Notes under the pieces: model-generated | What the model saw: only the letters and a program-made list of their open reading frames with translations | Database searches by the model: none | Told to the model about the DNA's origin: nothing | Translations under genes and position numbers: made by a program | Shown: one piece after another, positions 1 to 40,000 of the stretch | How the letters are laid out: each line of letters begins with the position of its first letter | How positions within the stretch are numbered: position 1 is the stretch's first letter | Source of the DNA: an uncultured Clostridiaceae bacterium | GTDB taxonomy: Bacteria; Bacillota; Clostridia; TANB77; CAG-465 | Assembly (NCBI GenBank): GCA_964593045.1 | Contig: CAZQJQ010000006.1 | Location: forward strand, 4,255-44,254 | Length of the DNA: 40,000 nucleotides | Direction of reading: 5' to 3'

Positions 1-1041
1 TCAATAGAAGGTGAAGATGGAGAATCAGAAAGTGAAAATTCATTTGTTAAAAAAAATACACTTCAGAAAGTTATAATTTTAATTGCTGGTGCTACATTTA
101 ATGCACTACTTGCAATAGTTATATTTTTATCAGTAACAATGACATATCCAACATATACATCAAAAATAACAGAAGTTGAATCAGATTCTGTATTAAATGA
201 ACTTGGAATATTACCAGGAGATGTGATTACAAGTATAAATGGTAAAAAAGTAAATATAGCACAGGATCTTACTAAAACATCATATACAGATAGTGAAACA
301 ACAACAATAACATATAAAAGAGATTCTAAAGAATATACAGTATCCACAGAAAATGCAGTAAAAGATATAGGATATATTGGAATTATGTTTAAGACAACAG
401 AAGATGAAGTTACAAACGAAATTGAGATGGTAGATAGTGGTAAAGTGGCTACAAAGGCAGATATAAAATCAGGAGATAAGATATTATCAATTAATGGACA
501 AATAACTGAAGATGGTAAAGAAGTACAATCAATTGTAGCAGATAGTGCCGGTATAGAATTAACTCTTGAAATTGAGAGAAATGGTGAAGTAATAACAAAA
601 ACACTTATACCAGATTCAAAGAAAAGTTTTGATTTGGGAATTGTATCAACAGAAGAAGTAAAAACTAATATAGTATATGCTTTTGATAAAGCATATATAA
701 ACGTAACAACAATTGTGGGATCATATGTAGACCTATTTAAAGGAAAAGTAAAAGTTACAGATATGTCAGGTATAGTAGGTATAAGCGAAGTAGTCTCTAA
801 GACAGATGGAATACTTGAATATATTAATTTAATAGGAATATTAAGTTTAGCAATAGGGGTTGCAAATGTAATGCCATTTCCACCTCTTGATGGAGGAAAA
901 ATAGTAATTGTATTAGGAGAGGCTATAACAAGAAAAAAATTACCATTAAAAGCAGAAGCAATAATCTCATACTTAGGGTTTGGATTACTTATACTTCTTA
1001 CGATTGTAGTAACATATAACGATATTTTAAGAGTGTTTTAG
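1..1041 (+). CDS. rseP: Site-2 (RIP) zinc metalloprotease RseP/RasP, M50 family; 5' end lies outside the window
   Basis: Frame 1 is open from base 1 (SIEGEDGESE...LIAGATFNALLAIVIF) into the tracked ORF. PDZ-like segments GILPGDVITSINGKKV and ADIKSGDKILSINGQ. C-terminal M50 motif NVMPFPPLDGG followed by a final TM helix. Confidence 0.85.
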   Translation, partial: SIEGEDGESESENSFVKKNTLQKVIILIAGATFNALLAIVIFLSVTMTYPTYTSKITEVESDSVLNELGILPGDVITSINGKKVNIAQDLTKTSYTDSETTTITYKRDSKEYTVSTENAVKDIGYIGIMFKTTEDEVTNEIEMVDSGKVATKADIKSGDKILSINGQITEDGKEVQSIVADSAGIELTLEIERNGEVITKTLIPDSKKSFDLGIVSTEEVKTNIVYAFDKAYINVTTIVGSYVDLFKGKVKVTDMSGIVGISEVVSKTDGILEYINLIGILSLAIGVANVMPFPPLDGGKIVIVLGEAITRKKLPLKAEAIISYLGFGLLILLTIVVTYNDILRVF

Positions 1042-1077
1042 AAATCTTTATTAGATATAAAAGAAAGAGTGAAATAA

Positions 1078-1656
1078 ATGAATATAGGGGTAGATATAGA
1101 CAATACAATTACAGATACTATAAAACTATTAAGAATAAGTGCTAAAAAATTTAATGAAGAAAATTCTATTAATTGCGAAATAAACAAAAAAGGATACGAT
1201 CAATATACTATATGTAAATCATGGAGTAAAGCAGAATGCGATAAATTTGTAAAAGATTATGTTATACATTTTATAAAACGTGTAAAGCCTAAAGAAGGTG
1301 CAAGTGAGTATATAAAAAGATTAAAAGAAGAAGGAAATAAAATATATATAATTACTTCAAGAAGTGAAAACTTGTCTAAAAATATATATGAAGATACAAA
1401 GAAATTATTACAAAAAAATAATATAGAATTCGATATATTAAAAACAAGTTGTTTTAGTAAGGATAAATATTGCGTAGAAAATAATATAGATGTATTAGTT
1501 GATGACCTTGAATCTAATATAGTTCCAACATCTAAATATATTAAGGTTATAATAATGAATGGTGATCATAATAAAGGAATAGATAATGCAAATACAATTA
1601 GACTAAATACATGGAAAGAAGTATATGAATGCATAAATAAAATGAAAAATGTATAG
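1078..1656 (+). CDS. HAD-superfamily hydrolase, NT5C/YqfW-like putative 5'(3')-deoxyribonucleotidase
   Basis: N-terminal HAD motif I (IGVDIDNTITDT, DxDxT), ITSR motif II-like, late VDD acidic motif; 192 aa. Confidence 0.5.
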   Translation: MNIGVDIDNTITDTIKLLRISAKKFNEENSINCEINKKGYDQYTICKSWSKAECDKFVKDYVIHFIKRVKPKEGASEYIKRLKEEGNKIYIITSRSENLSKNIYEDTKKLLQKNNIEFDILKTSCFSKDKYCVENNIDVLVDDLESNIVPTSKYIKVIIMNGDHNKGIDNANTIRLNTWKEVYECINKMKNV

Positions 1657-1666
1657 TGCAATTATA

Positions 1667-1720
1667 AACACCTATTACATAAATACTTAGATCGAGTATA
1701 TAATGTAATGGGTGTTTTTT
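1667..1720 (+). terminator. Intrinsic terminator after the HAD gene
   Basis: AACACCTATTACAT (1667-1680) pairs with ATGTAATGGGTGTT (1703-1716), one mismatch, then a T-run to 1720. Confidence 0.55.
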
Positions 1721-2674
1721 ATGGAAAAATTAAATATATTTGATTTACATGTAGATACTGCTACTAAATGGTATTTAGGAGAAAGTATAAATAGTGAAAA
1801 TATAGCATTTAAGTTAAAAGATGCTTTAAAATATAACAAATACATACAAGTTTTCGCGGTATATATTGATCCTGAATATGTAAAAGGGTCAAAATTTGAT
1901 TATGCTTTAGATGTTATTAGTACAATAAAAAGAGAAGAAGAAAATAATATTGAAAGTATGTGCATTATACAAAGCAAGAAAGAAATAATAGATTATGAAA
2001 ATTTGTGTAGTAGAAAGCTAGGAATGATATTATCAATTGAAGACGCTTCATGTCTTAATGGAAATATTTCTAATTTATATAAGTTATATGAAAAAGGAAT
2101 AAGGATGATAGGACTTACATGGAATACAAATAATGAAATAGGAACGGGAGCCTACCATATAGAAAATACATCTGGATTAACTATTTTTGGAGAAGAGGTT
2201 GTAAAAAAAATGAATGAAATAGGGTGTATAGTTGATGTATCGCATTTATCTAAAAAATCATTTTATGATGTAATGAATATATCTAAAAAACCAGTAGTTG
2301 CTTCACATTCATGTGCAAGTGGAATATACGACCATGAAAGAAATTTAGATGATTTGCAAATAAAGATGATAGCAGATAAAGGAGGAATAATAGGACTTAA
2401 TTTTTATTCTTTGTTTATATCTCCAAAAAATCACAATGTTGATATTAATATGCTAGTAGAACATATACAGCATATATATGATTTAGCTGGAATAGATTGT
2501 ATAGCATTAGGTTCGGATTTTGATGGAATGAATAAACCGATGGAGGGACTAGTAGATAATTCTATGTATATAAATTTAAAAAAATGTCTACAGAATAGAT
2601 CTTTTACAAATACTCAAATAAATAAAATAATGTGGGAAAATGCATATAATTTTTTTAAGGAAAATCTGAGATAA
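1721..2674 (+). CDS. Membrane dipeptidase, peptidase family M19
   Basis: DLHVDT near the N-terminus, GLTWNTNNEIG, VDVSHLS, VASHS and LGSDFDG motifs typical of M19 renal-type dipeptidases. ATG 1721 preferred over the tracked GTG 1712. Confidence 0.8.
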   Translation: MEKLNIFDLHVDTATKWYLGESINSENIAFKLKDALKYNKYIQVFAVYIDPEYVKGSKFDYALDVISTIKREEENNIESMCIIQSKKEIIDYENLCSRKLGMILSIEDASCLNGNISNLYKLYEKGIRMIGLTWNTNNEIGTGAYHIENTSGLTIFGEEVVKKMNEIGCIVDVSHLSKKSFYDVMNISKKPVVASHSCASGIYDHERNLDDLQIKMIADKGGIIGLNFYSLFISPKNHNVDINMLVEHIQHIYDLAGIDCIALGSDFDGMNKPMEGLVDNSMYINLKKCLQNRSFTNTQINKIMWENAYNFFKENLR

Positions 2675-2744
2675 TAATTTTCATCTATGGACAAAATGAA
2701 ACAAAAAATGTATAATATAGTTACTAAGAATAGCTGGAGGAAAT

Positions 2745-5700
2745 ATGAAAAAACAAATAAAAGATGTATTTTTAAATTGTACTAATGAAGATACTAAAAT
2801 TATATATGCATATATTGATGAGCTTAAGTTTTCAAAAAAATTAAATTCTGTAATTCTTGTTGCAAGTGGTGACGATAATCTGGATTTAGATGAAATTGAA
2901 AAATTTGAGTCGGATGCATGTATTGCATATGATTTAAATAGCTATAAAATAGAATATACATATAAAGGAAATATAGTTGATTTAACTTATAATCATCTTA
3001 CTTATGTTATAGACAAAATAAATAAGAAGTTTGAGTATACTAAAAAAATTTTTGATGGTTCTATAAAACAAATTGATAATAGTTATAAAAACATAATCAT
3101 TACATTAAATAATACGTATTCTAAGTTTTTAAGATTAAAAAAGGTAGATGAGTATTTAAAAAAATTCATATTAGTCAAATATGGATTAGACTTTAAAATA
3201 ATTTTTAACGATTCTGTTGATGCTATACAAGCTGAAAAATCGGAAAAAACAGAAAATGTGGTAAAAATAGAAAGAAGAGAACCTGGTACAAAACAAGAAG
3301 ATAAGCCTATACCTGATAAAAAAGAAACTAGTTATACTTCTAATAATGATGAGTATACAAAAGAATCACATAAAAATTCTAGAAAACCTACTCCTTCTTA
3401 TGTAATATTAGGTAAAGATATAAAAAGTGAAAAGTTAAATAAAATTGATGAATTAAATACAAGCTACGATAATGCTTGTGTTATAGGCAAGATATGTCAA
3501 AAAGATATTAGGGAAACCAAAACAGGAAAAATGTTGGTATCACTTGATATATATGATAAAACTAGTACAATAGCTTGTAAAGCATTCTTTAACAAGAAAA
3601 AATTTGAGGAAGTAAATGATAAATTAGCTGTTGGTAGTTTTGTTAAAATTCAAGGAAGGCCACAGTTTGATCCTTTTGCAAAGGAATTAACTATTTTAGT
3701 CAATAGTATTAATGAAGAGGAAAAGGAAAGCATTGCTTCAAGAAAAGATGAAGAAGAAGACAAAAGAGTAGAATTACATATACATAGTCAAATGAGTGCA
3801 ATGGATGGAGTTACTTCAGCTACTGATATAGTAAAACAAGCTATAAAATGGGGACATAGAGCAGTCGCTATAACTGATCATGGGGTAGTACAAGCTTTCC
3901 CAGAGGCTCATATGGCAATATCAAAAGCGTTTGCAAGTAGAGAAAATAAAAATTGGTTGCAAGATGCTCCTACAAAGGTTATATATGGAGTAGAAGGTTA
4001 TTTAGTAGATGATTTAGATCCTGCATATAAACATCCGAATATTTTTTGCGTGTTTGATATTGAAACTACAGGATTTACAGCAGGTCCTGATAAAATAACA
4101 GAAATTGCTGTAGCAAAAGTGCAAGAAGGTAAGATAATAGATGAATTTACTACTTTTGTAAATCCAGAAAGACCAATTCCAAAACAAGTACAAGAGCTTA
4201 CTCATATTACTGAGAATATGGTAAAAGATGCTCCTACAATAGAAGAAGTTTTACCTAAGTTTATAGAGTTTACAAAAGGAAGTATTTTAGTTGCACATAA
4301 TAGCCATTTTGATATTGGATTTATGACACATTTTGCAAAAAAACAAGGACTTACTCTAGATAATGGAGCAATTGATACTCTTGTAATTGCAAGAGAATTA
4401 TTTGAATCATATGAAAATCATAAATTAGGCACAATAGCTAAGAATTTAGGAATAGACTTAGAAGGTGCACATAGAGCTATAAATGATGTGAGAGCTACTG
4501 TTCAAGTATTTTTAAAAATGATAGAAGAAGCAAGTAAAAAAAATATAGATATTTATGATTATGTATATACTAATTTAGAAAAAAACTATAAAGAAATAGG
4601 ATATAATCATATAATAATTTTAGTTAAAAATTATATAGGTCTTAAAAATTTATATAAAATAATATCTTTTTCACATATTAATTTCTTTTATAAAAAACCA
4701 AGGATACCTAGATCACTATTAAATAGATATAGAGAAGGATTAATAGTGGGTTCTGCCTGTGAACAAGGTGAATTATACCAATCTATATTAAATAAATTAC
4801 CAGAAGAAAAACAAGAAAATATTGCTAAATATTATGATTATCTTGAAATTCAACCACTCGGTAATAATCAATTTTATATTGACAAAGGAATACTATCTTC
4901 AAAGGATGAACTCATAACTATAAATAAAAAAATAATAGAATTAGGAGATAAATTGACTATACCTGTAGTTGCTACAACGGATTCTCACTTTTTAAATCCT
5001 GAAGATGAAATTTATCGTAGGATTATAATGGCAGGACAAGGATATGATGATGCAGATAAACAAGCTCCTCTGTACTTTAGAACTACTTTGGAAATGTATG
5101 ATGAATTCTATTATTTAGATAAAGCAAAAGCAAAAGAGATAATTGTAACAAATCCAAATAATATAGCGGACATGTGTGATGCTATACAACCAGTTCCAGA
5201 TGGAACATACCCTCCTACAATAGAGGGTTCAGATGAAAATATAAAAAAAATATCATATGAAACGGCAAAACAAATTTATGGTGATCCATTACCTGAAATA
5301 GTAGAGAGAAGACTTGAAAAAGAGCTTGTCCCTATCATAAAATATGGGTTTGCAGTTATGTATATGATAGCAAGAGAACTTGTAAAAAAGTCAAATTCTG
5401 ATGGCTATTTAGTTGGCTCAAGGGGATCTGTAGGCTCATCATTTGTTGCAACAATGACAGGAATTACAGAAGTAAATCCACTTCCACCACACTATATATG
5501 TACTAATCCAGAATGTAAATATAGTGAATTTCCAGAAACTACAGTTACTACTGGAATAGATATGGAAGATAAGGTGTGTCCAAAATGTGGAAAAATACTA
5601 AAAAAAGATGGAATGGATATACCGTTTGAAACATTTCTTGGATTTAAAGGAGATAAAGCACCTGATATAGACTTAAACTTTTCAGGTGATGACCAACCAA

Positions 5701-7088
5701 ATGCACATGCATATACAGAGGTGCTTTTTGGGAAATCTAAAACATTTAGAGCAGGAACAATAGGCACAGTAGCTGATAAAACAGCATATGGATTTGTAAA
5801 AAAATACTATGAACAAAAAGGAAAAAATGTATTATCTCCTGAGATAAATAGGCTTGCCAAAGGTTGTACGGGTATAAAGAGGACAACCGGTCAACATCCA
5901 GGTGGAATAATAGTTGTACCAAGAGATAAAGAAATATATGATTTTTGTCCTATACAAAAACCGGCTGATGACCAATTTTCAAAATCTATCACAACTCATT
6001 TTGATTTCCACTCAATACATGATAATCTGTTGAAATTAGATATACTAGGTCATGATGATCCTACAGTGCTTAGAATGCTACAGGATTTAACCGGTATAGA
6101 TCCTAAAACAATACCATTAGATGAAAAGAAAGTAATGTCACTTTTTTCTTCAACTGAAGCATTAGGGGTAAAACCTGAACAAATAAAGTCAGAAACAGGA
6201 ACATATGCAGTGCCCGAGTTTGGAACAAAATTTGTAAGACAAATGTTACTGGACACTAAACCAACAACGTTTGGAGAGCTTGTTAGAATATCTGGACTTT
6301 CTCATGGTACTGATGTGTGGCTTGGAAATGCTCAAACATTAATAGAAGAAGGAACAGCTACACTAAAAGAAGCAATATGTACCCGTGATGATATAATGAT
6401 ATATTTAATACAAATGAAACTAGATCCTCAGATGGCATTTAAAACAATGGAAAGTGTAAGAAAAGGAAAAGGACTTACAGAAGAAATGGAAGCAGCAATG
6501 AGAGAAAAAGATGTACCAGAGTGGTATATTGATTCATGTAAAAAAATAAAATACATGTTTCCAAAAGCACATGCGGCTGCATATGTAATGATGGCATATA
6601 GGATAGCATATTATAAAGTATATTATCCAAAAGAATTCTATGCAACATATTTAACTGTAAGAGCAGGTAATTTTTTATCTGACATTATGATGAGAGGAAA
6701 AGAAAAAATTAAAGAGGCAATAAAAGAATATGAACAAAAACAAGATGCCTCTGCCACAGATAAAGATGCACTAAGTGTTATGGAAGTAATAAACGAAATG
6801 TATGAAAGAGATATTAACTTTTTACCAGTAGATATATATTTATCTGATGCAAAAAAATTCTTGGTAGAAGAAAGAGGTATAAGACCACCACTTTCTGCAA
6901 TAACAGGCTTTGGAGAAGTAGATGCAAAAAAATTGGTGGAAGCAAGAAAAGAAGGTAAGTTTGAAACAATAGAACAAGTTGCAAGCAGAGCAAAGATAGG
7001 AAAAGTAGCTATGCAAACACTAGAAAATGAAGGTTGTTTTAAAGGCATGCCTAGGTCTTCACAAATGAGTCTATTTGAGCAGATGTAA
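2745..7088 (+). CDS. polC: DNA polymerase III alpha subunit, Gram-positive PolC type
   Basis: 1447 aa. PHP motif ELHIHSQMSAMDG, inserted DEDDh exonuclease (FDIETTG, HNSHFD, HRAINDV), Zn-finger CTNPECKY..CPKCG, polymerase core GSRGSVGSS / PDIDLNF. GGAGG just upstream. Confidence 0.97.
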   Translation: MKKQIKDVFLNCTNEDTKIIYAYIDELKFSKKLNSVILVASGDDNLDLDEIEKFESDACIAYDLNSYKIEYTYKGNIVDLTYNHLTYVIDKINKKFEYTKKIFDGSIKQIDNSYKNIIITLNNTYSKFLRLKKVDEYLKKFILVKYGLDFKIIFNDSVDAIQAEKSEKTENVVKIERREPGTKQEDKPIPDKKETSYTSNNDEYTKESHKNSRKPTPSYVILGKDIKSEKLNKIDELNTSYDNACVIGKICQKDIRETKTGKMLVSLDIYDKTSTIACKAFFNKKKFEEVNDKLAVGSFVKIQGRPQFDPFAKELTILVNSINEEEKESIASRKDEEEDKRVELHIHSQMSAMDGVTSATDIVKQAIKWGHRAVAITDHGVVQAFPEAHMAISKAFASRENKNWLQDAPTKVIYGVEGYLVDDLDPAYKHPNIFCVFDIETTGFTAGPDKITEIAVAKVQEGKIIDEFTTFVNPERPIPKQVQELTHITENMVKDAPTIEEVLPKFIEFTKGSILVAHNSHFDIGFMTHFAKKQGLTLDNGAIDTLVIARELFESYENHKLGTIAKNLGIDLEGAHRAINDVRATVQVFLKMIEEASKKNIDIYDYVYTNLEKNYKEIGYNHIIILVKNYIGLKNLYKIISFSHINFFYKKPRIPRSLLNRYREGLIVGSACEQGELYQSILNKLPEEKQENIAKYYDYLEIQPLGNNQFYIDKGILSSKDELITINKKIIELGDKLTIPVVATTDSHFLNPEDEIYRRIIMAGQGYDDADKQAPLYFRTTLEMYDEFYYLDKAKAKEIIVTNPNNIADMCDAIQPVPDGTYPPTIEGSDENIKKISYETAKQIYGDPLPEIVERRLEKELVPIIKYGFAVMYMIARELVKKSNSDGYLVGSRGSVGSSFVATMTGITEVNPLPPHYICTNPECKYSEFPETTVTTGIDMEDKVCPKCGKILKKDGMDIPFETFLGFKGDKAPDIDLNFSGDDQPNAHAYTEVLFGKSKTFRAGTIGTVADKTAYGFVKKYYEQKGKNVLSPEINRLAKGCTGIKRTTGQHPGGIIVVPRDKEIYDFCPIQKPADDQFSKSITTHFDFHSIHDNLLKLDILGHDDPTVLRMLQDLTGIDPKTIPLDEKKVMSLFSSTEALGVKPEQIKSETGTYAVPEFGTKFVRQMLLDTKPTTFGELVRISGLSHGTDVWLGNAQTLIEEGTATLKEAICTRDDIMIYLIQMKLDPQMAFKTMESVRKGKGLTEEMEAAMREKDVPEWYIDSCKKIKYMFPKAHAAAYVMMAYRIAYYKVYYPKEFYATYLTVRAGNFLSDIMMRGKEKIKEAIKEYEQKQDASATDKDALSVMEVINEMYERDINFLPVDIYLSDAKKFLVEERGIRPPLSAITGFGEVDAKKLVEARKEGKFETIEQVASRAKIGKVAMQTLENEGCFKGMPRSSQMSLFEQM

Positions 7089-7158
7089 TAAATATAACAT
7101 TAAGTTCTTGAAAAAAACACAATAATAGGGTATAATAGTTCTTAGGAGGATGATTAAA

Positions 7159-7515
7159 ATGAAATTAGATTTAACAGGTATACATGTAGAAATTACAGAA
7201 GCAATAAGGGATTTTACAGAAAAAAAGGTAGAAAAACTATCAAAATTTTTTGATGATATTACAATATGTCATGTAACTTTATCTATAGAAAAAAATAGAC
7301 AAAAAGTAAATATACGTATTGAATATAAATCAAGAACATATATTGCTGAGGAAGTAACAGATGATATATATTATGGTATAGAAGATGTTATTCAAAAAAT
7401 AGAAGGGCAGATAAGAAAAAATAAGGCAATAATAGAAAAGAAGAGAAAAGAAGGAGCTACACAAGAAGAAATTGATTCATTAACAGTTGAGGATTTGCTA
7501 AAAGAAGATGAGTAG
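7159..7515 (+). CDS. hpf: Ribosome hibernation factor / RaiA family, short form (118 aa)
   Basis: MKLDLTGIHVEITEAIRDFTEKKVEKLSKFF is a typical S30AE/HPF N-terminus. AGGAGG at 7144-7149 fits ATG 7159 (9-nt spacing), not the tracked ATG 7150. Confidence 0.8.
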   Translation: MKLDLTGIHVEITEAIRDFTEKKVEKLSKFFDDITICHVTLSIEKNRQKVNIRIEYKSRTYIAEEVTDDIYYGIEDVIQKIEGQIRKNKAIIEKKRKEGATQEEIDSLTVEDLLKEDE

Positions 7516-7530
7516 AATCTAGTATATAAA

Positions 7531-7563
7531 AAGTCACATGGTATAAAGCTATGTGGCTTTTTG
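7531..7563 (+). terminator. Intrinsic terminator after hpf
   Basis: AAGTCACAT (7531-7539) pairs with ATGTGGCTT (7551-7559), followed by a T-run. Confidence 0.6.
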
Positions 7564-7673
7564 TACAAAATTTAATAATAACTTATCAAAATATAGACAT
7601 CAATTTAAAATTGGTATATAATAAAAATATAAGAAAAGAAGTTGTTTGTATTAATATACAAGGAGGAGTTGTT

Positions 7674-8567
7674 GTGGTTGATAAATGTGGATACATAGAC
7701 TTACATGTTCACAGTAATGCATCTGATGGACTTGAACCGGTTGGTGTAGTCATGAAAAAAGCGATTAAAAACAAAGTATCTGTTATTTCTTTTACTGAAC
7801 ATTATAACTTAGGTTCGTATCAAGAAGCGTATCGGATAGAAAAACAAACGGGAAAAATAGAAGTAATTCCAGGAATAGAAATAAGTGCTTCTGTAAAAGA
7901 ATTACCAGGGACAAAAAAGAGAACTTGTCACATACTTGCATATTATCCATCGTACAGGATTTGCAATATACTTGATGAATATGAAGTTAGTCGTGAGAAG
8001 TGCTTGAAAAAGACAATAAAAAAATTGCAAACAACAGGCGTTAAAATTTCATATGATATTGTTAAAAAATATGCGAGATCTAGAAATAGTATTGGTAGAT
8101 ATGATGTTGCAATTGCACTTAAAAAATTAGGTTATGCAAAAACAACTATGTCAGCTTACGGACAATTTTTAGATGTAGGTATGCGTGCATATGTTGAACG
8201 GGATAAACCTACAACAAAGGAACTATTGTCAAAAATACGAAGCGTAGGAGGAGTACCAGTACTTGCACATCCAAGAAGTTTGCATATGGGAAGGGAATCT
8301 CTTGAAAAATACGTAACTAGACTAAGAGAAGAAGGTCTAGAAGGAATAGAGTTATATAATCCTAGTTGTTCTTTTGAAGTATTTGAAAACATAAGATATA
8401 TTGCAGACAAATTAAATCTTGTTACAACTGTTGGAAGCGATTATCATGGAAAAGAGAGTCGGAATATTTATGTTGGTTTAGGGATTAATGGAAATCTTAG
8501 AATATCAAAATACGAGATAATAGAAGAACTTAAAACTAGGCAAAATCAAATTTTATTACATGGATAA
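7674..8567 (+). CDS. PHP-domain metal-dependent phosphoesterase (TrpH/YciV-like)
   Basis: IDLHVHSNASDG, SFTEHYN and GSDYHG motifs. GTG 7674 lies 7 nt after AGGAGG (7661-7666). The tracked 5' extension from 7551 runs through the hpf terminator. Confidence 0.8.
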   Translation: MVDKCGYIDLHVHSNASDGLEPVGVVMKKAIKNKVSVISFTEHYNLGSYQEAYRIEKQTGKIEVIPGIEISASVKELPGTKKRTCHILAYYPSYRICNILDEYEVSREKCLKKTIKKLQTTGVKISYDIVKKYARSRNSIGRYDVAIALKKLGYAKTTMSAYGQFLDVGMRAYVERDKPTTKELLSKIRSVGGVPVLAHPRSLHMGRESLEKYVTRLREEGLEGIELYNPSCSFEVFENIRYIADKLNLVTTVGSDYHGKESRNIYVGLGINGNLRISKYEIIEELKTRQNQILLHG

Positions 8568-8575
8568 TGTATTAT

Positions 8576-8602
8576 AAAAAGAGGGGGATAACCCCTCTTT
8601 TT
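8576..8602. terminator. Bidirectional terminator between convergent genes
   Basis: AAAAAGAGGGG / CCCCTCTTTTT hairpin flanked by an A-run and a T-run. Confidence 0.75.
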
Positions 8603-8617
8603 ATAATCTATATCTTT

Positions 8618-9259
8618 TTATAATACATAGAACATTATTGATATAAAATGAAAAACACTTCCTGCTAGGACAAATAAATGCCATATGGAATGAAAGTATT
8701 TTACTTTTATAATATAAAACACTGCTCCTACAGTATATGCAAGACCACCAGCAGCAAGCCAATATACTCCATGTATGGCATTATTTGCTTGCATTATTTG
8801 TATTAGATCAGGCATTGCAAATATTATTGCCCATCCCATTATAAGATAAGTAAAAACTTTAAAGACTCTGTATTTACCTATAAAAATGCTCCCTATAATA
8901 ATACCAATAAGAGCCATTGCCCATACAACACCAAATATAATCCAACCAATATTGCCATCTTCTCTTAAAATAACTAAAGTATACGGAGTATAGGTTCCAG
9001 CTATTAGTAAATATATTGATGCATGATCAAATATTTGGAAAACCTTTTTTACTTTTTCTCCTGTAAAAGCATGATATAAAGTAGACATAGTAAAAAGAAG
9101 TACTAAAGTTCCACCATAGATTGATACGCTAACAACTTGCCACATATTTCCAAAAAGAGCGGCAAATACAACCATAATTGTAAGAGCAACTATAGCAAAT
9201 AGAGCTCCAACACCATGGGTGATAGAATTGGCGATTTCCTCACCAATTGAATATTTCAA
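8618..9259 (-). CDS. Hemolysin III / PAQR family channel protein (YplQ-like)
   Basis: 213 aa, seven hydrophobic helices, family-typical EEIANSITHGVG N-terminus, DHASIYLLIAGTYTP and a C-terminal HxxVxxG region. Confidence 0.85.
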   Translation of the reverse strand: MKYSIGEEIANSITHGVGALFAIVALTIMVVFAALFGNMWQVVSVSIYGGTLVLLFTMSTLYHAFTGEKVKKVFQIFDHASIYLLIAGTYTPYTLVILREDGNIGWIIFGVVWAMALIGIIIGSIFIGKYRVFKVFTYLIMGWAIIFAMPDLIQIMQANNAIHGVYWLAAGGLAYTVGAVFYIIKVKYFHSIWHLFVLAGSVFHFISIMFYVL

Positions 9260-9270
9260 AAAATCACCCC

Positions 9271-10503
9271 CTATACTATATTTATCTTAATAAAAACTTT
9301 TTTTCCTTTTTTTAATATAACATATCCCTTTTTAAAGTCATTTAATGAAATACAATGTTTTTCGTCCAATATTTTTATATCATTAATTAGTATACCACCT
9401 TGTTTTACAAGTATTCTAGCTTGTCCTTTTGAAGGAGCAATTTCTGCTTTTATAATGGCATCTAATATAGATAAACCGTTTTGCACATCTTCTTTTGATA
9501 TGTCAAAAGAAGGCATATTTTCGCTATTTGAAGAGTTTAAAAATAGGTCCTGAGCAGTTTTTTCGGCTTTTATAGCTTCATCCTCTCCATGTATAAGTTT
9601 TGTTATTTCAAATGCAGCAATTTTCTTTGCTTCATTTATATCGCTACCTTGCAAGCTTGAAAGTTTGTTTACTTCATTCATTGGTAAAAATGTTAACATA
9701 CGTAAAACATCTCTTACCTCGGTATCTTGGATATTTCTCCAATACTGATAAAAATCATATACACTAGTTTTTTCTTTATCAAGCCAAATAGCACCCTTTT
9801 CAGTTTTGCCCATTTTTTTCCCTTCAGCATTAAGAAGTAGAGGACATGTTACACAAAAGCTACCACTTTTATGTATTTTCCTTATTAAATCAACACCACT
9901 TAACATATTTGACCACTGATCATCTCCGCCAACTTGAACTTTACAAGAGTACTTTTCAAAAAGTTGTAAAAAGTCAAAACTTTGCATAAGCATATAGTTA
10001 AATTCAAAAAATGTTAATCCTTTATCCATACGTTGCTTAAAACATTCAGCATCAAGCATTCTATTTACATTAAAATAAACACCATATGTGCGTATAAAAT
10101 CCATATAATTCAAATTTAGTATCCAATCAGCATTGTTTACAATTATAGCAGAATTATCACCTTCAAATGAAATAAATTTACTAACTTGAGTAATTATTTT
10201 TTTTACATTATCTTCTATATCCTCTTTGCTTAACATTTTTCTCATATCAGATTTTCCTGATGGATCTCCTATTAAAGCAGTCCCTCCACCTATCAATATA
10301 ATTGGTCTATGACCACACTTTTGAAAATATGACATCAACATAAGTGGAATAAAATGACCAATGTGAATACTGTCTGCGGTAGGATCTATACCTAAATATA
10401 CAGATATTTTTTGTTTTGAAGTTATTTCTTTAAATTCTTCTTCAAAAGTTAATTGTTTTATTAAGTCCCTTTCTTTTAATACTTCATATATATTATTATT
10501 CAT
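9271..10503 (-). CDS. tyrS: Tyrosyl-tRNA synthetase
   Basis: HIGH signature (DSIHIGHF), KMSKS-type KMGKT, GDDQW, C-terminal S4-like domain; 410 aa. Confidence 0.95.
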   Translation of the reverse strand: MNNNIYEVLKERDLIKQLTFEEEFKEITSKQKISVYLGIDPTADSIHIGHFIPLMLMSYFQKCGHRPIILIGGGTALIGDPSGKSDMRKMLSKEDIEDNVKKIITQVSKFISFEGDNSAIIVNNADWILNLNYMDFIRTYGVYFNVNRMLDAECFKQRMDKGLTFFEFNYMLMQSFDFLQLFEKYSCKVQVGGDDQWSNMLSGVDLIRKIHKSGSFCVTCPLLLNAEGKKMGKTEKGAIWLDKEKTSVYDFYQYWRNIQDTEVRDVLRMLTFLPMNEVNKLSSLQGSDINEAKKIAAFEITKLIHGEDEAIKAEKTAQDLFLNSSNSENMPSFDISKEDVQNGLSILDAIIKAEIAPSKGQARILVKQGGILINDIKILDEKHCISLNDFKKGYVILKKGKKVFIKINIV

Positions 10504-10700
10504 GCTATCACCTCTAAACTAAATTTACTATTTTCTATTGCTTTAATTTTGAACATATATAGTATAGCATAAAAATGTGATAATTTAAATATATATTGCA
10601 AATTAATATAAATATTTACAAAATGTTAATTTATATGACATTTGTATTAGTTGTAATTTTTTTAAAAAAGAGATATAATAATATAATTGGAGGGATAGAT

Positions 10701-11777
10701 ATGAAAGATAAAATAAAAGTAGTCCAATATGGATGCGGTAAAATGTCTAAATATACTATGAGATATGTGTATGAAAATGGAGGCGAAATTATAGGAGCAT
10801 TTGATATTGATAAAGATAAAATTGGAAAAGATATATCATATGTAATGGAAACTGAAAATAAAAATGTATTAATATCAGATATATCAAATGCAAAAGAAAT
10901 TTTAAAAACTTTAAAACCAGATATTTGTATCATTACAACTATGAGCCTTATAAAAGATGTATATGATGCATTTAAATTATGTGCACAACTTGGAATAAAT
11001 GCAGTATCAACATGTGAAGAAGCATTTTATCCGTTTAATTCATCACCTAAATTAATAGATGAACTTGATAATCTAGCAAAGAAAAATAATTGTACATTAA
11101 CAGGAAGTGGATATCAAGATGCGTTTTGGGGAAATTTAATTACAACTATAGCAGGAGCAACACACAATATAACAAAAATAAAAGGAAGTTCTAGTTACAA
11201 CGTAGAAGATTATGGACTTGCACTTGCAAAGGTTCATGGTGCAGGACTTAGTTTAGAAGAATTTGCAAAGGATATTGCTGCATCAGATAATATATCAGAG
11301 AATAAAAGGAATGAACTAATACAAAAAGGTGAATTTTTACCTTCATATATGTGGAATACAAACGGATGGCTTGCTTCAAAATTAGGTCTTACAGTTATAT
11401 CACAAGAACAAAAAATGATTCCGCAAACAAGCAAAAGTGAATTGTATTCAGATACACTTAAAATGACAATACAGGCAGGATATGCTACTGGTATGAGTGC
11501 TGTTGTTACAACAAAGACTAAAGAAGGAATTATAATTGAATCAGAATGCGTAGGTAAAGTATATTCAAAAGATGAATTTGATAAAAATGAGTGGACTGTA
11601 TATGGAGAACCAGATACAACAATAACTGTATCAAGACCTTCAACTGTTGAACTTACATGTGCAAGTATTGTAAACAGGATTCCAGATGTTATAAATGCTG
11701 ACCCTGGTTTTATAACAACAGATAAGATGAATAACCTAAAATATCCGGTTAAATCTTTAAATGAATACATAAAATAA
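10701..11777 (+). CDS. DapB-like NAD(P)-binding oxidoreductase (amine dehydrogenase / 2,4-diaminopentanoate dehydrogenase-like family)
   Basis: IKVVQYGCGKMSKY Rossmann-type N-terminus; size and layout resemble the DapB-like amine dehydrogenase family. GGAGGG at 10689-10694 supports ATG 10701 rather than the tracked 10596. Confidence 0.45.
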   Translation: MKDKIKVVQYGCGKMSKYTMRYVYENGGEIIGAFDIDKDKIGKDISYVMETENKNVLISDISNAKEILKTLKPDICIITTMSLIKDVYDAFKLCAQLGINAVSTCEEAFYPFNSSPKLIDELDNLAKKNNCTLTGSGYQDAFWGNLITTIAGATHNITKIKGSSSYNVEDYGLALAKVHGAGLSLEEFAKDIAASDNISENKRNELIQKGEFLPSYMWNTNGWLASKLGLTVISQEQKMIPQTSKSELYSDTLKMTIQAGYATGMSAVVTTKTKEGIIIESECVGKVYSKDEFDKNEWTVYGEPDTTITVSRPSTVELTCASIVNRIPDVINADPGFITTDKMNNLKYPVKSLNEYIK

Positions 11778-11785
11778 AATATAAA

Positions 11786-11825
11786 AAGTGTCTATAAAAT
11801 ATCTAAAATATTAGGCACTTTTTTA
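11786..11825 (+). terminator. Intrinsic terminator
   Basis: AAGTGTCTA (11786-11794) pairs with TAGGCACTT (11812-11820), then a T-run. Confidence 0.6.
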
Positions 11826-11969
11826 GCACTTATGTTAAATATAAATATTTTTATTTTATATGTTTTTATATAATTTTACATATTTTTTTGTATCTTTTTA
11901 TTTAAAATATATAAAAAATATTGAAATAGTAAATAATAAATGATAATATATATTAATAAGAGGTGACAT

Positions 11970-12491
11970 ATGTTTTTAGAGAGATTTTTTCCGACATACA
12001 TGTATAATAAAGTAGAAGATATTCCATTTGAATTACTTAAAAAACTAGATGTAAAAGCAATTTTATTTGATATGGATAATACTCTTATTGATTATAAATA
12101 TAAAATAAGTGATGAGTTAAAGATATGGATAAGTAATTTAAAAGAGAAAAAAATTGATATTATTATTTTAAGTAATACTTTTAGAATTGACAAGACTAAA
12201 GAAATTTCTAAAATACTTGATATACCATATATAATTAATGCAAACAAGCCATGGAGTTTTGGATTTAAAAAAGCAATTAATAGATTAAGTGTTGATAAGA
12301 AAAATAGTATAATGGTAGGAGATCAGATTTTTACTGATATTTATGGTGGAAATAGGTTTGGAATAAAAACGATATTAATTAATCCTGTAAATAAAAAAGA
12401 ATTGTTTTGGACTAGATTAAGAAGACCACTTGAAAGATTTGTTTTAAAAAAATACTATGAAAGGATAAAAGGTAAATTAGATGAAACTTGA
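11970..12491 (+). CDS. yqeG: YqeG-family HAD-IIIA phosphatase
   Basis: ILFDMDNTL motif I, ILSNT motif II, MVGDQIFTDI motif IV, about 170 aa. AGAGGTG SD upstream. Confidence 0.8.
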   Translation: MFLERFFPTYMYNKVEDIPFELLKKLDVKAILFDMDNTLIDYKYKISDELKIWISNLKEKKIDIIILSNTFRIDKTKEISKILDIPYIINANKPWSFGFKKAINRLSVDKKNSIMVGDQIFTDIYGGNRFGIKTILINPVNKKELFWTRLRRPLERFVLKKYYERIKGKLDET

Positions 12492-13218
12492 ATATATCAT
12501 TGCAACAATTATAGCTGTTATACTTGGACAAGTTGTATCACATTTAAATAAGAAACTACCTCCTGTTGTAAAGGAAGAAATAACATATAAAGAATTTTTT
12601 AGCACATTATTTAAAGATTTTAAAATAGATGTAATATATACAATAATATATATATCAGCATTTAATTTTTTAGTATATTATTTGAATTTTAGTTATATGT
12701 CATATACATATATGATTGTACTATTTGCACTTACAATTGTTGTATCTGTAGATATTCGTTTTCAGTTAATACCAGATGAGGTACATATAATACTTATACT
12801 TGTAGGTGTATTTAATTTTATAATAAATATAAATTCATGGTATATGTATATACTTGGAGCTATAGCAGGTGGGCTTGTGTTTTGGCTTTTAGGTCTCTTG
12901 TCAGTACTTATATTTAAAAAAGAAGGAATGGGATTTGGAGATGTAAAATTAATGGCTGCCTTAGGCTTTATATTTGGGCTTAAAGATATCTTAATAATAG
13001 CGTTAGTTTCGTTTTTTGTTGGTGCAATAGTAGGAGGGGCATTACTTATAACAAAAGTAAAAAAAATGGATAGCTATATACCATTTGGTCCTTTTATAGC
13101 AATTGCAACAATAATACTTATGATAGTACCAAGTAATAGTATAATATATGTTTATATATCATTTTGTACATGGCTCGGAAATGTTATGACTGACTTTATA
13201 TATAATATTATGAATTAG
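12481..13218 (+). CDS. A24-family prepilin (type IV leader) peptidase-like aspartic protease, no N-terminal Cys-rich/methyltransferase region seen
   Basis: Polytopic. The two A24 catalytic Asp contexts are SVDIRFQLIPDE and GFGDVKLMAALG. Overlaps yqeG by 11 nt. Confidence 0.7.
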   Translation: MKLEYIIATIIAVILGQVVSHLNKKLPPVVKEEITYKEFFSTLFKDFKIDVIYTIIYISAFNFLVYYLNFSYMSYTYMIVLFALTIVVSVDIRFQLIPDEVHIILILVGVFNFIININSWYMYILGAIAGGLVFWLLGLLSVLIFKKEGMGFGDVKLMAALGFIFGLKDILIIALVSFFVGAIVGGALLITKVKKMDSYIPFGPFIAIATIILMIVPSNSIIYVYISFCTWLGNVMTDFIYNIMN

Positions 13219-13229
13219 AGGTGAATATT

Positions 13230-13400
13230 ATGTCAAAAAAGAAAAGTGAAAATCCTATGATAGACTCACTTAAAAAACTTAGAAATACATGGCCTGAAGG
13301 AATAAGTCCTGTAACTAAAGTTATTCCCGATAAAAAAAAGGAATCAAAGAAAATAAGAAATGAGAAACACAAAGATAAAGGATATTATAATGAAAGATAA
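13230..13400 (+). CDS. Small basic hypothetical protein (56 aa), below the ORF-track cutoff
   Basis: AGAGGTGA SD at 13217-13224, ATG 13230. Translation MSKKKSENPMIDSLKKLRNTWPEGISPVTKVIPDKKKESKKIRNEKHKDKGYYNER. Confidence 0.3.
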   Translation: MSKKKSENPMIDSLKKLRNTWPEGISPVTKVIPDKKKESKKIRNEKHKDKGYYNER

Positions 13401-13413
13401 GAAGATGATTAAA

Positions 13414-14664
13414 ATGAATAAAATTGAATTATTGGCACCAGCAGGAAGTTTTGAAAAAGCTAAGATTGCTTTTTTATATGGAGCTGATGCTGTATATGCA
13501 GGTACATCAAAGTTATCTCTTAGAACAAGAGCAGAGATGAATTCGGATACCTTAGAAGATACTGTAAAATATGCTCATAGTATAGGTAAAAGAGTATATG
13601 TTGCAATAAATATATATGCCGGTGATAGTGATTATGATGAGATAGAAAAAGAAATAAAAAGATTAAGTGAAATTAGTGTTGATGGTATTATAGCAAGTGA
13701 TGTTGGTATAATAGAGAAAATAAAAGAAATTGCACCAAATATAGATATACATATTAGTACTCAGGCTAATGTTGTAAGTTTGCAGTCTGCCAGATTTTGG
13801 TATAATTATGGAGCCAAAAGGGTAATACTTGCAAGAGAACTTACAAAAGAAAAAATACAATATATAATGGAAAATAAGCCAAAAGATTTAGAGATTGAAA
13901 TGTTTATACACGGAGCAATATGTTATGCGTATTCAGGAAGATGTTATCTTAGTAAATATTTATCAGATAGATGCGCAAATTTAGGAGATTGTAGTCAACC
14001 TTGTAGGTGGGCATATAATATATATGCAGAAGAAGTAAACAGACCGGAAAGTAGAATAAATATAGATTATGATGAAAAAGGAACATATATATTTTCATCA
14101 AAAGATCTTTGCCTTGTAAACCAAATACCTAGTATAATAGATATGGGAGTTGATAGCTTAAAGATTGAGGGTAGACTTAAAACGGACTATTATTTAGCTA
14201 CAATAGTAAGAACATATAGGAAAGCAATAGATGATTATATTAAGTTAAAAGAAGATTTTAATAAAGAAAAATATAACACTAAAGATTATTTAGAAGAGTT
14301 AGAAAAAGTGAGAACAAGAGGAATTTCAGAATTCTATTTTTCTGATTCAAACAATCAAGATATACATGATTTTGATGGTAAAAATGCTAATTTAGAATAT
14401 GAATACGGTGCAAAAGTAATATCACAAGATAAAGATACTAAAATAGCAATAGTAGAAATAAGAAATAAGTTGAGTATAGGAGATGAGTTGGAAGTACTGA
14501 TACCAAATACAATAGAATCATTTTGTTTTAAAATACAAGAACTGTATGATATAAAAACAAATGAAAAGATTGATAGTATAAATCCAGGTAAAAAAGGACA
14601 GTTAGTAAAAATAATGATACCAACAGAAGTTTTTGAAAATTATATAATAAGAAGAAAAAAATAA
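13414..14664 (+). CDS. Peptidase U32 family protein (collagenase-like / RNA hydroxylation-associated family)
   Basis: MNKIELLAPAGSFEKAKIAFLYGADAVYAG is the canonical U32 N-terminus. Cys cluster CYAYSGRCYLS..C..GDCSQPCRW. Start uncertain (in-frame ATGs at 13390, 13405, 13414). Confidence 0.85.
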   Translation: MNKIELLAPAGSFEKAKIAFLYGADAVYAGTSKLSLRTRAEMNSDTLEDTVKYAHSIGKRVYVAINIYAGDSDYDEIEKEIKRLSEISVDGIIASDVGIIEKIKEIAPNIDIHISTQANVVSLQSARFWYNYGAKRVILARELTKEKIQYIMENKPKDLEIEMFIHGAICYAYSGRCYLSKYLSDRCANLGDCSQPCRWAYNIYAEEVNRPESRINIDYDEKGTYIFSSKDLCLVNQIPSIIDMGVDSLKIEGRLKTDYYLATIVRTYRKAIDDYIKLKEDFNKEKYNTKDYLEELEKVRTRGISEFYFSDSNNQDIHDFDGKNANLEYEYGAKVISQDKDTKIAIVEIRNKLSIGDELEVLIPNTIESFCFKIQELYDIKTNEKIDSINPGKKGQLVKIMIPTEVFENYIIRRKK

Positions 14665-14689
14665 GTATAAAAAATAATATATAAAGATT

Positions 14690-14717
14690 AGAGAAGGGAG
14701 AAAACACCTTCTCTTTT
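14690..14717 (+). terminator. Intrinsic terminator after the U32 gene
   Basis: AGAGAAGG (14690-14697) pairs with CCTTCTCT (14707-14714), followed by TTT. Confidence 0.65.
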
Positions 14718-14887
14718 GCATAGCTTTGTAAACGGTATAAACTTTTATGAAAATTAATAAAAGATAAAAGGTAAGTTTGAATAATATAAATATGATATAG
14801 CAATAATTGAAGAATATATAAAATTTAACAAATAAATATAATATTCATATAATAGTAGTGTGATAAAATAAAGAACAGGAGGTAAAT

Positions 14888-15523
14888 ATGAATAATCATT
14901 ATCCTTTTAAATTATTACCATTACCTTATGAATACAATGCTTTAGAACCGTATATAGATGAAGAAACTATGAGAATACATCATAATAAACATGTAGGGAC
15001 ATATGTTGAAAATTTAAATAAAGCATTAGAAAAATATCCCAGTTACCATAGTTGGTTTTTAGACAAATTGCTATTTAACATTGCATCATTACCAGAAGAA
15101 ATACAAAGTGCAGTAAAAAATAATGCTGGTGGTGTCTTCAATCACAATTTGTATTTTAGTATTTTAGAACCGAGTAAAACACAGTACATAGATGGTAATT
15201 ATATAAGAGCAATAATAAGAGAATATGGTTCATATGAAAATTTCTTAAATGAATTTAAGAAAAAAGCTTTAAGTGTCTTTGGATCTGGATATGCCTATGT
15301 TGTACTTAATAGAAATGGAAATATACAGATAATAACAACTAAAAATCAAGATACTCCTCTTGAGTTAAATATGTATCCGTTAATTCCTTTAGATGTATGG
15401 GAGCACGCATACTATTTAAAGCATCAAAATAGAAGAGCTGACTACATAGATGACTTTTTCAGCGTAATAAATTTGCATAATGTAGAAAATGCATATAATA
15501 ATTTTTTTAGATATATGAGATAA
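14888..15523 (+). CDS. sodA: Fe/Mn superoxide dismutase
   Basis: HHNKHVGTYV, FNHNLYF and DVWEHAYYL metal-ligand motifs. AGGAGG SD. Confidence 0.9.
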   Translation: MNNHYPFKLLPLPYEYNALEPYIDEETMRIHHNKHVGTYVENLNKALEKYPSYHSWFLDKLLFNIASLPEEIQSAVKNNAGGVFNHNLYFSILEPSKTQYIDGNYIRAIIREYGSYENFLNEFKKKALSVFGSGYAYVVLNRNGNIQIITTKNQDTPLELNMYPLIPLDVWEHAYYLKHQNRRADYIDDFFSVINLHNVENAYNNFFRYMR

Positions 15524-15606
15524 AAAATATATTTATTAAGTTTATATAAGACATGCAAAAACAGTCAAATCATAGCATATCATTAATTAGTTAATGGAGG
15601 GATGTT

Positions 15607-16302
15607 ATGATTTTTTCTTTTTTTACAAATATATTATCATATATTTTTTGCTTATTTGGTTATATTTCAACTAATAAGCTTTTCCCAGAGCCACTTAGCA
15701 AAACAGAAGAAGAATATTATCTGAAAAAATATTTTGAGGGAGATAAAGAGGCAAGAACAAAGCTTATAGAACACAATTTAAGATTAGTGGCTCATATAGC
15801 AAAAAAATATACATCAAAAGAACAGGAACTAGAAGAATTAATATCTATTGGTTCTATAGGACTTATAAAAGCAATAAACAGTTTTAGTAGTGATAAAGGC
15901 TTTAAGATAAGTACATATGCATCTAGATGTATTGAAAATGAAATATTAATGAATATAAGAGCGGGTAAAAAACAACAAGCCGAAGTATCTATTAATACTA
16001 TTATTGGTACAGATAAAGATGGCAATGATATGGAATTAGGAGATATTTTAGATGCTGAAGAAAAAGATGCAATAGAAACAATATATAATAAGGTTATAAC
16101 TAAACAAATGATAGACTATGTGAAAACTAAATTGCCGGAAAGAGAAAAGACAATTATGAATTTAAGATATGGTATTGATGGTAGTATTCCAAAAACACAG
16201 CAAGAGATAGCTGATATGCTGGGAATATCAAGAAGCTATGTATCTAGAATTGAAACAAAAATTCAAAACAAATTAAGAAAATTTGTAAAATATGAAAATT
16301 AA
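15607..16302 (+). CDS. sigK: Sporulation sigma factor SigK (pro-sigma-K), uninterrupted
   Basis: Hydrophobic pro-sequence, then FPEPLSKTEEEYYLKKYFEGDKEARTKLIEHNLRLVAHIAKKY (SigK-type region 2). Region 4 is QQEIADMLGISRSYVSRIE. GGAGGG SD. Confidence 0.85.
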   Translation: MIFSFFTNILSYIFCLFGYISTNKLFPEPLSKTEEEYYLKKYFEGDKEARTKLIEHNLRLVAHIAKKYTSKEQELEELISIGSIGLIKAINSFSSDKGFKISTYASRCIENEILMNIRAGKKQQAEVSINTIIGTDKDGNDMELGDILDAEEKDAIETIYNKVITKQMIDYVKTKLPEREKTIMNLRYGIDGSIPKTQQEIADMLGISRSYVSRIETKIQNKLRKFVKYEN

Positions 16303-16359
16303 ATAAAATATTTTTAAAATTTACATAATATAAAATTTAATTTTACAAATAATAATAAT

Positions 16360-16707
16360 ATGATATATATAATTGGTTTTATAGTTGGTTTGTTAAATGG
16401 ATTATTTACTGCTGGTGCAGGTCAAATACTTGTTTTTTATTTTTTATATATTCTTAAAATTGAAGCACATTTATCAAGAAGTATAAGTGTAGCAATTTTA
16501 TCTGTTTCTTCACTTATAGCAATTTTTGGATATTCTAAATTTATTGATTTTGAGATAAAACAAGTTTTTTTAATAATTGTAATATCAATAATTACAGGTA
16601 TCATAGGTTCTAAACTTATGAAAAAAATAGAATCTAATATATTAAATTTATTATCTGGGGGAATAATAGTAGTACTTACACTAATTCAATTTTTTGTAAA
16701 AAGGTAG
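16360..16707 (+). CDS. Half-size (about 4-TM) TSUP/TauE-SafE-like membrane protein
   Basis: 115 aa. GxxxGxxxG / AGAGQ glycine-rich first helix typical of TSUP repeats. No clear SD, so the start is uncertain. Confidence 0.4.
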   Translation: MIYIIGFIVGLLNGLFTAGAGQILVFYFLYILKIEAHLSRSISVAILSVSSLIAIFGYSKFIDFEIKQVFLIIVISIITGIIGSKLMKKIESNILNLLSGGIIVVLTLIQFFVKR

Positions 16708-16722
16708 TAAAGGAATTGTGAG

Positions 16723-17109
16723 ATGAATACAATTATATATATTGTTATATTAATTATATCAGGAATAATTGCAGCAGCCGGTATTGGCGGAGGAAGTATA
16801 TATATTATGCTTTCTACTTTGCTTTTGTCAATGGAACAAAAACAAGCTCAAGGATATAACTTAATAATGTTTGTTGTTGTAGGGATTGCAGCAACAATAC
16901 AAAATATTTTAAGTAAAAATTTTGATAAAAAAATTTTTTTAAAACTTATCTTTTTTGTTATCATAGGATGTATTATTGGAATATATATAGCATATAAGAT
17001 TGATGAGGAAAATATTCGCAATTTTTTTTATATTTTTATGTTATTTATTGGTTTTTATGAAATAATTTCAAGTATAATAAATATAGTAAAGGCAAAAAAT
17101 AATAAGTGA
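16723..17109 (+). CDS. Half-size (about 4-TM) TSUP/TauE-SafE-like membrane protein
   Basis: 128 aa. AAAGIGGGSIYIMLS matches the TSUP GxGGG motif. Sits 15 nt after the previous half. Confidence 0.45.
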   Translation: MNTIIYIVILIISGIIAAAGIGGGSIYIMLSTLLLSMEQKQAQGYNLIMFVVVGIAATIQNILSKNFDKKIFLKLIFFVIIGCIIGIYIAYKIDEENIRNFFYIFMLFIGFYEIISSIINIVKAKNNK

Positions 17110-17123
17110 AAGGAGTTGATCTT

Positions 17124-17258
17124 ATGAATTTTGTTAAAGGAGCTATGCTTGGAATAGTTGCAGGAACAATAGTTGGAGTTATGAATAGTGAAACTATATC
17201 ATATGCTTTTAAAAAGGGAACAAAAACTTTTAAAAAATATGCAAAGCATATGAGATAA
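17124..17258 (+). CDS. Small membrane protein (44 aa), below the ORF-track cutoff
   Basis: AGGAG at 17111-17115, ATG 17124. Translation MNFVKGAMLGIVAGTIVGVMNSETISYAFKKGTKTFKKYAKHMR (one glycine-rich helix plus a basic tail). Confidence 0.35.
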   Translation: MNFVKGAMLGIVAGTIVGVMNSETISYAFKKGTKTFKKYAKHMR

Positions 17259-17285
17259 CATAGATTTAAAAATAATATTATTTTT

Positions 17286-17330
17286 AGCTGCTATAAAATA
17301 TTAATTGATATTTTATTTGGCAGCCTTTTT
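17286..17330 (+). terminator. Intrinsic terminator separating the sigK-side genes from the 17.4-kb cluster
   Basis: AGCTGCTATAAAATA (17286-17300) pairs imperfectly with TATTTTATTTGGCAGC (about 17309-17324), then TTTTT. Confidence 0.5.
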
Positions 17331-17445
17331 ATTAAATAAAACGAATAAAAAAGAAATTTACAGATATTGTTATATACCTATTGCTATTTTTATACTTATA
17401 TAGTAAAATATTATATATTAGATGTAAATAAAAGAGGAGATAATT

Positions 17446-17766
17446 ATGGTATATAAAAAATCAACAATAATATCAATAATAGTCGCAATATGTGCATGTT
17501 TAATTTCAAATGTAGTTTTTGCTGCAACAGATGTTGTATCAAATGATAAGATATTTGATACAGGAATGCAAGTTTTAATATTTATACAGAAATATTCATG
17601 GCCAGTTGTTACACTTGTATTTATATATGCTTTATATAAATTTTATGTTGCTGGTTCAGAGCTTTTAGAACAAAAAATTTCTGGTCAAAAACTTATTGTT
17701 GGTATTGCAATATTTATGGCACTTGTTCAAACAATGCCATTAATATATGCGTTTTTTATAATATAA
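17446..17766 (+). CDS. Exported small membrane protein, TrbC/VirB2-like architecture (signal peptide plus two TM helices)
   Basis: Sec signal ending VVFA/AT, then two hydrophobic helices separated by a short polar loop (AGSELLEQKISGQK). 106 aa. AGAGGAG SD. Confidence 0.4.
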   Translation: MVYKKSTIISIIVAICACLISNVVFAATDVVSNDKIFDTGMQVLIFIQKYSWPVVTLVFIYALYKFYVAGSELLEQKISGQKLIVGIAIFMALVQTMPLIYAFFII

Positions 17767-17794
17767 CATATTATTTAAGAAGAGGTGAAATAAA

Positions 17795-19558
17795 GTGAAA
17801 GTATTATTTGGTATAAATAATGATGATACAGTAAAAGGTATAATAGAGTTTTACGAAGCAAAATTTAATGAAAAAATAGAGTATAAGAATGTATATTATT
17901 TTAAGCAATTATGTACAGAACTTGCAACTGGTGAATATAATAGAGCTGTTGTATTAGAAGAATTAGAAAAATATCCAACTAATAATTATGCACAAATAGA
18001 TGAATATTTGTTTAAAAATATAGATGCAATGACTGATTCTTTTGATTCAAAAGATATCGTATATATAGCATCAGATAGAAGAAAGTTAGGGGATCCTTTT
18101 TTAACAAAATTGTTTAATCTTGGAATATATACTGTACTTACCGGACAAGATAGAACAAAAGGAAAAGTATGTAATGGCATACATTCTCCTTTCTTAAAAA
18201 AAGATGTTAAAAAATATTATGATAAAGAGGCAGTATCTGAAAATGTGTACAATGAAGATGAAGTTTCTGAGATAGAGATACAAAGAATAGTATCATATTA
18301 CAAGAATCAAAATGGTGTAGCAGATAAATATAATGAAATTTTTGATAGGGTTTCATCACAGTATACAGATGAACAATTAAAGGTAATTGTAAATTTTTTT
18401 CCTGATGATGTTAAGCAATATTTATCTTTTAATAACGAAAAGTATAAACAAATTGCAAGTATGGCTGGTGTTGTAACACCACCTATGCAAAGTCCAATGG
18501 TCGAAGAAACACAGGAAAAAGAAGTATTGTCTAATTTACATGATGCAAATGCAGTTAAAATACAAAAAGAGCCAGAAATGGCAGAGAGAATTGTAGTTAG
18601 ACCTCAACCTTCTCCTAATATAACTGCTCCGGTAGTAACAGAGGTTATGGAAAAAGAAGTTGTTAGATCTGTATATGAAGTTCCAAAAGACTATAAAAAA
18701 GTAGTATGTCTTGTTGGTGCTCCAAAAGTTGGAACTACTTTTTGTATTAATGCAATAGGAACATTTTTAACAAGACATAAGGTTAAAACCGCAATAGTAG
18801 ATGTAACAAGAAAAAGAGATACATTTACGATGTATACTTATGATAATGAAGGTAAAAGAGCAATAGCAGCCGAGAGTATAAAATATGCATCAAATGGATT
18901 AAATGAACCTCTTGTATATGAGAAATTGAGCGTATATACAGCAATGCCTGGAGAAGATAGAAGAACTTATAATGCAAATAAAATAATTGAAACAGTAATG
19001 CAAAATAACACTGTAGTTTTAGTAGATGCAGATTTCACTACACCTCCTGATTTTTTTAGGTTATGCCAAAATATATATATTGTTCAAGATATGGATATTA
19101 TAAATCTTCAACAAGTAACAATGTTTATACGTGAGTTGAAATCTCGTGGGGTTCCAATGAATAAAATAAAACTAATAGTAAATAAGCATGTAAAATGTGC
19201 TCTTACAACAAGACACATTATTGATGGAATAGTAACATATACTAGTTATGATCTTAAGATGTATACTGACTTGCTTTCTGCTAGTTCATTAGAAACATAT
19301 GTAATTCCTTTTGATCAAGAAAATTATAGGAAATATGTTGAAATGGTATATAAATACTCAAATCAATTCAATACATTTACAGAAGATTTTAAAAAAGCAA
19401 TAGGTAATCTTATAAACGATATATATCCAATAGGCACATTAACTAGTACATCTACTAGAATAAATAATAAAAAAAATAATGCCTTTAAACCTAAAAAACC
19501 AATAAATATGCCATATAGTGAAATGAGTGATGATGGATACGAAAAAGAAACTAGATAG
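17795..19558 (+). CDS. TadZ/CpaE-like protein: N-terminal pseudo-receiver domain, long linker, C-terminal MinD/ParA-fold domain with an atypical P-loop
   Basis: GTG start after AGAGGTGA. KVLFGINNDD...AVVLEELE has a receiver-like layout without the phospho-Asp. VVCLVGAPKVGTTF is a P-loop lacking the GK[ST] lysine. VVLVDADF is a Walker B. Confidence 0.5.
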   Translation: MKVLFGINNDDTVKGIIEFYEAKFNEKIEYKNVYYFKQLCTELATGEYNRAVVLEELEKYPTNNYAQIDEYLFKNIDAMTDSFDSKDIVYIASDRRKLGDPFLTKLFNLGIYTVLTGQDRTKGKVCNGIHSPFLKKDVKKYYDKEAVSENVYNEDEVSEIEIQRIVSYYKNQNGVADKYNEIFDRVSSQYTDEQLKVIVNFFPDDVKQYLSFNNEKYKQIASMAGVVTPPMQSPMVEETQEKEVLSNLHDANAVKIQKEPEMAERIVVRPQPSPNITAPVVTEVMEKEVVRSVYEVPKDYKKVVCLVGAPKVGTTFCINAIGTFLTRHKVKTAIVDVTRKRDTFTMYTYDNEGKRAIAAESIKYASNGLNEPLVYEKLSVYTAMPGEDRRTYNANKIIETVMQNNTVVLVDADFTTPPDFFRLCQNIYIVQDMDIINLQQVTMFIRELKSRGVPMNKIKLIVNKHVKCALTTRHIIDGIVTYTSYDLKMYTDLLSASSLETYVIPFDQENYRKYVEMVYKYSNQFNTFTEDFKKAIGNLINDIYPIGTLTSTSTRINNKKNNAFKPKKPINMPYSEMSDDGYEKETR

Positions 19559-19573
19559 AGGTGAAAATAATAG

Positions 19574-20647
19574 ATGGAAGTTTTTTTAGGAATATTGTTA
19601 GTAGTTATAACGGTATTACTTCTAGTTCTTGGAATTATTTATTTAGCACAAAAGAAAAAATTAAGATATTATGAAACAATATCTCAAAATATATCTGCTA
19701 TGAAAGTAATACAGAGTATGTTTGAAATATTAAGTGCAAATATTAGTTCAAAAAAGAAGTTTGAAGAATTAAACCAGATAATAATAGGATCATATTCTCC
19801 TAAGTATTCTACCATCTCTATATTTGATGGAAATTCTTATGAGATAAAAGCTTCAAATGTGGAAAGTACATATTTAGAAGTAATAGGACAGATAGCTGAA
19901 GAAAATGATTTTAGAAACAATACAATAAAAAATATATCAAAATATTTAACAACTACACGTGAGAAGCCACTTTCATATAAGTCTGCTGTAGAAAGAGGAA
20001 TACGTTCATGTATGTTTTCACCAATATTTCATAATGGAATGTATTTAGGTTTTTGGTTATTAGAAGATGATAAAGAAAATGCATTTGACTATATATCAAA
20101 AAGTGAACTTTCAAAATTAAAAAACAATTTAGGAGTATTTGTTGAAAATACAATATATCAAAATATGATAGAAAATGCAGAAAACAAGGATAAACAAACT
20201 GGATTATATAATAATCTATATTTATATTCTAATGTAAGAAATGTGTTGGAAAAGAATGAAGAGAGTTCATTTGTAATGTTTGTACTTGATAATATTCCTG
20301 AAATTAATGAAAAATATGGAAGAAACTTTGGAAACAAATTATTAATAAAGACTCTTAGTGTTATAAAAGAAATGGCAGATAAAGATTCTATACATATAAG
20401 ATATAGTGGTATTAGATTTATAAGTATTTTTACTGGGAAAGATGCTCAGACTATTTATCCAGTAGTAGAAAATATATTAAAAAGTATATTAAACCAAATA
20501 GAATATTTTGATAGTGAGCAAGTAAAAGTTAATGTAAAAGTACTTATACATACATTTAAAAAGCAAAATAATGTAGAAAAAGAAGTTCAAAAAATGGTAA
20601 AATATATGGATTCAATGCAAGATATAAATGTTATAAAAATTATATAG
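19574..20647 (+). CDS. Membrane-anchored GAF-like / degenerate GGDEF domain protein
   Basis: N-terminal TM helix. GAF-like SCMFSPIFHNGMYLGFWLLED. The GGDEF-domain alignment gives DKQTGLYNNLY, FVLDNIPEINEKYGRNFGN and RYSGIRF in place of RYGG(D/E)EF. Confidence 0.6.
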   Translation: MEVFLGILLVVITVLLLVLGIIYLAQKKKLRYYETISQNISAMKVIQSMFEILSANISSKKKFEELNQIIIGSYSPKYSTISIFDGNSYEIKASNVESTYLEVIGQIAEENDFRNNTIKNISKYLTTTREKPLSYKSAVERGIRSCMFSPIFHNGMYLGFWLLEDDKENAFDYISKSELSKLKNNLGVFVENTIYQNMIENAENKDKQTGLYNNLYLYSNVRNVLEKNEESSFVMFVLDNIPEINEKYGRNFGNKLLIKTLSVIKEMADKDSIHIRYSGIRFISIFTGKDAQTIYPVVENILKSILNQIEYFDSEQVKVNVKVLIHTFKKQNNVEKEVQKMVKYMDSMQDINVIKII

Positions 20648-20661
20648 AAAGAAGGGATATT

Positions 20662-20907
20662 ATGGATCAACATACAACAGTTTTTAGTCCACAAAAGGAT
20701 GAATCAAAAAGAGTAAAAGAGATTATGGATCAAGTAGTTAGTGCTTTAAAAGATAAAGGGTATGAACCAGTAAGTCAAATTATAGGATATATTTTATCAG
20801 GGGATCCTACATATATAACATCTCATCAAAATGCAAGAGCACTTATATGTAAAATTGAAAGAGATGATTTATTAGAAGAAATGATAAAAAAATATTTAGA
20901 TGTATAA
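20662..20907 (+). CDS. ireB: IreB-family regulatory phosphoprotein (UPF0297/DUF965)
   Basis: 81 aa. VSALKDKGYEPVSQIIGYILSGDPTYITSHQNAR is highly family-typical. Conserved position upstream of ruvX. Confidence 0.85.
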   Translation: MDQHTTVFSPQKDESKRVKEIMDQVVSALKDKGYEPVSQIIGYILSGDPTYITSHQNARALICKIERDDLLEEMIKKYLDV

Positions 20908-20918
20908 TAGGAAATAAT

Positions 20919-21344
20919 ATGGGAAGAATATTAGCAATTGATTATGGAGATGTAAGAGTTGGTTTGGCTGTATCTGATGAATTAGGGATAACGGCTCAGT
21001 CACTTGATACTCTTGTTATAAACAAAAGTGACAAAGCTTTTTTAAAAGCAATAAAAGAAATACAAAAAGAATATAATATATCTAAGATTGTAATTGGATA
21101 TCCTAAGAATATGGATGGAACAAAATCTTTAAAAACAGATAAGATTGATACCCTTATACCCTTAATACAAGATAATAACAATATAGAAGTAATTAGATGG
21201 GATGAAAGACTTACTACGGTTTCTGCGTATAGAACAATGAGGGAATTAAACATATCTCAAAAAAATAAAAATAAAGTTGCAGATAGACTTGCTGCTACAT
21301 ATATATTAGAAGGATATTTAAATATGATAAGAAATCAAAAATAG
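20919..21344 (+). CDS. ruvX: Putative pre-16S rRNA nuclease / Holliday junction resolvase-like YqgF
   Basis: ILAIDYGDVRVGLAVSD N-terminus, ERLTT motif, 141 aa. Confidence 0.9.
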   Translation: MGRILAIDYGDVRVGLAVSDELGITAQSLDTLVINKSDKAFLKAIKEIQKEYNISKIVIGYPKNMDGTKSLKTDKIDTLIPLIQDNNNIEVIRWDERLTTVSAYRTMRELNISQKNKNKVADRLAATYILEGYLNMIRNQK

Positions 21345-21395
21345 TATATACAAATTAAAATAAATATTGTATAATTAAAACAAGGAGGAAATAAT

Positions 21396-21776
21396 ATGAA
21401 AGAAGAAAAAATAGGTGGATGTAATCCATCAGGATGTGCAGGATGCTCAGGATGCTCATCATATGAAGAAGAATTGGATTTTGATCCAACTATAACATTA
21501 ACTGATGAAAAAGGTGTTGATGTTAAATTTGAAATATTAGATGTTGTTGTATTAGAAGATGAAAGACAATTTTTAGTTGTTTCTGAAGTAGAACAAGAAG
21601 AAAACGAAGAAGGCATAGAAGTTTTAATTTTAGAAATAAAAGAAGAAGATGGTGAAGAAGTTTATGATACAGTAATAGATAAAGAACTTGCAGAGAAAGT
21701 TTTTGCATTATTTCAAAAACAACAAGAAAATATACAAAAAAGTATACAAGATCTTGAAGAAGATGTGGAAAAATAA
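21396..21776 (+). CDS. DUF1292 (UPF0473) family protein with a Cys-rich N-terminal extension
   Basis: ITLTDEKGVDVKFEILDVVVLEDERQFLVV core. N-terminal GGCNPSGCAGCSGCS. Usual ireB-ruvX-DUF1292 synteny. Confidence 0.75.
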   Translation: MKEEKIGGCNPSGCAGCSGCSSYEEELDFDPTITLTDEKGVDVKFEILDVVVLEDERQFLVVSEVEQEENEEGIEVLILEIKEEDGEEVYDTVIDKELAEKVFALFQKQQENIQKSIQDLEEDVEK

Positions 21777-21851
21777 TTGTATATAATCAAAAAATTAAAT
21801 AAGTATATAATGTTTTAAATTTAAATAATTAAGTATGAATCAATAATAAAA

Positions 21852-21885
21852 AAGTAAAAGAATTTGTAGTTCTTTTACTTTTTTT
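21852..21885. terminator. Bidirectional terminator between convergent genes
   Basis: AAGTAAAAGAA (21852-21862) pairs with TTCTTTTACTT (21870-21880), with an A-run before and a T-run after. Confidence 0.7.
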
Positions 21886-21887
21886 AA

Positions 21888-22382
21888 TTAGTTTTCAACA
21901 TTTTCAACATATGTATTTGCAGGAGCAGTAACTTTTGTAATACTTCCAACTTTAAGAACTGGCATATCGCCATTATAGTTTCCTTTTAATATAATTCCAG
22001 TTACTTCTATCCATTCGTTATCTGCAAGCTTACTTGCATCAGTACTTTGACATAATATTCCACTGATACTTTCTTCATTGTTAATAATAATATTTCTTCC
22101 CACCACAAAATAATCTTCTTTAAAATCCGGCATTCTAAATACAAATCCGGTGATTTTAACAGTCTTATTTACATTAGCATCAATATTTTCATGAATTGTT
22201 TTAAGAAGACTAGTATAGTTACCATCTTCAAATATATAATCATATTTATCAATACTTTTTGCAACATTTAAAGTTTCATTTTGACTATATCCAAATTCAA
22301 CTGCTATTGCTATTATAGCAGCAAGGATTAAACATACAATAAATATTTTTTTAAAATCGAGCTTAAAATTAACTACAAACAT
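21888..22382 (-). CDS. Membrane-anchored protein homologous to the C-terminal (DUF1980) domain of TIGR03943/YcgQ-type proteins
   Basis: N-terminal TM helix. KTVKITGFVF..DYFVVGRN...NEWIEVTGIILKG aligns with QTIRVRGFAL..GYFAIGKY...DKWYEVEGILEKG of the island protein at 32919-33779. Confidence 0.5.
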   Translation of the reverse strand: MFVVNFKLDFKKIFIVCLILAAIIAIAVEFGYSQNETLNVAKSIDKYDYIFEDGNYTSLLKTIHENIDANVNKTVKITGFVFRMPDFKEDYFVVGRNIIINNEESISGILCQSTDASKLADNEWIEVTGIILKGNYNGDMPVLKVGSITKVTAPANTYVENVEN

Positions 22383-22476
22383 AATCTACACCTCATTTAA
22401 TAAATGTATATTCTTTTTTAATATATATATGATAATAAAATAAAATATTTTTTGAAAATCATATACATATAATTCC

Positions 22477-22505
22477 TTTACATACGGTAAATATCGTGGT
22501 ATAAT
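22477..22505 (+). promoter_or_regulatory. Candidate sigma-A promoter of secA
   Basis: TTTACA (22477-22482), 17-nt spacer, TGgTATAAT extended -10 (TATAAT 22500-22505). Confidence 0.5.
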
Positions 22506-22573
22506 ACCTATTGTACATTTTAATAACAATGTACTCTGTTTATAGCAGTATATATAGAGAGGATGTAAATTAT

Positions 22574-25366
22574 ATGGGAGTAGTTCAAAAAATATTTGGA
22601 ACATATAGCCAAAGAGAGATAAAAAAGATAATGCCACTTGTTCAAAAAATAGTAGCATTAGATACAGATATGCAAAAACTTTCTGATGAAGAAATAAAAG
22701 AGAAGGTTATAACATTAAAAGAAAGATTAAAAAATGGTGAAACCTTAGATGATATATTAGTTGAAACGTATGCTTTAGTAAGAGAAGCAAGTAGTAGAAT
22801 TCTAGGAATGAAACATTTTGAAGTTCAATTAATAGGTGGAATAATACTTCATCAAGGAAGAATTGCAGAGATGAAAACAGGTGAAGGTAAAACATTAGTT
22901 GCAACATTACCAGTTGTACTTAATGCACTTACAGGACAAGGAGTACATGTTGTAACAGTAAATGATTATCTAGCTAAAAGAGATAGTATATGGATGGGTA
23001 AATTATACAAGTTTTTAGGTCTTACAGTAGGACTAGTAATACCTAATATGAATCCTGCAGACAAAAGAAAATCATATGCATGTGATATAACATATGGAAC
23101 AAATAATGAATTTGGATTTGATTATCTAAGAGATAATATGAGTATGGCAAAAGAGTTAATGGTGCAAAGAGGACTAAATTATGCTATAGTAGATGAAATA
23201 GATAGCATACTAATAGATGAAGCAAGAACACCTTTAATTATATCAGGAATGGTAAATAAAAAAAGTGATATATATGAAAAAGCAGATAAATTAGCAAGAA
23301 CATTAAAACCTAGAATAATTGTAGAAAATAATGACAAAGAATTTGATGAAACAGATGAAGAATATGATTATATAGTTGATTTAAAAGCACATAGTGTTGC
23401 TCTAACAGAAAAAGGAACTAAAAAAGCAGAGAAATATTTTGGAATTTCAGATTTGAGTGATGTTGAAAATCTTACAGTATCTCATCATGTAAATCAAGCA
23501 ATACGTGCATACGGATTAATGAACAAAGATAAAGATTATATAGTAAAAGATGGTGAAGTTATAATTGTAGATGAATTTACTGGTAGACTTATGAGTGGAA
23601 GAAGATATAGCGATGGGCTTCATCAAGCAATAGAAGCAAAAGAAGGTGTAAAAATAGCTTCAGAGAGTCAAACTCTTGCTACAATAACATTTCAAAATTA
23701 TTTTAGATTATATAATAAACTGTCAGGTATGACAGGTACAGCAAAAACGGAAGATACTGAGTTTAAAGGAATATATAAACTTGATGTTATAGAAATACCA
23801 ACAAACAAAGATGTAAAAAGAATAGATTTAAATGATATATTATATAAAACAAAGAATGGAAAATATAACGCAATTGTAAATGAAGTAGAAGAGAGCTATA
23901 AAAAAGGGCAACCGGTGTTAGTTGGTACAATTTCAATTGATGTATCAGAATATTTAAGTTCATTATTAAAGAAAAAAGGTATTCCACACCAAGTACTAAA
24001 TGCTAAATATCATGAAAAAGAAGCCGAAATAATATCACAAGCAGGTAAATTTAAAAGTGTAACTATAGCAACAAATATGGCAGGACGTGGTACTGATATA
24101 ATGCTTGGTGGTAATTTAGAACATATAGTTAAAAAGGAGCTTGAAAAATTAGGGTATACAAGAGATATAATTGAAATGGCTATTACTCCAATAAACTATG
24201 ATATTGAAGAAGTAAAAAAAGCAAAAGAAGATTTAAACAAAATAGAAGAAAAATATAAACCACAAATAGAAGAGGAAAGACAAAAAGTAAAAGAAGTTGG
24301 TGGACTTAAAATAATAGGTAGCGAAAGACATGAATCACGAAGAATAGATGATCAGTTAAGAGGACGTGCAGGTCGTCAAGGCGATCCTGGTGTTTCTAGA
24401 TTCTATATTTCATTCGAAGATGACTTAATGAAGCTATTTGCTTCAGAAAAAATCAATGCCTTAGCTGATGCAATAGGACTTCCAGAAGATATGCCAATTG
24501 AACAGAAATTACTTACAGGAGCAATAGAAACTGCTCAAAAAAGAGTTGAAGGTAGAAATTATACAATACGTAAAAATGTACTTGAGTATGATGATGTAAT
24601 GAATATGCAAAGAGAAATTATATACAAGCAAAGAAGAGATGTACTAAATGCTGATGACATGAAAGAATATTCATTAAAACTAGCAACCGCTATGCTTAGA
24701 AAACTTGTCGATACATATTTTACAAGTGCAGACAGTATAGAAGATGTAGATTTTGAAGCAGTAGAAGCAGTATTTAAATCTACATACGGAATAGAAAATA
24801 TAATTTCAAAAGATGATATAGATGTATTTGATGATGAAATAATATACAATAAACTACTTGAAAAAATTGAAGGTTCATACAATGAAAGACATGAAATAGC
24901 GAAAGAGAAAAATACAGAGTCAATGTTAAATGCACTAGAAAAAAGACTTGTTCTTAGTGTTGTTGATGAAAAATGGATGGATCATATAGATAATATATCT
25001 AATTTAAAAGATGGGATTAATTTAAGAGCTTATGGACAGACAAACCCTGTTGAAGCATATAAACTAGAAAGTTTTAAAATGTTTCAAGATATGGTAGATA
25101 CAATACAAGAAGATTCTGTAAAAGCAATTTTCTCTATAAAAGAAAAAACTAATATAACTGATAAAAATATTGTAGCCAATGCATTAGATAATATAACAAA
25201 TTATAAAAAAGATGAGATAAATAATTTTGCTGGTAATAATACAAATAATGTTTCAACAAATTCTAATACTTCAAAAGAACCAATAAGAGTTGAAAAAAAA
25301 GTTGGGAGAAATGAACCATGCCCTTGCGGAAGTGGGAAGAAGTACAAGAACTGTTGTGGTAAATAG
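22574..25366 (+). CDS. secA: Preprotein translocase ATPase SecA
   Basis: MGVVQKIFG start after GAGAGGA. MKTGEGKT Walker A, DEID(S)ILIDEARTPLIISG, GRGTDI, C-terminal zinc finger CPCGSGKKYKNCCGK. ATG 22574 preferred to the tracked 22511. Confidence 0.97.
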   Translation: MGVVQKIFGTYSQREIKKIMPLVQKIVALDTDMQKLSDEEIKEKVITLKERLKNGETLDDILVETYALVREASSRILGMKHFEVQLIGGIILHQGRIAEMKTGEGKTLVATLPVVLNALTGQGVHVVTVNDYLAKRDSIWMGKLYKFLGLTVGLVIPNMNPADKRKSYACDITYGTNNEFGFDYLRDNMSMAKELMVQRGLNYAIVDEIDSILIDEARTPLIISGMVNKKSDIYEKADKLARTLKPRIIVENNDKEFDETDEEYDYIVDLKAHSVALTEKGTKKAEKYFGISDLSDVENLTVSHHVNQAIRAYGLMNKDKDYIVKDGEVIIVDEFTGRLMSGRRYSDGLHQAIEAKEGVKIASESQTLATITFQNYFRLYNKLSGMTGTAKTEDTEFKGIYKLDVIEIPTNKDVKRIDLNDILYKTKNGKYNAIVNEVEESYKKGQPVLVGTISIDVSEYLSSLLKKKGIPHQVLNAKYHEKEAEIISQAGKFKSVTIATNMAGRGTDIMLGGNLEHIVKKELEKLGYTRDIIEMAITPINYDIEEVKKAKEDLNKIEEKYKPQIEEERQKVKEVGGLKIIGSERHESRRIDDQLRGRAGRQGDPGVSRFYISFEDDLMKLFASEKINALADAIGLPEDMPIEQKLLTGAIETAQKRVEGRNYTIRKNVLEYDDVMNMQREIIYKQRRDVLNADDMKEYSLKLATAMLRKLVDTYFTSADSIEDVDFEAVEAVFKSTYGIENIISKDDIDVFDDEIIYNKLLEKIEGSYNERHEIAKEKNTESMLNALEKRLVLSVVDEKWMDHIDNISNLKDGINLRAYGQTNPVEAYKLESFKMFQDMVDTIQEDSVKAIFSIKEKTNITDKNIVANALDNITNYKKDEINNFAGNNTNNVSTNSNTSKEPIRVEKKVGRNEPCPCGSGKKYKNCCGK

Positions 25367-25377
25367 CCCATAAAATA

Positions 25378-25412
25378 AGGGTTTGTGAGATTTTGAAAAG
25401 TTCAAAAAAGTG
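25378..25412 (+). repeat. Copy 1 of the island border repeat (att-like), in the secA 3' flank
   Basis: AAGGGTTTGTGAGATTTTGAAAAGTTCAAAAAAGTG aligns with the copies at 28575 and 33780 (shared GTTYG..A..TTTTGAWA...GTTCA/GCAA). Confidence 0.5.
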
Positions 25413-25428
25413 CTGAAAATAGCAAAAT

Positions 25429-25523
25429 GTTTGCAATTTGTTTGCAAACAAAAAAATTTGAAAACAAAATCGTCGAAAAGCCTTGTAAAATAAGGAAATC
25501 TCTATGCAAACATTTTTGCAAAC
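25429..25523. repeat. Phased GTTTGC / GCAAAC hexamer array (candidate arm-type or regulator binding sites)
   Basis: GTTTGC at 25429 and 25440 (11-nt phase; the second forms the perfect palindrome GTTTGCAAAC, 25440-25449). Inverted GCAAAC at 25506 and 25518 (12-nt phase). Confidence 0.45.
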
Positions 25524-25529
25524 AATATA

Positions 25530-25556
25530 AAGTTGGCATTCGTGCCAACTTTTTCA
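25530..25556 (+). terminator. Intrinsic terminator between secA and int
   Basis: AAGTTGGCA (25530-25538), loop TTCG, TGCCAACTT (25543-25551), then TTTTC. Confidence 0.7.
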
Positions 25557-25588
25557 TTTACTCAAATGTAAATGGAGGAGAGATTATT

Positions 25589-26902
25589 ATGGCTGATGTA
25601 ACAGTTCAAAAAAGAGGAGAAGTATATCAATATAAATTTGAAATTGCTTCAATCGATGGAAAAAGAAAATTTAAAAATAAGTCAGGATTCGCAACAAAAA
25701 GCGAAGCAAAACAAGCAGGTATTATTGCATACAATGAGTATTTGAATACTGGACATAGTTTTAAACCTAAAACAATGTCATATTCTGATTATCTAGATTA
25801 CTGGATTGATACTTATTGTAATTTTAATCTTAAATATTCAACTATAATTACATATCTTAATATTATTAAACTTTATTTAAAACCAAGACTTGGTAGATAT
25901 GCACTATGGCAAATTGATTCTCAAATGCTACAAGAATTTATTAATAAGATATATATAGAGAAAAGTTTATCTAAATGGTATTTAAAAAATATAATGAAAG
26001 TAGTTAAAGGTTCATTAAGATATGCATGTTATTCAGTTAATTTTATTAATGAAAATCCAGCTGAAAAAGTACATATTCCTAGATATGAAGTAGTATGTGG
26101 AGATCCAGCACATATATTTACTCAAGAAGAAATTGAAAAGATATTAGATAGATTTAAAGATGTTCCTTATATCTATTATTCGTTTTTAACAGCATATTAC
26201 ACAGGAATGAGAGTATCAGAAGTATATGGATTAACTTGGGATAATATTGATTTTGATAAAAAAACTATAAATATTAATAAGAATATTATTAAAAAAAATA
26301 AATATGGATTACCTAAAAGATATTGCATAACTAAAGGTCATTCAGTAGAAGTATGGAGTTATGGAACTTGTAAGAATCCTCAAAGTCAAAGAACAATTAA
26401 TATAGGAGATACATTAGTTAAAGCATTAAAAGATTATAAGAAACTACAACAAGAAAATAGAGAATACTATGGAGAATCATATTTAAAACATTATGAAAAA
26501 AGAATAATGAATGAATATACAAATAGACCTGAAATTAAAATAGTAGATGCTAAAGCTGAAATAAAAGTAGATCTGCCAGAAGCTAAACTTGTATTTGTAA
26601 GAGCAAATGGAGATTTTAGAGGAACTGAATCACCTAGACATGCATTTAAAGTTATTAATTATGAATTAGGAATACCTTGTAGATTCCATGACTTTAGAGA
26701 TACACATGCAACTAGATTAATAGAACAAGGTGCTGATATAAAAGCAGTATCTAAAAGACTAGGACATTCAACAATAATGACTACTTATAATATTTATGTA
26801 AGAGTAACAAACAAAATGGAAACTGAAACGGTTAGTAAATTTGAGGATTATGCCAATACTTTAGATATACCACCAGTACAAGATATTGAATATCAAGATT
26901 AG
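25589..26902 (+). CDS. int: Tyrosine recombinase / site-specific integrase with N-terminal arm-type DNA-binding domain
   Basis: GGAGGAG SD at 25574-25580 precedes ATG 25589. VQKRGEVYQYKFEIASIDGKRKFKNKSGFATKSEA N-domain. Catalytic YTGMRVSE (R), FHDFR (HxxR), LGH, Y at +10. Confidence 0.9.
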   Translation: MADVTVQKRGEVYQYKFEIASIDGKRKFKNKSGFATKSEAKQAGIIAYNEYLNTGHSFKPKTMSYSDYLDYWIDTYCNFNLKYSTIITYLNIIKLYLKPRLGRYALWQIDSQMLQEFINKIYIEKSLSKWYLKNIMKVVKGSLRYACYSVNFINENPAEKVHIPRYEVVCGDPAHIFTQEEIEKILDRFKDVPYIYYSFLTAYYTGMRVSEVYGLTWDNIDFDKKTININKNIIKKNKYGLPKRYCITKGHSVEVWSYGTCKNPQSQRTINIGDTLVKALKDYKKLQQENREYYGESYLKHYEKRIMNEYTNRPEIKIVDAKAEIKVDLPEAKLVFVRANGDFRGTESPRHAFKVINYELGIPCRFHDFRDTHATRLIEQGADIKAVSKRLGHSTIMTTYNIYVRVTNKMETETVSKFEDYANTLDIPPVQDIEYQD

Positions 26903-26921
26903 TCATTCCCTAAATAAGGAA

Positions 26922-26949
26922 TTGACAAATTTTTAAAAAGTGATAATAT
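26922..26949 (+). promoter_or_regulatory. Strong sigma-A-type promoter for the leader/regulator transcript
   Basis: TTGACA (26922-26927), 16-nt spacer, extended -10 TGaTAATAT (TG 26941-26942, TAATAT 26944-26949). Confidence 0.6.
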
Positions 26950-26994
26950 ATATAACCAATGAAAGAGGTATTCTCTAGAAATGGAGGTACAGCT

Positions 26995-27060
26995 ATGAAA
27001 AAACAATCGAAATTAATAAATTCTTATATTGAATTATTTAGAGGTGTCGGTAGTATTTAA
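26995..27060 (+). CDS. Candidate 21-aa leader peptide (MKKQSKLINSYIELFRGVGSI)
   Basis: GGAGG at 26983-26987, 7 nt before ATG 26995. The last six codons lie inside the 5' arm of the terminator at 27042-27089. Confidence 0.45.
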   Translation: MKKQSKLINSYIELFRGVGSI

Positions 27061-27089
27061 ACACTTTAATACTATTGACACCTTTTTTT
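27042..27089 (+). terminator. Strong intrinsic terminator / attenuator in the 5' leader of the ArpU-like gene
   Basis: 16-bp stem: AGGTGTCGGTAGTATT (27042-27057) pairs with AATACTATTGACACCT (27068-27083), including two G-U pairs. 10-nt loop, then TTTTTT (27084-27089). Confidence 0.75.
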
Positions 27090-27116
27090 GTAGTATTTAG
27101 AAGTAAGGGTGGTAGA

Positions 27117-27749
27117 ATGATTAAAGTAGAAAATGGTAAGTTACAAGCTGAATTATTGGATAATAGAGGAACATTATCTGATAAAATTATTGAACAATAT
27201 GATTATATTGAATTAAAGAATGACTTCGCTGAAATAGTAGATATTTTATCAACGAATATGTTAGTTCATGCTATGTATGAAGAAGCATTAAAATATGAAA
27301 TAACTGAAGATTTGGAATTTAAAATATTTATTGATCCAAATATAAAAGATTATACTATGTGTTATGATTTAGCAACAGAATATTCATATTTATCAGCTAC
27401 TGATACATCAATAATTACATTAGATAGAAAGACTTATGATAAATCGTTAGAATTATGCATGAATCTCTTAAAAAAGGTCAAAAAATCATATGAAAAATTA
27501 AATGAAGTAGAAAAATTTATTATTAAATCGTTAGAATTCGATAATCCACCTGAAACAGATGAAGAATTAATGGATAGATTAATGACATATAAAAATGGAT
27601 ATTATTTATCAAAGAAAAGCGCATATATTAAAATGGCAATGCAGTTAAATATAAAGAATGTTAAAAAAAGAGAATCAGATGATTATTTAAAAAGAGTATT
27701 GGCAGATAAATATATAGAGGTTGTTTTTAATAATGAAAAGAGAACATAA
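27117..27749 (+). CDS. Hypothetical protein with a C-terminal ArpU / sigma-70 region-4-like HTH (putative element transcription regulator)
   Basis: LNEVEKFIIKSLEFDNPPETDEELMDRLMTYKNGYYLSKKSAYIKMAMQL follows the ArpU-type pattern (L.e.E..II....td.e....YY..KksA..K.A..L). ATG 27117 follows AAGGGTGG. The N-terminal 135 aa have no recognisable motif. Confidence 0.4.
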   Translation: MIKVENGKLQAELLDNRGTLSDKIIEQYDYIELKNDFAEIVDILSTNMLVHAMYEEALKYEITEDLEFKIFIDPNIKDYTMCYDLATEYSYLSATDTSIITLDRKTYDKSLELCMNLLKKVKKSYEKLNEVEKFIIKSLEFDNPPETDEELMDRLMTYKNGYYLSKKSAYIKMAMQLNIKNVKKRESDDYLKRVLADKYIEVVFNNEKRT

Positions 27750-27802
27750 AATATCAATAATATGTTCTTTTTCTATAAATTGAAGTTTTCAGACTTTAAA
27801 TA

Positions 27803-27817
27803 ATATTCCGAACTCTC
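27803..27817 (-). repeat. Inverted partial copy of the border repeat
   Basis: The reverse complement reads GAGAGTTCGGAATAT. This equals the 28575 copy (AGAGTTCGGAA-ACTTTTGA-TATT) with the central 8 nt missing. It overlaps the -35 position of the CPBP gene promoter (TGaTATAAT, 27834-27842). Confidence 0.5.
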
Positions 27818-27862
27818 TAATTATAAGAATCTATGATATAATGGTTAATAGGAGTTGATAGT

Positions 27863-28576
27863 ATGAATAATAAATTAAAGTATTTATTACCAATTCGTTC
27901 AATAATGTTTATACTTATATTTGTTATAGGATCATTAATTGTAAATAAGAATATAAGTGATATTAGTAATTGGTGGAGTATAGTAGCGACTATAGTTAAT
28001 CTAATAACTATTTTATTGTTAGTTTTAATAACTAAGAAAATGAATATTAGTTATTCTAAATTAATAAATTATGAAAAAGGAAAAACAAAAATTAAAAATA
28101 CAATTATTATATCCTTAGTTGTTTTGTTTGTTGGAACAATTGGAATGTATTTAGCTGGTTTTATTTGTTATGGAAAGTTTCCATATGCTGCACCTATGAT
28201 GATTGCACCAATACCACTTATACTTGCGATAATTAATTTTGTCCTTTTACCTTTAACAGTATCATTTGCAGAAGACGGATTATATTTAGGTTGTGGAGTT
28301 AATAGTTTTAAAAATAAGTATATGGCTATATTAATACCTGCATTCTTTTATGCTATTCAACATAGTTTTATACCAACACTATTTGATGGTAAATATATAA
28401 TATATAGATTCTTATCATTTTTACCATTAACAATAATTTTATGTTGGTATTATCATAAACATAAAAATCCAGTTCCTATTATGATAGGTCATGCTCTTAT
28501 AGAAGTAGCAAGTGTAGTTATGATATTAATGACTTCAATAAGCCTTGAATTATATCAAACAATGTTGAATATGTAG
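27863..28576 (+). CDS. Polytopic membrane protein, CPBP (CAAX protease/bacteriocin-processing, Abi-type) family-like
   Basis: Multiple TM helices (not counted precisely). FAEDGLYLG (variant of the EExxxR motif), FFYAIQH (FxxxH), IGHALIE (Hxxx[N/E]). AGGAG SD. Confidence 0.45.
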   Translation: MNNKLKYLLPIRSIMFILIFVIGSLIVNKNISDISNWWSIVATIVNLITILLLVLITKKMNISYSKLINYEKGKTKIKNTIIISLVVLFVGTIGMYLAGFICYGKFPYAAPMMIAPIPLILAIINFVLLPLTVSFAEDGLYLGCGVNSFKNKYMAILIPAFFYAIQHSFIPTLFDGKYIIYRFLSFLPLTIILCWYYHKHKNPVPIMIGHALIEVASVVMILMTSISLELYQTMLNM

Positions 28577-28653
28577 AGTTCGGAAACTTTTGATATTCCG
28601 TTCACAATATGGATATATTAGGAACAAATCAGAATTAAAAATTCTGGTTTTTT
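28575..28653 (+). repeat. Copy 2 of the island border repeat, including a small hairpin and a terminator
   Basis: AGAGTTCGGAAACTTTTGATATTCCGTTCACAATATGG...CAGAATTAAAAATTCTGGTTTTTT is alignable over about 85 nt with 33780-33865. It starts inside the CPBP stop codon. Confidence 0.6.
28630..28653 (+). terminator. Intrinsic terminator after the CPBP gene
   Basis: CAGAATT (28630-28636), loop AAA, AATTCTG (28640-28646), then GTTTTTT. Confidence 0.65.
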
Positions 28654-28654
28654 A

Positions 28655-28683
28655 TTGAAATAATTTAAAATTAAATGTATAAT
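28655..28683 (+). promoter_or_regulatory. Sigma-A-type promoter of the zur-znu module
   Basis: TTGAAA (28655-28660), 17-nt spacer, TATAAT (28678-28683). Confidence 0.6.
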
Positions 28684-28689
28684 TGAATA

Positions 28690-28704
28690 TGAAAATCATT
28701 TTCA
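28690..28704. promoter_or_regulatory. Perfect 7-1-7 Fur-family operator (candidate Zur box)
   Basis: TGAAAATcATTTTCA is a perfect palindrome starting 7 nt after the -10 hexamer, 20 nt upstream of the Fur-family gene start. Confidence 0.65.
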
Positions 28705-28723
28705 AATTGAAAAGGATGATTGT

Positions 28724-29125
28724 ATGGCAAGAAGTGAATCTTACAATACAAAACAAAAAGATATTATACTTAATGCTATTAAGAAACGAGAACAAGAATT
28801 TACAATTAAGGATTTATATAATGAAATAAAAGATATAACTGGTTTAACTACTATTTATAGACTGGTGGATAAACTTGTAGAAGATGGTAGATTGAGTAAG
28901 TCAATTGGCAAAGATAATACAACATACTATCAATATTTAGAAGAATGTGATGAAGATAATCACTTTTATCTTAAATGTGATAATTGTGGTAATATGGTTC
29001 ATGTTGATTGTGAATGTATAGAAGATTTGTCGAGTCATATATTTAAAAAACATAAATTTATGCCAAATAAAGAACATATAATTATTAATGGAGTTTGTGA
29101 AAAATGTATTAAGAAAGGAAAATAA
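28724..29125 (+). CDS. zur: Fur-family metalloregulator, Zur-like by context
   Basis: Winged-helix LTTIYRLVDKLVEDGRLSK. NHFYLKCDNCGNMVHVDC and VCEKC give the two CxxC pairs of the structural Zn site. Directly upstream of znuABC-type genes. Confidence 0.7.
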   Translation: MARSESYNTKQKDIILNAIKKREQEFTIKDLYNEIKDITGLTTIYRLVDKLVEDGRLSKSIGKDNTTYYQYLEECDEDNHFYLKCDNCGNMVHVDCECIEDLSSHIFKKHKFMPNKEHIIINGVCEKCIKKGK

Positions 29126-29127
29126 TT

Positions 29128-29427
29128 ATGATAAAAGCAAAAAATATAACAAAAATTATTGCTATTATTTTATTAGTATCTATGATACTTCGTTTTTGTT
29201 TTGTCATAATACACTTAAATCATGATTGTACTCATGATGATAATTGTCCTATTTGTGCATTGATTCACAAATTTAAAGATGATTTAAATGGGTTTGATCC
29301 AAACTTAGCTAAAGTAGTAATTGCTATTTTATTAATATTTCCTCCAGTAGCAACTTACTTAAGCAATAAAATTAGAGATAAAAAGAAAGATACACTTGTA
29401 GGGTTAAAGGTTGAGTTAATAAATTAA
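29128..29427 (+). CDS. Small two-TM membrane protein with a Cys/His-rich loop (HLNHDCTHDDNCPICALIH)
   Basis: ATG lies 2 nt after the zur stop, with AAAGGA SD inside zur. TM1 is roughly residues 9-29, TM2 roughly 61-78. Basic N- and C-termini suggest the Cys/His loop faces outward. Confidence 0.6.
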   Translation: MIKAKNITKIIAIILLVSMILRFCFVIIHLNHDCTHDDNCPICALIHKFKDDLNGFDPNLAKVVIAILLIFPPVATYLSNKIRDKKKDTLVGLKVELIN

Positions 29428-29429
29428 TA

Positions 29430-29464
29430 CCATCTTTAAAGCATAAACAAAATTTTAAAGATGG
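29430..29464 (+). promoter_or_regulatory. Perfect 11-bp inverted repeat whose 3' arm overlaps the znuA Shine-Dalgarno
   Basis: CCATCTTTAAA (29430-29440) pairs with TTTAAAGATGG (29454-29464), 13-nt loop. The GGAGG SD is 29463-29467. No T-run follows. Confidence 0.5.
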
Positions 29465-29473
29465 AGGAAGCAA

Positions 29474-30424
29474 ATGAAAAAAGTATTAAAAGTAATGGTT
29501 GTTGCAATTATGGTTTTTAGTATAGTTGGTTTAACTGGTTGCAACAAAAATAAAAGTAATGACAAACTAACTATTATTTCTACAAGTTTTCCAGGATATG
29601 ATTTTGCAAGAGCAATTACAAAAGATAATAATAATGTAGAAGTAAAAATGTTATTAAAACCTGGAGCAGAAATGCATGACTTTGAACCTACACCACAGGA
29701 TATTAAAGACATAAAAAATAGTGATATATTCATTTATGTTGGCGGAGATTCAGATGAGTGGATAGAAGATATATTAGATGATATTGATACAGATCAAACT
29801 AAAATCGTAAAACTAATTGATTTAGTTGATACAGTAGAAGAAGATGTAATTGAAGGTATGGAAGAACATGAAGAAGATGAAGAGGAAGAAGAAGTTGAAT
29901 ACGATGAACATGTTTGGACTAGCCCTGCTAATGCAATTACAATAACTAATAAATTAAAAGATGAAGTTGTTAAAATTGATAATGACAACAAAGAATTATA
30001 TGAAAAAAATGCAAGTAATTATGTTAGTGATTTAACTAATATTGATAGTGAAATTAAAGATATAGTTAAAAATGCAAAAAGAAAAGAAATAATTTTTGGA
30101 GATAGATTTCCACTTCGTTATTTTGTAGACGAATATGGATTATCTTATTATGCTGCTTTTCCTGGATGTTCAGAACAAACAGAAGCAAGCGCAAAAACTA
30201 TTTCATTCTTAATTAATAAAGTAAAAGAAGATAAAATACCTGTAGTATTCCACATTGAATTATCAAATGGAAAAATTGCTGATGCTATAGCAAAAGAAAC
30301 AGGTGTAAAAGTATTAGAATTTAAAACAGCTCATAATATATCACAAAAAGACTTTGATGCTGGAGTAACTTATGTTGATATTATGAAAGATAATATGAAA
30401 GTATTAAAAGAAGCTCTTAATTAA
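29474..30424 (+). CDS. znuA: Metal (zinc) ABC transporter substrate-binding lipoprotein, cluster A-I ZnuA/AdcA type
   Basis: Lipobox LTGC. MHDFEPTPQD and DEHVWTSP metal-ligand contexts. Acidic/His loop EGMEEHEEDEEEEEVEYDEH typical of Zn-specific members. Confidence 0.85.
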   Translation: MKKVLKVMVVAIMVFSIVGLTGCNKNKSNDKLTIISTSFPGYDFARAITKDNNNVEVKMLLKPGAEMHDFEPTPQDIKDIKNSDIFIYVGGDSDEWIEDILDDIDTDQTKIVKLIDLVDTVEEDVIEGMEEHEEDEEEEEVEYDEHVWTSPANAITITNKLKDEVVKIDNDNKELYEKNASNYVSDLTNIDSEIKDIVKNAKRKEIIFGDRFPLRYFVDEYGLSYYAAFPGCSEQTEASAKTISFLINKVKEDKIPVVFHIELSNGKIADAIAKETGVKVLEFKTAHNISQKDFDAGVTYVDIMKDNMKVLKEALN

Positions 30425-31104
30425 TGACTTTAATTGAACTTAAGAATCTATCTCTTGGATATGAAAATCATATTGTATTAAAAGATATAAATATGACTAT
30501 TGAAGAAAATGACTTTATATGTATAGTTGGACCAAATGGATCTGGTAAATCAACTTTAATTAAAGGAATACTTGGACTTATAAAAGCAAGCAAAGGTAAA
30601 GTAATATATCATAATTTAAAACAAAACTTTATAGGATATATGCCACAAGAAACACGAGTAGATTCTAATTTTCCAGCATCAGTTTTTGAAATTGTTTTAT
30701 CTGGAACACTAAATAGATTAGGATTAAAACCAATTTACTCAAAAAAAGAAAAACAGATAGCGTTTGATAATTTAAAAATACTTGGTATAGAAAATTTAAA
30801 AGATAAGAACTTTTGTGATTTATCAGGTGGTCAAAGACAAAAAGTATTATTAGCAAGAAGTCTTTGTGCCACTTCTAAATTACTTATATTGGATGAACCA
30901 TCTAATAATTTAGATAGCAAGTCAAAACAAGAACTATATAAAACAATAATAGATTTAAATAACAATCATAACATTACAATAATAATGATTACACATGATT
31001 TAGATCATGACAATTTAATCGGTAATAAAATACTATCATTAAGAGAAGATGAAACATTCTTTGGAACAACAGAAGAGTTTATAAAGAAGGTGCATCATGA
31101 GTAA
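30424..31104 (+). CDS. znuC: Zinc ABC transporter ATP-binding protein
   Basis: GPNGSGKST Walker A, LSGGQRQK signature, LLILDEP Walker B. Start overlaps the znuA stop. Confidence 0.85.
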   Translation: MTLIELKNLSLGYENHIVLKDINMTIEENDFICIVGPNGSGKSTLIKGILGLIKASKGKVIYHNLKQNFIGYMPQETRVDSNFPASVFEIVLSGTLNRLGLKPIYSKKEKQIAFDNLKILGIENLKDKNFCDLSGGQRQKVLLARSLCATSKLLILDEPSNNLDSKSKQELYKTIIDLNNNHNITIIMITHDLDHDNLIGNKILSLREDETFFGTTEEFIKKVHHE

Positions 31105-31918
31105 TATTATAGAAATGTTTTCATTCTCTTTTATGATGAGAGCTTTTATAGTAGGTATATTAATATCTTTATGTGCATCATTAATAGGTGTTTCACTTGT
31201 TTTAAGAAGAAACTCTATGATTGGTGATGGATTATCTCATGTTGGATTTGGAGCATTTGCAATAGCTACTATTTTAGGATTTGCACCACTTGAATTTGCA
31301 ATACCAATTGTTATTATCGTTTCGTTTTTTATATTAAAATTAAATGATAGTAGTAAAATACATGGAGATTCAGCAATCGCACTTATTTCGGCAAGTTCTC
31401 TTGCAATAGGAACATTTGCTATATCCGTAACAAAAGGTGTTAATACTGATATAAATAACTATTTATTTGGAAGTATTTTATCAATAAACGAAACAGATAT
31501 AATTGTAAGTGTAATATTATCTATTTTAGTAATTTTATTGTATGTAATCTCTTATAACAAAATATTTGCTATTACCTTTGATGAAAAGTTTGCTAAATCA
31601 ATAGGAATTAATACTAATCTTTATAATATGATTTTTGCAAGTTTATGTTCTATTGTTGTAGTTCTTGGAATGAGATTAATGGGTTCACTTTTAATATCAA
31701 GTTTAATAATATTTCCAACACTTTCATCTATGCAGATTTTAAAAAAATTTAAAAGTGTTGTAATATCAAGTATTTTTATATCTATAGTATCATTTACAAT
31801 AGGATTAATTGTTTCATATAATTATGCAACTCCGGCAGGAGCTACTATTGTAATTATTAATTTAGTAGTGTTCATTATATTTAAAATAATTTCTTATTTA
31901 AGAATAAGGAGGAAATAA
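31097..31918 (+). CDS. znuB: Zinc ABC transporter permease (ABC-3 family)
   Basis: 273 aa, polytopic, GDGLSHVGFG motif region. Overlaps znuC by 8 nt. Confidence 0.85.
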   Translation: MSNIIEMFSFSFMMRAFIVGILISLCASLIGVSLVLRRNSMIGDGLSHVGFGAFAIATILGFAPLEFAIPIVIIVSFFILKLNDSSKIHGDSAIALISASSLAIGTFAISVTKGVNTDINNYLFGSILSINETDIIVSVILSILVILLYVISYNKIFAITFDEKFAKSIGINTNLYNMIFASLCSIVVVLGMRLMGSLLISSLIIFPTLSSMQILKKFKSVVISSIFISIVSFTIGLIVSYNYATPAGATIVIINLVVFIIFKIISYLRIRRK

Positions 31919-32922
31919 TGGATATAATAAAAAACATTTCAATAATATTTATTTCAATATTTTTTGAGAGTTTACCATTTTTACTTTTAGGATCGCTAAT
32001 ATCATCAGTTATAGAAACTTATGTGTCAAATGAAACGATTGCTAAAATAATACCTAAAAATAAAATATTAGGATCTATTGTTGGTGTGTTTCTAGGATTT
32101 TTCTTACCTGCTTGTGATTGTGCAGTGATACCTATATCAAAAAGATTATTAAAGAAGAAAGTTCCTATTAATGTAGCAATATCATTTATGTTGGCTTCAC
32201 CAATTATAAACCCAGTAGTTTTGCTTTCAACATATAATGCCTTTTATAGAACTAATCCTGAAATATTTTGGTATAGACTATTATTTGGAATTATAATAGC
32301 TTTACTAATAGGAATAATAATGGGAATAATCTTTGGTAAAAAGGAAGTTATTACAAATAGTTTGATAGATGAAGACGAAGAATGCCAACATTGTCATAGG
32401 CAAGAAGAAAAGAAAGAAATAGATGAGGACTTTAAAGATTTAGTGGAAGAATTTAAAGATTCTGACTTTGAAGAAGAATGTCATTGTCATCATGAAAAGC
32501 ATACTCACCATAGTTTAAAGAATGATATCTTATCTATTTGCAGACATACTGCTTATGATTTGTTTGAAGTAGTTAAATACTTAATGTTTGGTGCTTTAAT
32601 TGCTAGTTTAGTTCAAGTATTATTACCAAGAAATGTTTTAATGATATTTAATAATAATCAAGTATTATCAATCATAGTATTAATGTTATTTGCTTATTTA
32701 ATATCATTATGTTCAACTTCAGATTCATTTGTAGGTAAATCATTATTATCAACATTTAATGAAAGTTCTATTATTGCATATTTACTTTTAGGACCAATGA
32801 TAGATATTAAAAATACGATAGTTCTTTTAGGGAATTATAAGAAAAGTTTTGTATGGACTTTAATATTCTTGATATTTGTAGTTATCTTCTTATTTAGTCT
32901 ATTGGTGGTGAAGATATTATGA
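31918..32922 (+). CDS. COG0701/UPF0718 (YcgR-like) permease with an inserted His/Cys/acidic loop
   Basis: Polytopic, with a PACDCAVIP motif. Central loop DEDEECQHCHRQEE...EEECHCHHEKHTHHS is encoded at 32368-32513. The start shares its first base with the last base of the znuB stop codon (ATG 31918-31920 vs TAA 31916-31918). Confidence 0.7.
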   Translation: MDIIKNISIIFISIFFESLPFLLLGSLISSVIETYVSNETIAKIIPKNKILGSIVGVFLGFFLPACDCAVIPISKRLLKKKVPINVAISFMLASPIINPVVLLSTYNAFYRTNPEIFWYRLLFGIIIALLIGIIMGIIFGKKEVITNSLIDEDEECQHCHRQEEKKEIDEDFKDLVEEFKDSDFEEECHCHHEKHTHHSLKNDILSICRHTAYDLFEVVKYLMFGALIASLVQVLLPRNVLMIFNNNQVLSIIVLMLFAYLISLCSTSDSFVGKSLLSTFNESSIIAYLLLGPMIDIKNTIVLLGNYKKSFVWTLIFLIFVVIFLFSLLVVKIL

Positions 32923-33779
32923 GTAAAAGATATTTAGGATTAATATGTTTACTATATTCAGGTATATTTGGATATGTTGTAATATTTGATAAACTTAAAA
33001 ACTTTTTAGCACCTCAAATGCAAATGTATATTAAGTTATCAATAATACCAATGTTGTTAATTGGACTTGTAATGTTATTTAATAATAAAGTTAATTATAA
33101 ATTTAAAATTAGTGACTTAATATTGGTATTACCACTTGTTTTATTAATATTTGCAGGAGATGGAAGATTAACATCAAGTTTTGCAAGTAGTAGAATAACA
33201 AATCTTAATACAGAAAATAGAACTAAAAGTGAGGAAAAGGTAGAAGCTAAAAAAGAGGAAGAAATTATAGAATTGCCAAAAAGTGAAGAAAAAAAAGAAG
33301 AAGTTAAAGAAGAACCAACAGAAGAAAATATTAACAATTATGATTTTTCTAATGTTGATTTTGATATTGTAGATGCAAGTTATAGTGAATTATCTAATTA
33401 TATAACATTTGCTCCTAAAGCAGATAAATTTAAAGGTCAAACAATAAGAGTTAGAGGTTTTGCTTTAAAAAAAGCATCTTATTTGCCAGATGGATACTTT
33501 GCTATAGGAAAATATGCAATAAGTTGTTGTGCAGCTGATGCAGGGTTTACTGGATTCATTGCAAAATATGACAATAACAAGATAACAACAGATAAGTGGT
33601 ATGAGGTTGAAGGTATATTAGAAAAAGGAAAAGACAAAGATGGATATAATATAATGTATATAAATGTCATAAACATTAAAGAGATAAGTTCTAAAGGAGA
33701 AGAACAATATGTATATCCATGTTATGCTTATGATGATGGTTCTTGTGAAGCTATGTCAAAGTATGATTTGGAATATTAA
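32919..33779 (+). CDS. TIGR03943 / UPF0703 (YcgQ-like) partner subunit of the two-component permease
   Basis: N-terminal TM helices, E/K-rich linker, C-terminal domain with ISCCAADAGFTGF. 4-nt overlap with the permease gene. Confidence 0.7.
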   Translation: MSKRYLGLICLLYSGIFGYVVIFDKLKNFLAPQMQMYIKLSIIPMLLIGLVMLFNNKVNYKFKISDLILVLPLVLLIFAGDGRLTSSFASSRITNLNTENRTKSEEKVEAKKEEEIIELPKSEEKKEEVKEEPTEENINNYDFSNVDFDIVDASYSELSNYITFAPKADKFKGQTIRVRGFALKKASYLPDGYFAIGKYAISCCAADAGFTGFIAKYDNNKITTDKWYEVEGILEKGKDKDGYNIMYINVINIKEISSKGEEQYVYPCYAYDDGSCEAMSKYDLEY

Positions 33780-33865
33780 AGAGTTTGTAATCTTTTGATA
33801 TTACGATTTGTTCGCAATAGGTTGCTAATGCGCAAACATGACAGACTAAAAAGTCTGTTTTTTTG
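33780..33865 (+). repeat. Copy 3 of the island border repeat, including a small hairpin and a terminator
   Basis: AGAGTTTGTAATCTTTTGATATTACGATTTGTTCGCAATAGG...GCGCAAACATG ACAGACTAAAAAGTCTGTTTTTTT starts immediately after the TAA stop at 33777-33779. Confidence 0.6.
33841..33865 (+). terminator. Intrinsic terminator after the zinc module
   Basis: ACAGACT (33841-33847), loop AAAA, AGTCTGT (33852-33858), then TTTTTTT. Confidence 0.7.
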
Positions 33866-33867
33866 TG

Positions 33868-33913
33868 TAGGAAAAATTTAGGAAAAATGAATATAGTTTT
33901 CTAGGATAAAAAT
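33868..33913 (+). repeat. Iteron-like direct repeats upstream of the HTH/Rep-like gene
   Basis: TAGGAAAAATt (33868-33878) and TAGGAAAAATg (33879-33889) are in tandem. A degenerate third copy TAGGATAAAAAT lies at 33902-33913. Confidence 0.5.
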
Positions 33914-33963
33914 AGAGAATTTTTTGACATGTTTTAAATAATCAATATTCGAGATAATGATAT

Positions 33964-33983
33964 TGAACAAAGGCCGATGTTCA
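33964..33983. promoter_or_regulatory. Palindromic operator-like site just upstream of the HTH gene RBS
   Basis: TGAACA (33964-33969), 8-nt spacer, TGTTCA (33978-33983). The AAAGGAG SD is at 33992-33998. Confidence 0.4.
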
Positions 33984-34006
33984 GTAATTTGAAAGGAGAT
34001 TAAAAC

Positions 34007-34525
34007 ATGGAAAACTATATTGTAATTTATGCAGTAGTACCAAAAGAAATTTATGAAACAAAAATGTTAACACCAGAAGAAAAATTGATTGCTGAACGTA
34101 TTATATACTTATGCAAAAAGGAAGGGTATTGTTGGATAACAAATAAAAGATTATCTGAAATGTATAGTATAACAATAGAAACAGCTTCAAGACATATTAA
34201 AAAATTAGAAAGGATAGGATTAATTAAATGTATTTATGATCATAATGACAAAAATACTAAAAGGGTTATTCAATTAGTTGATGACATATGGACTAAATGG
34301 TCAACAAGAGATAAATCAAATAATCAAGATGATCTTGATTATTCGGTTAAACATAATAATAAATATAATAATAGAAATAATTATAAATATAATAGTGATA
34401 AAAAAGATAAAGCACCAGTTCCTTGGTGGTTAGATGAAGAAATAGAACAAGATTTAGCTACACCTGAAGAACAAGCTGAAATGCAAAGAATGTTAGATGA
34501 AATAACAGGTGGTTCTAATGAATGA
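34007..34525 (+). CDS. Helix-turn-helix protein of the mobile-element Rep/DnaD-like regulator type
   Basis: LTPEEKLIAERIIYLCKKEGYCWITNKRLSEMYSITIETASRHIKKLERIGLI is a winged HTH. N/K-rich middle and acidic C-terminus. Position is first in the xis-int-mob operon. Confidence 0.5.
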   Translation: MENYIVIYAVVPKEIYETKMLTPEEKLIAERIIYLCKKEGYCWITNKRLSEMYSITIETASRHIKKLERIGLIKCIYDHNDKNTKRVIQLVDDIWTKWSTRDKSNNQDDLDYSVKHNNKYNNRNNYKYNSDKKDKAPVPWWLDEEIEQDLATPEEQAEMQRMLDEITGGSNE

Positions 34526-34748
34526 TAAGTTAGTTTATACAGTTCATGAAGTTTCATCTATATTGCACTCAAGTCCAAATTATATTTATGAATTAATTAA
34601 AAAAGGTTATTTACCAGCTATTAAATTAGGGAGTTTAAAAGTATTAAAATCTTCACTAGAAAGATTCTTGATTCAAAATGAGGGAAAAGATTTATCAAAT
34701 TTATCTGATATTAAAAAGATAGTAATTGAGGTAGAAGTAAATGAGTAA
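34509..34748 (+). CDS. xis: Excisionase-family (MerR-like HTH_17) DNA-binding protein
   Basis: YTVHEVSSILHSSPNYIYELIKKGYLPAIKLGSLKVLKSSLERFL. 79 aa. Overlaps the upstream gene by 17 nt and int by 8 nt. Confidence 0.75.
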   Translation: MVLMNDKLVYTVHEVSSILHSSPNYIYELIKKGYLPAIKLGSLKVLKSSLERFLIQNEGKDLSNLSDIKKIVIEVEVNE

Positions 34749-36021
34749 AATTAATATCAGAAAAAGAGGAAACTTCTATGAATATAGAATTGAAATAGCA
34801 AAGGTAGATAATAAAAGACAATGGTTAAGTAAATCTGGATTTAGAACTAAAGCAGAAGCTTTAGAATCTGGATCACTTGCATATACTGAATACTTAAATG
34901 CAGGTATTCCATTTAAACAATGCGATTTATCTTATTCAGATTATCTTGATTATTGGTTAGAAAATTATTGTATGAATAATCTAAAATATAATACTATTCA
35001 AACATATAAAATAATAATAAATAAGTATTTAAAAAAGAGTATAGGAAAATATAAGTTATCAACTATAACAAGTGTTGCTTTAAATTCATTTATAACTGAT
35101 TTAGTAAATGAATATAATCATTCTAAAACATATTATAAGAATATATTAAAAGTCATTAAAGGATCATTTAGAGATGCATGTAATCTATATGGATTTATAA
35201 AATATAATCCAGCACTTACATTAAGATTACCTAAAATAGAAGAAGAATTAAATAATAAAAGACATTATTATACAAATGAAGAAATAGATAAAATAATAGA
35301 TAGATTTAAGGACAATGCTACTTTTGTAGCATCGTTCTTAACATCGTGTTATACAGGTATGAGAACTGGAGAAGTATTTGCTCTTACTTGGGAAGATATA
35401 GATTTGGAAAATGGAATCATTAATGTTCAAAATAACTTATATGATAAACCTAAAGATAGTTTAGGAAGATGGTATTTAGGAACAACTAAAACTATATCAG
35501 GAACTAGACAAATATACATTGGAAATACACTAATAACAGCTTTAAAGAACTATAAAGAAAGACAAGAATATCTTAAAGAAGTATTTGGAAAAGATTATAA
35601 ATACTACCATTTAGAAATAGTTAAAAATGAAAACGGAAAATTTGTTGATAAAAGAATAGTTATTAACAAAGGAAATGAAGAAATATTAAATTTAGTATTT
35701 ACTAATGATGATGGAACATTCTCTGGAACTGATGTTCCTAAATATCCATTTAAAATAATTCATACTGAATTAGGAATAGAAAAATGTAGATTCTACGATT
35801 TAAGAGGAACATATGCAACTAAAGTATTAAATAATGGAACAAATATAAATGATGTAGCTAATTTATTAGGACATAGAAATGTTGAAACAACAGAAAACTA
35901 TTATATTACAAGTTTAGAAGATAATAGAAAGAATGCTGTAGAACAATTTGATGAAAATAATAAGTCTAATGTTATAGAAAATGCTATTAAATTTCAAATA
36001 CAAGAAGGTAAATTAGTATGA
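34741..36021 (+). CDS. int: Tyrosine recombinase / site-specific integrase, paralog of the one at 25589
   Basis: IRKRGNFYEYRIEIAKVDNKRQWLSKSGFRTKAEA arm-type N-domain, SYSDYLDYW, YTGMRTGE (R), FYDLR (Y in place of the usual H of HxxR), LGH, Y at +10. Confidence 0.9.
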   Translation: MSKINIRKRGNFYEYRIEIAKVDNKRQWLSKSGFRTKAEALESGSLAYTEYLNAGIPFKQCDLSYSDYLDYWLENYCMNNLKYNTIQTYKIIINKYLKKSIGKYKLSTITSVALNSFITDLVNEYNHSKTYYKNILKVIKGSFRDACNLYGFIKYNPALTLRLPKIEEELNNKRHYYTNEEIDKIIDRFKDNATFVASFLTSCYTGMRTGEVFALTWEDIDLENGIINVQNNLYDKPKDSLGRWYLGTTKTISGTRQIYIGNTLITALKNYKERQEYLKEVFGKDYKYYHLEIVKNENGKFVDKRIVINKGNEEILNLVFTNDDGTFSGTDVPKYPFKIIHTELGIEKCRFYDLRGTYATKVLNNGTNINDVANLLGHRNVETTENYYITSLEDNRKNAVEQFDENNKSNVIENAIKFQIQEGKLV

Positions 36022-37202
36022 ATTATGCAATATTTAGAAGTGAACCAATCTATACTTTAAATGATTTAGCACAAATTGGATCACATAATAAAAGAGAAAA
36101 AAAAGCATATCAATCTAATCCTGATATAGACTTATCTAAAACTAAAGCTAATGTAGAACTTGTTCCACTTAATATGAAGTATGTTAAAGGCTTTTATGAA
36201 ATAACCAAAGAATATAAATTAGAACATGAAGAAAGAATGAAAACAGAGAGAGAAGATAGAAAAAGAACTTTTAAACAAATGGTAGATAAATCAAAAAGTG
36301 TTGTTGCAGATGAACTAGTATTCACTGCAACACACACATTCTTTAATGATATGAGTAAAGATGAGATAAAAAATTGGGCAAATAGATGTATGGAATTTGT
36401 ACATTTTGGACTAGGTTATGAAGATAATCAAATCTTACATGCAACACTACATATGGATGAGAAAACACCTCATATACATTGTGTAGTAGTACCTCTAGTA
36501 AAGAAGCTAGATAAAAGAACAAATACAGAAAGATATACAATATCTAAAAAACAATTTATACATGATAAAGAACACTTGAGTGAGTTACAAGATGAATATT
36601 GTGATTACTTAAATATGTGTGGATTTGCTTTAGAAAGAGGAATAAAACATAGTGATAAAGAACATATCAATATGAAAGAATTTAAGAAACTTACTAAATC
36701 GTTAACAACTGAATTAGATATAAAAGATGATAAACTATCTCAATCAATAAATGAATTAGAAGATAAAATGAAAACAAATAAATCTATTATGTTTGATAAA
36801 GAATCAGTTAAGGTTAAGAAAGATACTTTTGAAAGTATGAATAAAGTTGTAGAAGAAGCAAAGAAAGTAAAAGACTTAAAACCTAAACTAGATAATGCAT
36901 ATAAAAACCTTAAAGAGATTACAAATGACTATTCTAGAATGCATAAAGAAAACATGAAACTGGAAGATCAAAATCAAAGTTTAAAAATAGAAAATGCAAA
37001 CCTTAGATATAAGTCATTTCATTTAACTAATACAATTGATACATTAAAAAATGTTATTAATAGAATGGCTAAATTTGTATATCATTTAGTAGCTGATGGA
37101 TTAATACCTAGACATAAAGAAGATGAATTTAATGATGAATTTGCAGAGTTTATAAGTGGTAAAAAGAAGAATAAGGACAAAGACGACAGTCTTGGACTTT
37201 AG
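36018..37202 (+). CDS. mob: MobV-family (Mob/Pre) relaxase
   Basis: MNYAIFRSE...GSHNKRE (HxxR motif I) and LHMDEKTPHIHCVVVPL (HxDE..PHxH motif III). C-terminal coiled-coil-like region. ATGA overlap with int. Confidence 0.85.
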   Translation: MNYAIFRSEPIYTLNDLAQIGSHNKREKKAYQSNPDIDLSKTKANVELVPLNMKYVKGFYEITKEYKLEHEERMKTEREDRKRTFKQMVDKSKSVVADELVFTATHTFFNDMSKDEIKNWANRCMEFVHFGLGYEDNQILHATLHMDEKTPHIHCVVVPLVKKLDKRTNTERYTISKKQFIHDKEHLSELQDEYCDYLNMCGFALERGIKHSDKEHINMKEFKKLTKSLTTELDIKDDKLSQSINELEDKMKTNKSIMFDKESVKVKKDTFESMNKVVEEAKKVKDLKPKLDNAYKNLKEITNDYSRMHKENMKLEDQNQSLKIENANLRYKSFHLTNTIDTLKNVINRMAKFVYHLVADGLIPRHKEDEFNDEFAEFISGKKKNKDKDDSLGL

Positions 37203-37368
37203 ACTATCTTTCTGACAAGATAGTAACACACTACGCTATTGGCAGAGCCAATAACGGTGTGAAAAAGGGAAGTTCCCTTTTTAAACCCTTTTAAGCATAA
37301 TTTTAGCAAGGCATAAAGCCAAGTAAAATTATGTTTTTATTTTCAAAATAAAATTTTGAAAATAAAAA
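37203..37368. other. Hairpin-dense non-coding region (candidate oriT / single-strand origin / element end)
   Basis: Five consecutive inverted repeats. (1) ACTATCTT/AAGATAGT, 37203-37224. (2) CACAC..TATTGGC aga GCCAATA..GTGTG, 37227-37261. (3) AAAAAGGGAA g TTCCCTTTTT, 37262-37282. (4) CATAATTTTA/TAAAATTATG, 37296-37333. (5) Perfect 16-bp TTTTTATTTTCAAAAT aaa ATTTTGAAAATAAAAA, 37334-37368. Confidence 0.5.
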
Positions 37369-37443
37369 GAAAAAAACCTATCGCCACTTTCACTCGCAAA
37401 CGAGCAAAACGTGCCACGGCTTATTTTCTTAGTTCTATTTTAT

Positions 37444-38880
37444 CTATTTTAAAACTATATCAATGTTTTTATCATAATAATCTGTATATGTACCACTTTT
37501 AATAGCATTTATTGCCTCTTTAAATGAATTACCATCAATATAATAAATATTTTCTAAATGCGGTGCTATATATATAGCAGAATCTTTAGATCTGTCAGCA
37601 TTGGAACTTTCAGTAAAATTGAAAGCCAACATATAATCATTGTAATTATATACCAAATAGTAATCAGCTATTTCTTTATTTGTGTAAACTTCAGAATGAA
37701 TATAAATTTCATTAGGATTTCCTAATTTTTCAAGAACAATATCTATATCTTCTTTAGAATTATCTTCAGGAAGACCTAATATTGTATTATACCCATAACC
37801 ACTTATTTCTATATAGAACTTATGATTTTTCATTGCGTCGGATATTGAAATATTATTACTATTATAAAAATTTGTAGTTAAATAACAATCATTACTACCA
37901 TTAGCACACCAACGTATTTCAGGTTTACTAACAACCGATGTTTCTAACCATTCATCAAAGTATTGTCCTTTTTTTTCGTAATAAGGTTTTAACTTTGAAC
38001 TTAATTTTTCATAAGTAATAGGATATGTAGTTACCTCATCACCATTAAAATCATTTATACCTTTTAACGCTTTAGATTTATCAAATTTTTTTATATCAAT
38101 ATCTTTGAAAGCAAAATAATATTCAAATCTTTCATCTATTGAGTTTTTATTATTACTTTGACCAACATTCTCCTTATCATTATCATCTACTAATTCTATT
38201 TTAAGATTTTCAAATATTTTTAATGCTCCTTTTGTGGTTTCAGACTCTAAATCGCAACCAGTTGCTGGATTGCAAGTAACTTGTATTTCAAAATAATGTG
38301 AATCATCTATATCTATAAAATATGTATATTTTTCTTCTCCCCAAGTTTTTACTGATGTTACTTTAGAAGTAGTATTGCTTATTTTTTCAACTTTTGCATT
38401 TTCTTTGGAATATTCATTTGCACCATTACTATTTCCATATTTAGTAGCAATATCGTGAATATTAGTAAAATCCGTTTCTTTTTTTTCTATATCTGTATTT
38501 ATATAACCTGAATTTTCAACGTTATGTCCTAAATCAGTTGTTTCAAGCACATAATTTTTTTCATTGCCTAAATTATAAAAAGCAAACCCAAAATAATTAT
38601 AATCTTTATCTACATTCTGATATGCAACTAGGTAATCAGTCATTTTATATATTTTCATATTAACTTCATTACCGTTTTCTTCATATAAATTATATTTATG
38701 TATATCACCATCAACTAAGGTTAAACTATCAGAATATAATTTAACTATACCTTTATTTCCAAATAAATCGCCACCATTTCCTTTTAAAGCAAAAGTTATA
38801 GCTATTGTAGCAATAACAATTGTTGCACCTGCAATACCAGCAATTAAACTTATATTTGCCCATTTTGAATGTCCACTCAT
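37444..38880 (-). CDS. N-terminally membrane-anchored extracytoplasmic protein of unknown function (478 aa)
   Basis: AGGAGG SD. TM anchor ISLIAGIAGATIVIATIAITFAL. N/Y/D/K-rich ectodomain with Cys pairs CNPATGC and WCANGSNDC. No motif I recognise. Confidence 0.6.
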   Translation of the reverse strand: MSGHSKWANISLIAGIAGATIVIATIAITFALKGNGGDLFGNKGIVKLYSDSLTLVDGDIHKYNLYEENGNEVNMKIYKMTDYLVAYQNVDKDYNYFGFAFYNLGNEKNYVLETTDLGHNVENSGYINTDIEKKETDFTNIHDIATKYGNSNGANEYSKENAKVEKISNTTSKVTSVKTWGEEKYTYFIDIDDSHYFEIQVTCNPATGCDLESETTKGALKIFENLKIELVDDNDKENVGQSNNKNSIDERFEYYFAFKDIDIKKFDKSKALKGINDFNGDEVTTYPITYEKLSSKLKPYYEKKGQYFDEWLETSVVSKPEIRWCANGSNDCYLTTNFYNSNNISISDAMKNHKFYIEISGYGYNTILGLPEDNSKEDIDIVLEKLGNPNEIYIHSEVYTNKEIADYYLVYNYNDYMLAFNFTESSNADRSKDSAIYIAPHLENIYYIDGNSFKEAINAIKSGTYTDYYDKNIDIVLK

Positions 38881-38904
38881 AAATTTTCCTCCTTTTTTGT
38901 ATAT

Positions 38905-38933
38905 ATTATACTACATAAAAGTGTATTTTTCAA
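38905..38933 (-). promoter_or_regulatory. Sigma-A-type promoter of the 478-aa gene
   Basis: On the minus strand: TTGAAA (plus-strand 38928-38933), 17-nt spacer, TATAAT (38905-38910). Confidence 0.55.
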
Positions 38934-39031
38934 ATTAAAATTTATATAACACTTTATACATATTGTAGTTTATCATAACTTTTTTTAAATAGTTTTGTGT
39001 TTCTTTGAATGGTAAAGTTATATTGTAACTA

Positions 39032-39250
39032 TCAAGTTTTGAACCTATTATTAGGTTTCTTCTTTGATAGCTTGCTTAAACTTTGGTTATTAACATTATC
39101 ACTTTCAAGGGTATTATTCATAGGTTGTGGTTGTGGGTTAATTGATTGTTGATTAACTCCCATATTTTGATTGAAACTTTGATTATTTAATGGTTGATTA
39201 TCAGGTATTTCATTATTATTTTGATTTGAATTATTTAGATCTTGATTCAT
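39032..39250 (-). CDS. Possible small Q/N/P-rich low-complexity protein (72 aa); may be non-coding
   Basis: An ORF fills an otherwise empty 400-nt gap between two minus-strand genes. Weak AAAGGA SD 10 nt upstream. The composition is extreme (N, Q, P), so a chance ORF cannot be excluded. Confidence 0.3.
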   Translation of the reverse strand: MNQDLNNSNQNNNEIPDNQPLNNQSFNQNMGVNQQSINPQPQPMNNTLESDNVNNQSLSKLSKKKPNNRFKT

Positions 39251-39283
39251 TTTTTTTATTTCCTTTCTAGTAAAAATTTATTC

Positions 39284-39904
39284 CTATTTTTCAATTGTGC
39301 TAAGTAGCTCTAATCCATTGATTATATCTGATGAAATGCTAACTTCGTAATAATATTGGTTAGTAAAATTTCCATGACTAAATTCATATTTATCACCATA
39401 TTTCAATAAAACCCCATTACTTGTTTCAGTTACATCTGTAGGAGTCCCTAAAATTGCAATAACTTCTTCTTGTGTCATTTTTTCACCAACATATAAATCT
39501 CCAGGAAAGATAACTTTCATAAATTTTACTTGATATCCACTTTGTGATATAGAAACAATTTTTGCATTTTTAATGTCATCTTTCTTCTCTGTGCGATTTT
39601 GGAAAGTTACATTAAAAACATTACGAGAGTTTAAGTATAATGAACTATCAAAAGAAACAAATGACTCAAGTTCAGTTATATACATTTCATCATCAAGTTC
39701 TAAATTTTCCTTTTTTTCTAATTCAGAAAAATCAACAGGTAATGTATATTTATTGCCATTGATAATAATATCTGCATTAGTAAAATTACTTATATTATTA
39801 CCATTTTTAGTATCATCACAACCAGTAATCATTCCTATTAAAAATATTCCACATATTAAACTTAAAAATATTCCACATATTAAACTTAATAAAATTCTTT
39901 TCAT
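39284..39904 (-). CDS. Lipoprotein of unknown function (206 aa) with a duplicated signal-peptide core
   Basis: GAAAGGTGGGG SD precedes MKRILL (start 39904, not the tracked 39973). Signal MKRILLSLICGIFLSLICGIFLIGMITGC with lipobox ITGC. Confidence 0.65.
   Translation of the reverse strand: MKRILLSLICGIFLSLICGIFLIGMITGCDDTKNGNNISNFTNADIIINGNKYTLPVDFSELEKKENLELDDEMYITELESFVSFDSSLYLNSRNVFNVTFQNRTEKKDDIKNAKIVSISQSGYQVKFMKVIFPGDLYVGEKMTQEEVIAILGTPTDVTETSNGVLLKYGDKYEFSHGNFTNQYYYEVSISSDIINGLELLSTIEK
39841..39888. repeat. Perfect 2 x 24-nt tandem duplication inside the lipoprotein signal peptide
   Basis: AAAATATTCCACATATTAAACTTA occurs at 39841-39864 and again at 39865-39888, encoding LSLICGIF twice, in frame. 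Confidence 0.9.
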
Positions 39905-39930
39905 TTTATCCCCACCTTTCTCTACTATTA

Positions 39931-39960
39931 ATTTTACCATAAATTTTGGTTCAATGTCAA
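39931..39960 (-). promoter_or_regulatory. Sigma-A-type promoter of the lipoprotein gene
   Basis: On the minus strand: TTGACA (plus-strand 39955-39960), 18-nt spacer, TGgTAAAAT (TAAAAT = 39931-39936). Confidence 0.5.
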
Positions 39961-40000
39961 TAGTTGGGGTCAAAAATCCTGAAAAAAGACTAGAACCACA

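What the first reader, a model, noticed from the sequence alone, without database searches (positions are those of the whole stretch)
17446..20647. Orphan three-gene cluster built from signalling/positioning domains whose catalytic motifs are all degenerate
A separate transcription unit sits between a terminator (17286-17330) and the conserved ireB-ruvX-DUF1292 block, with no pilus, secretion or flagellar genes nearby. Gene (a) is a 106-aa signal-peptide/two-TM protein with VirB2/TrbC-like architecture. Gene (b) is a 587-aa protein with a receiver-like N-domain lacking the phospho-acceptor context (AVVLEELE). It also has a roughly 170-aa P/E/V-rich linker and a MinD/ParA-fold domain. That domain's P-loop (GAPKVGTT) lacks the GK[ST] lysine yet keeps a Walker B (VVLVDADF), which is the TadZ/CpaE pattern of atypical receiver plus atypical ATPase. 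Gene (c) is a TM-GAF-GGDEF protein in which GG(D/E)EF is SGIRF and GH..GD is GRNFGN, and I see no RxxD I-site upstream. It is therefore unlikely to make c-di-GMP and is not an obvious I-site receptor. Three co-transcribed pseudo-enzyme scaffolds suggest a membrane-associated localisation or signalling hub, since TadZ proteins are polar landmarks, acting on an unknown small exported subunit. The location just downstream of sigK hints at a sporulation or cell-pole link, though I saw no sporulation-type promoter.
Basis: partly seen in the sequence, partly recalled or inferred. Interest (0 to 1): 0.65.

Follow-up and report, generated by a model that had tools for sequence, protein, structure and literature searches.

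The report
TadZ-like scaffold with membrane partners
Three real, strongly conserved genes encode an exported membrane protein, a TadZ-like positioning protein that lacks the usual ATP-binding lysine, and a catalytically dead GGDEF protein; they head an operon with housekeeping genes, relatives of the first two sit inside complete Tad-type pilus loci, and what the module positions is still unknown.

Summary
The three ORFs and every quoted motif are at the stated coordinates.

**What the proteins are**
- B has no Pfam or NCBIfam match. An AlphaFold model (pLDDT 84) shows a receiver-fold domain, a helical subdomain, a disordered linker of about 75 aa and a MinD/ParA fold. Foldseek hits include TadZ (3FKQ) across both domains.
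- The Walker lysine of B is replaced by Thr314. The pocket residues are still near-invariant across a family with more than 400 clusters at 50% identity, so the pocket is probably used rather than decayed.
- C is a GGDEF domain without GG(D/E)EF, the metal-binding Asp residues or an RxxD I-site.
- The GAF call for C and the VirB2/TrbC call for A have no profile support.

**Context**
- A-B-C-ireB-ruvX-DUF1292 is syntenic in about 55 species-level genomes.
- Gene gaps are 11-51 bp, and a sigma-A-type promoter upstream of A is conserved. The trio is therefore probably not a separate transcription unit.
- C is missing in two lineages, so A-B is the core.
- Distant A and B homologues lie in complete Tad-like loci, including on Clostridium botulinum and C. 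beijerinckii plasmids.
- Most B homologues carry two AT-hooks; this window's B has none.

**Verdict:** an uncharacterised variant of TadZ/BcsQ-type scaffolds, with an unknown client.

The parts
17287..17333 (+). Intrinsic-terminator-like hairpin plus U-tract that ends the upstream TauE/small-protein unit
   Evidence: RNA fold -14.9 kcal/mol, z = -3.0, followed by CUUUUUAUU.
17381..17409 (+). Conserved sigma-A-type promoter: -35 TTGCTA at 17381-17386, 17-nt spacer, -10 TAAAAT at 17404-17409, preceded by TATxG
   Evidence: TTGxTATT and TATxGTAAAAT are invariant in 10 of 10 aligned species, within an otherwise 41%-identical intergenic region. The pattern scan also lists it.
17446..17766 (+). Gene A: 106-aa exported membrane protein with a signal peptide (likely cleavage VFA/A after residue 26), two hydrophobic helices and a conserved short cytoplasmic loop (GSExLEHKxxGQR)
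   Evidence: ORF; hydropathy. There are 119 homologues, all without a Pfam domain. A lies upstream of B in 57 of 57 loci. An HMM of A hits the 142/213-aa proteins upstream of distant B genes (E about 3e-8) and, weakly, the C-terminal half of the 236-aa 4-TM proteins in Tad-type loci (E about 4e-4 in a small database).
17795..18190 (+). Gene B, residues 1-132: receiver-fold (beta-alpha)5 domain with invariant Glu55 where the phospho-acceptor Asp would be
   Evidence: AF2 pLDDT above 90 with E/H topology. Foldseek aligns both domains to TadZ 3FKQ. E55 is invariant, including in Tad-type homologues. No sequence-level hit to receiver proteins.
18197..18463 (+). Gene B, residues 135-223: six-helix subdomain of unknown role
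   Evidence: AF2 helices H135-223, pLDDT about 90.
18464..18694 (+). Gene B, residues 224-300: disordered V/E/P-rich linker. It has no AT-hook here, although most of the wider family has two in this position.
   Evidence: pLDDT 35-58. Composition V 18%, E 14%, P 12%. AT-hook matched in 23 of 52 members by Pfam. RGRP motif in 73 of 108 representatives, 0 of 120 in this clade.
18695..19429 (+). Gene B, residues 301-545: MinD/ParA-fold domain with P-loop GAPKVGTT (nt 18716-18739), Thr314 at the Walker-lysine position, and conserved D336, D411 and D413
   Evidence: Foldseek top hits are ParA 3ea0, MinD 4v02/3q9l, FlhG and BcsQ 6yb5, with target-normalised TM-score (TMt) 0.6-0.73. The HMM aligns to FtsY GFNGSGKTT. 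The Tad-type homologue P0350 keeps GFSGAGKTS. Conservation. CbiA matched in 18 of 52 members.
19430..19558 (+). Gene B C-terminal tail: basic stretch (NNKKNNAFKPKK) and clade-specific YEKE[TV][KR] end. In homologues this is a GGLFKK or FSxxMNxTLNKMKKxY amphipathic motif, a possible membrane-targeting sequence.
   Evidence: Alignment A1; tail classes. The hydrophobic moment is comparable with the E. coli MinD C-terminal motif (sequence entered from memory), but weaker in the window's own tail.
19574..20647 (+). Gene C: N-terminal TM helix (residues about 4-26), conserved cytoplasmic domain of about 170 aa with unassigned fold (residues 30-198), and a degenerate GGDEF domain (residues 205-342; SGIRF at nt 20405-20419)
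   Evidence: Pfam GGDEF 2.3e-13. The family-wide motif is RYSGx[KR][FL]. Alignment to active cyclases. No GAF support. Absent in L030 and L067.
20662..21776 (+). ireB (20662-20907), ruvX (20919-21344) and DUF1292 (21396-21776): invariant downstream neighbours, probably co-transcribed
   Evidence: Pfam IreB 6.5e-36, RuvX 3.2e-40, DUF1292 1e-7. Gaps of 14, 11 and 51 bp. No terminator between C and ireB. Synteny holds in all evaluable loci, down to B homologues of 29-37% identity.

Best explanation
A and B, usually with C, form a vertically inherited, constitutively expressed membrane-associated scaffolding module. It is related to an accessory gene pair of Tad-type pilus loci.

**B, the organiser**
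- Its MinD/ParA domain has Thr at the Walker-lysine position but an otherwise conserved nucleotide pocket.
- It most likely binds ATP and forms a long-lived sandwich dimer with little hydrolysis, as BcsQ and TadZ do.
- Its receiver-fold domain carries a fixed Glu at the acceptor position and cannot be phosphorylated on Asp. It probably serves as a protein-docking surface.

**A and C, the membrane partners**
- A is the conserved membrane partner. It probably tethers B through its short cytoplasmic loop, helped by B's basic C-terminal tail.
- C is a membrane-anchored, non-catalytic GGDEF adaptor that is frequent but dispensable.

**The client**
The complex would recruit or position a client that is not encoded in the operon.

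**Shown:** gene reality, folds, motif states, synteny, promoter conservation and homology to genes in Tad loci.
**Inferred:** ATP-dependent dimerisation, A-B and B-C contacts, and the scaffolding role.
**Unknown:** the client. Candidates are a distal type IV/Tad filament or cell-envelope machinery linked to IreB.
For: - **Fold of B:** receiver fold plus MinD/ParA fold, with TadZ 3FKQ aligned over both domains (3FKQ is TadZ according to PMC10499894).
- **Pocket conservation:** G308, K311, G313, D336, D411 and D413 are kept across 52 diverse sequences.
- **Precedent for a lysine-less pocket:** BcsQ has the same K-to-T change and crystallises as ATP-bound sandwich dimers with weak ATPase activity (PMC7840130). 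TadZ keeps ATP binding and ATPase activity without the lysines (PMC6668835, PMC10482377).
- **A-B is the core:** A is next to B in 57 of 57 loci, and the pair persists where C is lost.
- **Link to Tad loci:** A-like and B-like genes are adjacent in Tad-like loci from metagenomes and on Clostridium plasmids.
- **C is non-catalytic:** it lacks every catalytic and I-site residue in 31 of 31 homologues.
- **Expression:** conserved sigma-A-type promoter and tight gene spacing.
Against: - No interaction, nucleotide-binding or localisation data exist.
- B matches no TadZ/CpaE or ParA Pfam model above threshold, and its P-loop differs from the TadZ consensus K/RGGxGxS/T.
- The window's own C-terminal tail is a weak membrane-targeting candidate: it contains prolines and has a lower hydrophobic moment.
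- The homology between A and the 4-TM proteins of Tad loci is weak (E about 4e-4 in a tiny database).
- The client is unidentified, so 'positioning hub' remains a class assignment rather than a function.
- In Tad-type loci a second ParA-like gene occupies the canonical tadZ slot. B-like proteins may therefore do something other than what TadZ does.
Confidence: 0.5

Rival explanations
1. B is simply the TadZ-type localisation factor, and A an accessory membrane component, of a Tad or other type IV filament machine encoded elsewhere in the same genome. The module is a detached part of a pilus system.
For: B homologues at 27-30% identity over their full length sit in complete Tad-like loci. These contain a SAF/RcpC CpaB-like gene, a ParA-like gene, a T2SSE ATPase and a T2SSF platform gene. 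The same arrangement is found on C. botulinum and C. beijerinckii plasmids. A catalytically intact prepilin peptidase lies 4.2 kb upstream in the window.
Against: No Tad gene occurs in the window or within 6-10 kb of the module in more than 60 loci. The fixed neighbour is ireB-ruvX, even at 29-37% B identity. Tad-type loci already carry a second ParA-like gene in the tadZ position. Chromosomal B proteins have tails and AT-hooks that the Tad-type ones lack.
Confidence: 0.2
2. The B family is a nucleoid-to-membrane tether or DNA-positioning ParA-like protein. AT-hooks in the linker hold AT-rich DNA while the C-terminal amphipathic helix and partner A hold the membrane.
For: Pfam AT_hook is matched in 23 of 52 members (best E 4e-5). 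RGRP motifs occur in 73 of 108 full-length representatives, 63 of them with exactly two GRP tripeptides. Examples come from loci with the same A-B-C-ireB context. The family has a ParA/MinD fold. A conserved C-terminal amphipathic motif is present in 51 of 108 representatives.
Against: The window's B, and all 120 close relatives listed, have no AT-hook. No ParB or parS-like partner is evident. DNA binding is untested.
Confidence: 0.12
3. The module is a c-di-GMP (or other cyclic nucleotide) signalling unit in which C synthesises or senses the messenger and B is the effector.
For: C has a significant GGDEF domain. The guanine-contacting Asn (N245) is kept, and the partner Asp is Asn254. In Tad-type loci the ParA-like neighbour ends in an MshEN-like motif.
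Against: GG(D/E)EF is SGx[KR][FL], both DxD aspartates and the FK lysine are lost, and RxxD is DKDS, in 31 of 31 homologues. C is dispensable in two lineages. No c-di-GMP riboswitch is found.
Confidence: 0.08
4. The genes are a decaying remnant of a pilus or secretion locus and have no current function.
For: Motifs are degenerate in all three proteins, and complete loci exist in relatives.
Against: B is 57-71% identical across about 57 species, with hundreds of invariant columns. Reading frames are intact, the promoter is conserved, and the family has more than 400 clusters at 50% identity.
Confidence: 0.02

Closest known systems
TadZ / CpaE (Tad pilus localisation factor; structure 3FKQ from Eubacterium rectale)
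   Same: Both have a two-domain plan: an atypical receiver domain without a phospho-acceptor Asp, plus a MinD/ParA-fold domain with a lysine-less P-loop. Foldseek aligns both domains. B homologues are encoded in Tad-like loci.
   Different: - No Pfam or PDB sequence match.
- The P-loop is GxxKxGT[ST], not K/RGGxGxS/T.
- B has an extra helical subdomain of about 90 aa and a linker of 75 to more than 800 aa between the domains.
- The gene lies next to ireB-ruvX, not tadA.
- In Tad-like loci a different ParA-like gene occupies the tadZ slot.
BcsQ with BcsE and BcsF (enterobacterial cellulose secretion regulators)
   Same: The composition is similar. A MinD-like protein has the cis Walker lysine replaced by Thr, yet binds ATP as a sandwich dimer (PMC7840130). 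It works with a degenerate REC-GGDEF protein and a small membrane protein that recruits the complex. BcsQ is among the Foldseek hits (6yb5).
   Different: - No cellulose synthase or other Bcs genes are nearby.
- The receiver-like domain is fused to the MinD-like protein rather than to the GGDEF protein.
- BcsE binds c-di-GMP through an I-site, which C lacks.
- No sequence-level relationship was shown.
MinD / FlhG / ParA positioning ATPases
   Same: Same fold (TMt about 0.7), conserved switch and Walker B aspartates, and in many homologues a C-terminal amphipathic basic tail like the MinD membrane-targeting sequence.
   Different: - Both the signature and the canonical Walker A lysines are absent.
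- No MinC/MinE, ParB or FlhF partner genes are present.
- B has an extra N-terminal receiver-like module.
Membrane-anchored degenerate GGDEF receptors of Firmicutes (B. subtilis YdaK, Listeria PssE; recalled from general knowledge, not tested here)
   Same: A TM anchor plus a non-catalytic GGDEF domain, encoded beside the machinery it regulates.
   Different: Those proteins keep the RxxD I-site and bind c-di-GMP, and they sit in exopolysaccharide operons. C has no I-site and no glycosyltransferase neighbours.
VirB2/TrbC type IV secretion pilins
   Same: Signal peptide followed by a two-helix hydrophobic hairpin of about 80 aa.
   Different: No profile match for A or any of 119 homologues. The relatives of A lie in Tad-type, not VirB-type, loci, and as 4-TM duplicated forms.

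Membership tests
TadZ/CpaE | N-terminal atypical receiver domain lacking the phospho-acceptor Asp | tested here: met
   AF2 (beta-alpha)5 topology at pLDDT above 90, with Glu55 at the end of beta3. The Foldseek alignment to 3FKQ spans both domains. This holds at fold level only; there is no sequence hit.
TadZ/CpaE | C-terminal MinD/ParA-fold atypical ATPase domain | tested here: met
   Foldseek probability 1.0, TMt 0.6-0.73 to ParA, MinD, FlhG and BcsQ.
TadZ/CpaE | Walker-A-like motif K/RGGxGxS/T (consensus quoted in bioRxiv 10.64898/2026.07.08.737194) | tested here: not met
   B has GAPKVGTT and the family consensus is GxxKxGT[ST]F. There is no K/R six residues before the Ser/Thr.
TadZ/CpaE | Encoded in a tad locus next to tadA/cpaF | tested here: not met
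   No Tad gene lies in the window or in the flanks of 57 related loci. The feature is met only for distant homologues.
TadZ/CpaE | Sequence-profile membership (Pfam/NCBIfam/PDB) | tested here: not met
   B has no Pfam or NCBIfam hit. Only weak CbiA (18 of 52) and MipZ (5 of 52) hits appear in family members. phmmer against PDB finds nothing.
TadZ/CpaE | Polar localisation and recruitment of pilus components | not testable with these tools
   Requires microscopy and genetics.
MinD/ParA deviant-Walker-A ATPases | Signature and canonical lysines, KGGxxGK[ST] | tested here: not met
   The canonical Lys is Thr314. There is no signature Lys at x1; a conserved Lys311 sits at x3.
MinD/ParA deviant-Walker-A ATPases | Switch I and Walker B aspartates | tested here: met
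   D336 is invariant; D411 and D413 are at least 90% conserved across 52 diverse sequences.
MinD/ParA deviant-Walker-A ATPases | C-terminal amphipathic membrane-targeting helix (MinD/FlhG subgroup) | tested here: inconclusive
   Amphipathic basic motifs are present in most homologues (51 + 11 of 108). The window's own tail is proline-containing and weaker.
GGDEF diguanylate cyclase | GGDEF-domain profile match | tested here: met
   Pfam 2.3e-13 and TIGR00254 2.6e-12, both above cut-off.
GGDEF diguanylate cyclase | GG(D/E)EF active-site loop and metal-binding Asp residues | tested here: not met
   SGIRF in the window and SGx[KR][FL] in 31 of 31 homologues. The DxD positions are Leu or variable.
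GGDEF I-site c-di-GMP receptors | RxxD motif five residues upstream of the GG(D/E)EF position | tested here: not met
   Aligned against the DosC RSSD motif, the window has DKDS and the Arg column is variable.
GAF domain (claimed for C residues about 30-198) | Profile match to GAF families or GAF structures | tested here: not met
   No GAF Pfam hit in 31 of 31 members at E up to 1. A profile of the region against PDB returns only a chance dynein light chain hit.
VirB2/TrbC pilins (claimed for A) | Profile match to TrbC or T4SS pilin families | tested here: not met
   No Pfam family at E up to 1. None of 119 homologues has a Pfam domain.
CheY-like receiver domains | Phospho-acceptor Asp at the end of beta3 | tested here: not met
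   Glu55 is invariant at that position in 20 of 20 sequences, Tad-type included.
Anti-phage defence systems | Match to PADLOC models | tested here: not met
   No hit for A, B or C.

The most novel reading that the evidence does not exclude
The B family, with partner A, is a previously unrecognised cell-organising system of uncultured low-GC Firmicutes. It would be a lysine-less MinD/ParA protein that bridges the AT-rich nucleoid and the membrane. The nucleoid link would be the two AT-hooks found in most members. The membrane link would be a C-terminal amphipathic helix plus the exported partner A. The system would have been exapted from, or donated to, Tad-type pilus loci, and it is operonically coupled to the peptidoglycan-regulating phosphoprotein IreB. 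In this reading it would link envelope growth or division to chromosome position. This window would represent a hook-less derivative.
Probability: 0.15. Interest if true: 0.8.

Novelty: new variant of a known kind. Interest (0 to 1): 0.55.

Why it matters
ParA/MinD proteins are the main spatial organisers of bacterial cells, and each new branch has revealed a new cargo. This is a large family, with more than 400 clusters at 50% identity, no Pfam or NCBIfam model and no name. It combines an unusual but conserved P-loop, a TadZ-like receiver module and, in most members, AT-hooks. It is fixed beside ireB-ruvX in gut and environmental Clostridia that have never been cultured. The same gene pair also sits in Tad-like loci on plasmids of cultured Clostridium botulinum and C. 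beijerinckii, which gives an experimental entry point. Working out the client would say how these reduced-genome anaerobes organise their envelope or filaments. It would also show how pilus-positioning parts are recycled for other jobs.

Tried and rejected
**Searches that gave nothing**
- Pfam and NCBIfam on A and B found nothing useful.
- phmmer of B and of the Tad-type homologue P0350 against PDB found nothing.
- A GAF test for C through Pfam on all 31 homologues, and a domain-only profile against PDB, gave no support.
- An N-domain profile against PDB returned only designed helical-repeat proteins, which is a composition artefact.
- No riboswitch or other RNA family was found in the window or in the leader of A, and there are no tRNAs.
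- PADLOC found no defence-system match.
- Cluster look-up for organism names of distant homologues returned none.
- Literature searches for an AT-hook MinD/ParA protein, or for a MinD plus degenerate-GGDEF module in Clostridia, found no description.
- A search for att-like direct repeats around the integrase region found only paralogous coding repeats.

**Attempts that failed for technical reasons**
- The first AF2 run, on a shallow alignment at about 67% identity, gave pLDDT 56 and was discarded.
- The TadZ structure paper (PMC3272108) is not held.

**Explanations rejected**
- A sporulation link through sigK: the synteny is not conserved and the promoter is sigma-A-like.
- A mobile-element origin: flanks are housekeeping genes, composition is uniform and inheritance is vertical.
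- A decayed remnant: the conservation is too strong.

Full report
**1. Observation**

The window is about 26% G+C, with uniform composition around the finding. Both A and B have strong ribosome-binding sites. All quoted strings are present at the following positions:
- AVVLEELE at B residue 51
- GAPKVGTT at B residue 308
- VVLVDADF at B residue 407
- SGIRF at C residue 278
- GRNFGN at C residue 249

The upstream hairpin at 17287-17324 plus a U-tract is a credible terminator (-14.9 kcal/mol, z = -3.0).

Upstream lie sigK, two half-size TauE genes and a 50-aa ORF. Downstream lie ireB, ruvX and DUF1292.

**2. These are real, conserved genes**

- B has more than 1190 homologues in the 90%-clustered collection. 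All are unnamed and none has a Pfam domain.
- An exhaustive HMMER search of the 50%-clustered library finds 403 clusters at E up to 1e-3 and 183 at E up to 1e-30.
- A genome scan returned 58 loci. All come from uncultured Clostridia MAGs or 'Clostridium sp. CAG:1219/465/921'.
- tblastn of the window's proteins against these loci shows the order A-B-C-ireB-ruvX-DUF1292 in essentially all of them. A is present in 57 of 57. C is present in all evaluable loci except L030. B identity is 57-71%.
- Upstream neighbours vary: TauE genes, pyruvate formate-lyase and its activase, a hydroxyacid dehydrogenase, SpoIID. sigK lies within 6 kb in only three loci.

**3. Transcription**

Gene gaps are as follows:

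| Pair | Gap (bp) |
|---|---|
| A-B | 28 |
| B-C | 15 |
| C-ireB | 14 |
| ireB-ruvX | 11 |
| ruvX-DUF1292 | 51 |

No credible terminator lies between C and ireB. A convergent gene follows DUF1292.

Ten orthologous leaders of A were aligned. Against a 41%-identical background, TTGxTATT and TATxGTAAAAT are invariant. In the window this gives a -35 TTGCTA at 17381-17386 and a -10 TAAAAT at 17404-17409, with a 17-nt spacer.

This is a housekeeping sigma-A-type promoter. The most economical reading is a six-gene operon, not a separate three-gene unit, and not a sporulation-specific one. No Rfam family matches the leader.

**4. Protein B**

*Sequence searches.* These give nothing.

*Structure model.* A first AF2 model on a shallow alignment was poor (pLDDT 56). 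With 52 diverse family members the model reached pLDDT 84, with both domains above 90. The parts are:

| Residues | Feature |
|---|---|
| 1-130 | (beta-alpha)5 receiver fold |
| 135-223 | Six-helix subdomain |
| 225-300 | Disordered V/E/P-rich linker, about 75 aa rather than about 170 |
| 301-545 | MinD/ParA fold |
| 546-587 | Disordered tail |

*Fold search.* Foldseek against PDB gives ParA (3ea0), MinD (4v02, 3q9l), FlhG, FleN, Soj and BcsQ (6yb5) at TMt 0.6-0.73. Rank 4 is 3FKQ, aligned over 564 columns covering both domains. 3FKQ is TadZ of Eubacterium rectale (PMC10499894).

*Nucleotide pocket.*
- The family P-loop consensus is G-x-x-K-x-G-T-[ST]-F.
- Its spacing equals GxxxxGK[ST], with Thr314 at the lysine position. 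The profile aligns to FtsY GFNGSGKTT. One Tad-type homologue still has GFSGAGKTS, while others have GAGTTS or QSGVTT.
- G308, G313 and D336 are invariant. K311, D411 and D413 are at least 90% conserved across sequences with 23% mean column identity.
- This is the signature of a used pocket, not a decayed one.
- There are precedents. BcsQ has the same K-to-T change, crystallises as ATP sandwich dimers and hydrolyses weakly (PMC7840130). TadZ retains ATP binding and ATPase activity without the lysines (PMC6668835, PMC10482377).
- B nevertheless fails the TadZ Walker-like consensus K/RGGxGxS/T and all sequence-profile tests. Only weak CbiA and MipZ hits appear in some members.

*Receiver-like domain.* Glu55 is invariant at the acceptor position, including in Tad-type homologues. 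No sequence match to receiver proteins was obtained.

**5. Unexpected features of the B family**

- Pfam AT_hook is matched in 23 of 52 members.
- RGRP motifs occur in 73 of 108 full-length representatives, and 63 have exactly two GRP tripeptides. An example is KRGRGRPRK, found twice in P0306.
- The window's B and all 120 close relatives have none.
- C-terminal tails fall into classes. One is a conserved FSxxMNxTLNKMKKxY motif (51 of 108). One is basic GGLFKK-type ends (11 of 108). Acidic tails occur in the Tad-type proteins.
- The first two classes have helical hydrophobic moments similar to the E. coli MinD membrane-targeting sequence, which I entered from memory. The window's own tail is weaker.

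**6. Protein C**

- The GGDEF domain is significant.
- Profile alignment to active cyclases (a Rec-GGDEF protein 6zxb, and DosC 4zve) puts RYSGx[KR][FL] on R[FY]GG[DE]EF. It puts Leu or variable residues on the DxD aspartates, Pro on the FK lysine, Arg250 on His, Asn254 on the GD aspartate, and DKDS on the RxxD I-site.
- The pattern holds in 31 of 31 homologues.
- The guanine-contacting Asn (N245) is kept, so residual nucleotide binding cannot be excluded.
- The conserved region at residues 30-198 looks GAF-like by eye but has no Pfam or PDB profile support. I leave it unassigned.
- C is absent in L030 and in L067 (B 52% identical), where A-B abuts ireB directly. A-B is therefore the core and C is an accessory.

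**7. Protein A**

- A has a signal peptide (likely cleavage after VFA at residue 26), two hydrophobic helices and a highly conserved short loop, GSExLEHKxxGQR.
- It has 119 homologues and none has a Pfam domain. The VirB2/TrbC idea rests on architecture only.

**8. Relatives in other contexts**

- Contigs encoding B homologues at 29-37% identity show the same module. The order is one or two small membrane proteins, B, a degenerate GGDEF gene, ireB, ruvX and DUF1292 (L059, L061, L064, L065/66, L068).
- Homologues at 27-30% identity, aligned over the full length with E about 1e-41 to 1e-44, lie in a different setting (L060, L062, L063). The gene order there is:
  - a 150-aa protein
  - a 236-aa signal-peptide 4-TM protein
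  - the B-like gene
  - a SAF/RcpC CpaB-like gene
  - a ParA-like gene of 315 aa
  - a T2SSE ATPase, with best NCBIfam match to the TadA family
  - a T2SSF platform gene
  - a second platform-like gene
  - small pilin-like and TadE-like ORFs

  This is a complete Tad-like locus.
- An HMM of A hits the A-like proteins of L059 and L061 (E about 3e-8). It also hits, weakly, the C-terminal hairpin of the 4-TM proteins (E about 4e-4 in a tiny database).
- The same Tad-like arrangement, including the 4-TM protein and the B-like gene, occurs on plasmids of cultured clostridia. These are C. botulinum p12/29 (NZ_KT897275.1, WP_017826339.1) and related plasmids, and C. beijerinckii CloBei18h p1 (NZ_CP107023.1, WP_264647532.1). 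There the locus sits beside large cell-wall hydrolases.
- No Tad component is detectable in the window or in any chromosomal-module locus.
- The window does encode a prepilin peptidase with both catalytic Asp motifs at 12481-13218.

**9. Interpretation**

The best-supported model is a membrane-associated scaffold built on the A-B pair.
- B dimerises on ATP with slow turnover.
- It is held at the membrane by A and by its own tail.
- It presents a locked receiver-like surface to a client.
- C is an optional non-catalytic adaptor.

The compositional parallel with BcsQ, BcsE and BcsF is striking: a K-to-T MinD-like protein, a degenerate REC-GGDEF protein and a small membrane recruiter. It remains an analogy only.

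The client is unknown. There are two candidates:
- a type IV or Tad filament encoded elsewhere in the genome
- envelope machinery, suggested by the invariant coupling to ireB. In Enterococcus and Listeria, IreB is a PASTA-kinase substrate that controls peptidoglycan synthesis; this is general knowledge and was not tested here. Peptidoglycan hydrolase genes lying next to the module in some lineages point the same way.

The AT-hook finding raises a more novel reading, a nucleoid-membrane tether. It does not apply directly to this hook-less clade.

**10. Verdict**

The finding is real and interesting but not categorically new. It is an uncharacterised, widespread variant of the TadZ/BcsQ class of lysine-less MinD/ParA scaffolds, in a new architecture and genomic setting.
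- linker length
- operon extent
- the GAF and VirB2 calls
- 'pseudo-enzyme' for B
- the sporulation hint
- the trio as the unit

Noticed in passing
window 12481-13218 (+): A Peptidase_A24 prepilin peptidase (245 aa) with both catalytic motifs (DIRFQLIPD, GFGDVK) and no N-terminal methyltransferase-type domain detected. It implies that type IV pilin-like substrates are encoded somewhere in this genome.
   Followed up: partly
window 16360-16707 and 16723-17109 (+): Two adjacent half-size TauE/SafE genes (115 and 128 aa). Each matches the same C-terminal half of the Pfam model (positions 130-237). A 50-aa hydrophobic ORF at 17106-17258 follows. The set is conserved in many related loci, which suggests a heterodimeric half-transporter.
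   Followed up: partly
window 25427-37202: Two paralogous tyrosine integrases (25427-26902 and 34741-36021) and a Mob_Pre relaxase (36018-37202) bracket a Fur-family regulator, a ZnuA/ABC/ABC-3 zinc uptake set, an ArsP-like permease and a DUF1980 gene. This looks like a mobile-element insertion downstream of secA. No att-like direct repeats and no tRNA were found.
   Followed up: partly
L063:4090-5037 (also L062:4220-5170): The ParA-like protein in the tadZ slot of the Tad-type loci ends in a motif (KLGEILLSNGFITKEQLEMAL). It aligns with the N-terminal MshEN/GSPII repeats of the PilB/PilF ATPases. From general knowledge, this motif type can bind c-di-GMP.
   Followed up: no
L024:8213-11276: In one MAG, a 3.8-kb insertion between B and C carries a DUF218 gene, an Amidase_6/CHAP gene and a Cna_B surface-protein gene. 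These cell-envelope genes are inserted inside the module.
   Followed up: partly
L069 (C. botulinum p12/29, NZ_KT897275.1 16550-41947) and L070 (C. beijerinckii NZ_CP107023.1): Large plasmids typed 'non-mobilizable' carry an unannotated Tad-like locus. It contains a 4-TM protein, the B-like gene, a SAF protein, a ParA-like gene, a T2SS/T4P/T4SS ATPase, a 669-aa platform-like protein, a 137-aa pilin-like protein and a cell-wall hydrolase. In the C. botulinum plasmid it lies next to a 1927-aa amidase. This may be a pilus or transfer apparatus.
   Followed up: partly
L059:18-1214 and L061:6035-7270: In distant lineages, a G5 + glucosaminidase peptidoglycan hydrolase gene sits immediately upstream of the A-like gene of the module.
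   Followed up: no
window 21888-22382 (-) and 32919-33779 (+): Two DUF1980 C-terminal-domain genes lie in one 40-kb window. One of them is paired with the ArsP-like permease.
   Followed up: no

Follow-up and report, generated by a model that had tools for sequence, protein, structure and literature searches.

Probable composite mobilizable island in the secA 3' end of an uncultured low-GC gut bacterium, with cargo cassettes ending in a 26-nt palindrome

Two paralogous tyrosine integrases lie within 12 kb downstream of secA in an uncultured low-GC gut bacterium, raising the question of whether related elements were stacked there by successive integration or whether both integrases belong to one element. 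The window, the whole stretch of 40,000 nt analyzed, was compared with related loci (referred to by L numbers), all of which are metagenome or MAG contigs and possibly chimeric at repeats. The host target gene secA (22511-25366) was assigned from its open reading frame, and all genes of the 12 kb following its stop codon at 25366 are on the plus strand, as are all other features given below unless stated otherwise. We favor, with moderate confidence, the explanation that these 12 kb make up the left side and center of a single composite integrative mobilizable island in the secA 3' end. The boundaries, linkage, repeat structure and horizontal spread of the island rest on comparison; the assignment of integrase to site, and any present-day mobility, we infer. 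The island family is widespread in uncultured low-GC gut bacteria and apparently undescribed.

Docking at the secA 3' end is real and recurrent in this integrase family. An integrase of the same family was found 170-700 nt after secA in 13 of 71 species-level loci, and fragments of the secA 3' end are located at the unit ends of L009, L014, L044, L066, L085, L090, L094, L097, L099, L100, L102, L105, L109 and L111. The left limit of these fragments falls by alignment at about 25320 of the window, and the high-identity homology of the island begins within secA. The SecA protein is 57-74% identical to that encoded by secA in 80 genomes. L044 includes a 431-nt stretch with 95.4% identity to 25325-25755, though the SecA of that species is only 58% identical, and in L091-L093 the nucleotide identity jumps from 67-70% to 87% at 25278. 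The final ~47 nt of secA (25320-25366) form the true attachment repeat (attL core), which is brought in by the island, as are the last ~15 secA codons, encoding the zinc-binding CGSGKKYKNCCGK tail. An earlier note on this DNA had placed the island start after the secA stop codon; the start is ~47 nt inside the gene.

The window, searched to position 40000, contains no second copy of the secA repeat; the right end of the island is therefore either outside the window or lost, and the earlier failure to find a rightmost repeat is borne out to that position. The island probably runs on past the end of the window, and is either incomplete within it or decayed. The core described below is abutted by a convergent hypothetical gene without domains (37444-38880, minus strand), of which a homologue with 90.7% nucleotide identity is present within a hypothetical-gene cluster of L112, the homology ending exactly at the stop codon at 37444. 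This gene is either island cargo or host DNA. None of the genomes compared showed an empty site for this lineage.

Both integrases, int1 (25589-26902; PF00589, PF14659 and PF14657) and int2 (34741-36021), are intact, match Phage_integrase plus an N-terminal SAM-like domain and are 42% identical over 421 amino acids, in agreement with their earlier description as paralogues in the same orientation. Putative arm-type integrase-binding repeats were located between secA and int1 (25427-25525), with TGTTTGCA twice in direct and TGCAAACA three times in inverted orientation, and in many loci the interval from secA to the integrase contains comparable paired repeats. A 93% identical homologue of int1, which carries an arm-binding N-domain, is located directly after secA in L091-L093; the identity is ~99.5% after residue 63 and ~52% in the N-domain, and the adjacent arm repeats differ along with that domain, TGTTTGCA in the window versus TTGTCCAC beside the homologue. 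In complete relatives the repeats beside int1 are found again at the opposite end of the whole unit, in L100 and L102 beside the far secA' copy; no far-arm TGTTTGCA repeats were found in the window up to 40000. We infer that int1 acts on these arm repeats and is the enzyme for docking at secA. The conserved backbone partner of int1, hyp224 (27117-27749), has no known domain and no match in Pfam, NCBIfam or PHROG. Its homologue follows an int1 homologue in L090, L091, L100, L102 and L104.

The second integrase belongs to a conserved mobilization and excision core of 3.57 kb (33858-37427, "M3"), consisting of a Rep-N-like HTH protein (HTH_36, 34007-34525) that resembles the N-terminus of replication initiators, an excisionase (Xis, HTH_17, 34509-34748), int2 and a MobV relaxase (36018-37202; NCBIfam MobV, 117.8 bits against a cut-off of 100). 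These domain matches confirm the earlier observation that, of the two integrases, only the right-hand one adjoins an excisionase, a Rep-like HTH protein and MobV. Seven contigs are 90-96% identical to the window from 33855-33860 onward, five of them reaching 37426-37427, and four more (76-83% identical, or covering the right part only) stop at 37427-37431. Seven contigs show the left limit of the core and nine its right limit, with differing flanks, and every occurrence of the core is within a secA array. No match to a conjugation family was obtained for the ORFs that were scanned from secA to 40000. Directly after the relaxase gene, a candidate oriT was read from the sequence (37204-37261), a hairpin CTATCTT..AAGATAG followed by a long hairpin CACAC..GTGTG ending in GTGTG, which may resemble MobV nick regions. 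Ahead of the core are located a hairpin CGCAATAG/CTAATGCG (33813-33832), also present in L100 and resembling the L102 arm repeat TGTTCGCA, and an intrinsic terminator plus T-tract detected by terminator scan (33840-33859, region to 33865). Close to its right end, the core contains a small hairpin (CTCG-CAAA-CGAG, 37393-37404) that varies in a compensatory way between loci, its stem being TTAC..GTAA, TTGC..GCAA or CTCG..CGAG.

How the two integrases are related to each other was indicated by the architecture of the relatives. In L100 and L102, the order is secA end, int1-like, hyp224-like, HTH, Xis, int2-like, MobV, cargo and secA', within 9.9-11.6 kb, and in L104 the genes are arranged likewise as far as MobV, at which point its contig runs out ahead of any far-end copy. 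The junction from hyp224 to the core is also visible in L101 and L103, in which the hyp224 homologue precedes the core and int1 is off the contig. In L090 the int1-hyp224 module is 89% and the core 95.7% identical, and a DUF285 gene replaces the CPBP gene and the zur operon. Since int1, hyp224 and the core are linked within single secA-repeat-bounded units of divergent relatives, int2 identity across lineages being only 67-98%, the two integrases represent a conserved backbone, and the window looks like such a two-integrase backbone rather than two freshly stacked elements. As judged from extra secA 3'-end fragments between units of L044, L066, L090, L099, L109 and L111, head-to-tail stacking at secA does occur in relatives.

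Between the backbone modules are located two sets of genes, both identified by domain matches that agree with the earlier assignments of a CPBP and a TIGR03943 gene. One is a gene for a CPBP/Rce1-like intramembrane protease (27863-28576, PF02517), which is missing from the equivalent slot of L090. The other is a zinc-uptake operon (28645-33812; Pfam/NCBIfam), with a predicted promoter (28655-28683), a Fur-type box TGAAAATCATTTTCA (28690-28704), zur for a Fur-family regulator (28724-29125), a gene for a small membrane protein (29128-29427), znuA (29474-30424), znuC (30424-31104), znuB (31097-31918), an ArsP_1 permease gene (31918-32922) and the TIGR03943 gene (32919-33779). The segment 28645-33812, with precisely these limits, is shared with L081-L085 at 89.6-91.4% nucleotide identity, the neighbors being different, and in L085 another secA array has the operon as its last cargo, at its right end. 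No adjacency of secA and zur was found in 80 related genomes. Judging from this distribution, the zur operon is a passenger, and together with the CPBP gene it occupies a variable cargo slot. The earlier note was correct in regarding these genes as passengers; they are discrete cassettes in this slot, however, and not a "left part" devoid of xis and mob.

For the cassette borders, the earlier note had proposed three direct copies of one sequence family. Copies 2 and 3 belong to a family of 26-nt imperfect palindromes, GTTCGGAAACTTTTGATATTCCGTTC at 28578-28603 and GTTTGTAATCTTTTGATATTACGATT at 33783-33808, beginning 1-3 nt after a stop codon and sharing the central 11 nt, CTTTTGATATT. With a weight matrix built solely from 24 copies in other loci, they were the top two sites in 40 kb (23.7 and 18.3 bits; maximum in 30 simulated windows, 16.3 bits), and they are each other's best match in the window (local-alignment score 34 versus a background of 27-29). 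In contrast, copy 1 (25378-25405) scored -4.8 bits and did not stand out in the local-alignment scan. It is located in the secA-proximal arm of the island, which is 95% identical to the fragment of another species in L044, and represents the descending half of a secA-terminator-like hairpin; a similar AAGGGTTTG(C/T)GAG was found after other secA' ends. The conserved border sequence of the earlier note stands as the palindrome, but the att repeat left at secA is the coding end. A half copy consisting of the right arm was read from the sequence after hyp224 (AAATAATATTCCGAAC, 27798-27813); it is an inverted match to 28575-28585, and the same string ends a full palindrome after the hyp224 homologue of L090. 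A possible degenerate second copy (28600-28625) overlaps copy 2 by 4 nt and, at 12.0 bits, is within the range of the simulated windows.

Copy 3 is kept after TIGR03943 in L081 and L087, its closest copy being that at 11156 of L100, and the palindrome had no match in 80 other secA loci (1.40 Mb in total) or in the 25 kb upstream of secA. Ends of homology blocks fell within -10 to +36 nt of a palindrome copy in 49 of 395 cases, versus 0.6% expected (about 20-fold enrichment), at either edge as well as in the center. The L105 site is composed of the left half of L094 site 2427 and the right half of L094 site 3114, and the 170-aa cassette between these two sites is present only in L094. By this comparison, the palindrome marks cassette borders, and one gain or loss of a cassette joins inside it. 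The slot between hyp224 and the core lacks the palindrome when empty (L100), and none is present left of the core in L096, indicating that the palindrome is tied to cassettes and not demonstrably to int2.

These features suggest the following mode of transfer. As a lambda-type tyrosine integrase, int1 would recombine the island-borne ~47-nt secA-end sequence with chromosomal secA; because this sequence is identical to the secA 3' coding end, secA would stay intact, and the displaced original end would be found at the far side of the island in complete copies. The core would supply the excisionase, the second paralogous integrase, the Rep-like DNA-binding protein and MobV with its candidate oriT, and the excised circle could use the conjugation pore of another element. 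Two variable cassette slots are predicted, one between int1-hyp224 and the core, holding in the window the CPBP gene and the complete zinc operon, and one right of the core. A typical cassette would have its own promoter and end in the order of stop codon, palindrome and terminator. The palindromes are most likely cassette exchange sites, and copies 2 and 3, because their central 11 nt are identical, would form a compatible pair through which the zinc operon could be looped out.

Whether the palindrome recombines at all may be doubted, since it could instead be a 3'-UTR hairpin or a protein operator (e.g. Zur-like) traveling with the cassettes, a possibility of some weight that we nevertheless hold to be the less probable one. 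It always lies between stop codon and terminator on the coding strand, its arms pair in most copies (205 of 286 cells Watson-Crick) and flank a zur operon, and the arms are equal in sequence to the half-sites of the Bacillus-type Zur box, TCGTAAT/ATTACGA. The spacing of the half-sites is 8 and not 1, however, the zur promoter has a separate overlapping 7-1-7 box, and the palindrome also ends cassettes unrelated to zinc. The enrichment of breakpoints, a cassette indel joining within the center, and the hybrid arm combinations, as expected from crossovers between site types, also argue for exchange.

The accretion proposed by the earlier note, in which two or three related elements integrated successively at one att site, leaving the copies at 25378, 28575 and 33780 and a left part cis-mobilizable by the right-hand IME, appears unlikely. 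Recurrent docking and stacking at secA are real in relatives, the two integrases are paralogous, the Xis/int2/MobV core is missing from many int1-type units, and TTGTTCGCAA and GCGCAAACA right after copy 3 resemble int1-type arm repeats and could be the leftover far arm of a left-hand element. Integration at secA leaves the 47-nt coding end, however, and no internal copy was found between int1-CPBP, the zur operon and the core; copy 1 is outside the family of copies 2 and 3, which flank the zur operon also without a nearby integrase (left side of L081, and L087), and the int1-hyp224-core linkage is kept across lineages. Still less probable is a native chromosomal zur operon that came to lie by chance between a small IME at its 3' end and an int1 element inserted at secA. 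The GC content is flat across the region, and in L081-L084 the operon adjoins pyruvate phosphate dikinase (PPDK), with a different element carrying a large serine recombinase just past the 3' palindrome, which suggests an insertion hot spot. Against this, no secA' repeat closes an int1 element ahead of zur, secA and zur are neighbors in 0 of 80 related genomes, the operon is itself array cargo in L085, and the core, always in secA arrays, follows int1-hyp224 in L090 with other cargo and no zur.

A composite island as favored here resembles Firmicutes IMEs with a tyrosine integrase and MobV, such as IMESag-rpsI of Streptococcus agalactiae (PMC5704250), in its small size, its integrase, excisionase and MobV without mating-pore genes, its integration into a housekeeping gene 3' end that is restored, and its tandem arrays. 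It differs in its target, secA, which is not mentioned as an IME target in that review and was not found as such in the literature searched, in having two paralogous integrases per repeat-bounded unit, and in carrying passengers as palindrome-ended cassettes. Accretion and cis-mobilization have been described for the ICE/IME/CIME arrays of ICESt1/ICESt3 in Streptococcus thermophilus (cited in PMC5704250), which likewise contain head-to-tail units at one site with an att repeat between (as in L044, L066, L090 and L099) and passenger DNA without its own recombinase; the window, in contrast, has no internal secA repeat, and the site at its passenger borders is a different one, of 26 nt. Like integron gene cassettes (IntI with attC), the cassettes are co-oriented, with an imperfect palindrome just past the stop codon where cassettes are gained and lost, but the site is 26 nt instead of 57-141 nt, the cassettes have their own promoter and terminator, and the platform is a mobilizable island of a low-GC Gram-positive lineage. 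As integron integrases, int1 and int2 were rejected at 61 and 54 bits versus a cut-off of 265. Composite SCC islands of staphylococci, located at the 3' end of rlmH (orfX), employ serine (Ccr) recombinases and carry no relaxase. They share with the secA arrays the stacking of units at a housekeeping gene 3' end, each bounded by a repeat containing that end, whereas tyrosine integrases plus MobV are found here.

The secA gene (22511-25366) is preceded in the window by housekeeping genes, including those for PolC, tyrosyl-tRNA synthetase, a U32 peptidase and RuvX, and is followed by 12 kb in which every gene lies on the + strand. This segment encodes a tyrosine integrase (int1, 25589-26902, +), its partner without recognized domain (hyp224, +, gene ending at 27749), a CPBP/Rce1-like protease (27863-28576, +), a seven-gene zinc operon (28724-33779, +; zur, a small membrane protein gene, znuA, znuC, znuB and genes for an ArsP_1 permease and a TIGR03943 protein), an HTH_36 protein resembling the N-terminus of replication initiators (34007-34525, +), an HTH_17 excisionase (Xis, 34509-34748, +), a second tyrosine integrase (int2, 34741-36021, +) and a MobV relaxase (36018-37202, +). 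Three convergent hypothetical genes are located 3' of the MobV gene. The assignment in an earlier note of two paralogous integrases, the right-hand one accompanied by an excisionase, a Rep-like HTH protein and a MobV relaxase, was borne out by Pfam and NCBIfam matches. Both integrases matched PF00589 and SAM-like N-domains, and their alignment, with 42% identity across 421 residues, shows the catalytic R, (H or Y)xxR, H and Y positions. Xis matched PF12728 and scored 26.1 bits with TIGR01764 'excise', slightly below the cut-off of 28.8 bits, and the relaxase scored 117.8 bits with NF041497 (NCBIfam MobV; cut-off 100) and 99 bits with PF01076 Mob_Pre (cut-off 25.5). No T4SS or coupling-protein family was matched among the scanned ORFs of 25367-40000, and only a candidate hairpin (37204-37261) was found for oriT. 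A tRNA as integration target was ruled out since the window contains no tRNA gene, and a base-composition signal for the island was ruled out by the flat GC content of about 25% across the region; an Rfam search of 24000-40000 detected no RNA family. Directly 5' of secA, a 164-aa protein (21888-22382, -) consists of the DUF1980_C domain alone, which also occurs in the product of the final gene of the zinc operon carried by the island; its gene keeps its place beside secA in many relatives, at 34-67% identity.

A SecA scan with one genome per species gave 80 loci, all from uncultured MAGs labelled Clostridia or Bacilli, the closest SecA being 74% identical. An integrase of the int1 family was located 170-700 nt 3' of secA in the same orientation in 13 of the 71 loci with enough flank. 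The spacers between secA and these integrases typically contain paired repeats of 8-11 nt, and that of the window contains TGTTTGCA twice and TGCAAACA three times. Exact direct repeats of at least 12 nt between the secA-stop region and downstream sequence were absent from the window, and the same search in most other loci gave only short, likely chance matches; in the comparator locus L009 it caught part of an extra secA 3'-end fragment (secA'). By a peptide search, an extra SecA C-terminal motif (..GSGKKYK.C.GK stop) was detected 3' of secA in L009, L014, L044, L066 and L085, and extra secA ends were subsequently found in most arrays. Alignment A1 of the secA' fragments with genuine secA ends starts about 47 nt ahead of the stop codon. 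By this comparison, the left attachment repeat (attL) was identified at 25320-25366. Complete relatives carry both attL and attR; no second copy of the secA 3' end exists in the window up to 40000.

In L044, a segment of 431 nt, located 3' of a first element and a secA' fragment, is 95.4% identical to window 25325-25755, though the host SecA is only 58% identical. Likewise, the nucleotide identity of L091-L093 with the window rises from 67-70% to 87% at 25278. These comparisons indicate that the island itself supplies the secA end, and hence that it starts inside secA, at about 25320, rather than after the secA stop codon, where the earlier note had placed its border. The last 15 SecA codons, replaced by the island, encode the metal-binding C-terminal tail, and the island carries a zinc-uptake operon, which may be a coincidence. 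No att sites of the int2-like genes of L017 and L068 were recovered when these loci were searched for repeats. The 670-nt gap 3' of the int1-like gene of L017 includes a GC-richer, structured-looking non-coding stretch (14400-14580).

A total of 1221 int1 homologues were found at E<=1e-60. From residue 64 on, the closest, P0121, matches int1 almost completely (~99.5%), whereas in the arm-binding domain (residues 4-63) identity drops to about half, and the adjacent repeats differ accordingly, being TGTTTGCA for int1 and TTGTCCAC for P0121. The repeat TGTGCACA in L100 and the repeat TGTTCGCA in L102 are each located beside the int1-like gene and again just before the far secA' copy, as arm-type sites would look for an integrase acting on both ends of the unit. 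The arm-binding domain (first ~63 residues; window 25589-25780 in int1) and the adjacent arm repeats have together been exchanged as one block between these integrases, and this clean swap represents a natural experiment on the change of integrase arm specificity. A truncated int1 copy in L044 (13229-13392) breaks at about codon 55, about the same place as the domain swap, which suggests a recombination hot spot at the domain boundary.

A metagenome scan with the MobV query yielded 18 loci. Homology to the window has its left limit at 33855-33860 in seven contigs of 90-96% identity (L090, L094, L096-L099 and L105) and its right limit at 37426-37431 in nine contigs, of which five have 90-91% identity and the other four are less similar or cover the core only in part. 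This core, the HTH-Xis-int2-MobV block, has different flanks in different contigs. L100 and L102 each have, in this order, secA end, int1-like, hyp224-like, HTH, Xis, int2-like (67-69% identical to int2), MobV, cargo and secA' copy, in units of 9.9-11.6 kb; L104 keeps this gene order as far as MobV, where the contig ends, and the same hyp224-to-HTH junction is present in L101 and L103. In L090, the int1-hyp224 pair is 89% and the core 95.7% identical, with a DUF285 gene in between, and the unit is preceded by the end of another element and a secA' fragment. The gene order in L100-L104 and L090 indicates a conserved backbone, made up of int1, hyp224 and the core, that offers two slots for cargo.

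The CGCAAAC string present at either core end was set aside as an int2 arm site, since the left string belongs to a hairpin that L100 also has and the right string to a small hairpin with a covarying stem. The apparent break in L094/L095 at the GTGTG of the oriT-like hairpin proved to be just the point where a variable stretch begins. Within a part of the core that differs from the other core copies lies a perfect inverted repeat of 14 nt, TTTATTTTCAAAAT-AAA-ATTTTGAAAATAAA (37336-37366). The right end of the core (37380-37427; L096-L111) consists of CACTTTCA, a hairpin with a 4-bp stem and then CAAAACGTGCCACG; the stem shows compensatory changes between loci, and the whole unit, tandemly duplicated in L100 (7360-7470), may serve as an origin, bind a protein or act as an RNA element.

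Three copies of one sequence family had been described at 25378, 28575 and 33780 (copies 1, 2 and 3). Copies 2 and 3 were reciprocal best matches in the window, modestly above background, and copy 1 was not. A weight matrix built solely from 24 copies of a 26-nt sequence in other loci gave 23.7 bits for copy 2 and 18.3 bits for copy 3, the two best sites in 40 kb, compared with a maximum of 16.3 bits in 30 simulated windows. Copy 1, which sits in the secA-proximal arm of the island, gave -4.8 bits on the same matrix, and the family is thus retained for the second and third copies only. Its members are imperfect palindromes with the ideal form GATCGTAATAT-TAAG-ATATTACGAAC, starting 0-10 nt 3' of a stop codon and usually followed by an intrinsic terminator. 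The central CTTTTGATATT is common to copies 2 and 3, which flank the zur operon, and likewise to two sites flanking a different cargo block in L100. The arm variants CGTAA..TTACG and CGGAA..TTCCG were found both matched and as hybrids. A right-arm half copy follows hyp224 (27798-27813), and a possible degenerate copy (28600-28625; 12.0 bits, within the null range) overlaps copy 2. Right-arm half copies also occur directly after the T-tract of some cassette terminators in L094 (3170-3195) and L105 (1215-1235), with the sequences AGTAATATTCCGAAC and AGTAATATTCCGTTC, which leaves some junctions with one and a half sites.

The last position of the core, 37427, is 16 nt away from the stop codon of hyp478 (37444-38880, -), a convergent gene for a hypothetical protein. 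Look-ups of the exact protein sequences of int1, int2, TIGR03943, hyp478 and P0001 matched no record. The closest homologue of this gene (90.7% nucleotide identity) has another context, and the homology stops exactly at the stop codon. A search for an empty site via this homologue found none, the gene body alone being conserved. In L112 (1-21536), the homologue belongs to a run of more than 20 kb of small hypothetical genes in one orientation, interrupted at intervals by divergent Xre-type regulators, and shares with the window nothing beyond the gene body. In relatives with both features, about 1.5-6 kb separate the core from the far secA' copy on its right; since only 2.6 kb remain there in the window, the right end of the island is either beyond the window or lost. 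The earlier failure to find a rightmost copy is in agreement with this analysis, as the window has neither a second secA end nor a right-hand palindrome beside the core.

The zur cassette (28645-33812) is 89.6-91.4% identical to L081-L085, where the neighbours differ. In L081, the operon has PPDK and an HTH gene on one side and a large-serine-recombinase element on the other. In L085, arm-like repeats, a secA' fragment and an int1-like gene come after it, indicating that it is the last cargo of another secA array. A truncated version exists in L087 among other palindrome-ended blocks. Adjacency of secA and zur was found in none of the 80 genomes, and a first metagenome scan with the TIGR03943 query found nothing. 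A complete metal-homeostasis operon is shown here to move as a passenger. The cassette has a sigma-70-like promoter (11/12 match), and TATAAT-like elements precede the cassette starts in comparator loci. Directly 3' of the best promoter match (28655-28683) lies a perfect 7-1-7 inverted repeat, TGAAAATCATTTTCA (28690-28704). It is conserved in L081, L085 and L087, differs from the border palindrome and probably serves the operon as its Fur-family operator. In L087 (960-1250), only 39 codons of zur remain and znuA, znuC and znuB have been lost, with the promoter, the operator and both border palindromes kept, which identifies it as a decayed version of the zur cassette. About 120 nt after the operon in L081 (10980-13430; also in L082-L084), a 532-aa large serine recombinase (Resolvase and Recombinase domains) is encoded, together with ParB_N and WYL proteins, by an element that is a second kind of mobile element at the same spot. 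The protein encoded 5' of the operon in L085 (1-1263) consists mostly of about eight tandem repeats of ~28 residues (..LEEIQKIIQSPEFKEHPELFTS.TLA.A.) and has no homologue in the window.

In array loci, 49 of 395 homology-block ends were located within -10 to +36 nt of a palindrome, against 0.6% expected, and pairs of loci have sequence in common up to, or from, the palindrome, with the other side differing. Site 1153 of L105 matches L094 site 2427 in its left arm and flank and L094 site 3114 in its right arm and flank, and the 170-aa gene between these two sites is present in L094 only. Judged from such alignments, the palindrome marks apparent recombination junctions. The cargo slot is, however, without palindrome when empty, one core copy has no left palindrome, and breakpoints are also found at the palindrome edges; the palindrome-free empty slot, the core copy without a left palindrome, the edge breakpoints and the Zur-like arms count against a simple recombination-junction picture.

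The Bacillus Zur operator consensus is a 7-1-7 inverted repeat, TCGTAAT-N-ATTACGA, in the promoter. The half-sites of the border palindrome are equal to those of a Zur box but stand 8 nt apart, 3' of stop codons and 5' of terminators, and the separate 7-1-7 box TGAAAATCATTTTCA overlaps the zur promoter, so a role as Zur operator was set aside. A dispersed REP-like extragenic palindrome was also judged unlikely, because the island copies are alone in the 40-kb window, with none in the 25 kb 5' of secA, and because no match was detected in 1.40 Mb of the 80 related secA loci, nor any in L086 and L112-L114. The arms do not seem to match those of dif, and a chromosome-dimer (dif/Xer) identity was set aside. 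We consider it possible, although rather doubtful, that the 26-nt palindrome is a dedicated recombination site and the island an integron-like gene-capture platform of a Gram-positive lineage. Under this proposal, int1 with its arm sites would dock the whole island into secA, int2 with Xis would insert, excise and shuffle promoter-bearing cassettes at the palindromes, the whole zinc-uptake operon being one such cassette, and MobV would carry the platform between species.

The island has its own integrase and excisionase module, and a relaxase (MobV over cut-off) with a candidate oriT hairpin and without mating-pore genes among the scanned ORFs, as expected for an IME. Excision and transfer are indicated indirectly, by the 95% identical segment in a species with a 58% identical SecA and by the 90-96% identity of the core in seven contigs whose flanks differ. 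In its predicted mode of action, the island resembles the Firmicutes IMEs that have a tyrosine integrase and MobV, and also accretion arrays such as those reviewed in PMC5704250. As weak negative evidence, secA is not mentioned as an integration target in PMC5704250 or the literature searched. Copies of the att repeat between units, as in accretion arrays, were found in L044, L066, L090 and L099 but not in the window. The zur operon, lying between two palindrome copies, would correspond to a CIME, passenger DNA with a recombination site on either side and neither recombinase nor transfer genes, if a recombinase acts on these copies. The successive integration at one att site proposed in the earlier note therefore probably describes relatives, in which whole units are stacked (L044, L066, L090, L099, L109 and L111), and not the window, where no copy of the secA 3' end separates int1-CPBP, the zur operon and the core as stacked modules. 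What is unusual is the conserved backbone with two integrases, together with the promoter-bearing cassettes that end in palindromes. A widespread family of mobilizable islands of uncultured gut bacteria is defined, with an essential and universally conserved gene as its target. Since secA is targeted, the secA 3' end followed by an integrase and a second secA-end fragment downstream makes a simple marker for finding and delimiting such islands in metagenomes.

In contrast to integrons, the island has no IntI-type integrase (TIGR02249, 61 bits for int1 and 54 bits for int2; cut-off 265). The integron attC site is 57-141 nt long and the cassettes are mostly promoterless, whereas the island site is 26 nt long and the zur cassette has its own promoter. 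If the palindromes are true recombination sites, integron-like cassette capture would exist on mobilizable islands of low-GC Gram-positives and would use an ordinary phage-type integrase. Recombination between the palindromes would then yield a zur cassette circle with the predicted junction GTTTGTAATCTTTTGATATTCCGTTC and the matching deletion GTTCGGAAACTTTTGATATTACGATT.
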